Source: Gnetum montanum (Eukaryota > Plantae > Gnetophyta). Taken from it: DNA of 64,000 nucleotides. The stretch spans positions 958,398-1,022,397 of the forward strand of contig MNCI01002813.1 of the NCBI GenBank assembly GCA_015680685.1, in the 5' to 3' direction. Positions within the stretch are counted from its first letter, which is position 1. Each line of letters starts with the position of its first letter. A program made the position numbers and the translations under genes. Below, one piece after another: positions 1 to 64,000 of the stretch. The notes under the pieces are model-generated. The model had not been told where the DNA came from, did not search any database, and was given only the letters and a program-made list of their open reading frames with translations.

Positions 1-152
1 TGACAACAACAAGTAAGTCTGGGAAGACAACGAATGATTAACCTCAAATGTTCCATGGGGCGTTTAGGCATTTAGTCTGCGGAGTTCGACCAGATCACGC
101 GTGCTACGCTCGTTTCATATGGTTGAGTGTAGGGGTACCTCGCCACTCATCA
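1..152 (+). mobile_element. 3' end of an Athila-like gypsy LTR (3' LTR or solo LTR; same family as 59380-60461)
   Basis: Closely matches the reverse complement of 59380-59530 and ends ...CGCCACTCATCA at 152. No PBS follows. CpGs are retained, suggesting a young copy. Confidence 0.85.
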
Positions 153-354
153 GCAAGAAAAACCTAAAAATGATTATAGTTGGTTTTTAAATAATTTTCC
201 TCTCTTCTTTTTTCTTGGCAATTTTTATTCTTGGTTCACCAATTCTTAAACAAATTTGGAAGACATGATGTAAGCTTAGTAGGTATTGAAATTACAATCA
301 TATTACAATTTCAGATGATATGAAAGAGTTTAGGCTTTTAAATTTTCTCATATA

Positions 355-480
355 CAATGAGGTGCTAACATAATGGTTAGACTTTTGATTTGGAATTTCT
401 AAGTTATGGGTTCAATTCTAGTAGGCAATGATAAGTTATAAAGTTCTACCTAGACTATATATATGTTGGGAGTGTAGATA
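355..480 (+). mobile_element. tRNA-derived SINE-like repeat (family A), decayed copy
   Basis: Head GAGGTGCTAACATAATGGTTAGACT...GGGTTCAATTCT (A/B-box-like) plus body TTATAAAGTTCTA...ACTATATAT, shared with the copies at 12.6-15.05 kb. Confidence 0.65.
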
Positions 481-494
481 AATATAATATTTTA

Positions 495-1043
495 AGATGC
501 CATAGAATGAAAAATTACATTGTATTTATAACCTTATCTAAAAAATCTAAAAAGGATAAGAGATTGATATGAACTAAATGTTCTTTCTTATTAACTATTG
601 ACTCATTAATCTTTTAATCCTTAATGGAAATGACACCTAAGAGATTCAAAGACCAAGGTAGAAGAAATGATAATGAACTTGATATTCCAATGCATGCAAA
701 GGTTGGCATATAACTATTGGGGTTGACGTAAATGTATCGACACAATACTCGTTTTGGCTTATAAAGATATACATTGGGATAAGAAGAATTAATTAGTTTT
801 AGTCAACAGTAGTCAGTTTTTTATGATTTTATGATTTCTTGTCATGATTTCAGAGCAGTCAACTAGTGACTGTAGTATGTGCAATTATCCAAAATCTTCA
901 TTCAAATGGTTGTGTCTAGATGTATCTATGAACAGCAATAAAGATTGAAATTGATTTAAATTAGATTTACTTTTATTGCAATTTATTTTCAATCCTATTT
1001 ATTAATATTATTTAGTATAACATTAACATTTTCTCTTGCATCA
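495..1043 (+). mobile_element. possible solo LTR of unknown family
   Basis: AGATGC...GCATCA near-inverted termini, TATA-like CTTATAAAG at ~760, AATAAA at ~937. No TSD confirmed. Confidence 0.3.
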
Positions 1044-1583
1044 GTCATGGGAGAATGACTACATCAACAGCTCAAGCATTAACTATGATTAACTTAATAA
1101 TCCCCACAGTTAATTTACTTTGGTTCGTTTGATTAACTGATCAAAAGGTTGATGAAGCAAGCGTTCACCATCATAGAATTGATTTCTATTCCTAGTTTCA
1201 TAATAGCACTGACGACTGTGTACAGAGTCAGCCATGGAAAATCATCCCCCCTTGTCGACTTAAACAATCAGCCACAAGATAAATGCAACATTCAAACACA
1301 AAAAGGCTGCTTCAAGCTTACTATTTGGACTCGTATTGAAAATATGAAAAAAGTCATGGTATACATCTCAACAGACAAAGTTGCTGAGGACTGGGCACAA
1401 CTTTATTCATTTTTATACAAACTGACAACCTTTCCACATCTTGACAAAATTGCAATGTACCCATAGAAAAATATTTTCAAAAAAATTAAAAGACAAGTAA
1501 ACTTCAAAAATCACAAGTCACAATTCTTAATCATGAGTTTTATCCGATAACAAATTGGGGAATTAAAAAAAATTTATGTGCCG

Positions 1584-3984
1584 CTATACATTGGCGTATT
1601 CTTTCATTCGCCTCTCAATTTCTGCTGTATCCAATTCCTGCATAAATTATCGACTTGTCATCTTCTATAAAAATCACAAGAGAAGGCACATAGTCTCCGA
1701 TAAAATGCAGGAGATTGACTATTACAGACGTCCAACATATGTCCAAACATATTGAAAATACAAGTATTGAATGGAATTAAATAGAAAGAATTCAAATTTG
1801 AAGGTTTCATTATACTAGAAAGGAGTACCAATAAAACAATATCATAATCATAAAAACCTCTAATGTCAATCAAGAGATATATTACCTGTGGTACTTGACA
1901 ATCTGCATGATGTGGATCCCATACAACTGCACAAGAACAATCCCATTTTTCAGTCTGGACAACTGATAAAGGAGCCCTGTATATGTCAACAGGTTAACGC
2001 AGGCACAAAGGCAAGCATAAAAAACTAATCAGAACTTTAACGTTTTCATTAGATTAATTTTCCTAATGATTGTATCACGTCCATTTATTGAATTACACTT
2101 ACATAACCAGCAAATAAGACACAAAACCTTCTGTGTGTTTTTAAAATATCAAGGTTACCTTCGCCTCTTTCCACATAAAATATCCATTTTTGCTATCTGG
2201 CCATCTGAGCACATTCCTCCTTTGCTTACGAGCACACCTGTACATCGAAGCCAATTTTCTTGGGAACCTTGTGGTAGTGTTTGTGCAGGTTTCCAATCTT
2301 TCTCCCATATATCCTGGAACAACAACGTGACAGTTACATGCTACAGAATAATCTACTGGTCTTCAAACGACAAACATGAACCTAAATGATCTTACTTTCT
2401 TCAATTTCTGTTTTGCAAGTTTTTCCTCCTGCTCCATCTCTTCATGAGACACTGTAAACCCCTCACACCGGCTTTCGGTAAGCCTGAAATTAAGAACGTA
2501 ACAAATGAATGAAAAAAAATGTGCATATTTTAAGAATTGCAGCACTGAAATTTTAGGAATTAGAATATTAGAAAAATTGGTTGATCAGACAGTAGCGTAT
2601 TTTAGGAATCAAAATATTAGAAAAAATGGTTGATCAAACAGTAGTGGTCATAATTATGGACCATACGTTGACGTTCCTGAGGAAATTAAAGGATTTCAAC
2701 ATACTCTGGGAAGTTTGTGAGGGAGTCTGTTACATCAGCTTGGAAACCATTGCCAATTCGAACTTGTGGTGTGTAATACATATGAGCATCCCTTAACTGT
2801 CTGAGGAAATATGAATACCTAGATTCAATCTTACATCTGCTTGGGATTGTTATGGATTTTCTTTTCTTCTTCCAGCATGTGGAACAATACCAGTCTTTAA
2901 ATCTTTCCACCCGACACGGTTTATGACAGCTTAGGTGAGATAATTTTCCACACAAGTCACATATCCAAGATTCTTTGTTCTCAGGTTCTTTACACACTTT
3001 ACAAATTGTGTCGGTAGAACCATCACCAGTGACTCCTGGATGCTCGACTTTTACAATTTTTTGACTGCAACCAACTAATCCATGCTGTAACAAAGTAGAA
3101 ATGCATAATTCTCTAGCTTCCTTACCAAGATCATTTTCTTTGGCATAATTGAGATCTTGAGGTTTTTCAGTGTTAGCCATCTTCAGTTCTGTAGTGCCAG
3201 ACAAGACTTCTGTATTATAAGAATGCTCCTTCTCACTCACCTCAGAATCCAAAGAATTAAAAATTCCAGGAGCCTTTCTGCAGTTCTTCCGGAAATAAAC
3301 TTTAGTACCACTGTACTTTTGCCTTGCTAGTGTCAGCATATGTGAATCATTTGAAAGAATGCTATGATCATCCATGAACAACAATTTGCTTTCTCTTCCT
3401 CTAGCTGAACAGGCAGGAGCTTCAGTCTCACTTTTACTATCATGATTCTTTCCACTCTCTGATGGCAAAATCTTCAATGGTATATTAGCAGTTGAGTCTA
3501 TACTTGGTATACAATTAAGAACAGGTTGAACCATCCTGTTTGAATCATGAATGTCCTTGCAGGAACAAGAATCTTCTCCTGCACGCTTGAGAATACGCTT
3601 CTTTTTCTGTGGATCTGACTCCCCGATATCATCACCTTTAACCGGAAAATCCTCCATATGTAATCTCTTTCGCGTACATTGCGTTCCTTGTTTGCCTTTC
3701 TTTTCCGGGACCTTAGTTGTGGCCAACCTTAATTGTTTATGCATCTCTTTTACTGGAATGCAATCGCAATACTGTGATTGATGGTCGGTGAAAATTCCTC
3801 TCTTCTTAATGTCTTCAACCTTGTAAAAATTTGCATGGCTTCTCGAACTTTTTGTATTGGATTCTAACTGAGAGAAAACCCTAGTCTGCTTATCTCCTGG
3901 ACCAGAAGGAGATTTTTCATTTTTTTCATTCTCTGATAGTTTCGCCACAGTAGAACAAGGATTATTAAGCTCTCCAAAAGCCAT
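1584..3984 (-). CDS. PHD-finger / ELM2-like / CW-like zinc-finger chromatin protein (AT2G19260-like), 5 coding exons, ~555 aa
   Basis: Exons 3984-2705, 2483-2396, 2313-2159, 1976-1886 and 1637-1584 are all bounded by GT/AG with consistent phase (1668 nt in total). Motifs: C4HC3 PHD (CKVC...CDLC...HLSC...WYCSTC), ELM2-like VRIGNGFQADV, and C-terminal ENWLRC...CGKRRRAPLSVVQTEKWDCSCAVVWDPHHADCQVPQELDT, which matches the AT2G19260-family C-terminus. Confidence 0.88.
2550..2645. repeat. two-copy ~49-bp tandem duplication in intron 1
   Basis: TTTTAGGAAT(T/C)A(G/A)AATATTAGAAAAA(T/A)TGGTTGATCA(G/A)ACAGTAG occurs twice. Confidence 0.8.
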
Positions 3985-4924
3985 ATAAATATGATATATG
4001 ATTTCTTCACAGGTTAACGATATGAGAATTGCTTGTCAAAATTTAAAAAATGATTTGACATAAAACAAGCAATGAAGCAATGAGATAGTGATTCTTGATC
4101 AACCTGATAATGCATGAAAGAGTAAACATTAGCCTTCTATTAACACATTAAAATAATGGCCATTGCGGAACATTATAAAACAGAGATACACAGTACCATG
4201 TTCACAAATGACGATTCAAGAATTTTAAAGACAATTTTAATGTGAAAATGTTTGAAAGAGAGCATATGAATTAACTCTGGGTTTTTCTAATGATTTGCAG
4301 GATTATTTTCAGCCGGACAAGTTTCAATGTGGAAATTTTTGAGAGAGAAATCCAAGCAATTTCCTTTGCACGTATTGTTTGCGTGTAAATAAGCCATATA
4401 AGAAGGCAACGCTAAAATTCAAAATTTTTAAAAAGAAGCACATGCACACATTTCATAATACTGAAGTGAAAAATGATCAAGGTATCTTTACTGTAAATAT
4501 CAGGAAGTGGTAATATAAATTAACTCTAGGCTTTTCTAATGATTTATAGAATTATTTTTAGCAGGACAAACAGGAATACTTTATAATCTACTAGGGTGTT
4601 TGGGTTGAGTTGGTCTGACGAGTCAGATTCTCTTGGTTTTCACTTCCATAATGGACATAAGCAACTCTAGCCCAGATTATTACCTTACTGTGTTTTTTGG
4701 ATGTTCTACATGTGGTTGTATTTGAATCTGATTCTCACATTTTTAGCCATGATAGTAGCAGCAATGTGCAAATAGAGGATTTAGCTTTCTATTTATTATG
4801 TTTGCATTTTCAGGGTGGCTTGTTTTCACTATCCACTGAGGATTTAACCTTCATAGTTCTTTTTTTATATATATAATCAAAGTGTCAATGGAATAATGCA
4901 AGGGTATCAGTGAGTCTTGCAGTC

Positions 4925-7900
4925 GATTAATAATAGTGTACAATGCAAGAGATGTTTTAGCATGTTTTGTAGTCAAAGAACCAAAGTCATGCATTCAATT
5001 TGTCTTCTTTTGTTACAAAAAGCCAAAAACCAAATTATTTTTTATTTAATGAATTGATTGTCAGATGTAGTTTATTTTGGCCCCACTTCATCCCTCTTTT
5101 TCAAAATTAATTCATTAATCTCCTAGTCTGCCCAATTATTTCCCATAAGTACAAACGCCATATGATGTCGTAATGACTTTGCATTTTGGCAATAAAGATT
5201 GGATATAAATTCTTCAGCTTTCTTTCCCTATCACTTCTCACATTCTCTCATCTGAAATAATTCAGAAGTCATCAAATTCTCACCAAGTTTCTCTCATTTA
5301 TCATCTGCAATTAACTACCTGATCAACTATTCTTCAAATTCAACAACAATCATCATTATTGTCATTCACTCATCAATATTGAAGATCCAGCAAATGCAAT
5401 AACCAATTTGACTCCATTTAATTTTAGAATCTCCTCACCAAAAAGTCCAAAAGTCATCAACATTAATCAACAGATTTCTATTTCAGTTCTTCATATGAGA
5501 AATTCAGAATCCATTAACATTGATATCAGAGCCAGTGTCACTATGAGTTCCAATAAGGAAAATGCAAAATGTCTCATTATCTTCAACAGGACACAAGATT
5601 TCATTCTTTGGAAAGACATGATGAAAGACTTCCTGGAAGTAAAAGATGTCTACGAGACTATTGAACTGGAAGAAACTCCTCCCAAACCTATTTCAAGTGA
5701 AAAAGATAAAGATGAAAACGATCCTTCCATAAATGAATTGCTAGAAGAAGGTAATTAGAAAAAAAAGCCTCGCTTGCAAAAATGATCATCATCTTCACTG
5801 TATCAGAAACTATAGCAGGAAATCTATGCTCTCTAAAGGCCTCCAAACAAATATAGGAAAGGTTATGTTCAGACTATCTTGGAAACTCAAAAAATCAACA
5901 CACCAAAGAGCTGTTATACAAAATACAATTTGACAAACTTGAAATAAAGAATGATGAACATATTGAAGATTTCTTCATAAGAATGTATGAATGTATTAAA
6001 CACATTGATGAGTTTGGATGTAACTTCACATAGCACCAAAAGTCCAAAAAGTTATGGCAACATTCTACAATGATCACAAATATCAAAACATGATGATGAA
6101 TTTTCTCCAAAACAAAGTGTTCACACAATTCACAGTTGACAATTTAGTATCACAAACCAGAACCCTAGAAAAACTGAAGTCAAATATGTCTGAGAAAGAT
6201 CAAGTTTTTGCTGCTAGCAAAGGAAAATGTAGAATTAATAGAGGAAGAGGAAGGTTTAATAGAACAAATTTCCAAAATCAAAATTTTCATAACAATCAAG
6301 ACATTATAGAAACTCCCACAAGAGACACAAGGGGCAGAGGTTTCACAAGAGGAAGAGGGAGCAACCAAGATCAGAGGAATACACAATCAAACAACTCCAG
6401 TCCATTCTACATGTTTTGCAAAATGAGAAGACAGAAACTTGCTCGCCTAAAATTGGTTTTGAAGCACTTCAACTTCAAAACAAATACCAGGCGGAGGCTT
6501 TAAACAGATCTTTAAGTTGTTTGGAGGGCCACCCAAAAGATGTATATGTTGCATAACCGATTAAACTTACAAGTAAAGAAGATATAATCAAATACTATAA
6601 TCAAACAAAATTCTTGGGTTATAAATAGCGGATGCTCAAATCACACGACACCTTATAAATCTCATGCTCTCAATTATAAACCTAATAGAATTAGCAACAT
6701 CAAAACTGGCTGAGGCAACTTTCTCAAAATAGAAGAAGTAGGAGATTGCACTATAGGCCTACCCAACAACAAAGTCATAGCCATTATTGAAATGCTTCAT
6801 GTTATAAATCTTTCAAATCCCATACTTTTAGTTGGACAAGTGGCTAGAAAAGGGATTGATATAAATTCCAGAAATGAAGGATGTGTAATCACAAAGCCAA
6901 ATGGAGAAGAGGTCATCAAAATCAAAGCTTACAACAACCAAATTTATTGCATAGACTGTGACTATTTTGACTTAAAAGGCAATCCCATTGGCATTATCAA
7001 TGGTACTCAAGATTCCAAAGAACTCACTGTTCAAATAACGAAACCTGAAGATAGATCAGACAAACTTATTTCTCATACGACTTAATGACATCATCATCCA
7101 TCTATGAATGAAGAGAGGCAAAATATGGCACAAAAGATTAGGCCATACATCATATAATATTATTGAAAAAATGGAAAATTTGAAAATGGCAATTTCCAAA
7201 TCAAAGAAACGCCAAATGAAAATTATGAAATTTGCATTCAAGGGAAGCAAACCAACAGTCTTCATACCATGGCCATGCAAAGAAAAGACAAGCTTCTTGA
7301 GCTTATCCACATGGATATTATTGGTCCTATGCCAACCACTTCAATTGGAGGAGCAAATTACTCTCTTGTAATGATAGATGACTACACCAAAGTCACTTGG
7401 ACATACAACATAACCAAGGATGAAGCCTTTAACCAGTGTAGCGATTTTACACCATTATGCACAATACCATGAATCTCACAATAAATGCCATCAGGTTATA
7501 CAGAGGAGGAGAGTTCATTAACAATAATTTTGAAGATTTATGTTCAAAATAAGGAAACTTTCACCAAACAACATGTGGGTACAATTCTCAATTGAATGGA
7601 AGTGTAGAAAGGAAAAATAGAACCCTCCAAGATATGATGAGATGCCTTTTGAAAAATATGCAATTACCAAATAGATATTGGAACATGGCCATGATTATGG
7701 CAACCTACATAATAAATAGAATCGTCAGAAGCAGCAACAAAGACAAGTCCTCTTATGAACTTCTCGATCATAAGCTACCAAAAATTAAACACATGATGGC
7801 ATTTGGATATCATTGTTATGCAAAACTCCAAAACAATTTCTGGACAAGCTAAACAACAGAGGGAAAAATGTATATTTCTTCACTATAACACAAAAACAAG

Positions 7901-10318
7901 TGGCTACAAATGTTATGAACCAGCTGAGCATAAATGGTATTCCTCTAGGATCATAACATTTATTAAAGACAAATTTGGCATAAAAAAGCCTCATCAAAAC
8001 AATGCAAAATTTGAAACTCAAATGAACCCAAATTCTTGAACTCAAAGAGACCATCCCTAAGAGCAAATTTTGGACATGAGTTTTAAAAGAAGAACAACCA
8101 ATCCCAATACAATCAAAAATCTTGACTATTCAGCTCTTAATCAAGAACCATCCAACATAGAAGAAGCCCTAAGAATCAAAGTATGGAAGCAAACCATAGA
8201 CAAAGAATATGAGGCTATTATGAAGAACAATACATAGAAGCTTGTTGATAAACCAAAAGGAAAAAAGGTTATTGATTGCAAATAGTTGTACAAGACAAAA
8301 TTTAATGAAAAAGAAGAAGTCATCAAACATAAAGCAAGACTGGTAGCAAGAGGTTTTAGATAAAAGAAACATATTGACTATGAAGAAATATTTGTACTGG
8401 TGGCAAAGTTTGAAACCATAAAGCTTATCCTTTCAATAGTTGCTCATCAAAATCTAAAATTTCATCAAATGGATGTCAATTATAGTCTTTAATGGATACA
8501 TAAATAAAGAAGTTTATGTCCAACACCCAGAAGGATATAAAATCAAAGGAAAAGAGGGCAAAGTTTGCAAACTAAAAAAGGTTTTATATGGTCCAAAATA
8601 AGCACCTCGAGCATGGTTTCTTAGAATCAATGATTTCCTTTTGAAAAAAAATTATTCATCATGCATGTTCGAACCAACTCTATACTACAAACATGACAAA
8701 AATGATTTTCATAATAATATCTATTTATGTTGATGACCTAGATTTTACTAAAACAAGTAATAACTTGTTGGAAGAATTTAAATTAGATATAAAGAACAAA
8801 TTTAAAATGAAAGACCTTAGAGAACTAAATTACTTCCTAGGTATTCAAGTTGAATAAGAAAAGGAAGGCATCAAGGTGCATCAAACTAAGTATGTAGAAT
8901 GCATTTGAAAAATACAACTTCATCAAAACACCCAGCTCTCAACTGCCTCACAAATCAATCTTGAAAACAAAGACATTACTCCTCTTGTTCATGCAACAAT
9001 GTATAGAAGTATGATAGAATCACTCAGATTTCTCTGCCACACTAGACTTGAATTAGAATTTGCAACATCTCTCCTCTCACGATTTATGCAAGAACCAAGG
9101 GAATCACATCTCAAGGCTCTTATTCGTGTCCTAAAATATGTTAGAGGGACTATAAATTATGGCCTGAATTATACCAATGTAGATGGGAATTTTCATGCCT
9201 ACGCAAATGCTAATTGGGGAGGAGACAGTGACATCAGAAAATCAACCTCATGTGCAATCATTTTCCATAGAAAAAATGCAATGTATTGGAAATCCAAGAA
9301 ACAAACTTCAATCAGTCTTTCAATATGTAAAGTAGAATTCATTGTCATGGCATAATGCACTTAACATATCCTTTGGCTCAGGAAGCTTATGACACATCTT
9401 GGATTCTATGTTGACTCACCCATCTATTTCTCATGTGAGAATACATCAGCTATAAAACTATCCAATGAACATGTTCTTCATAAAAAATTAAAAAAAAATG
9501 ATATAAAATATTACTTCATAAAGCAAAAAATGGATGAGGAAAATATTAAACCTATTCATGTAGAATCAAACAATCATTTGGCTAATTTATTGACAAAATC
9601 TCTCTTATATTACAGAAATAAGTACCTTTACAACGGTATAGGTACCCTAAAGACATTAAAGACAAGGAAAGGAGAATGAGAAACTTGCATTCCACCCTTA
9701 AGGAGGGACTATTAATAATAGTGTGCAATGCAAGAGATGCTTCAATATGTTTTATAGTCAAGGTACCAAAGTCATGTATTCAATTTGTCTTCTTTTATTA
9801 CAAAAAGCTAAAAACCAAATTATATTTTATTTTATAAATTGATGTGCAAATGTACTTTATTTTAGCCCCAATTCATCCCTATTTTTCAAAATATATTCAT
9901 TTTTATCATTGGGGAATGACTTTTCATTATCCCCTACTATGGACCCATTCATTTCCCATAAATACCAACACCATACCATTTTGTAATGACTTTGCAATTT
10001 GGCAATAAAAATTGGATACGAATTCTTCAGCTTTCTTTCCCTCTCTTACTTTTCACGTTCTCTGATCTAAACTGATTTAGAATTCATAAAATTCTCACCA
10101 AGTTTCTCTCTTTAATCATCTACAATTAACTACCTGATCAACTATTCATCAAATTCAACAACAACAATCATCGTTACTGGCATTCACTCATCAATCTATT
10201 GAAGATCTAGCAAATGCCACAGTTGATTTGACTCAATTTCTGAATCTCCTCACCAGAAAGTCTAAAAAACTGATTCCTATTTCAATTCTTCATCAAAAAA
10301 TTCAGAATCCATCTTCCA
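4925..10318 (+). mobile_element. full-length degenerate Ty1/copia LTR retrotransposon (copia-1)
   Basis: 5' LTR ~4925-5519 and 3' LTR ~9710-10318 align. PBS TGATATCAGAGCC (tRNA-iMet type) at 5521; PPT TAAGGAGGGAC before 9710. Domain order gag-PR-INT-RT-RH. No clean TSD. Confidence 0.92.
5543..9680 (+). pseudogene. copia-1 gag-pol, disrupted
   Basis: Protease-like WVINSGCSNHT, GAG-pre-integrase WHKRLGH, integrase LELIHMDIIGP and NGSVERKNRTL, RT/RNase H motifs (YANANWGGDSDIRKSTS, NHLANLLTK). Many stops and frameshifts. Confidence 0.9.
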
Positions 10319-11699
10319 AAGGCAGAAAACCATATAACAACATAATCGAGCTCCCTTACACCTTCACACACAAGGACTGAAGGCCATATGCCTAACAAAG
10401 CTTTTGCATGCCTCCATTACCTCTTGAAAGGCCTATGGCCACAGAAACTGTCTATGAGAGTGTCCTTGGCTTGTAGGTTTGGATGCAAGGTTAAAATTGT
10501 AAAGTTTTTGGAATGCATATTCATATGGATATTATGAGTGCTTTAAAATGTTCTCAATATGTTTTCTGATATTGCTTCAACATACGGCTTTCACTCCCTC
10601 CCAAGTTGCAGAAATTGAATAATATCATTGACAGTTCTGAACTTGCTAGTAGACTTCTACTTATTTTAGCTGAGACCCAAAATTAAACCCATTTTGCAAT
10701 GGCCGGTTATGTATGGACGGTTACAACTATATAACATTCTGCCAGGAAACAGGCATTCGAAATGGATCTAACCAATTTATAAACTATCCTAATGACTGTA
10801 GAAGCCATTATTTTCAAATATTTTATTGGATTCAAAATCAGAATGTTCCATGTTATCAGTGGATTGGACAAATATAAGGAAAAAGACAAAAAAAAAAAAG
10901 GAAAATCAGATATATTAGAATGAGCAGAAATAGAAGAATTGTCTTGGGATCTTAGAGATCAACCAAGAGGCAACCATTTCAAATGACAAATTGCATTCAA
11001 GTTCAAGGCACGTAACAAAAATCCATTCATACGTAATCTTATCACATAATATCAATTATGATTCCTACAAAGAAGGTGTGAATATAGATAATATTACAAC
11101 CCTACTTGTATAGAAAGACATTACAACTGCCATGACATGATTGTAAACAAGTTTGAAAAACTGTGTGAGGAAAAACTAATCTACATTGAGTAAGAATGAT
11201 TTTTTACAACAGTCTAAATCCAATATTTTGGCTGTTTAGAGTAGGGTTTCAGAATATATTGTTTTTTCTTTTCTAGTGACTGAAAATGAAAAAAAACAAT
11301 GCCACAGTATTTAGACCGTCAAATAAAAATCAGAACTAAATTTCATTCATTAACGAAAGAATGAAAGACCCAAATCAAATAAAGAATGCCGATATGCAGG
11401 ATTTTAATAGAAAAAAACCTAGACAAAGCTATTCCAACCATGATTAACTTAGTTGTAAAGATTTTTTTGCTGCTACCATTTTTCTGCTTTCAACATTAGA
11501 AAAAAATTGTGGTTTCTCTAGTCATATATTATGGAAGAGGTGAGTATCCACAAACAATTTACCCAAATTGTTGAAATGGATAGCAAATGGACCAAATTTA
11601 CATCTCAATTTAAAGTTTTCCAATTAGTGTTCAACATTTGAACTGAAAATCAGGAGGCAACAAAACCTAGATCACAGAAATGCAGACTGTTAAGAAACC

Positions 11700-12200
11700 A
11701 GTCACGACCATATAATCATTAGGGGGAAGAAAGGCACTGGCCGGATCCCTGGCAAAACAAGGAGAACCCAAGTGACACTCTTACGAAAGATGGAGGGGGA
11801 AAAATCTAGAGACATTGAGGTCCTCGGTCCCAATAAAATGCAGAGATACAGACAAAAACAAACAAGACATTAACAATTAGAAGCAAGCAATATTCTAAAA
11901 ATTTTACAGTATAAAGCAAATGTTACAGGACTCACCAAGGTATAATGCTTCATGAGAATCAGAAAAACAAAACTGCAACTGAAATTTTCAGCATCTCTGG
12001 GCAGCGACAATTCATTTCGTTGGGACCTTAAGCAGTATAAAGAACTCCTATACAATGGTCCGGTACACTGCCCTTTGTCCAATATTGCAAAAGAGGACTT
12101 TCCATTGTAATGGCAAGGCTTAACATGTTAATATACAAGGCTGCCATGTTAATGTCATGTGTGGACAGTTGGACCCACAGGGGCACAAGCTATGTTACAA
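11700..12200 (-). promoter_or_regulatory. probable promoter and non-coding first exon(s) of the PHD gene
   Basis: Non-repetitive and CpG-retaining, with pyrimidine-rich leader-like tracts on the minus strand. Good donor TTG|GTGAGT at ~11937; candidate acceptor TTATCAG| at ~4104. Transcript linkage is inferred. Confidence 0.5.
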
Positions 12201-12803
12201 ACCAATAATACGTTAGTATTCTTTACATGTAAGCTACTTATTAATTCCACCATTATTTTTTCTATGAAAAATTTTAGGGTTATCATATTACCACCCGTGC
12301 ATGTTTTCAAGGTAACTTATACCATCTATTACATCGTGTCCATCTTTTAAGGATGTCACTTCTTTAATAATCCTAGCAAGTGATTCTCATGACATTAGAA
12401 ATTAATTAGTTTTGCCAATTTCATCTATTCATATAGTGATTTGCTTAGGTTACCACATTGGCATGAGTACCTTAGTATTTTGCTTTTGATAAGTATTGAA
12501 TTATGACCTTGTAGTTAAGGATTGAATTATGACTTGAAACTATTTAACTTTACATTGTGACCTTTTAAAACTTAGATAAAACATAAATGTGTTGAATTAA
12601 AACTTACAACCTTTTATAACAATAAGATGTCAACCTAGTTATAAAAACTTTTGATTTGGAAGTTCCAAGTTTGTGGTTAGCAATAGTGAGTTATAAAGGT
12701 ATGATTTAACGATGAGGTGTTAGCGTAGTGGTAAGACTCTTGATTTGGAAGCTTCAAGTTATGGGCTCAATTTTGGTGGGCAATTCTAAATTATAAAGTT
12801 CTA

Positions 12804-12969
12804 GAGGATCATCATCTAGAGGCTCAATGCTCATACCACTAAGGTAGGGTCTTGGGAGAGTTAGTGGATGAGCAAAAGCCTAACCTTTTTTTAGTGGTTA
12901 CATCCTCAAACCTAGGTTGTATGACTTGAAAAACAAGCACCTTACCATCACTCCAAGTAGTGGTCCCTC
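12804..12969 (-). mobile_element. Au-like tRNA-derived SINE (family B) inserted in a family-A SINE
   Basis: Minus strand GAGGGACCACTACTTGGAGTGATGGTAAGG...AGGTTAGGCT...CCCAAGACCCTACCTTAGTGG resembles the plant Au SINE layout. Flanked by a ~15-bp TSD, AATTATAAAGTTCTA / AATTACAAAGTGCTA. Confidence 0.7.
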
Positions 12970-13338
12970 AATAATTACAAAGTGCTAATGAGATCCAATG
13001 CATTAGCACTAGTATGATTGCACCCTAAATTATGGAGTTCTAATTGGACTATATATCTTGGGGTGTACCTATATTTCAATTACTTATAAACACACATACA
13101 CATAGAGAACATATAGTTGACTCTCACTTACCTTTTAATGAATGAAACTAAAAGTGAATGTTTTTATTTATTTCCAGTGAGACCCTCTTAGATCCATTGG
13201 AACACACTAGGTTTAGATTTTGTTTCACAACAATTGTCCACTGAAATCATATCAAGTCTACAACTTGGAATTCCCATTTCAAGGCTCTCATTGTTAGCCT
13301 ATATATTACCAATTCAAGTATCTAAAAAACCTACATAT

Positions 13339-13505
13339 AAAGATCATCACCTAGAGGTTCAATGCTCATCCCACTAAAGTAGGGTCTTGAAGTATTAGTG
13401 GATGAGCAAAAGCCTAACCTCTTTCAAGTTGTTACACTTAGGCTTGAACCCTAGTATTATGACTTGAGAAACAAGCATCCTACCATCACTCTAAGTAGTA
13501 GTTTC
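13339..13505 (-). mobile_element. second family-B (Au-like) SINE with long TSD
   Basis: Aligns with 12804-12969. TSD TATCTAAAAAACCTACATATA (13319) / TATCTAAAAAAAACCTATATATA (13506). Confidence 0.75.
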
Positions 13506-16199
13506 TATCTAAAAAAAACCTATATATAATAGTTGAAAGTATATAAAAATAAAAATGAAAAAATTTTGGTTAATGACTATGAGAAGAAAATGCTAAAACT
13601 TGAGACCTTTTTTTCCTGGGTGGTCAATGTTGGAACCCAAACATAAGTGAAGCATACTTACACCCTAGGATATATAGTTCAATTAGAACTTTATAACACA
13701 ACATTGCCCACCGGAATTGAATCCACAACCTAGAGCTTCCAAATCAAGTGTCTTGCCACTATGCTAACACTTCATTGTATAACTTAGATAGAACATGATA
13801 CTTTTGCACAACTTAGGTAAAACAAAAAGTGTAGGACCCATGAAGTATATGATAATTTATCATAAGATGGGAAGTGTTGAAACCACTGTAATTATATATT
13901 TCTAGAAATATTAGCTTCAACTTCTATAACATTTTAAGTTATTTGTATGTCACTAAAAAATCATTGATCATTTTTTTAGGGGAGATAACTTGTAGTTGAT
14001 AGCACAACCCCTACCCATACAATAGGGTAGATGTGATCCATAAACAAAAAGGTTCCTACCACAAGGCTACTCCACTCTTGCCATACTTGAAAGTGGAGGC
14101 AACAATTAAACCCACAACTTTCCAATTGAAAGATAGGTGTAATCATTGATAAATTTTAAATAAATTAAAAAAATGTTTTGGACAAGAGGGGAATGTCACA
14201 AGCTGAAAATATTTAACTATATGTACACCTCCTTCCCAGTCACAATGTTATAGACTATTTTGTCAAGTTCCTAACTAAGTTGTCCCTCCTCTTCCCACTG
14301 CAAGGCAACCAATGCAAAGTGGTTTAAGTGATTATGTAGGCAAGAGATTGACAATTTATGTCACACTTGAAGCACCTTTATATTTCATGTAAGTTCTACA
14401 ATAGTCTCATTTTGGAATCCTAAAATAGTTGTCATATAGGTACATTCCAAGATATATAGTTCAATTATAATTTTATACCTCAACATTACCCACCAAAATC
14501 AAACCTAGGACTTGAAGCTTTCAAATCAAGAGTTTAATCACTAGGCTAACATGTTATTGTTAAAAACATATCATTTTGGAATTTTGGAACTTGAAATAAG
14601 TGAAATATAGGTACACCCTAAGATATATAGTCCAATTAGAACTTTATATAACTCATCATTTTCCATTGGAATCAAACCTATGACCTAGAACTTCCAAATC
14701 CAATGTTTTCCCACTAGGCTAATATTTCAATGTTGCATGTAGTTAAAAAAGTTTTAACAAGGAGGTGCTAACCTAGTCATGGGTTTGATTTTGGTGGGCA
14801 ATGTTAACTTATATAAAGTTCTAATTAGACTATATATCTTGGGGTGTACCTATGTTTCACTTATTGTGGGTTCCAACATCCCCTTAAAAAAGTTTTAGAT
14901 TAACAATAAGGTATTCACCTAGTGGTAAGACTATTGATTTGAAAGCTCCAAGTCATAGGTTTAATTCTAGGAGGTAATAATAAGTTATAAAGTTCTAATT
15001 GGACTATATATCTTAGGGTGTACCTATGTTATAATTATTTTGAAGTTTCAACACCCTAAAAAATTTTTAGATTTGATGAGCAACAAGTATAATCTAAACC
15101 CAATTATACAAATCACAAGTGTGTACTAGCAATCTAGTTGAATTTCGTAGACCTAGTTGCTAAGTTTGCCCATGGCCCTAGATTGTGAATCAAGGGATCA
15201 TGTGATCATTATCTTCCTAACTCATATTTATGCTATCTATGCATATGGTTAAATGTGAGTTAAGGCTTATGATATTTATTTTTATTGGTATTTTTTATAT
15301 ATTTTCTCCTAATAACAAGATGAATACATGAAGACTTAATAATTAACTATTCAACTAATTAGCTATTCTAATGACTAACTATCCTAACATAAGTAGCTAC
15401 TCCCACTTTTTGTACACATCTTGAACTCATATTATGCTACTGGGTTACCAAATGGCTATTACTGGGTGTTACCAAATGGTTGCTACTAGGATTACCAAGT
15501 GTAACACATTTTGCTTAAAGTGGTCATCCTTATGTATTTATGATTAAGTGCATGAATTAGTTAGGACTATGAAAGTAAAGTGCATTGAAAGTAGAGTGCA
15601 AATAAGAGAGATTAAACTAATCCAAATGTTGCAATGAATGTTAGATATCTCATCCTTATTATCATCTATGCCAATGCATTTAGGTACATGATGATTGAAT
15701 AAAAATCTGTACAATCTCTTAAATTCACACTACAAACACTTAAAGGAAAATATTCTAACTCTAAAGAAATTAAACTACAAGAGCTTCAATATGCTATGGA
15801 CTTAAAGTACCATAAATGTAGTTGGTGCATGCGTTTATATAGGGTTTGCCTACATTAACATTCACACATCTACATTGACATGTGTCACCATGTGTCGATA
15901 GGGATACATCAATGGGGTTGCATTGACACATGCCCATCGATGCAACCTGTATACATGATGCTTCATCATACCCACATGATTGATTAAAAACTCATTCTCA
16001 AGTGAACAAAAGTAGGATCAAGCTTTTTATAAAATTTAGGGAAGTATGGAATTTATTAACTTAAAAAAAATAAACTAATTGACTAGCTGACTAACTCTGA
16101 GTGCTAGATTGTATAGGATTACAAAATTGGTATCCATGATAACAAAATTAAACCCTTTTACAAAATTCCAACAGGTATCCTTGAGTTGCCAAAGACAAG

Positions 16200-19039
16200 G
16201 AAAATTCTCAAACAGTGCCTAAAGGTGGAGGCTCCAATGACGCTGAAGGTCCTTCACTAGGTTTTAGTGCTTATGGAAGGGACAGTGGCTGAGGTTGACT
16301 TGATTTTTCTAGAAGAAGTCTACAAGCATTGAGTGGCACTTTCATCTTCTCTTCCTTACTTCATGGGTCATATGTAGTTCATGTGAGCTTGATTGATATG
16401 GGCTGGTGTAGGGATATCCCATGGGAATAGAAGTGTGGGAAACAACTCTTTAGCATTGACAAACCATGCTATGAATTATTTGCATTCAATATTGAATGTT
16501 TCACTAAGTTCTACAACTCATGATAGTCGTTCATCCTTCTAGCTAGGTTCTTAGTAATAGATCATTGGTTAGTGAATCTACTCCTGAGAACTTTAAGCTC
16601 AGTGTTAGATGTCTCCAACTATTGCTTATTATGATGCTTGAATTCCACTTGTACAAGAGATAGGAATTGGCCACATGCTTCTCCAATTCAGTCCTTGGCC
16701 ACCCTATTGTTAGCATTGCCAATTTTGCATAATGGATGTTGATAAGCTCCATGTACTCCATCATCTTCTTGATTTACAACTCATTTAGGTAGATTTCTAC
16801 ATTGTTGTATGCATTTAAGCTATCAAAGATTGGCTATCACATGTCACCTCTTTGCTGAAGTTGTTGGAGGGCCTCATTCATCTTTGTCTTAGCCAATTGA
16901 ATTTTTTTCATTCACCTCCTTGAGGACCTTGACCTAGTCCCTATAATGATTTTTGACTTATTTGAATTTCATGGCCTCATTCTTCCAAGTGGCTACCTCA
17001 ATGAACATTTACTGACAAAGTGCTCAAACTTCCTCCATTGGGAGGTTCCTATTCTCTATTGCCAACCTCTTTAAATCAAGATTCACCTTGGCTAGCTGCT
17101 CTTGCTATTGTCAAACAAATTCGACTATCTTGTTATTTTGTTGTTTGACATTTCACGGGTGATGATGATCCTTGATGAAGACTAAGTTCTCTTTGCAGAC
17201 TTGCAACAAGTCTTTGTCAATGTTGAAGATCACATCATCCAATAAGAACTCATCAAAGACCTCCACCTCCTTTGCATTCTTAATTTCCCTTATTCTATGC
17301 TAAAGCTATTGGAAAGCTTCATCCCTTTTGAGTTCCAGGTTGAGAATGATAGTATTGAAGAGACATTCCCACAACTTTGTAGCCTTAGTAGCCAACTATT
17401 GGTTCTTCATGGTGGTTGCCTTTAGTTGGGCATTAGCGATGAGAAGTTTACTCTTAGTCTCTAGCAACTACAATAGGATTACTATAATTTCATCTAGAAG
17501 ATCAAAGATCTCTAGAAATGATTTCCCATATCTCACTAGTCATTCCAATACTTCTTTGTGTTGGATAGCACTCAACCAATCACTTCCTATTCATATGAAT
17601 GTTTGAATATTTACCATTGTAGTAATGTATGGCATGGATGCTACTAGAGCCTTTAGGTCTTCTACTACCTTATCAGCCACTACCTCTGCTACTATCTCCT
17701 ATCCTTGGTGTTGCACCACCAAAATATTCATCTTCTCATCTTTTTTGAAGTGGACCAAGAAAGTTGTGGCATTCCTAGAAATTTTAGGGAATTCTTGTCC
17801 AAGGATGAACACCATAACTTCTCAACTACTAGGATTTATTCTTACAAGCACTTGATTTATTTGTGCTGAGAGCACTAGGATGGTTTCCTCTAGCTAACTG
17901 AGCATCCTTGTGACCTCACTAAGATGACTTAAGGCTGGATGATAAACCAATGATTCTTCCCCACCTATTGAGCACTCTTATTGTTGTAGCTATTGCTCAT
18001 GGAGTTTCTAGAGCCTTTTTGTAGCTATAAGTGCTTCCAAAGTGGTTTCTCTTCTAGGTGGTGGTGGTGGTCTCTCCTCTTCTTGCAACTTAGTTGCTAC
18101 CTTATCCTTCATCATCTCCTTCTAGGATGTGGCAGAAGCATGCCGAACCACATCATTGGCATAGCACGCTATGCCTTCCCTTTTGTAGAGTTTTCTAATT
18201 AAGCATGGAAAGGAAAGCATCTTCCTTCCTTTCTATTTCTCTTTGAATCACTTTTCTATCTCCAGATAGATAAGTTTTGGAAGGTTAACAAGGAACTTTT
18301 TACTTAAAGTGATGCACACACAAGAGGAAAAGACTGTTACCTTGCTTGGCCTCATTATAGGGTTTAGGTGATAGGTCACGATATTGAAATAGACATGCTC
18401 TACCTTTATGAGTGCACCATACTCTTTATGGTCCACTCCATAGCAAAGCTAGATTCACTCCTTAAGTTTCGGATCTACTTGGGTTAACATTTCTATCAAC
18501 TTTTCCTTAATATTAGGCAAACAAAGGACCTTTGTAATGGCCTCAACCAAGTAGTAGACTATGATGTCCTTGATCTTGACAGATGCATCTCCTTTCTGGT
18601 TGTTCTAGAATAGATAGGTCTCTCCCATGTACCATTCTCTATTGGTAGAGAGAATGGACCACATGGGAGACCCTTGTGATTTAGTATAGACTTCCTCCAA
18701 TGCCAACTCCACGAAGGGTCCAAATTTTAATTCTTGAAGAACTAAACTTTGAACCTCCTTAATTTTAATCTTCTCCAGGAAGGCCTCCATTAGTGTACCT
18801 TTAAGGTAAGGCCTTGGCCTTGAAGCTTCATTTTGCCTAGATTGGTCAATCTCTGCAAAAGGAATCTCTTAGATAGATTCCACTTTAAGCTTCTCCTGAA
18901 GAGGTCTTGTTGCATGTGTTGCCTCAGCCTCTTTCTCTTGGGGCTACTGTGGTTGTTGTTGCTAGATCCTTCCTCCTCTTGGCCACTTTTCCCTTGGCTG
19001 GAAAGGTCCTCCTACTAGTGCTCCTCTCTTTGGTACCAT
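16200..19039 (-). pseudogene. E1 ORF2 (Athila env-like / accessory ORF with coiled-coil C-terminus), disrupted
   Basis: ATG immediately after acceptor TTTGTCATTGCAG. Residual ORFs at 18605-18790, 18248-18436 and 16543-16764 align with E2 ORF2 (e.g. YHLNPIMRPSKVTVFS vs YHLNLTMRPSKMITFS). Confidence 0.7.
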
Positions 19040-20959
19040 CTGCAATGACAAACATAACCTAGGATTACTTTTAGTTTATAATCCTTAATTATTTTAATAC
19101 CTTTCTTATTAGATTAGGTTACACTTATGTTTGTTTGTGATCTTGGTAGGTTTATTATTTTAGGATAAGTATTTTAATATTGTTTTGATGAATGAACCTT
19201 GGGAAGTTAGAAACATTTTGAAAAATTTTCTATCATAAACCAAAGCTTTGTGGCCTTTACGATGTAAAGATTACCTCTGGTAGTGAGAGGATCAAAGAAC
19301 AAGGTGAATCAAGTGAGTAGTTTAAAAGTTAGAGTGCTCAGAAGGTCTTCAAGCTTTGAAAAATGTAAAAACTCCTCTTTCCTTTGGAATAAATGGTGAA
19401 AAATTAGCTAAGTATTGCATGTATATATACTATTTTTCTACTACATCAATAGGAATGCATCGATGTAGCTATATAAGGTAATTTTTCACAATAAGAAAAT
19501 GAAGGATTTTGAAAGAGTTTGGAATGAAATAAAAGTCCAAATGAAGCTAGAAAAGCATAAAAGAATTGTAAAACATAGAAGAGGGATTAAATTTGTTGGA
19601 AATGAGGTTTAATTATATTTAGATGAAATATAAATGCCAAAATGATGTAAAATTGGATGTGCAGAAGGTGAAATGACCAAATTGATTACAAAAATGACAA
19701 AGGAATAGGAAATTTAACTTGAAAAGACCAAGGAGTATGCAAGTGGATCCTCCCCAAAGTAGGCTCATATCATTAATGCCCTTGCACCAAGGATGATTAA
19801 TGATCATTGGAAGTTTAAAATTGAATCCACATAAGAAATCATGAAAATATTATGACATACTAAAAAAAAACACATTAATTAACCATGGTAGGAGGCAATG
19901 AGGTGATCAATGATGAGAGTAAAGGAATGGAAGAGAGAGATTAAGAGGAAAGTCTCACATCCTAGTCACATGAAGTCCTTGTGGAATTTGTGCTTAAGAT
20001 GATCTAATACCATCCCATCCTAAATTGGAACAAAGTCCATCCACATTCAGTCACTTTGCATTATCATGATCTGGTTGTTCAACCAACAAGAGTTCATGAC
20101 CATCATAAAGGACAACCACTACTCCAAGGAGAGAAGAAAAGAGAAGCAAGAAGATATGAAGGGCCTTAGTGAGAGGGGTGGTTTCAGACATGGGTAACAT
20201 GTCTTTTTAGCTTCATAACTAGTGCTTTTAGCCCATTATTGTGTCTAAGGGATGTGCTTTCAATTTCCATGTTTGTTTCTATTTACAGGAATCACACCAT
20301 GCAAAGACATGTTTTTTGTTATGGTCAATAGTAAGAGTGGTGAGAGACCAATGAGAATCCTCATAAAACTGAAGAAGAAAGTTGGGTACATGAAGTGAAA
20401 AATCTCCTTGAAGCCACACCCTTGTCCATTCCACTTGGTCAACTCCAAATTTTTTAAGTACCAAGATCACTGATTCTTGTTAATTTGTAATTATGGAAGG
20501 ACCTCATGCTTCCAAGATGAAGAACCTCATAGAGTTGAGTGGAATCAGTGGATGACGTGGACTCACTGCCTAACATCATTAGAAAATTAATGCTCCATTA
20601 ATTAAGGACATAATCCCAAGATGAAATCTAGTCATTGAACAATCAATCCAAACATTAAATATAGTAGTAAATGAACTTCTAGTAGTAGTAGCAATTGTAG
20701 TAAAGACTCAAGATTCTTGATGAACAATCAAGAAAAAAATATGTAAAAGAATATAAGCAAGGTAAAATATCTGAAATAAGTTGTAAAATATTCAAGAAAA
20801 ATAAAAACTTCTAAATAATGGTATAAAACAAAAAGTTAAAAAACTAGGTAGCCTAGACAAAATCTTAACATGGGTAGCCATCTCCCCCATGATTGAGTTG
20901 GAAGGAGGAGATCCAAAAAATAGAACATGCTTGTCCATCAGTTGAGGTGTCCATGTAAT

Positions 20960-23900
20960 TGGTTATTCTTGGTTCTAGGAAAGGTTTCAATTAATGAAAG
21001 TTAACTAGCAATCATTTGTCTAGGCTAGAAGGATGGTAAATCATCATAGCCCTAGAAGGAAAAGTTGTATGAATAATATAAGATCCTTCCCATAGTGTTT
21101 GAATTTTTTTTTCATTGTGGTACATGCATGGGATTCCAGTAAAGAACCTTATTGCCTAGTTGGAATTTAACTTTCCTTATGCATGAGTCATGGTGTTGTT
21201 TGGTGTGTGCCTTATGCACCTCATTTAGGCATAGGGCTACCTATTCGTTTTCATCTAATACACTTAGTGTCATTAAACATTCCTTTGGTACTAGACTTAA
21301 ATTAAGGTCAAGTTCGCAAGTCATTGAAAGTTTACAAAGCTTGTTTTGAATTGGTAGAGTTGATGATTTTTCGTACACTAGCTCATAAGGGGAATAGCCA
21401 ATAGAAAGTTTCCAAGTGCATTGACAGGACCATAGAGCATTTTTGGGCTTTGTGTTCCAGTCTTTCCTATATTTACTAACTGTGTGTTAGTATTTTGGCT
21501 ATTTTCCTATTGGGGACTTTGGCTTTACCATTAGCTTGGGGATGATATGGAGTTGTTAATTTATGCTTTACCCCTAAGTGTTACATTAATTTTCAAAAGA
21601 TAGCACCTATGAAATGAGTTTCATTGTTAGAAATAGATGTCCTTGGCATGCCAAACCTATTTACCACATCTTCTTGTATATAGTTTGTGATAGTGGTAGC
21701 TTTAGCCCATTTTGTGTAGTGATGTATGCCTTTTTGTTGGACATGAGGTTGATGAGCCCCATGAAAGAAATGTCCCAAAGATCGAAAGGCTCTAGTGGTT
21801 CTATGGATTCTTCTATTTGTTTAGTCATCCCTCCATCTTGTTGGAAGTGTTCAAAAAAAACAAGAAAATTGATGAGCATCCATGAAGATTATTGACTAGA
21901 AATATCCTACCATGAAGATTTTTATGACCATTCTCTTCCTTGCATAATGGCCCCCATAAAGGCCTTCATGAGCATCCTAGAGGATTCGTAGTTGATGAGC
22001 ATCAAGTACACACCATTGTACTAAGCCATCAACACAAACCCTGTAGAGGTTACTTTTAATTTCCATGTAGTGTTTGGCTTGGTGAAGAAATTGTTGTTTC
22101 TTCCTACTATCCCATTCTTGTGGAACCTGCTGAGTGAGTAGATATGAGAGGAATTTCTTGTACTAGTTAGGATCTTTGGGACTTTACATTTTAACAACTT
22201 TGACAAAGATGAGTTCATCTAGAAATTGGTTGAATAAAGGCCCCTCATCCTCTTTTTTTTCCTATTGTAACTGAGACAAGTGGTTGATGATCATATTCTC
22301 AGTTCCCTTTTTGTTCATCATACTGAGGTCGAACTCCTATAGGATTACTAGCCACTATGTGATACAAGGGCTTATTATTGATTTGTTCATGAGGAATTGG
22401 ATGATACTATGATTTTTGTGTACAAAAACTTGATATCCAAGCATATAGAGCCTAAATTTTTCTAAGGATTACACCACCACCATGAGCTCCTTCTTTGTGG
22501 TGGTTTAGTTCAATTGTGCCCTCACAATGCTTTGGCTTGCACAATGGATGTAATAAGGATGTTTCTGATCATCTAATTGTGTAAGCACAACCCCTAAAGC
22601 ATAATTGGGTGCATCTATCATGATGTGGAAAGTGCTAGACCAAATATAAGCACATAGAATTGTAGTTTCTACTAGCTTCTGCTTTCACTTTTGGAATGCT
22701 AGATCACATTCCTTGGTCTAGTTGAAGGATGCATCTTTCTTGGTTAGCTCAACCAATAGCTTAGTAATTTTTGAGAAGTTCTCAATGAAGCATCAATAAT
22801 AACTAGTATGGCTAAGAAATAACCTTGCATCTTTCACTGTTTCAAGTTTCCTTGTGATTTCTTGGATGACTCGTACCTTTTCCAAGTCCATCTTGATCCA
22901 TTTTTTCAAAATTTTGTGCCCCAATACAATGCCTCCTTAGACCATGAGATGGCTTTTCTACCAATTTTGCTTTAAGTTAGTCTCCACACATTGTTAAAGC
23001 TCTTTCTTAAGATGCTCCAAGGCTTACTTAAATGTGGTATCATAAGTAGAGAATTCATCCACAAAGACTTCTATCCCATTACCAATTTGTTATTGAAAGA
23101 TGTTGAGAACCAAGCATTGGAAGGTAGTAGGGACATTGCATACACCAAAGGGTATCTTTTTGTATGCAAAAGTTCCTTGGGAACTTGTAAATGTGATTTT
23201 GGCCTAGTCCTTAGGTGCAATCTAGATTTGATTATATCTACTATAACCATCAAGAAAACTATAATAGCAATGCCCTACCATGATGTCCAACACTTAATTA
23301 ACAAATGGAAATGGAAAATAATCCTTGAAAGTAACCATGTTCAATAGCCAAAAATCTATGCAAACTCTAAATTTTTCTCATTTCTTAGGTGTAGTAACAA
23401 GTGGCCTAACCCATTCACTATCCATAACTGGATAGATGAATGTCATCTTGAGGACTTGTTCAACCTCCTCCTTGGCAACCTACTTTAGTTGGGAGTTCAA
23501 TATTCTATGTGGTTGCCTCTTCGGCTTGATGGAGAAGTCTGTATAAATGCAAGGTTGGCACATCCATGGATCTATTCCTATAAGTTCATGATATGATTAA
23601 GCAAAGGTTGTTGGTAATTTGTTCATCACCTTCAATAGCTTCTTTTTCTATTCTAAAGCAAGTTTGGAATTGATGATTACCGGCTTACCATTGTTAAGAA
23701 AAGCATATTCCATAGTGATTAAGGATCTCCAACTCTTCACATTCCATTTCACTTTGTGTGTGGGAGAGTTGGTGATGGAGTTGCTCCATTTCATCCATGT
23801 TCTCTATATAGGTTCTAGTAAATCTCTCTGATGGTTCCATGCACATGGTGGACTCAGCTTGGTGATCTATTATTAGCCACTAAGTACCTTCTTGATTTGT

Positions 23901-26349
23901 GGTTGCTACATATAGGCACTTTGGAATAAATGTTGTTTCAGCACACTAATTGCAAGCTTGGATTGATGTATATTTGATCATCCATAGTTTTTGCATGCAA
24001 TGGAACCTTCTATTACTATATGTAATGCACAAAACCCTCTTCTTCTCTTCCATATCAAATTCATTTTCTTTGAAAGTTTCCAAGAAAAGGTCTTGAATTT
24101 TCATTTTGGTATTTATGATACTAAGACATGCCCTTCCCATAATGATAGGAAAGTTTTCCTTACAATTTTCCACATGGATCACAAGGAAATTTGTAAGATA
24201 AGACCTTCCACAAACAATGGTTACAATTTCCTCCACTAATCCCAAAGGGATAGTGATGGACTAATTTGCCAGTTCAAGTGTAATATTGCTCTTCTTTAGA
24301 GGAGGCAAATCCTAGGTCTTATACATTTCTTGGGAGATTAAGTTGATCCTATAAACTAAATCTAATAGAGTCATACATGGTTTATTTCCTATAATCTAGA
24401 AACCTTAGGATTTTGCTATTGTGGTGGTGGCATCCCCCACAGTTGTGGGTGTTACCACTATTAATATTGCTCCTAAGGTTGATAAGGTGCTCCACTTGGA
24501 TAATACATTGGTTGATGGAACTACTGGTTGTAGTTGCCTTAAGGTAGTCACTTAGGTGCTTATCATTTTGCAAATTTTGAATTTAATGCATACACCCTAG
24601 ACTTCTACAAATGTGACAACACTGAGCAACATCCCTTAGGATGTTTGTATTGGAAAATTTCATAGTCATCATCATCTATTTTAGAACACACAACCTCTTC
24701 AATTGCTATATCTTTACCCTTGTTCTGATAATAACCTTTATGTATCCTACTTCTTCCTTCTTTCTTAATCACTACTCCCTTAGTTCTTTCATTCCTCTGT
24801 GATTTTCACAGCTATTTAAAACTTCCCATCTAAGAAGTCTTACATTTTATCTACCTTAGTTGATATTTTAGTGATAGATTTTGATATTAGTGAGGCCTTA
24901 CTTTGCATCAATTCATCAAGCACTATCTCCCCCTCAAAGTCATAGAAATTTACCTACCTTTTACAAAGGGAGGAATCCCTATTATATTCTTCTGCATTTT
25001 CATGCCTTTTCAACTCTCCTTCTTCTTTAGCACCTATTCAATTAAGCTTTGAATCTGATGATATTGCATCTTAGAAAATCTTCCCTAGGCATAGACCCCA
25101 AGGCTTTTTCTTATCTTGATTTTGAATCCATCTACAATATGGTGAAGCTATTCTCTTTGGGAGTGGCCTAGGCATCAGTGCAATAGAGAGTAGTACCTTC
25201 CCAAGGCTGTATCCAAGGATTCTACAAGGCATAGGCATCATGAAAAGCTTGCATGATTCTATGGATGTGAATTATATCCCCCTTCAAACTTGGGAATGTT
25301 ATTCATATTTAACCTCTTAATCCTACTATCCTTCAAGTTCCTTGTTGGAATTCTTACTATCTCTAAAATGTTAAGAATATTTTAGGTAGCCAATAGAGGC
25401 TCATCATAGTCATGATGATCGCAGTGCCCCTTTCATGGCCATGATGTCTATAATGATTTTTGCTATGCCTTCAGTCTCTATGATATTTTTCTCTCCCTTG
25501 TGGTTATCTTTGCACTTGATCTTGATCACCTTGATGGGATCCTTGTTCATTTTTTTCCTACTATTCATCACCATCCTAATCTCAGCTATGTCTCTTGTTG
25601 TCTTTGCTCTTGTTCCTCCTATAAGAGTTTGAGGATGAAGATGAAGAAGATGATGAGAGTGAAGAAGAAGAACTAGGAAAATGATGCCTAGCAATTTCTC
25701 TCCTTCAATTTCTTTTCTAATTTGATCATTATCCTTTGATCATTGTCTTTCCTTTGATCATTATCCTTTCCCTTAAATGCATGGTTATGATTTTTATATT
25801 TTAAGGCCCCTTAGTCTTGAGACCCAATTTTTCCATTATAAGGTTCTCTAGAGTTGACTACAATCTTTGATTAAGGGTCTTCTCATTATAGAGAGGAGAA
25901 GAATTTGTGTATTGTGATTGGCTAGAAAAGAAATCCTTACCCTCTTTGTATTATTGAATGAATAATTGGGTTGGAGTTCTCTTGTTCCTAGAGACCTCAT
26001 ATCATCCCTCCATGTGTCAATCTAGCCTATGTTGGGCATTGGTATGATGATAGTCCGTGTAAGTGTGGTCTTGGACTTCATAATTCAAGTTGAGTGTGGC
26101 AATACCAATTTTGATGAGATTGGACATTAGCATGATGGGAATGGATTAATCAGGAGGTAACACTATGTTGCCTTCCATATCTCCCCAACACCTTTGTACA
26201 TCTTGATAGAGGATGAAAGTAAAATTCGAATTATAAGGGTCTAGATGAGCATAGACAACTTCAAGTTATTGGGACTTCTTGGATGCCCGATCCTACTGAC
26301 TGGATCCTTTGTTATGTGATGGAGATTCATCCCTGTGAGAAGAAGCCAT
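20960..26349 (-). pseudogene. E1 gag-pol, disrupted
   Basis: Start MASSH at 26349; protease-region NFPIIMGRACL; RT, RNase H and integrase fragments (PLEPFDLWDISFMG, VVNRFGMPRTSISNNETHF). Confidence 0.85.
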
Positions 26350-27367
26350 ATTAGTTATTGATAAAAATAGTGTGCCTTTGGTATTTTTTTATTTCTTTAA
26401 TAATTTCCTTAGTGAATGGTAGTGGTTCATTGTAGGTTCTTCACAACATCTTTGTATAACTTCACAATCTCTTACTATTTAGTGCACTTAGCTAAACTAA
26501 GTCCTTGGTAATGGTGCTAATGATGAGCAGCAAGTATACCCTTCATCCAACCATACGAATCACAAGCATGTACCAACAATGTAGTAGAATTTCATAGACT
26601 TAGTTCCTACATTCACCCATAGTCCTAGACTATGAATCAAGGGATCATGTGATTGTTGTCTTTCTAACTCACACTTGTGCTATCTATGTGTATGGTTAAA
26701 TGTTAGTTAAGGCTTATGATATTTATTTGTGTTGGCATTTTTTATATATTTTCTCCTAATAACTATATGAGTAAATGAAGGCTTAATAATTAACTATTCA
26801 ATTAATTAGCTATTCTAATAACTAACTATCCTAACATAAGTAGCTGCTCCCACTTTATGTATACATCACAAGCTCATATTATGCTACTGAGTTACCAAAT
26901 GGCTATTACTAGGCATTACCAAATGGTCACTACTAGGATTACCAAGTGTAACATGTTATTCTTGAAGTGGTTGTCCTTATGTGTTTATGATTCAGTGCAT
27001 GAATTAGTTAGGACTATGAAAGTAAAGTGCATTGAAAGTAGAGTGCAAATAAGAGAGATTAAACTAATCCAATTGCTATAATGAATGTAAAAATTCTCAT
27101 CTTTATTGTTGTTTATACTAATGCATTCAGTTACATGATGCTTGAATAAAGATTTGTACAATCTCTTAAATTCACATTGTGATCACTCATTGGAATATAT
27201 TCTAACTTTAGAGGAATCAAATTGCAAGAGCTTTGCTACACTATGGACTTAAGATGCTATAAATGCAATTGGTATGCACATTTATATAGGCTTCAATTGC
27301 ATCAATGTTGATGCATCTACATCAATGCATGTCACCATGCATCAATGCGGATACGTCAATGAGGTTG

Positions 27368-30300
27368 TTTGGATATCTAATTTTTGTGCACACTAATCAT
27401 AGTGCAATTCACTTCCTAATGAATAAGCCAATGGTGAGCCCACATGTTATATGGTGGTTGGTGATCTTGTAGGAGTTTTATTTAGTGATTGTGGGCAGAA
27501 AGGGAACTAGAAATGTAGTTGTAGATCATCTATCTTGGTTAAGATGAGATAATAATGACAATAAAAAGCCTTTGTTTGATCAATCTTCAGATTGGCTTCT
27601 CTTTACCAAGACAATTGAAGTTCATACACTAAGGGTTACAAATTAGTATTACAAAGTTCTCTCATATCTACTCACATAAGACTCCTATTGAATGGGATCA
27701 TGGGAAGAAACAATAGTTTCTCCACTAAGTCAAACACTACATATAAATAAAGGGTAACATTTACAAATTTTATGTTGATGTTATGGTATGATGATGCAAT
27801 TCAACTAAGAGTACTCCAAGATACTCATGAGGGTTCTTGTGAGGGCCACTAGGTAGGAAGATGAATGGCCACAAAGATCCTAATGACAAGATATTTTTGG
27901 CCAACAATCTTCAAGGACACCTACCATTTCACTTATTTACGCAAGAGATGCCAATGAGATGGATGAATGAAAACTAGAATGGAAGGACCCCAATAGTGGA
28001 TTTAACCATTGGAGTCCTTTGACCTTTAGAGGACTGATTTCATGGGACCCATCACTTCCATGTCCAATGGGAAGTCATACATCATTGTTTTTGTTGACTA
28101 CTATACAAAATAGACTGAAGCCTGAGTTGTTTCTAATTATACCTCTACTACTATAGCTTGATTCTTTCAAAAACAAGTGGTAAATAGGTTTGGTGTGCCT
28201 AGGATGCTGATTTTTGACAATGAAACACATTTCATAGGTAATACCTTTCACAAGTTAATGTGATGCTTGGGGGTGCAACATAAACTTACAACACCTTACC
28301 ACCCTCAAGCCAATGGTCAAGTAGAAGTAACCAATAGGGAGATTACTCAAATCTTAACATGAACTATTAGTATATATAGGGAAGACTGGAGTACCAAACT
28401 CAACGATGCTTTATGAGCATACTGCTTAACATGGAAACTTTCTATAGGCTACTCTCCCTATTAGTTAATGTATGGAAAGTTACCCAAACTGCCAATTGAA
28501 ATTGAACTTTGTACACTCACAATAGCATGTGAGCTTCACTTAGACATTAACCTAGTACAAAAAGAATGACTCATAACACTCAACATGCTAGACAAAAATC
28601 AAAGAGTAGCTCTAATGATGAATAAATTGCAGAAGGCATAGAATAAATAATGTCATGATGTATAGATAAGTAATGTTGAATTGAAACTAGAAGATAAGGT
28701 TCTCTATTAGAATCCCATGTATTTGCCACAATGAACCTAGTTCCAGACATTATGAGAAGGACCATACATTATACAACTTGGGTAAACAATCCCTTACATA
28801 TAAGACCTATTGCTTATGCTATTTGGAATGATAATTTACCATCCAACAAGCCCTCAAAAGCACATGCTGGTTAGCATCCAATAACTTAAACCCTTTACAA
28901 ACTTCTAAGTAACTAGCTGCAACACTAACACCTCAAATCAAGAACAAGCTTTCTCCATTTTTTGAATCTCCTCCTTCCAACTTGGTTGTGAGAGAGATAA
29001 CCATCTATCATAACACCTATAATAGGATGAAAGAGCTTTTTCTTCTTTTTTTATTTTGCATAATTCTTTATATGTTTTTCATTTTCTTGATATTTTACTA
29101 ATTATCTTATTCATTTTCCTTTTATACATTTTCTACTTTTTATTTTTATTTTTGTTAATTTTATTTCATCTTAATTAAAATCTCTGATTTTTTTCCATGA
29201 CTACTGTGAACTTTGAAAATTTTTGAACATAACTATCAAGGTAATGATATAATACACAAGCCAATAGTGTCTTTAGATTATGCTTTCTACTAATAGTATA
29301 TCAATTTTTTGATGGTATTAGGCAATGAGTTTACAACATCCATCCATTCCATCTATCTCATGAGGAGTTTTGCATCATGAAAGCATGAAGGTTCTTTCAT
29401 ATCAAAACTAAAAACAACATATGATCTTGTTATCCAATGAACTAGGAAAGGACTAAGTACGAGTGGAAAAAGATGTGACCTTAAGGGGATTTGTTATGTT
29501 CTTTTCTCAACTTCCTTCTTAAGTTTTATGACTCCTCATGGGTATATCATCACTTCCACTATCAACCATAAAAAGAAGTATGTCTTTGTATGGTGTGGTT
29601 CCAGAAAAAAAGGGAATTCAAAGAACACCTCTTTGAAGATCTCTTGGAATACAAGCACTAGTTATGGGTCTGGAAAGACATGTTACTAATGCTTGAAGGC
29701 ACCCTTCTAACTAAGGCCCAAATTTCTTCATAACTACTTCTTTCTTATTTTGGAGTGATGATTGTCCTTTGTGGTTGTTGTCAACTCATGATGGTAGGAG
29801 AGGAGGAAAACATGAACATGAGGCTAGTGCAATTGGAGTGGACTTGGTCTAGACTTGGAATGAATTGGTATCGAGTCATCTTAATCATGAATTTCACTAA
29901 GGACCCCATGTGACCATGATTCGGATTGTTCCTCTACTGTTCTCTTTCTACCATTCTTGAACTTCATTTTCTATCACCATACTACCTCATACCATGGTCA
30001 ATTGATAGTTTCCTAAGCCAATCCATCACATGGGTATAGTGTTTAACTTGAACAACCATTCATCATCTATGGTGCCTACAAACTTCTTGTGGTGAGGTTA
30101 TGCAAGGGCATATTAGGCATAAGCCTACTTTGGGAAGGACCCACTTTCATATCTCTTTGTTTCCTTCAAGATAAACCTTATGACCATGGATCTTATTTTG
30201 ATCTTGATAATTTTGATAGATTGCATCATCCAATTTTTGCTCTAGTTTGGCATAAGGAAAATCTCCTAGTTACTCATCATGCATGGTTACAATGCTTTAA

Positions 30301-33300
30301 TTTCATAAAAATATCTCCTATTTAGTTCAAGAAATAGCAAAGACACTCATATTATCTAACACTGGGGTGAAGCTGGTAGAAATCTCCATGTAGGAGAACC
30401 CAAAAGCAAAGAAAGAGTGGGTTCAATGATGTTATCAAGTAGACTACAAGGACTATGGTGCACTAACCAAGGCTGAGCGAGCCTACTTCAAGATCATGGC
30501 CTACCACCTTAATTTAACCATGAGGCCAAGTAAAATGATTACCTTCTCTACCAAGCTATGTGTGCCTTTAAGCAAAAAATTACAAGTCAACTTGCCCCAG
30601 CTTATCTTCCTTGAAGTAGATAAGAATTTCAAGAATAACAAGAAGGGTAAGAAGACACTCACCTTTTTATGCCTTATCATAGAACTTTGTAAAGGTGAGG
30701 GATAAATCACTACTTCAATGATGTGATTGGTAGAGCTCCTACCACATCATGACAAGAGATGATGAAAGATAAAAGTGCCTACTAAGCTTTAAGAGGAGAA
30801 GCAACCATCACCACCACTTCCTACAACACCAAAGATGATAAAAAAAATGTTGGTAGCTACTAAACATCTAAGGAAAGTTAGAAAAAATTAGCTACACCAA
30901 CAAGCCTTTGGAGATGGTGGAGAATTTTTCATATATAGACTAGCCATGAGCCATTTGAATGATGTCACAAGGATCATCAGCTAGTTAGATGATGGGATGA
31001 TCCCACTATTTTTTTTTGAAAAGAAACTAGGCTCATGTTTGCTCTAATTCCAAAGCCAAAGAAGTCACTATGTCCATTCTAGGATAGGCATTTCCAAAAA
31101 TATCTGTAAATGTAATAGCCTTCTCTATGATGACAGAAGAAGGTGAAGGCACAACAGTCTTGGTCATGCAACACAAGGGCTAAGAAACAATAACATAGGT
31201 GGTGGTAGAATATATTGAAGAAGCCTTGAGTGCTCATGTAGCTTTTGTCCTTGATGTTGCTACTATCACAGATGTACAAGCATTCGTAGGAGTTGGAAGT
31301 AGAGGGATGAGTGTAGCCTAGCATGAGAAAGTGTTGGAGCGATTGGTGGGAGCTGAGCAACTAATTCTACAGATCTTTGATTTCCTAAAAGGCATTTCTA
31401 CTACCTAGCCACAACTACTAGAGACAAAGAACAAACTATTAATTGCAAATGTGCAACTTGAGAAGGCCATCATTAGCAACTGATGGTTGACCACTGCGGT
31501 TGCAAAACTTAGAGCCCACTTGTTAGATCTTGCCATTCTCAAATAGAAGCTTACTAGAGATGAATATTTTCAATAGCTTTAGCAAAAAATATCATGAGGC
31601 TAGAAATGCCAAGGAGATGATGATCTTTTCTACATCACTGTTGAAGGCAATGATGAATTTCTCCAATCATGACTTTCAATAGGTTCACAAAGAGAATCTG
31701 GTGCTAACCTAAGACAATCATTTCTTGTGAAATGCTAAGTAATAGAAGGAATAGATAGTTGAAGAAATTTGCTAGTAGTAGGAATAGATTACCAAGGTAA
31801 ACTTGGATTTTAAGAGGTTGGTTGTGGAGAATGGCAATCTCACAATGGAGGAGGTTTGTGTCCTTCTCCAAAAGATAGTAATTGAGGTCATCACTTGGAA
31901 GAATGAGGCCCTAAAGTATAAACTTGTCAAAAACCACTATAGGGACTAGGTTAGGATGCTCAAAGAAATAAATGAAAAGAAAATAAAATTTGCAAAGATG
32001 AAGGTGAACAAAGCCCTCTAGTAACTCCAACAAAGAAGCGATGTCTGGTAGCCTATCTTTGATGATCTCAATGACTACAACCAAGTAGAAATCCATTTAA
32101 AGAAGTTGGAAATTGAGGAGATGAAAAAAATACATGGAACTTTCCAACCTACAATATGCAAACTTGGCAATGTTAATAGCAGGGAGGCTAGGATCATAGT
32201 TAAGAAAGAAAGTGATCAGCTCTTACCTCCACTATGAGGTGGAGTTCAAGCTCCACAAAGAGACTAAGAAAAAGTTGGAACTGACCAATGTAGAGCTTGA
32301 AGTTCTCAAAAGCAAGTTCATTGATCAAAGATCCATTGTTGAGAACTTGGCTAGAAGAATAAGTGACTACTAGGAGTTACAGAACCTTATCTGTACATTT
32401 GAATTTGAATGTAAATAATTTACAGCCTAATTTGTCAACATGAAAGAGATGTTTCCCACATTGCCATGTCTATGGGACATATTAGCATCATCTCATCTAG
32501 GTAAAGTAGCCTAAATCATCCATGATTCATGGGGTAAAGGAGAAAAGATGAAGGTACTTTTGGATGCCTTCCAACTTATTGTAGTAATAGTAGGAAAGCC
32601 TAGACCTTCAATACTGTAGGAACATAATGAAGAACCCTTCGCACCATAGGAGCCTCCACCTCTAGGCATGGTGTGAAGACTTCATTATGGTCTTCATCCA
32701 TCTAGTTGGCACCTACTAATTATTACCAAAGTGTCCAAATTCTCTATACAATGCATTGATTTTGTATCCATGCAAATTATAAGTCAAAACGACACTCATG
32801 AGTTCTTTTGTTTGTCATAGTCTGTTAGTTAATTCCATACTTTCCTAAATTTTGTAAGAAACTCTATCTTGTTTTGTTCACTTGAGGATGAGTTTTTAGT
32901 TAGTCATGAAGGTATGAGGAAGTGTTAATAAGTTGGCTGCACTGATGCATCCCTATTGACACATTCTTAGATGCGTTGGCGCATATGCATCAGCGCTAGC
33001 CCTCCCAAAGCTTATATAAATGTGCACACCAACCGCATTTATGACATCTTTGGTTAGTCTAGTAGCCAAACTCTTACAATTTTCTTCCACACAACTTAGA
33101 AAAATTTCTCTTTGAGTGCCTACAACATTGATTGAATTAATTGTATGAAATTTTATTTAAGTGCAAGATGTACCTGGACACAGTTTCATGAACAAAAATA
33201 AAATTGAGATTTCTTCTCTCCATTGTAGCACTTGGATTAGCTTAAGTTTACTTTCAAGAATTTTAATTTACAAGTAGTTTATGTTTCAATACTTAAACAC

Positions 33301-33773
33301 TTAATATTTTAGTCCATGGTAATGTGAGTACAATCACTTCGAGCATAATATACTAATGCTTGGTAATCCTAGTGGTGAATACTTCATACACCTTGCAGTA
33401 AAAACTTGGTAACCTAGTGATGTTGGTGTAAGTTTAGGATGTGTATAGGAAGTGGGAATGGATACTCTATGTTTAGGATAGCTTAGTCATTAATTAGTTA
33501 AAGCTTAATATCTCAACTATTTTCTTCCTTAATACTTTTTATAGATAAAAATAATAAAAATTATAAATACAAATATCTTACACCTCAATCACACTTAGCT
33601 ATACAGATAAAGTTAACATAAGTAATGATTGGGAAGACAACGACTAGTAACCTCACATTTTACTATCTAGGACATAGGCTACTTAGGTAGAAGGCATCCA
33701 CAAAATTTGATTGGATCATGCATACATGCTTGTGATTTGTATGATTGGGTGTAGGGATACTCACTACTCATTA
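27368..33773 (+). mobile_element. 5'-truncated Athila-like element E2 (RNase H tail, integrase, conserved spacer, ORF2, 3' LTR)
   Basis: HTNHSAIHFL RNase H end; integrase ([18 protein letters not shown]); ORF2 ~30330-32700; PPT TAGTCATGAAGGTA; LTR 32915-33773. Confidence 0.88.
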
Positions 33774-33789
33774 GTCATACTTTCTTAGA

Positions 33790-35600
33790 AAAATTATTCA
33801 TTTCTTTTGATGATACAATGTAGGGGATAAAAATATTAGCATTAGGAAAAGCTATTGATGTAAATAACATATATAGAGAAATACTTAAATGGGGAGAGCT
33901 ATGAATGTAGAATGTCATCTAGAAGAAGTTAAATTTGACTATGCAAGTAAGGTTAGAAAAGGAATAGTGCATCAAGAAAGAATTTATGCTTTTAAAGAAG
34001 GAGATAAAAATTATTTAAATAATTATAGATTAATTATGATCAACAATATTTTTGTTAAGCTTTAGGGTATTATTCTAGGAACTATACTTAGAAGATGGGC
34101 TAAAGAAAATTTGATATGTGCATTTTCCTAAGTAGGATTTGGGAAACAACATTTTACCATAGAATATCTTATCATTTTAAAATATCTTATTGATAGAATA
34201 AAATGTTCACACAAGAAAACTTTTATTTACTTTGTAGATTTCTCTAGGGTGTATGATGTAGCCACTCAAAACAAGTTGTGGAGGCACTAGGAAAATTTAG
34301 AAGTTTTCAACACACTATTATCTACCATTTAAAAACTTTACAAAGGAATATGTAGTCAATTTGGATATTTTTATTGATGATCTTGAATAGTGAATTCATA
34401 AATTACCAACTCAATTTGCGATTACAATTGGAAGTAGTCTTGTTAGCCTCTTACTCTATTTTGATTATGTTGTCTTAATTTCAAATTCAATGGTAGGATT
34501 GCAAAAATTGCTTAATACTCTTGGTGATTTTTGCCAGCATTTAAAAATGAAAGTTAACATCTAAAATACTAAAATCATGATTTGTGGTTCATGTAATAAG
34601 ATGTACAAGTTTATTATAGGAAATGAACATATAGACATAACTTTATCTTACACATATCTTCGCTTATAATGCTCCTACAATTACAAATGGGATAAATGCA
34701 TTACTCAAGTGTTGCAAATGGGATATTTGCTTTAAAAAGTAATTATAAGAAAGAATCTAGTATTGCTTGAGATATCCAAAAACAATTTTATCATACCATT
34801 GTTCAATCAACTATTCTTTATGGCTATGTTATATGGCATTGTACTCTATCAAATAAATATTAAAAACAAATAGAAAATATTTAGAATCTTTTTTTGCATG
34901 ATGAATTTAAAGTGAAGATATAGACATAATATGTTATGCTCTTTGAAGTAGAGATGATGCTCTTAAAAGTTGAAGATATTTGTTAGTTTATATCCTACAC
35001 TCATAATATTTTTGAATCCTTGATGGATAAATACTCCAAAAAAGTAATGATGAAAACCTATGATAAAGGATGAATTCATGAGAAAGTTCTATGGCTTAAT
35101 AAATAGAATATTTAAGAGTGCATTCTTTATTATGATCCTAAGTAAGTTCACAAATTGGTAAAACATGTAATATTTCAAAAACTTTGGAAAAATATAGAAG
35201 AAAAACAATTTATATTTGAATAGTATTAGGGGATGCCTTAATTTAAAGTTTCATTATTTCTTACTTGTTATTCCTGATTGGTTATAATGAATGATTAGGA
35301 GAGCATGAATGGGATCTCATTATCTTAGAGTAATTCCTTGTGAAGAATGAATATGCCCATTATGCAATACAAATAGAATTGAAGATGAATACTACATTTT
35401 TATGTAGTGTTATATATTTGAGCACCTTCCACATAGATGGAAAATAAGAATTGAAAATTTGGTTGATTTGTTCCAAGTGTTACTAAGGACATGGTAATTT
35501 TCCTAATACTCTTTTTAAAAATCATAGCTTGTACATTACTACTATCCAATAGATCCAATGGGTCTATGGAGATGATAAAATTTTAGAATAAATTTAATTT
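33790..35600 (+). mobile_element. degenerate non-LTR retrotransposon (L2/RTEX-like LINE), 3' portion
   Basis: RT motifs GFGKQHFTIE, FVDFSRVYD and LLYFDYVVL (decayed YADD), plus a C-terminal GSHYL...ICPLCN...IEDEY zinc-knuckle region. Clade assignment is tentative. Confidence 0.7.
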
Positions 35601-35914
35601 TCTTTTTTAGGAAAAATTGCTTTGCTTTTCCTATTTAGTTTTGTATCATAAGCTAGTCGTGAGCATTATTAAAGATAAGTGAAAATAATCATCCTAACTG
35701 TTGGCACAACAATATCTTTTCATGGAATAGTATACATTAGAAGTATTGAGCTTATTTGGAAAAATATTTAGAAGCTTTTCAAATTGATAGAAAATTTGTT
35801 AAATAAAAATAGTGTGATAAAACTTGATCACTCACATTGTTTACATAAGTAATGAAATATTCTTAGCAAGCTCAAAAAGAAATTCTCAATTTTGGCTTAT
35901 AATTTTATTTCCCT

Positions 35915-36995
35915 AAAACATTTAAATGCATCAAGGAAGTAAATGAATGAATTTTGGTAAAAGGTAATGAAATATTTGATAGGTGGAAAAATTAATTTCA
36001 AGAATTGTTAAATGAAGAATTTTCAAGAGAAGACATCTAAGAACCAAATTTTGGTTTGGTTAATGAAATTTCCTTCTTTGAGTTGAAGATAGCCTTATCA
36101 AAGATAAAAAATGGGAAGCTGTTGGACCAAACAACATTCCTATAGAAGCTTAGAAAGCATTGGGAGATACGAGAGTTTCTTGGTTGATATAGTTATTCAA
36201 CAAAATTTTGAAGGATGGAGAAATACCCAAAAATTGGAGAAAAAGCTTTATTGTTCACATTTATAAAAATAAAGGAGATGATATATATATATATATATAT
36301 ATTTCAACTAAAATGGAGAAGTGAAGACATGCTCTAGAATAAAAAGGCTTAAAAATTAGCAAAAGTAAGATAGAATACATGGAATGAAATTTTAATAATA
36401 ATATACATAGTGGTGAAATAGAAGTGACTACTCAACACAAAAAATCTCTCACTCCAAACAATTTCACTACCTAAGATCAATTCTCCAATAAGATGGTGAA
36501 ATTGATAAAGATATTAAAATAGAATTGAGTAAAATTGTAAAAATGAAGATAGGCTAGTGGTTTGCTATATGATAAAAAATGTTAATAAAATTAAAGAGGA
36601 AATTTTACAGAACATCATTTAGGCCTACTATCTTATATGATGTTGAATGTTGGTAGTACAATAGAGGCATGAACAACAAATTAGTGTGACGAAAATGTGC
36701 ATGCTTTGATGGATGTTGAATGTTATTAGAAGAGATAAATTAAATAATATAGACATTAGAGAAAGACTTAGAGTGAATTTTTTTAGGCAAGCTACAAGAA
36801 TGGTGGCTTAGATGATTGGGAAATGTGCAATGAAGATCAGACAATGAGCCTATAAACAAAGGTCACTACATCATTGTTCCATGAAAGTCACCAAAAGGAA
36901 AAGACCAAAGAAGATATTGGAAAAATGATAGAAATTTTTTTGAAGAAACTACAAATAAATAAAAATCTATCTCTTCATTAAGGTGAATGGTAAAA
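35915..36995 (+). mobile_element. RTE-clade LINE fragment with RT core deleted
   Basis: Translates to KCIKEVNDEILVK, LFNKILKDGEIPKNWRKSFIV.IYKNKGD, KLKRKFYRTSFRPTILY..ECW and KLQEWWLR, all typical of plant RTE ORF2. Confidence 0.8.
36281..36302. repeat. (AT)11 microsatellite
   Basis: Seen directly in the sequence. Confidence 0.95.
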
Positions 36996-37399
36996 AAGAG
37001 TTTAGGACAATCCTAGAATGATTATGAACTTTACTTCCCTAGAATGTGAGTGCATAAAATGAAAAGCCCTAGATGAAGAACAAAGCTTACAAAGATAATT
37101 TTTTTTTAAAAAATGTTTGTTTATTATAGCTAGGATTCTAAGAATGATTCTTCATAATGGAAATTTTAAATATTTCAAAGCTCAGAAGTTTTTTTTAGCA
37201 ATTAAACATATAGGCTCATTGGTTTTAGTTTCAAGGAATCGATATGAAAAGTTGAATTTTGAGCCAAATTACATTATGTAAGATACCCAAGTGTAGTGTT
37301 GGGTAAATAATTACATCCTAATCAACCTAAAGAAAAGAGCTTATGAGGATAGAATCTAATCTAAAAGATCATTTCTTCTTATGAAGGTTATTTAGGAAG

Positions 37400-38925
37400 C
37401 ATACGATCAATAGAGATTGGTTCATAGAGCTAAAAGGATTGGTTCTACAGCTACTATGTTAGCTAATGACAAGTTAGTATTAATAAAAATACTTAATTGC
37501 AGGAAAGTTGGATCGCTTACTCAAAGCTATATTAGAAAAAGCTTGTAGAGCCTAAATTTGGATGAGTAAAAGAAAGATCATGTTATTTGGCTACATTAGC
37601 TAGTTGAGTTGGAATGGATTGTAGAACTGAATATTGTTTTTACAAAAAGCTCTAAAAATGGTACTATGAACCACATTCACATTATCAAATTTATGGATCA
37701 AAAATCAGTTCTATTATCAATGGCTCAACTAGCTTTATAATCCATGTTAGCTTGTAAAGTTATAGAAGATTGGTAGAACCAAATAGTGGTTCTACAACTA
37801 AGCTCTAAAATAGTTCCATGATGCATGTTAGCTTAACAAGTTGGTAAGCTCATAAAATTGGAGAAAACTTGGAGAATTGAAAATTGGTTCTACAAATGAG
37901 CTTTAAAATGGTTCTACCACATCAATTGATTGGAGGTTAAATATTAGTTTCTTATTATCATGAGACTCAATTCTATAAAGAAAACCCAAAATTTGATTTT
38001 ATAGTTAAAACTCTAATGCCACATGGGATGAATAAGGAAAGCTTAGTTTAAAGGCCAGAAAGAAAGTATCTCAAGGAGGAATAGAATCAATTCATTAAGA
38101 GAAGCTTTCCTTATCAACCAAATTAGATTTGAGAAGGTGAGCTTTGTAGAACTAAAAATCAATTCTACAAGTGAGCTTCTAAATATTAGTTTTACAAGGC
38201 AAATCAACTAGTCATTGCTTGAGAAATAGAATCAAAAATTGGTTCTACAAGGAAGCTTTAGAATGATTCTATGAACCACATTAGCACTTTGTATCAAAAC
38301 GGTTAGTAGAAAAAAACTAGCTCTACATAGAAAACAAAAAATGGTTCTACAAGCCACGTTGGAGCTTTTAAAAGTCACAAAGCTCAAAGATGATTCAACA
38401 AGAAAAGCTCAAAAAATGGTACAACATGTAGAAATTGGTTCTACATCTAAGCTCATTTTTGGTTCTACCATGTCAGAAAAATGGGGAAGAAAACTTATAG
38501 AACCAAAATTTGATTCTACAAACAAGCTTGAAAATGATTCTATGAACCATGTCAGTAGTTGGTATAGTGCGAGTTTGTAAAATGAAAAAGAGGTTCTATG
38601 AACAAAAGCTAAATTGATTCTACAAACCATGTCAAAACCAAAGGATGAATTTCTTTCTAAAAGCTTAGAAATAGGGCTTGCTATAGGATTTTCCATACAT
38701 GTTCAATTACAATTTTAATCTAGCTCAACAAGGTTGGGTGTAAGAAAATATTTAAAGTTTCAAAGAAAACCTAGGAGAAATGCAAGCTTAATATATAGAA
38801 GAAAGTTCATAAAATCAAAAATTGGTTTTATGAGTTGTTCTACAAGCTAGTTACAAATTGGTTTTGCCAAGTCAACTTACAATAAGAAAAAAGGTTTAGT
38901 CTAACTAAAAAGTGGTTCTACAAGA
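37400..38925. repeat. degenerate interspersed repeat field of GGTTCTAC / GTAGAACC / GAGCT motifs
   Basis: Many copies of AAAATTGGTTCTACAA-like words in both orientations. Confidence 0.75.
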
Positions 38926-41767
38926 TATATAGGGATGTGAAGGAGCTTTAATTTTAATCCACCTTAGCAAATCATAGATTAACAAATAGAGAAAAACTTG
39001 TTTAGATTTGATGAAGATCATAACTTAATTGAGAAAACATAGCTCAAAAGTTTAGAAACAATGCAGGATTGACATGAAGTTTATGAAAAGACAAGCCTCC
39101 ATAAGCTTGGTTTTAGACCTAGGGCTAACATTATAAGAGATGTCATTAATTGCATGATAGCTAAAACCATCTATGAGAAGGATAAGCTCTACTTCAAAGG
39201 AAATATAGATTTCTTCATCAACACTAGTGTTAGGAAAGCATATGAACTCTATGGCCTCATCAAACTTGATATAACAAAAGTGGAAGCTTGAAAATATAAC
39301 AAGGAAGTGCTTTGTGGAAAGTTTTGGATGCACTTAGAAATAGGAAAAGTTTTCAAGCTTCCACTGACATAGCTTGCTAAAGGCTAGGGATGTCGAAACA
39401 CTATTTTAAAGGTGACAAAGCTTAGGAATCCTTATAGAATTTCTATTTTAACTTTGAATTTCTATACAAGATGTGAAATTAATGTTGTTGCAGATTATCA
39501 TGTTTGGTCTTGGGTAGCTTTAGAACTTAAAAAGAATTTCTTTCTAGTACAATATATGAATGACATACTATAGTAGATCTTAGTGGAGATTCATGAATAG
39601 GGAGCTTCATTAAATCTAAGCTCATTTTTGATAGATTTCTTACTAAGTGAGATTCTAAAGCCTAAAAGGACAACTTCAGTTTTTACCAAATATGCATAAT
39701 AGCATAGAGCTTATCCTAAAGATCCCTAGTATGATTTTTTCCCAGTCCTCTATCAAAAGAGTTAATTTGATGCCCAAGACTTAGAATTCTTAATGAACTA
39801 TCCCCATTTATTTAAGTTCATCTTAGAAGCTTTTCCATCATGAATAGATCAACAAATTATCAATGAAATATAAATTAATCATCATGGAGCTGTCTTTATA
39901 CATGTTCTTTACACCCAAATTTTGATAACAGAGTTTGAAAGGAAAATATTTAAGCTTTCAAGGTTCGTAGCTCCATATTTAGTGACTTTGGATATGGGAA
40001 GATAAATGTCGGAGAGTTCCTTAATGCATGACTATAAACATAAGAAAGTTTTCCCTCTAAATTTGACTTTTAGGAATTTAATAATGCATGGCATTTGAAA
40101 GGTATGGCCAAGAGATAAAAGGGACAGTGTGATTTTTTTGTAGCACCTAAGAGAATATATGCAGCCATGAAGACTTCAAAAGTACACCAACTTGATGAAA
40201 TATATGTGATATATCAAAGAGCTATAGATAAATAAATTAATCAAGCCAAAGATGAAGCACTAGAATAGCTAAGAAATTTTTTTTCAATAAATCTTTCTAC
40301 CTCCACTTGTGATCGACTAATCATAGAAGTTTGTAGATGGATTGAAAGCAGGGATCATCTTTTGACTAGGGATTTTCCAAAAGAATATTGGTTTTAATGG
40401 AAGAAAACTATATTTTATGGAAGTTTGAAGACATTGAAGAAGTTATGCATGATGAAAGATTCCCACAAAATAATGTTGAATATGCAAGGGTCAATGTTGA
40501 ATATGCTACGATCATAAATAAGGAGTCACCACTTGAAAACAAAGAGGAGGCTATGGCACAATTAGAAGAAAAGTTGGCTAATGTGAACTCAAAATTGTAA
40601 TAGTCCAAGTCGGCTAAAGCTCTAGTTCATTCTTATTTGTTGTAGCCCAATTTTTAGGAATTAATTACTAAATTTAGTTATCAAATAGAATGAATGCAGA
40701 AAACCAAGCCATTTTTACCCAAATGGATCATGGAGAACAAAATTTGGTTAAAATAGCTACCAAGAAAAGAGAAGCATTACCACCATGCAAGAAATATTTT
40801 TTAGATAATATCATAATGATAGTTGCAAGAATAATGGCAGAAGTTAATCAAAGAAGGTTAGAGTTGGAATAGATTTGTTCAACCATCGGAGCTACATTGA
40901 ATGAGTTAACTAATTTGTTAATTGAATTAGGCACTAATGAAGTAAGAGCAAAGGAGATTATTAAGAAGCTTGAAACACAGAGCCAGATACATTAAATCAA
41001 GCCATAAAAATTTTGCTTAATCATGGAAGAATAGCTCAATAGTTAATAATAGAAGAATTCTAGATTCACAAAATTAAGAAAGCTTATTAGGTAGTTGAGC
41101 AATTGTTCAATGGTTTCTAGCTTTATGAAGAAAACATGAAATTAAGTAAGTCATAATTTTGTAACTATTGTAATTGCCAAAAGCTACTCTATAAAGTCCT
41201 CAATAAATTTGGAAAAGAGAGTGAATATTTTTTTAAAAAAAATTGTAAAGAAAATTATGATAATGACATTCTAAGTAGGTTCAACTTATCTTTTTTGTCT
41301 ATTTCTCTTAATTAGTAGTAATATTAGCTACCTTTCTTGACTTGGTTAGCCTAGTTGATATGAAGCTATGTTTTAGTTAACAATATGTTTCAAAATAAGC
41401 TATTTTATTTAAATACAAAAGGTTTAGCTTATTTTTTTTATTCTTATTGAACGAGATAGCTTTGTAAGTGTTAGTCCTAAATGAGTTGAGCATAGAAATT
41501 ATCTTTCTTATTATGATTTTGGACTTTTAGAATAATTTTTCAATATTAGATTTTTGGTTTGTATAACATAACTTTTGCAAAATATAGCTTTTGAAAAGTA
41601 TGAATTCAAGGAATGATTTATTCTATACAACTATTTGTTTATTGTCCTAGCTATATAGAATTTAGAGCTAAATGAGTGAAAGGCTATTCTTCGTTAATGT
41701 TGAGAGATAGCTAAAAGAGAAATGTAACAATCATAAACAAAACAACACCTTCAAGTATTTGATAAAA

Positions 41768-41990
41768 AATGTAGGTTTAGTTATAATAAGCTCATTTAAA
41801 AGCAACAAAAGCTATTTGGGGGTATTTTTGCCTTGGTGGAATTAGAGACCAACAACCACCTAAAATGAGTAACTAAACAAATGTAGGTTTAGATATAATA
41901 AGATCATTTAAAACCAAAAAAAGCTACTTGGGGGTATTTGTGCCTTGGTGGAACTAGAGACCAACAACCACCTGAAATGAGTAACTAAAC
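41768..41990 (+). repeat. two-copy ~112-bp tandem duplication
   Basis: AATGTAGGTTTAG...GCCTTGGTGGAA(T/C)TAGAGACCAACAACCACCT(A/G)AAATGAGTAACTAAAC occurs twice. Confidence 0.9.
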
Positions 41991-44900
41991 TATTTTGGGA
42001 TAGGGTCGTAATCTTGAATTAGCAATAGCTTTTTCCCAACCAAATAAACTCAACTAAATGAGTTCTTTTTTGCCTTTCACCTCTATGAAGATCTAGATTT
42101 TTATTTACTTATAGTTTCTTCAAATAATTTTAATCAGTTTCCCATGTTTTTTTGTCTTATTTTTGGTGGCTTTCCCATGTTTTTTTTTTTGCCTTTCTTT
42201 CAAGGACTTTCTCATGTTTTTCTAGTGTTCCTTTTGGTGACTTTCCTAAAATAGTGATGTCGAATAACACCTCATTGTTAACTACATGACCTTCAAATAA
42301 ATTAGCATTATTCATAAGGAGCTAGTAACTATTCAACCCCTGGCATACAACCTATGATTTTTTAATAAAGTTGTAGCTTGAACTCTTAACTTCTTAGTTA
42401 ATAACTTAATGAATTTACTAATTAAATTACAACCTCATACGATTTTAACTAGTAGAGTCTACAATATTTTGATGTGTTGTAGTCATGTTTCTTTTAAAAA
42501 TCTATTACAAGAAAAAGAAGTCATTAGCATCATGGAAACCTATAGGGAAGTGTTTGTAGATTATTCTAATGATAATTTCTTTTGATTAGGCAGATACATT
42601 AGGACATGGATTTCATTTTTTATGTTTCTCTTTTTTTTTTTTGTATTTTTTTCAAAGAGAGGGAATAGGGGAGTGTCTGTGTGTTGGGGATGATTGTGGT
42701 GAAGGTGGAAGATAAAAAAAATTCATGCAATTTTCTCCACTTAAAAACTTTTAGAAAATTAACATCGTAAAGATCATTACGAATGATAGATGGTTCTAGA
42801 AAAACTGTTGACCATAGGTGCTAGTTTGGTGGTTCTAGTCAATGTAAGCGACTTATAGGATCCCTAGTTAAGTTACATGGTTGCAATTCAATTGCCATTG
42901 TTTTATCATAAACATCGCAATCTTGTTCTCTTAATTTGTGGGGGAGTTCTCTCTAGTGATTCTTTTTGTTTGTAGACTTTATTTATGGTTTGTAATGTTA
43001 ACAAGCAAAGAATTGTATGTATTGGCTAGAATTTCAAAGTTTCTAAATTTTGATGTTTCGACAAGATAAAATATCAACAAGTCTTCCTTAAATGTTTTTT
43101 TAACCTAGAGTAAGCCATGACAAAGTATAATTATGGTGTAAAAGAATGCTCTTTTAGGAACATGGCTAGTTGATTTTGGCCACCTATCAAGGTACTTTAT
43201 CAACAAGGCACATATATAATAAAGGTATAACAATTCTTAAGTCATAACTTGAATTACTAGTTACACTAGCATGTTAGTAGTGTTTGCCTCTATATTGACT
43301 TATTTTAATAGGTATTAAATAACATATCACTAGTTGTTGCATAGGTTTCTCTACCCTTAGAATATTCATGATCCAAAACCACTTAATATCAAATTCCTTC
43401 TAGAACTCAAAATTTGGCTAATTATACTATCAACTTCCCTTCCATCCTTTTATATTATTGTGAGTAAGTTAGCTGAGAATGTCCTACACTAGGCCTAACA
43501 ATCCAACTATGGTTATTCATATTCAAGGGTATATATGTGACAAACTGGTAAAATATTGATCTGTTTAACTGGGGAGTTCGTTCTTGATAGCACTTCAAAT
43601 AAGTGCATTGCAAACAAAAATAAAAATAAGATGAGTAGTAATGTTTTGCTTGTACAAGAGAAAAAATTTTGGAATGTAATATCATTGGGAAAATATTATG
43701 GCATTCCTATAGGTAGATTTTTGACAACCCTTACAGGGCTAATAGTTTTTAGATTATATGCTTGTGTGTTCAAATAAACAAAATATTTTAAGCCTTAGAT
43801 ACTAGGATTGAATCAACACCATCCTCACATGTGCTTCCAAATAATAAATATTTGACTTATATTAACATTTGAGATAAGGGTTCAAATGTTGGCTATGTAA
43901 GCAACTACAAAGAGGTGCAAGTACTAGGGCTTGAACCTAACAGCTTTAAGTGCTAAGTTTTGGGAGGTAGTTAATTAATCAATTAATTGTTAGGAAATGA
44001 ATTAAGTGAAAAAAAATAAGAATAGGAAAAACAAGCACACACAAAACACAGGATTGTCATGGTTAAGCAAGATTGCCCATCTTCATGACTGCACTAGAGT
44101 TTCATTATATATTTTGCAGATTACAATTACAAGAGAGTTATAGAACATTACAAGAGAGTTACAGAATGTTATAAAGAGTTACAATTACAAGAGAGTTACA
44201 AAATCTTACATAAATATGTATAAAAAAACCATTTGTAAGCAAAACTAGCCCATGACTTAATAATATAGATCAGTCACCACATGACTCCAACAATCTTCCA
44301 CTTGGAGACTAATCTAACTCTCTTAGAAGATCCTTCAACCAAATCATTTCCTTTTTAACTTCTATGGTTGAGAAAGCAACGCTCTTTTGAAGTCAAGACA
44401 TACAACTCACAATAGTACTACCCACAGTGAAAATATAACCAATTGTGTTCTTCTTGCTATCCAAATCACCTCCCAAATCTGCATAAAAAAAACCCTATAG
44501 AGTAATGTTGCTCCTTTCAAAACAAAGTTTCATACTTGAAGTTCTTTTAGATATCTCAAGAGCTAGTTTACAACTTCCCAATGCTCCCTTCCTCGATTAG
44601 ACATAAACCTTCTAAGAACTCCCACTACATGTGCTATGTTAGGTCTAGTACAAATCATAGCATATATCAAACTTCCAATTGCTGATGCATATGGTATTCT
44701 AGACATCTATTCACATTCTTCTTCTATCCTTGGTGACTGATTCTTACTAAGAATGAAGTGACTTCCCAATGGAATGCATCTAGTCTTTGCATCCTAAATG
44801 TTGAACCTACTAAGCACTTTCTCTATATATTTTTCTTGAGATAACTTGAGAATTCCTTGAGATTTGGTTTTATTGATTTTCATCCCAAGTATCTGCTTGG

Positions 44901-45171
44901 TTGGTCCCAAGTCTTTCATCTCAAATTCCTTTACCACTTGTGACTTCAGTTTATCTATCTCCTATAAACTAGACCCTGCAACAAGCATGTCATCAACATA
45001 CAAGACAAGCATGTCATTAACATACGAGAGAAAAATATTGTAGTAGTCATCAAACCTCCTTATGTAGCAACAATTATCCAGCTCACATCTTGTGAAACCA
45101 ACATTAAACAAGAACTGATCAAATTTCTTGTACCACTACCTAGGAGCCTGTTTCAATCCATACAAACTCTT

Positions 45172-45317
45172 CTTCAACTTTAATAATGGTCAACCCTTCA
45201 ACTTTTGTAATTGTCAACCCTTCAACTTCTATAACAGTTGATCCTTCAACTTCTGTAATGACTGATCCTTCAACTTCCATAACCATCAACACTTCAACAT
45301 CTGTAATGATTGACCCT
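45172..45317 (-). repeat. six-copy 24-bp minisatellite inside the copia-2 RT
   Basis: Plus-strand unit CCTTCAACTTCTGTAATGATTGAC-like, six diverged copies. Confidence 0.9.
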
Positions 45318-47910
45318 TGTATCTTTTACTACCATCATGTTCTTCCTTGATCTTGTACATCCACTTATTCTGTATTGTCCTCTTTTCTTCTAAAAAATTA
45401 GTTAGTGTCCATGTTGTATTCTTCTGGAGTGACTTCATCTCATCTCTCATAGCCAACTTCCACTTAACACAATCTATTACCTACATTGCTTCATCAAAAG
45501 ATTTTAGTTCCACAATATCAGTCAAAAGGAAATATTGTAATGAGGAAGAGTACCTATCTTTGGGCTTTGGTGTTCGAGAGAGACCTTCTCCATTGAGGCT
45601 CTGGTGTAATTGTTTCTGAATCAACTTCAGCTTCATCTTCATCTATCTTGTTTCTAGGATTTTCTTGAATCCTTTTAGCTACATCCCTCTCAAATATCTC
45701 TTCTAATTCAGCCTTCTCACTTTCCTTTTCCTGTTTCCCTGCACTGTTAGATTCTAATCTAAAATTATCCTTATACACTACATGTTCATTAAAAGTGACA
45801 TCCCTTTATAATTTTTCTATTTTGATCATCCTAAAAAAATAATTAAAATCATCATAACCATAGCTAATAATATAACATTTCTTGGCTTTAGGGTCAATTT
45901 TATCTTGGACATCAAAACCTAAGTGCACATATGATACACAACCAAAAACTTTTAAATGTGAGAAGTTTACTCCCTTTCCTGACCATTCCTCCACAAGTAT
46001 CTTAAAGTCCAATGGAACTAAAGGTCCTCGATTTATGAGATAGGCTACTATGCTAATTACATCTACCCAAAACGTCTTTGATAGTCCATGAGATATTCTC
46101 ATGCTTCTAGCTCTCTTATTTAATGTCATGTTCATTCTCTCAGCTACATCATTCTACTTTGATTTTCTAGAAACCATCTTAATCATTTTGATTCCATTTT
46201 TAGAATAGAAGGCCTTGAACTCTAGACTGTCATACTCACCTCCATTATCAGACCTCAAACACTTGACTTTCAAACTAGTTTTGTTCTCCACTTCCACCTT
46301 CAACCTTTTAAATGTAGAAAACACATCAGATTTATTTTTAAGAAAATAAACACATACCTTTCTAGTGGAATTGTCAATGAATGTGACATAATAGCACAAG
46401 CCACTAAGGGAACTCATTAGGGCTAGTCCCCATACATTTGTATGTACCAATTCCAACTTCTCGGTCTTTGATGTTCTTCCAACCCTTTAAGAAATTGACT
46501 TTTTTCTATTTTCCATAAACACATCACATGAACCAACATCAATAGACTTCAAGTCTAGTAATCTCTCCTATGAGGTTAGCAACTTCATTCCCTTTTCACT
46601 CATGTGACCTGACCTCCAATGCCACAATGTTGACATTAATTTTGAATCAACCACTAACACTATGTTTTTAATTTCTGAAGTGGTGTACAATGTTCCTATC
46701 TTATTTCCCCAAGTAATGATTAGATTTCCTTTAATTATTTTCTAGGATCAACCTCTAAATACTATACTGTGCCCTTCAGCATCTATCTGACCCATAAAAA
46801 TAAGGTTTTTCTTTAAACCTAGAACATGTCTAACATTTTGCAACTTCAATTGTTTCCAATGGGCAATCTTTATATAAACATCACCCTTTCCCACAATGCT
46901 CAATGGTTTATCATTTGCAAGATAAATCTTTCCAAAATTCCTGGCAACATAGTTAATACATAGTTCTTTTGAAGGAGTAGAGTGAAACAATGCACCTAAA
47001 TCAAGAATCCAAGATTCAATACCACTATCCACACAACAAACTAGGGCATCAACAATTTCTTCAGTAGTTGCATTCACTAAATTATTATGCTGATTTTTCT
47101 TTTCTTTTTTTGATGTCATGCACTATTTTCTGAGGTGACCTTTTTTATCACAATTCCAACAAGTGACATTCTTGTGACCCTTGGATTGACTTCTTCCCTT
47201 GAACTTTGGTTTTCCATGGTGCTAATTCTGTCCCCGTTGAAGACTTCTATTTCTGCTTTCATTACTCAAGGAAGAATCCGAAGATTCACTTGACTCCCTC
47301 TTGCATATATTCTCACGAAGAATCAAATATTGAAGTCCATACAACTTCAATTTTTGATCTCTTGATGAACTGCTAACTACAGGCACTATCGCAGACTAGC
47401 TATTAGGTAGTGATGATAACAAGATCAATGTTTTAATCTCATTATCAAAGTTGATTTCCACAGAACTCAACTAACTTGTGATCATATTGAACTCATTGAT
47501 GTGATTTGTAATTGACGCACATTCAAACATCTTAAAATTGAGTAATTGGTGCATCAGATATACCTTGTTTGAGGCAAATATTTGATAAGGCCTTCATCAA
47601 ACCCTGAGTAGTCTTTTCATTGACAATATGGAACGCAATGTTCCATGATAACATCAAATGAATCACCCAAAGAGCCTGGCGATTTAACAATTTCCAATCC
47701 TCTTTGCTCATATGGTCTAGCTTCTTTCCCAACAACGGTTTGTGCAACTTCTTCTAGTATATATAATCCTTGATCTGCATCTTCCAAAACCCAAAGTTTG
47801 TCCCATTGAACTTGTCCATCTTGACTTTCCCATCCTCAAACGCCATTGCTTCCACTGATCCTTTGCAAACCTACCACTCTGATACTAGTTTGTTAGGAAA
47901 CAAATCAAGC

Positions 47911-47914
47911 AAAA

Positions 47915-47965
<51 letters not shown>

Positions 47966-47978
47966 AAGGAAAAAAGAA
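47911..47978 (+). repeat. poly(A) expansion within the copia-2 5' LTR
   Basis: About 60 A with few interruptions; the matching site in the other LTR (~44009) has only about 8 A. Confidence 0.9.
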
Positions 47979-48576
47979 ATAAGAACAAGAAAAATAAGCA
48001 CACACAGAACACACAAGATTTTCGTGGTTGAGCAAGATTGCCCATCTTCATGACGACCCTAGAGTTTGCATATTATAGTTAGAAGAGAGTTACAGAATGT
48101 TACATAAATATGCATATAAAACATTGGTGGTAACCCAAACTAGCCCATCACCCAATAATCTAGATCACTTGCCACATGACTTTAACATGAAGAGTGCTAT
48201 AATTTTATCAATTTTTATTTAAATGATAGAATGTATTTTAGATGAAATGCTTTTCTTAAATTACTCCATATGTACTCCTACCTTGGCTATGGAAATAGTG
48301 GCACTAACTGAGTATTTTTGTTTTGTTTAGGTATACACCCTAGCTATATGAAATGCAAGAACTCAATGTTTTAACAAGGGCTTGCTAATGGAGTGACTTT
48401 GTCATTGAGTTATCATATACCTAGGAAATGTTCTCGGACACCTCATTTTTATGAAATTGTCGTATTGGTTATTGCATACCAATTTTAGGAATTTCAATAT
48501 CCGGAAATCAGGTTCAATTGCGTCTTTGGAACATCATGTATTACAAGTATGTTGATGTATTTTTTATTATGCCCAG

Positions 48577-48961
48577 AGTGAACTTTTAACAACTACTCAT
48601 GCAAGACAATGAAGATAAGATGAAACTAGCTTGCGCAGAAGAAATTTCTCCTTCTCTCTTATGGTGATGAGAGAACACTTATCTTCGAGATTGTGCTTAA
48701 GGATAAATATGGATGCAACGGTTATCGGAAACATCGCGCGGTTTATTAATCACTCATGTGACAGAGGTAATCTACTTCCTTTTGTTGTTCGATGCTCTGA
48801 AAGCATTCTCCCACGATTATGTTTCTTTACGAAAAAAGGGATATCACAACGAGATGAGCTGACATTCAGCTATGGATCAAGTTTTGATCAATCAAGTTTG
48901 CGATCTTGATTTTGCAAAACTTCTGCTTGTCTTGAGCAGCTTGCCATCAGAGCTAACATGA
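48577..48961 (+). pseudogene. SUVR3: SUVR3-like SET-domain histone methyltransferase, orphan terminal exon, disabled
   Basis: ELLTTTHARQ*R*DE...REHLSSRLCLRINMDATVIGNIARFINHSCDRGNL...LPRLCFF...ELTFSYG...S*FCKTSACL, then frameshifted LPSELT*. This matches the SUVR3 C-terminal SET/post-SET region, with three premature stops and a frameshift. No upstream exon found in the window. Confidence 0.85.
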
Positions 48962-49639
48962 CTTTCTTTCAATTTATCTCTCATAAAATTAGAGGCCTGG
49001 ACATACATTCAGGCAGTAATTATATTTGTTTGTTCTGCTAAAGCTTGGCCCTGCTGTCGCGGTCATTTTCACTAATTGCAGAGGAGTGTGTCTATAAATA
49101 TCAATGCCGTGATTTAGCATTTATTCAATGTCGAGAGTTTTGATGCAAGTTGTTTTCAGTAACGATGACTAATTAATGTTTTTAGATTAGCAAATATTAA
49201 AATTGATTGGGATCCATTTTCACCCATGGTAGCGCTTTGTTTTTGCGATTGCATGTGCAGAAAAGAACCATGAAGAGTCAAGGAACGTCATGTCCAATCC
49301 AAATAACAATGGTGCATAAATAGTAAATAGAATGCACTGAGCTATAATCTATAGCGAAATTCTAAATTTGGTTTTCAAGTATTTCTAAAAATTCATTTTA
49401 AATTAATGATACGAGAACATCATTTTCATTAAAGGCCACACATGATACTACAACTTGCATGCATATTACTATGCATGTCGTGGGTACAAAATGCAATTAT
49501 CTAGAATTTTTACGTTGATAAATTCTCTATTTAACTTAATTTAAGAAATCTATCAAAATTTTTCCATTTTTGTAACCCTAAATTTTTCAAAATTTATGAA
49601 ACATTCCAAATTTAACAAAAACTTCCTTAAGGTTCGAAA

Positions 49640-51025
49640 CCATTAAACTCATCCATTCCATAGCTACTCATCATGGTCTTGGTTTCCATCAAATGTATGG
49701 GAACTCAACATTCCTTAATGGAAACATTAATGAAGGAGCCTATGTCTACCAACTTGAAGGTTCTGTATATGAGGAAAAGAAGATAAAGTATGCAAATTAA
49801 ATAAAGCCTTGTATAGATTAAAGCATGCTCCAAAGACATGGTTTCATAGAATCAATTACTATTTGTTGCAGAAATTATATTCATTTTGCATGTTTGAATC
49901 CACCTAGTACTACAAGCATGACTACAAAGATTTTATCATAATCTCACTTTAAGTGGATGATCTTGTATTCACAACTACAAACAATAAATAAATAGAAGAA
50001 TTCAAACTTGACATGAAGAGTGAATTTGAAATGAATGATTTAGAAGAACTAAAAGTACTTTCTTGGAATATAAGTTGATCAAGACAAGGATGAAATTAAA
50101 GTTCATCAAACCAAATATGCTTTCTCCATTTTGGATAAGTACAAAGTTAGTAGGGAAAAAAGCCCCTAAGTCTCCACTACCTCACAATCTAAAAACTGAA
50201 CATAAGAACAACATAATACTTGTAGATGCAACCTAATACAGAAGCATAATTAGAGCTTTGAGATTCCTTTGTCACACAAGACCACATCTTCAATTTGCCA
50301 CTTACTACCTCAATGCTCTCATACATATCTTGACATATGTCAAAGTGATCATAGATCATGAAATCATTTGTACCAAGGGAAATGCATACTTTCATGCCTA
50401 TTCAAATGCTAATTGGGGAGCAGATCACAATGATAGAAAATTAACATCAGGAATCATAATATTTCATAAGGATAATCAAATATATTAGATATCAAAGAAA
50501 TAAACTTCCATTAGACTGTCAACATATAAAGTTGAATATATAGCAATGGCTAAGTGCATCCATCACATACTTTGACTTAAAAAACTCATGATACACCTAG
50601 AATTCTAAGTTAATCTCCCAATCTAATTACTTTGCAATAACATAGTAACCATCCAATTGTGGAATGAATATGTGCATAAAAAATCAAAACACATAGACAT
50701 AACATACTATTTCATAAAGTAAGAAATGAAGGAGGAAAACATAAAACACATTCATGTTGACACAAATGATCAACTTGAAGATATGCTAACAAAATTTGTT
50801 CTTCCATACAAGACCAACCATCTTAACAAACTTGCATCTCAACCTAATGAAGAGATTGTTGACATTAGTGTGAAATGTAAGGAGACTTAATCATAAAGAT
50901 TAAGGATATAAAAAATTAAAAGTTGATTTGTGCATCACCTTGCAGAAGATAAAATATGAGAATTAATATTTATTTTCATAATTTTTTAAATTGATGGATG
51001 GATGTAATGAATAAAGGTCCCAATT
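49640..51025 (+). mobile_element. copia fragment (RT, RNase H, start of 3' LTR) related to copia-1
   Basis: Aligns with 8440-9850 (e.g. AYSNANWGADHNDRKLTSG). PPT AATGAAGAGAT, then LTR TGTTG at 50857, interrupted at 51025 by the gypsy LTR. Confidence 0.85.
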
Positions 51026-52290
51026 TGATGAAGAGTCTCTTAGTTAGCTATGTTGACAGGCATGCGTTGATGTAGCCTTGTTAATGCATCCCTATTGACA
51101 TATCCTCAAGATACGTTGATGCATATGTGTCAACACCATTCCACCCTAAGCCTATATAAATGCATGCACTATCCACATTTAGGACATCTTTGGTCATTTC
51201 CATAGAAAAGCTCTTTTAGTTTATTTTCATAGGGCTTAGCTAAATTTTCCTTTAAGTGCATATAGCATAGAATGAATTGATTGAATGGATTTTTATTGGA
51301 ATGGCATTGTACATAGACACATTCCATGAACAACAATGAAATCAACATTGGTTCCTTCCATTGCAACACTTGGATTAGCATTTAGTTTATTTTCAAGTAG
51401 TTTACTTTTAAATGGTTTTTTCTTTCCTGTGTTTAGGAAATTAATATTTTATTCTATAATAGCATAAGTACAACCACTTCAAACATAATGGATCAACATT
51501 TGGTAATCCTAATAGTGAATACTTGATTTAGCTAGCAGTAAACACTTAGTAAATCCAATAATGTTAATATAGGTTTAGGATGGGTATCGAACATGAGCAT
51601 GGATGCTTCATGCTTAGGATATCTAGGTTACTCATAGATGCATAATTAGTTAAAATTTAATAATTTAATCATTTTACTATCTTAATATTTTAATAATAAA
51701 AAATAACAAAAATAAAATATCTGATACCTTAATCTCACTTAACCATATCCACCAAGATAACACAAGAGATGATTGGGAAGATAACAACCAACAACCAAAC
51801 ACTTAGTCATCTAATATATTTAAGGCCTAAAGATTTCACAAAATTTGATTTGATTGCATGGACATGCTTGTGATTTGTATGTTTAGGTGTAGGGATCACT
51901 TACCACTCATCATTGGCATTGTTGTCAGGGATTCTTTCTTTGTTATGCACTAAGTATTTTAGATAATTAAATCCTACAAAAGTTGTTGTAAGGACATACC
52001 ATACTATCCTAAGAAAATAATAATATTTTATTCAAAGATACACTATAAGAACAAATTAAAATATGGCTTCTTCTAGTAGGGGTGATTCTCCACCTACCAA
52101 TGATAAGACAAGGAAAAACCTAGAGGAAGTTCCTTAATAATTCAACATGGTCTACACTCGTTTGGATCCATACCATCCAAACTTCACTTTCATTCTCCAC
52201 CAAGATGAGCAGCTGTGATGGAAATACCTAGAGGGAAATGTTATATTATCACATAATCATGTCATTCCATCAATGTTCATGATAACATTG
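51026..52290 (+). mobile_element. Athila-like element E3: 5' LTR, PBS and start of gag
   Basis: LTR 51026-51912 (TGATGAAG...ACTCATCA); PBS TGGCATTGTTGTCAGGGA (decayed tRNA-Asp type); gag start MASSSRGDSPP at ~52063. Confidence 0.88.
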
Positions 52291-52294
52291 ATAA

Positions 52295-52830
52295 AGCTCA
52301 TAGTCTCATTTTGCTTTCCTTTCCGTACAGTCGATAGGTAGGTTGGCTTGGATTTTGACACATATGAAGTTGTACTGTTCGGGTGTAAGAGTGGCATAGG
52401 TAGGGTCTTTGCCCTGTATCCTAAGCGACTGGCGTGTAGGGCCTTGAGGGTTTACTTGTTCAATGATAGTTATGGATTCCGTAGCAGTCACAGGGTTTAG
52501 ATTTTCAACGATTGGTAGTATTACTAGGTTGATTTGGAAGGATTCCATGATGAATGTGAGTAGACTGGGCTAGATGAATGGGGTTGGATTGTAAGCAGTT
52601 GCACTATGGAGTGACACAAACACAATGTAACCAAACCAATAAAACCACACTGTGACAGAGAGCAAGCTCAGCATGAATCACAAGACAAGCTTAGTGTGAC
52701 CAAATAGGACAAGCTCAGCGTGACCAAACATGACAAGCTCAGTGTGACCAATAGATAAGAGACGCACAGGATAAGATGAAAAAGTTTTGATAGAGATGTT
52801 TTATCAAAAAACAAGTGAGTTGATCCTCCT
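52295..52830 (-). mobile_element. fragment of an unrelated retroelement leader/gag N-terminus with four ~24-bp repeats
   Basis: Minus ORF 52306-52548 (PTRQSLRIQG) and tandem ACAAGCTCAGCGTGACCAA units at 52661-52752. Identity is inferred. Confidence 0.4.
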
Positions 52831-52839
52831 TGTAATGCC

Positions 52840-53700
52840 AAAAGCTATGCATGCCCAACAATCTCTCAATGTTTGTTTACCTTCCAGCCTTACACCAACA
52901 ATTTAGGTCAGTACAGGTAGTTTTCAAACTTGGGAAAGATTCAAAGGTTTGAACAAGGTGTGGATTTGAGGGAATTCAAAGCTCTTTGTACCTCTCTACT
53001 TACTTGAGTGCATGAGTGTTTTTATGGATTTCTTATAATTTTGTGTCAACCAATAACAAGAAGTTGAATAACTCTTTGCATGGTGTTGTTTCCATCTAGA
53101 AAAATATTTAAAAATATAAAATACAAAATAATAATAATAAATGAAATGATGAATATTCAAATCACATCCATTAGATAAAATGATTGGCTACAAGCACTAG
53201 TTATGGAACTAGAAAGACATGTTACACATGCCTGAAGGCCTTGTCTACCTAAGGCCTTTTTTCACTTTCTTCTTCTCTTTTCTTCTTAATTAAGGAATGG
53301 TGATTGGTCTATGAAAGTATTCTTATGTCTCAATAGGGTGGAGTGGTCTTAGAGTGGTGATTCAAAGGGACTAAAAGTGGTTAGTTTTGATCTAGACTAA
53401 GGATGGACTTTATTGGGTCATTTAACCATAAAATCCACAAAGGACTTCATGTGACCATGAGTGGGAATTTCATTTCATTTTCTCTCTCATCCATCAATTC
53501 TTTTCATAACTCACATCACTACTGGTTGTCCATGTTCTTGTTCAATGTCTTAGTTTGATGTGTTGAAATTCTTAGATAGATTCTTCCGAATTTGATCCTT
53601 AAACTTTCATAACCATTAATCAAATATGGGGATCACAAACTCCTTAGTTGAGGTTATGCAAGGGAAAAAATGGCATGTGCCTACCATGGGGAGGATCCAC
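52840..53700 (+). mobile_element. Athila-like post-integrase conserved spacer fragment
   Basis: Shares motifs with 29400-30150 (CTCTTTGCATGGTGT, AAGCACTAGTTATGGAAC..GAAAGACATGTTAC, GCCTAC...GGGGAGGATCCAC). Confidence 0.75.
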
Positions 53701-56266
53701 AATGCTCGTAATCAAGTTGTACTCCTGCGTTGTGACGAGCAGCCGATTCCTTGATTAGCCGTACACATCCGTAGATGCTCGTAATCAAGTCGTACTCGTG
53801 CACACTAATAACAAAAAATAAATAGCAATAAATAAAACCATGTACTGCAAGGTTTATCCAATCAAGTTCGTCTTTATTGCCGTACACAACTTGAGTTCAG
53901 GTTACAAAGTTGCTCGAATAAAAAGCCGTTCACTCTAGGACTCCTACTGCAGGCGCATGGGAAATTAATCTAACTCTGGAGTGTTCAAATTGCCAGAGCT
54001 TCGCTACTTCTAGCCAGGATTGGGAAATGAAGGGAGTGCCATCTCTTATTTATAGATATGGTGGCGGACCGTGATATCGTGACCTATGCAATATGCGTCT
54101 CATCATACCCCCATGATTGAATAAAAACTCGTCCTCGAGTTCCTTACAATGATATTAGGTAGGTATGGGATTATTAGGGGAAATGGAACTAATGGAATGA
54201 CATGTGAATGGTTCATTATTACAAGACTTTGACAAGACTGGTGTTCATGAAAACAAGGGTAAACACCTTATTACAATGACATCAGGCCACATTTGGCAGC
54301 TGAGAGAAAAGAGGAGAGAGAATAGAAGAGAAGAAGAGGGAAGAGTCTTGTTGCTGCCAACGCCGAGATTGCGCCTTCCATTGTCCATCCGTAAGTGCAT
54401 CATTAATCCTACTCCTTGCATAGCTGCTTCAACGCTGCTCCACTCCAAGTGTTTACTCTAGATCCATTTTGTTGTTGTATGATTGCCATCTGCACACACA
54501 ACACGATCATATATTAGCAAGGGTAATTGAATCATTAAGTAAATAATACCTTGCTTCAGTGTAGGTTCATTGGCTTGGTTGTGGTATGGCTGAGCTGGAT
54601 TTGGGAAGATGGAAATGATGATTACCGAAGGTGTAGGGGTTAGGAATAGAAACGAAAAAATTCAGGGCTTAGGAGAAAAATCAAAAAAGTGGGCCCCATA
54701 CCCCCATGACTAATCGCGAACCTCCGGTAGCGATAGAATGGAGAAAGAAGAGGAGTAAGAAAGATAGGTAAAAAGGGACAACTATGGCATCGATGAAAGG
54801 GATGTCAAGATGGAAATGAACAAAATAATAAAATGAATTGCAAAATGTTAAGGGAAAGAAGTTAACTAGTGCTCCAAATAGGAATGTTAGTGGGTCCTCC
54901 CCAAAGTAGGCTCATGCCCTTAATGCCCTGATAATCCCACATTCAAAGAGTCTGTAGGCTCTGGGAATGTCCATTAGAACAAGAGTGAAAGTATTAACTA
55001 GAAGAATTTACCAAAAAGAAAATAATGAATCAACCAAAATATATACACTAATGATACAACCGGCAATGAGGTGAACAGTGGAGAGAAGGATGGAAAGAAG
55101 AGGATGGAATGGAATCCCAAGGACAAGGTGGTGTACAGCCCCTTGTGTGTTACATGATTAATGTGACTTGGTGAATCTCATTCCAACTCTGGCCTCAAAC
55201 CAACCACTTCCAGTGACTTCGCATCAATGCATTTGGTTAAACCATCCACTTGGATGACAAGGATGCATCGTCAAAGAGCCACCACCATTCCGACGAAACA
55301 AAGGAGAGAATGGGAAGCGAGAAGGGCCTTAGTTAGAGGGAACACTTAGGTTCCATAACCAGTCCTTGGAGCCAAAATTTTATTTCGTCTAAGGGGTGTG
55401 CTTTGAATCCTCACATTTTTTTTGTGTTTTGTGTTTTTATGCGTGGGGACCACACCATGCAAAGACTTCTTATTTTTATTGTCTTAGATTCCGATTATTG
55501 GGTAACATTGGAACGGTAAGAAAACTTAAGAAGAAAACATCCAAGCACCCAAGTGAATGACCAACACAAAAGCATCAAGTTCCCTTGAAATCACACCCTT
55601 TGCAATCCTTGAGTCCTTCCTTAGTTTGAGAAATTCCCAGTCACCGGTTCATTAAAGTTCTTATTGGAAGGGAACTGTACATTTCCAAGCCAAGAGAAAC
55701 CATAGACTTTGATGGATGGATGAATGAAGTGATCTCATTGGTTGCCATATCAAAAGGAACATACCTTAGTATCAACATTGTAACTTCAAGGTAAAAATCA
55801 AACACTAGCAATTAATGAAAAATAGTTCATTCCATCGACCTGAACACTTATTGGGTGACAAACTTACATGGTGGATGACACACAAAAAAAAAAAAAAAAT
55901 TATAACGATGTTGTAAAAAAAAATAGAAAAAGTTAAAGAAAGTTGTAAAACAAAAATTAGAAAAGTTAAAGAAAGTGTAAAATAAAAATGTGTAAAACAA
56001 AAACTGAAAAAGGACTGAGGGCCCCATATGATTAGCATAGGTGGCCATATCCCCCATGACTGAGTTGTAAGGGAGAGATTCGAAATAGTGAGAACCTATT
56101 TGAATTTCTAAGAAGTGCCCAAGTTCTCCCAATTGATGATCTTAAGTTGAGGGGTGGAAGTTGGTGACGCTCATGTTCCAATGCGTCTATGCCACAGTTG
56201 CTGGCATGAGTTTCCTCAGTTCGTTCCATGCATATTTTTCTGCTCCTACGAGTAGCTGTCAACCAC

Positions 56267-56719
56267 NNNNNNNNNNNNNNNNNNNNNNNNNNNNNNNNNN
56301 NNNNNNNNNNNNNNNNNNNNNNNNNNNNNNNNNNNNNNNNNNNNNNNNNNNNNNNNNNNNNNNNNNNNNNNNNNNNNNNNNNNNNNNNNNNNNNNNNNNN
56401 NNNNNNNNNNNNNNNNNNNNNNNNNNNNNNNNNNNNNNNNNNNNNNNNNNNNNNNNNNNNNNNNNNNNNNNNNNNNNNNNNNNNNNNNNNNNNNNNNNNN
56501 NNNNNNNNNNNNNNNNNNNNNNNNNNNNNNNNNNNNNNNNNNNNNNNNNNNNNNNNNNNNNNNNNNNNNNNNNNNNNNNNNNNNNNNNNNNNNNNNNNNN
56601 NNNNNNNNNNNNNNNNNNNNNNNNNNNNNNNNNNNNNNNNNNNNNNNNNNNNNNNNNNNNNNNNNNNNNNNNNNNNNNNNNNNNNNNNNNNNNNNNNNNN
56701 NNNNNNNNNNNNNNNNNNN
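56267..56719. other. assembly gap (N run)
   Basis: Run of N. Confidence 1.
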
Positions 56720-57647
56720 GTCCGCCAACTCTAGTTGGATGTTGCTCTTCTTAAGTTGTGGCAGGTTCCAGGCGTGATACATCTGTTGCGAAATTAAGTT
56801 GACTCCAGAACCTGAGTTAAGAAGAGCCCTATGTGGTGCATTTCCAGTGATCTGCAAATAAATAAAGGGACTCCTAGGATCAGTTAGTATCTTGGAAAGG
56901 TGGCTTACCTTGATCTAGTTAGTTACGGTATGTGTTAACATAACCGTATGCATTACACTCCCTTGGACTGAAGGGTTCTCCGAAGCGTTAGTGGTTAGAG
57001 GCCTATACATGTACCCATATGCTTGTTGTTGCGAGAGTTTGTCTGGGCTCCTAGTCCTGAAAAAATGTCTCTTCTTTGTACAATTGTCATTAGAACTAGT
57101 ACCCGGTTGGATATTTACATGCTAAATATTTACAGCTCTCGCGGTGTTACGTTGCTGCGGTTGAGTGGGTAATTCCCATTGCATTGTTGGAACAGGTTGT
57201 ATGGGAACTACAGGAGGAAGAGGTGCGGGTGGAGTTAGAGGATGGAATGAATGTGAGATGTCTCTCGGAGGAGAAGGAGTCCTTCTGAAGTACTCCCAAG
57301 CTTGGTAGTGAGGTTGGGGGGTAGTGTGACCCATAGAGTCACCTGGAGAAACCGACTGCTGCACATAATAACCGTAAGGATCAGGCTACCAGTAAGGGTA
57401 TTGTTGTGTTGGTGGTGGCGTCCACCATGACTATGGGTATTGCCACTGCTGATGTTGTCCAATGGGCTATGGAGGCATTCCACTTGGATAATACGTCAAG
57501 GGTTGGTGGAACTACCTTGGGTTACCTTGTGGATAAGGTAACCTTCAGGGTGTTTGCCGTTGATTAAGTCTTGGATTTAGTGCATACACCCTAGACTCCT
57601 GCAGATGTGAGATAATTGGGCAACATCCCTTAGGATGGTCATAGTAG

Positions 57648-58257
57648 NNNNNNNNNNNNNNNNNNNNNNNNNNNNNNNNNNNNNNNNNNNNNNNNNNNNN
57701 NNNNNNNNNNNNNNNNNNNNNNNNNNNNNNNNNNNNNNNNNNNNNNNNNNNNNNNNNNNNNNNNNNNNNNNNNNNNNNNNNNNNNNNNNNNNNNNNNNNN
57801 NNNNNNNNNNNNNNNNNNNNNNNNNNNNNNNNNNNNNNNNNNNNNNNNNNNNNNNNNNNNNNNNNNNNNNNNNNNNNNNNNNNNNNNNNNNNNNNNNNNN
57901 NNNNNNNNNNNNNNNNNNNNNNNNNNNNNNNNNNNNNNNNNNNNNNNNNNNNNNNNNNNNNNNNNNNNNNNNNNNNNNNNNNNNNNNNNNNNNNNNNNNN
58001 NNNNNNNNNNNNNNNNNNNNNNNNNNNNNNNNNNNNNNNNNNNNNNNNNNNNNNNNNNNNNNNNNNNNNNNNNNNNNNNNNNNNNNNNNNNNNNNNNNNN
58101 NNNNNNNNNNNNNNNNNNNNNNNNNNNNNNNNNNNNNNNNNNNNNNNNNNNNNNNNNNNNNNNNNNNNNNNNNNNNNNNNNNNNNNNNNNNNNNNNNNNN
58201 NNNNNNNNNNNNNNNNNNNNNNNNNNNNNNNNNNNNNNNNNNNNNNNNNNNNNNNNN
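57648..58257. other. assembly gap (N run)
   Basis: Run of N. Confidence 1.
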
Positions 58258-59802
58258 CTATATTTTGCAAGGCACAGGCATCGTGGAATGCCTGTAAATG
58301 ATGTTGAGGATCAGCGTTGTATCCCCCTTCAAAACGTGGGATATTATTTATGTCCAAACGCTTGATCCTATTGTCTTTTAAATGTCTTGTGGGGATCCTA
58401 ACTGCCTCTCTGATATCAAGCATGCTTCGGGTTGTGAGTAGGGGTTCATCATGATCATCTCTTTCATGATGTCTGTGATGTCTACGTGGTGGTTCCCTAC
58501 TCTCCATACATCCTTGCCCTTGTCCTAACTCCTCTCGACCTTCCTATCGAGGTCTTTCATCATCCTTTTTACTTTTACCCTCTCTGTTATGCTCATGATG
58601 GTTGCACCTAGATGTGGAAGGAGAGTGTGAATGGTGAGATGAAGGAGAAGAGGAAGGGGATCCATCACCGTGGTGATGTTTCTTACCTTCTCTTCAGCTG
58701 CTTCGGCCTCGATCGTTGTAACGATCTAAGTGTCTGTCCTTAGTGTTAGTGGTTGTTCCTACTGTGAACAGTTGGTGCTCACAAGGATCATCATTGTCTA
58801 AGAAATCCATGGTGAGGGGTTCCTCGTCTCCTACTTCACTAATGACATGGGGGACCCTGCCCTTCAACAATGAATGTTGGCTCTCCTGCCTTTCGTCCTG
58901 AATATGTTGCAAAGCGGTGGGATGATAATCCCTTATATGATATCTTCCAGCAACGTATTCAGCGAATAAGTCTTGCATGCCAATCTGTGCTAAGGCATAG
59001 AAAAGCATGTTCGGAACGGATCGATCTGATGGTAAAACGATATTACCAAACAAATCTCTCTAGTGCAACTGTTCATCTTGATGGAGAGTAAAAGTGTAAT
59101 TCGGAATATACTCATCAGGATGAGTATAAGTTATCGTATACTATTTAGGACCTGGCTGGTCTAGGTTATGCGTCTGATGCTGACTGTCTTCTGTATTGTC
59201 CTTAGGTGAGTTGATTTTGTGAGAAGAAGCCATTTTTATACTGGTGTGCTGTTTAACATTATTCTATGTTCTTAATTAATTGATTAACCCGAGGGTTCGT
59301 TGAGGTTCACAACGATGTGAATGATTCCCTTATGTTCAAATTGGCGTAAAAAACACTTAGTCCTCAGCAATGGTGCCAATGATGAGTGGCGAGGTACCCC
59401 TACACTCAACCATACGAATACGAGTGTGGACGTGTGATCCGGTCGAACTCCGCAGACTAAATGTCTTAACGCCACAAGAAACACTCAGGGTTAATCGTTT
59501 GTTGTCTTCCTAGGCTTGCTTGTATGTGTCATGGTGTCTGGTTAAGCAAGTCCAAGGTATATGATTTTTTTGGTATTTTTCAGTTTATCTCCTAAGCTAT
59601 GAGAGAAAGGGTTGAGAAACTAAGCTAACTCTAACTAAGGATCTAGGTCTAAATTAACTAGCGTCAGCATCCATTCCCACTTACCATACACACCTTGAAC
59701 TGTGCAACTGTGGCTTACCAAATGCTAATCATTACTAGGATTACCACACGTAACGCACGTGCTCGAAGTGGTCATACTGAGGCACCTAGTTAGCCTAAGT
59801 GT

Positions 59803-60087
59803 GATAAGTAGCCGATTCCTTGGCTAGCCGTACACACCCGTGGGTGCTCATAGCCAAGTCGTACTTATCCCACGTTCTAGCCTAATGCGGTGAGCAGCCA
59901 ATTCCTTGACTAGCTGTACACATTGGACTACCACTGGGATTACCAAGTGTAGATCCTAGAATACGCTACTGGGTTACCAAGCAGCCACAATGCTCGTAAT
60001 CAAGTCGTACTCCTGCATTGTGACGAGCAGCCAATTCCTTGATTAGTCGTACACATTCGTAGATGCTCGTAATCAAGTCATACTCGT
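59803..60087 (-). ncRNA. array of three covarying RNA stem-loop motifs in the EA LTR (putative U5 cis-element)
   Basis: Copies 60023-60087, 59892-60012 and 59803-59869 show compensatory stem changes; see findings. Confidence 0.55.
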
Positions 60088-60334
60088 GCACACTAACAAC
60101 AAACAATAAATAACAATAAATAAAACCATGTACTGCAAGGTTTATCCAATCAAGTTCATCTTTATTGATGTACACAACTTGGGTTTAGGTTACAAAGTTG
60201 CTCGAATAAAGAGCCGTTCACTCTAGGAATCCTATTGCTGGCACATGGAAAATTAATCTAACTCTGGAGTGTTCAAACTACCAGAGCTTTGCTACTTCTA
60301 GCCAGGATTGGGAACTGAAGGGAGTGCTGCCTCT

Positions 60335-60445
60335 TATTTATAGATATGGCGGCGGACTGCGATATCGCGTACGCGATATCGCAGGGAAGGACGCGATATC
60401 ACAGGGGATGCGATATCGTGGCAGATGTGATATCGCGGCCTGTGC
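60335..60445 (-). promoter_or_regulatory. EA LTR promoter: palindromic GCGATATCGC repeat array upstream of TATA box CTATAAATA
   Basis: TATA at ~60335-60343 on the minus strand, preceded by about five GATATC-centred palindromes. Confidence 0.65.
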
Positions 60446-60461
60446 AATATGCGTCTCATCA

Positions 60462-63400
60462 CCATTGAAATATGTATTTCTAAATAATGAAAAATTGGTA
60501 ATTATCGATGGTCATCTCATCAAGAATTAAAAGGAGGAGCTACTAAGCAAATGATCCATAGTCCTTGCATGGTTATATGATGAAATCATAGGGATATATC
60601 TTTACATATGCTAGAATTGAATTTACATAAACACTATTATTAAGTTCAACTGATAATTGCAAAGGAGGTTGAATTCAAAATTGAATGAAGTTGTTAAAAA
60701 GGAGGTAGAAAAGCTCTTGAACATTGGGTTTATTTATCCTATATTAGACAATGTGTGGGTTATCCCACCTATCATTGTATCAAGGAAATAAGGACAATGA
60801 AGGATCTCTATTAAAATCATATTATTGAGCATGAACACTTTTAAGGATTAATTTTCTCTACCATTTGTGGAGCAAGTTTTGAACACTATAGTAGGTCACA
60901 AGTATTCTAGTTTTTTGGATGGATACAGTGGCTATAAAAAAATCCAAGTTGCATCAAAAGATTAGGCCAAAACAATGTTTACAAGCTCCATGTTGCAATT
61001 GGAAAATTTGATCACTCGAAAAAATTGAAGAAGATCTAGTGCACAATAGTTCCGAAACCCATGAATCCCTAGGGCCTTCATAAAAAAAATGGGATTCAAG
61101 ACACCCTAGTCAATCCAATAGATTAATTAGGGAATTGGAGGATTTAAAAAATGGTGTAGTCAAATGGAATGCAAAAATTGATAATAGATCTAAATAATGC
61201 ATAGAAAATAAACAAATATATCTTACACATAAAACCCAAAACTTAAAAATTTATTGAGAAAAAATAAATATTAAGTTAGTGAAATGTGCTCAAATGGTGC
61301 TTGAATGGACAGTAGGAGGGTCCACTTGGATAGGGGTTCAGGTTCCATTGAAGTCGATATAGTCAACCTCATGATCTGGATGTCCTACTACTCTTGATGT
61401 TATCGAGCCTTTGATGCCGCAATCTCAGATCTGCAACATTGGATACTTCTAGGGGGTGAAAAAAGTAGAATATTTGGATGCTAGATTACTCCATGTTAAG
61501 GTTTGGGAATCCTAGAAGTGAAGTGTTGACACAAAAAATCTACAAATCTCAAGGTGATAGTGCTTCCATGTTGGGGTTCAAGAGAATGCAAACATGGGAG
61601 ATTGCAAGAGCCCTTGAGTAATTGAAAATACCCCAAGTGTGGAATTATTACTTATAGAATGTATGTCTGATCAATGTACTCAAGTGCCAAAAGAATTGGA
61701 TCCTCTCAATGGTGTTTGAGGTTGGTTTTTATAGGTTTTAGGCCATGAATGGGGTTGTAAAAATATGCCCCCTTGGTTTATGTAATGTCCCTACCACTTT
61801 CAATGTCTTATCCTTAGCATCTTTTAGTAGCAAATTGACAATGGTGTGGAAGTCTTCATGAATGACTTCTCCACTTATGATGTTGATTCTAATAGGCATT
61901 GGATCATCTTGTGCAAGTACTAAAATGATGTGTGAAGACTAACCTAAGGCTCAATTGGTGGAAAAGCTTAATGTTCTAGGAGGACATTGTCCTAGGGAAT
62001 CAAATTTTAATAAAAGAAATTAACATATACCTAGAAAAAATAAAGGTCATCGAAAAAATAATAAAATAACCTAAAATAGTCAAAGGATGTGAGATCATTT
62101 CTTGGACACACACACAATAATAGGCGAGTTTTCAAAAACTTATCCAAAATCACCAAACCACTCATGGAGCTCAATAAGGATGTAGCATTCAAATGGACTA
62201 AGAAATGTGAATAAGCATTCTAGCTCTTGAAATAGAAGCTTGTAGAAACACCAATTCTACACACACTAGATTGATCCAAACCATTCCACATTATGGTAAA
62301 TGCATCCAATTATGCATTGGAAACAATAATTACATAGATGGATGATCAAAAACATCCAAAGTATATCCATTATGCAAGTAGAAGCATTGTGGATGAACAA
62401 CTTAATTACATCTCAACAAAAAAAAAAAGAATTAATGGTGGTGGGGTATGCTCTTGAAAAATTCAAGTACTATGTACTTGGATACTTAATTTTTATGCAC
62501 ATTGATCATAGTGCCATTCGCTTTCTCATGAATAAGTTAATAATGAATCCTTGTGTTATACTATGGTTGGTGATCTTATATGAGTTGTATTTAACAATGG
62601 TAGATGAAAAGAAGATTGATAATGTTATTGCTAATCATTTATCTTGGTTAAGGTGGGATAACAAGGCTCATGAAGAATATTTATCTAACCAATTTTCAAA
62701 TGAGTTATTTTTCTCTAAGACAACTTTGATCATAGCGTCACCCAAAATTATAGATTAGTATGATGAATTCCTCACATACTTAATCACTTAGAAGACTCCT
62801 ATAGAATGGAATCATAAAAAGACACTACAATTCCTTCACCAAGTCAAATATTACATAGAGACAAGAGGTAACCTCTATAAAATCTATGTAGATATCTTGC
62901 TCTAATTATGTGTACCAAATAAATATTAACTTCAAGTTCTTTAGGATGCTCATGAAGGTCCTTGTGGAGCCATTATGTAGGAAGGAGAAAGACCATTAAA
63001 ATCTTGATTGTGGAATATTTTTGACACATAATCTTCAAATATGCCTATCTTTTTACCCATTCCTATAAATGATGTCAATAGGATGAAGGAATGACAACTA
63101 TAATGGAGAGATCCCAATAGTGTATTCAATTACTGGAGCCTTTTAATCTCTAGAGGACCAATTTTATGGAACACATCACTTAAATATCTAATGAAAAGTA
63201 TCATATTATTAGTATTATTGACTATTGCATCAAATGGGCTAAAGTTGTAATTGCACCAACTATAATTCTTCCACTATAGCCTGATTCTTTAAGCAATAAG
63301 TAGTAAACATATTTGGTATACCAAGAGAACTATGTTTGATAATGAAATTGATTTCACTAATGACACATTCTAGAAGTTGATGCAATATGTGGAGGTGGAA

Positions 63401-64000
63401 AATAAACTCATAACTACTTATCAAGCCTAAGCCCACGATCAAGTTTAAGTTACCAACAAGGAGATTAAAATAATTATAACAAGAACCATTAGTAGGTATA
63501 GAAAAGACAAAAGCACCAAATTTAACGATACTCTATGGGTCTATCATTCATCATGGAAGCTTCTTATAGGCTACTCTCCCTATGAGTTAGTATACAAAAA
63601 GTTATTTAAACTTCCAATTGAAATGAAACTTCATATACTCACAACTACATATGACCTTGACCTAAACATTGACATAGCATAGAAGGAATGATTAATGACA
63701 CTCAATATACTAGATGGGAATCAAAGGGTAGCTTTAATGATGAATGGAGTGCATAAGGCATACCACAAACAATTACATGATGCATGAATAAAGAGAGTTG
63801 CATTTCAACTAAGAGATAAGGTTTTCTATTGAAATCCTACACATGTGCCTCAATAAACTATGTTCCAAACACTATGGGAAGGATCATACATTTTACATTT
63901 AAATTTTCCTTCTAGGTCTATGACAATCTACCATCCAACAAGCCCTAAAAAGTACATGTTGTTCAACATCCAACAAATGAAACCTTTTAAAGACTTTCAA
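60462..64000 (+). mobile_element. degenerate Athila-like pol (RT-RNase H-integrase), probably the continuation of E3
   Basis: VVKKEVEKLLNIGFIYPI, FLDGYSGY, VEVFMNDFS, KKELMVVGYALEKFKYY and integrase motifs. Runs off the window end. Confidence 0.88.
60991..61765 (-). mobile_element. truncated LTR of another family inserted in the RT region
   Basis: The RT reading frame breaks after KTMFTS at a TGTTG junction (CAACA on the minus strand) and resumes at MP.GLCN. TATA-like CCTATAAAAACC at ~61730 on the minus strand. Confidence 0.6.

Follow-up and report, generated by a model that had tools for sequence, protein, structure and literature searches.

The closest described counterparts of the RNA module reported here come from several kinds of retroelement. 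In Ty1, the signals for packaging and dimerization are in the 5' RNA (PMC5454406, in the sections drawn on here), while for the MPMV/NXF1 CTE the relevant part of one study reports that duplication raises activity and proposes that the doubled loops help the element to compete for its host protein (PMC4338338). Retrozymes show that plant LTRs can carry ribozymes (PMC4918200, cited in part), and the TR-GAG1 leader is reported, in the portion of that paper used here, as being without significant RNA structure (PMC4350172). For plant Metaviridae, an extract of a modelling study states that the LTRs could not be modelled (PMC3601003). Our literature search, which had most subscription journals beyond its reach, found no description of a motif like the present one and none of covariation-supported motifs in plant LTRs.

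Here we report, from a window of 64,000 nucleotides (the whole stretch of Gnetum montanum DNA that was analysed), a conserved and probably selected stem-loop module of a plant retrotransposon RNA leader, for which we found no counterpart in Rfam or in the literature. It is of a known general kind, the leader cis-element of an LTR retroelement, and the particular module is uncatalogued. Like psi, DIS and the Ty1 TIPIRT, it belongs to a structured 5' leader present at just one end of the genomic RNA and presents small exposed-loop hairpins in several copies; it differs from them in having no sequence match, in being tandemly amplified, and in lying wholly in U5 on the 5' side of the primer binding site (PBS), by contrast with retroviral psi, which is mostly 3' of the PBS. 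The element that carries the array, E4, resembles TR-GAG in being an LTR element with gag and without RT but differs in its length of ~6.8 kb with a protease remnant, against <4 kb for TR-GAG in the sections cited (PMC4350172). The features of E4 are as follows.

59380-60461, minus strand: 5' LTR of E4, a Ty3/gypsy deletion derivative; TG...CA, 1082 bp, its end confirmed by that of another family LTR, at window 1-152
60335-60342, minus strand: TATA box, with a 5' read pile at 60304
60141-60304, minus strand: R region, with 5' end at ~60304, AAUAAA at 60161-60166 and poly(A) site at 60141
59361-59378, minus strand: primer binding site, putatively tRNA-Asp-like
57395-59233, minus strand: broken gag, containing an N run; start at 59233 placed by eye against the Gag homolog P0001
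56741-56914, minus strand: protease fragment, weak (E 0.14, below the cut-off)
53697-54105, minus strand: truncated 3' LTR, after a polypurine tract

E4 is a Ty3/gypsy element and probably an Athila-like one, going by its gag (the homolog P0001 matches Retrotrans_gag), the RNase H region (RT_RNaseH) kept by the older element E2, a weak extra-ORF match in a relative (Transposase_32, E 1.2e-5, below the cut-off) and a PBS that is putatively tRNA-Asp-like. The Ty3/gypsy OTA and Athila clade definitions, which turn on RT/RH/INT phylogeny, the lack of an additional RNase H, an extra ORF and the PBS type, are those given in part of PMC6317226. E4 is colinear with E2 (15074-27367), relative to which it is without ~2.7 kb of RT-RH-INT and ~3.6 kb of 3' region, provided that the 453-base N run in its protease (56267-56719) has its true length. 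Since the N run in gag (57648-58257) has about the length expected from E2, the other run probably cannot hide an RT. The preliminary description, which spoke of an RT-less element, had also called the LTR young. This holds only in a relative sense: of 383 aligned positions the two E4 LTRs differ at 30, and 25 of these differences are transitions.

Several further features of the window were observed. The U3 of the 5' LTR contains CG-rich palindromic repeats (GCGATATCGC type) at 60345-60440 that are mostly absent from the 3' LTR and hypervariable in family reads. A conserved purine-rich internal motif downstream of pol occurs at 53660-53700, 54890-54929, 19742-19786 and 30042-30144, and the truncation of the E4 3' LTR adjoins the purine-rich internal motif of the neighbouring element. 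Positions 1-152 on the plus strand are the end of another LTR of the same family, 84% identical and with no PBS after it. Farther away are a 449-codon open frame at 2686-4035 (minus strand) with a weak PHD finger (E 0.0055), for which no homolog of similar length was found, and a nested cluster of inverted and direct repeats, MITE or foldback-like, at 12700-15070 and 340-502.

The array itself had been described as three units plus a copy in the 3' LTR; these are present at the positions and with the stems first given, and the count missed a fourth unit. The E4 5' LTR thus holds four tandem units, spanning 59663-60087 on the minus strand, and four older LTRs hold single units.

60023-60087, minus strand: unit 1, P1-CGA-P2 (8 bp)-CGA-P3 with a cUACGg-type tetraloop
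59890-60014, minus strand: unit 2, with two UGG-UAAN-CCA hairpins (59979, 59945) in the insert that caps P3
59803-59869, minus strand: unit 3, stems compensated, cCACGg tetraloop
59663-59781, minus strand: unit 4, ancestral-type, P2 CCACUU/AAGUGG, insert with two GGUAA hairpins (59746, 59720)
15389-15533, minus strand: single unit in older LTR E2a, located by eye, three GGUAA motifs in its insert
26836-26980, minus strand: single unit in older LTR E2b, from the descriptor search
33324-33469, plus strand: single unit in older LTR E3b, from the descriptor search
51464-51610, plus strand: single unit in older LTR E3a, decayed, located by eye

Unit 4, like its homologs in E2b and E3b, came from the descriptor search. 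In the truncated 3' LTR, unit 1 is intact (53735-53799) and unit 2 is represented by its left half; the 5' LTR copy of unit 1 bears four CpG/CHG-type decay changes. All nine copies share one layout, which runs P1 (AGUA/URCU core), CGA, P2, CGA, P3 (GCAY/RUGU), a variable cap, GUAYNNN, P2', a GAR-type loop and P1'. P2 has 8 bp in units 1-3, whereas in unit 4 and the old LTRs it has 6 bp and another sequence. The asymmetric internal loops are nearly constant, with a 5' CGA opposite GAAU(C)GG(C) and another opposite GUAYNNN. The apical domain is swappable, being either a tetraloop, as in the short natural unit of 65 nt, or 2-3 GGUAA hairpins. Both tetraloops, cUACGg and cCACGg, fit YNMG, of which uCACGg is named as a member in part of the literature (PMC2346598), but they cap only the short units, large inserts taking their place in the others. 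A pattern for the right half of the unit matched four times in the window, a number reached by none of 100 shuffles (mean 0.00), and a model of the nine copies (R1) recovered in the window only its 9 training copies, the next best match having E 0.2.

The presence of units in older LTRs changes how the history of the module is read. It had been thought peculiar to the young RT-less element and lacking from the older LTRs; the first idea finds no support, as older relatives carry a single copy and one of them retains pol, while the second holds for the LTR pair 4926-5514/9711-10312 (Copia-like by eye, no unit) and fails for two older related families, whose four LTRs have a single unit apiece. 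The distance from the LTR end is 402-460 nt for unit 4 and the old units, and units 1-3 form a ~300 nt insertion relative to the older LTRs. By sequence comparison, then, the module is ancestral in the lineage and only its amplification is particular to the non-autonomous E4. Read joints in DNA and RNA runs skip or repeat units, which indicates that unit number varies among family copies. The skip 59785-60101 was considered as a splice because of its splice-like ends; similar skips to 60101 in DNA contigs, together with the same layout in older LTRs, lead us to read these as subfamilies with fewer units. The family is very abundant, to judge by four DNA runs, bearing four organism labels, in each of which 72,000-100,000 contigs matched the LTR.

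To place the units within the RNA, we relied on read ends. Three runs from a single study had 156, 269 and 207 reads with poly(A) loose ends at 60141, and one run had 8 molecules with their 5' end at 60304; together these ends put every unit in U5, within the 5' leader of the genomic RNA; the earlier placement of the array in the leader, beyond the TATA box and an AATAAA, is thereby borne out. A 5' leader location is also what is looked for in a packaging signal. Reads at 59814-59887, over units 3-4, were sense-biased in two stranded runs (231 vs 26 and 46 vs 8), although RNA reads represent the family genome-wide rather than this locus, with 6-61 per run reaching >=99% identity, and could stem from read-through.

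Evaluation of the fold revealed pairing in 91% of 156 cells of the nine-copy alignment (A3), against 28-54% in slid controls, with 6 of 19 pairs changing on both sides. These covariation counts are inflated, because no more than about four independent lineages stand behind the nine copies, which also served to derive the structure. Between unit 1 (3' LTR copy) and unit 3, 11 of 40 stem bases differ, yielding five compensatory pairs and one U-G to U-A change, as opposed to 1 of 21 internal-loop bases (Fisher p 0.04), and random stem transitions kept all pairs with at least five double changes in 140 of 2,000,000 trials. G-U outnumbers A-C by 15 to 3 over the copies, with inherited pairs counted more than once, and this excess favours the RNA-sense strand. 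Identity between E4 and the old LTRs is 70% in the core, 51% in the downstream U5 and 72% at the LTR end. The near-invariant loops on changing but paired stems, and the leaning of G-U pairs towards the minus (element-sense) strand, had both been proposed from the first inspection, and they agree with these comparisons; the sense-strand RNA fold is probably under selection, on the evidence of the nine-copy pairing, the compensatory changes and the G-U bias.

Other measures were mixed. Fold z-scores on the sense strand were -3.3 for unit 1 of the 3' LTR, -3.1 for unit 3, -2.2 for unit 1 of the 5' LTR and only -1.1 for unit 2; on the opposite strand, unit 3 folds as well (z -3.9). Partition-function folding supported the short units alone: P2 probability was <=0.27 in unit 2 and all four old copies, fell to 0 in unit 4 once flanks were added, and ranged from 0.01 to 0.97 with context in unit 1 of the 5' LTR, so that folding energies give no support for insert-bearing units. 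A measure of further pair types was not above shuffles, 491 of 500 of which scored at least as high. At loop sites where the E4 copy departs (59850, 59900, 59915, 60047, 60057 and 60080), 76-92% of family DNA depth (run X5) has a CG-containing letter, and RNA reads show the same at four listed sites (59850, 59900, 60033 and 60047). These majorities mark the E4 loop differences as methylation-type decay after insertion; CGs outside the loops are likewise restored in the family majority, and hence this gives no evidence of loop-specific selection.

The inserts contain a second motif. UGGUAA-type sequences occur 2-3 times per insert in units 2 and 4 and the old LTRs, most of them foldable as small hairpins of the form UGG-UAAN-CYA with a bulged U, within 59720-59979 and the four older LTR units. 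We take this hairpin to resemble a 5' splice site and a coat-protein-type operator. GGUAA appears 1-5 times per LTR unit region in sense and 0 times in antisense, and no joint starts at a GGUAA site among the 15 joints listed of 28.

Comparison with known RNAs returned no relative. Rfam gave three weak unrelated matches over 52000-62000, none on the array, and 0 matches at E up to 10 for the array alone (59600-60150), consistent with its earlier presentation as new. A hammerhead has CUGANGA, GAAA and a cleavage triplet around a three-way junction, and a search of six regions, both strands included, gave 0 occurrences of its core motifs; with the Rfam result, this upholds the judgement by eye that the array fits none of hammerhead, hairpin, HDV, twister, pistol and hatchet. 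The supposed sarcin-ricin (loop E) likeness of AGUA...GAA would need unpaired AGUA opposite GAA with a closing helix on either side, and it was dropped because in P1 the AGUA is paired to URCU and covarying pairs outside it fix this register; the GUA/GA core of the second internal loop does, as we see it, resemble the sarcin-ricin motif. K-turn and 5S-derived (Cassandra-like) readings were dropped where the required pairing geometry or an Rfam match was missing. A scan with the right-half pattern gave 85 metagenome matches, none with the module by inspection, and viral scans gave 0, 0 and 33 matches, the last with a best model match of E 0.68; the viral collections held no Gag relative, and prokaryote genomes no homolog of the module, all of these collections being poor in plant DNA. 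Among five prokaryote matches, a Collinsella look-alike at three loci lies in a reading frame, has no clean P2 and has P1 broken in one copy, and we regard it as chance.

What the array does is best framed by its architecture: asymmetric loops that stay constant while stems are interchanged, a pair of them in each unit and as many as four units in a leader, best fit a protein-binding element. We tentatively prefer, at close to an even chance, a repeated protein-binding cis-element of the leader, most likely serving Gag in the selection and packaging of genomic RNA and amplified in a non-autonomous family. Gag is favoured because of the leader position, the amplification in a pol-less family and the analogy with Ty1, as far as the cited sections describe it (PMC5454406). 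A dimer initiation signal would call for apical loops that are palindromic or complementary to each other; the palindromes of the array sit in stems or inserts and differ between units, and a non-systematic look at loop-loop contacts identified no palindromic apical loop or kissing pair. It is also possible, although we think it unlikely, that a host factor binds the array and steers the full-length RNA, whether in CTE-like nuclear export, in translation past the leader or by keeping the promoter-proximal poly(A) site from being used; the GGUAA loops might then act as U1-binding decoys. Such a role would suit a strong poly(A) site only 163 nt past the 5' end, a 1.07-kb leader, counted from 60304 up to the likely gag start codon at 59233, with 16 upstream AUGs in the E4 copy (several from decay), and the sense-only GGUAA. 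The two similar internal loops per unit and the rod-like stem also recall the CTE design as described in the part of the source cited (PMC4338338), but the module has other loop sequences, lies in a 5' leader rather than a 3' or intronic position, belongs to a plant host, and matches no CTE, IRES or other family in Rfam. Moreover, since U5 lies behind the poly(A) site in either LTR, it cannot alone tell 5' from 3', and the want of listed joints at GGUAA speaks against the host-factor reading as well.

Three explanations without a bound leader factor have less to recommend them. Template switching can yield double changes without selection, and the hairpins could in principle have no function and have arisen by duplication and by template-switch correction in the course of reverse transcription, in keeping with the frequent gain and loss of tandem units in the family and with energy models that do not favour long units. 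We consider this improbable, since such correction would erase the G-U pairs, bulges and asymmetric loops that persist, and since the units keep their position and exceed flanking U5 in identity across families that are ~60-70% alike. A role at the DNA level, in which a transcription factor or anti-silencing protein would recognize CG-rich sites or minus-strand strong-stop DNA would form structures, seems very improbable: most of the constant loop bases are CG-containing, the array has a CpG observed/expected of 0.76 against 0.22 for the window, and unit 3 folds well on both strands, yet the downstream U5 is equal in CpG (0.73), so that the array is not special in this respect, and the compensated stems and G-U bias indicate the RNA-sense strand. 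Slightly more doubtful still is a new self-cleaving ribozyme, a candidate for retrozyme-like processing or for aiding termination behind the 3' poly(A) site. LTR replication needs the cap and R, which cutting in the 5' U5 would sever, yet an older relative that bears pol carries a unit. The compact fold, the constant internal loops and the setting in the LTR of a non-autonomous element do parallel retrozymes, the plant-LTR precedent (PMC4918200, in part), but by the figures in that part E4 differs in its 1.08 kb LTR (vs 300-400 bp), its gag and protease remnants, its missing hammerhead core and the sharing of the motif with that relative. The Rfam result tells against a known ribozyme, and reads from four RNA runs showed no pile-up of beginnings or ends in the array, a weak argument given that the libraries were not made for such mapping.

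Under the preferred reading of a Gag-binding leader element, the stems would space and orient the internal loops, which would be read by a protein, most likely the element's own Gag; extra units would raise avidity, and higher avidity might let the RT-less RNA compete better for particles shared with a helper. More speculatively, at what we would put at appreciably below an even chance, the module may represent a new class of structured RNA common to a lineage of plant Ty3/gypsy LTRs, in which a scaffold of two internal loops carries a plug-in apical domain and copy number serves as a weapon in the competition between parasite and helper for packaging. RNA selection by plant LTR retrotransposons, including how non-autonomous derivatives outcompete their helpers, has been little studied at the level of RNA structure, and with a natural 65-nt unit of constant loops, occurring in stem and copy-number variants, direct tests of Gag binding, export and cleavage become possible. 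Given the abundance of the family, the motif belongs to a successful element of a large plant genome.
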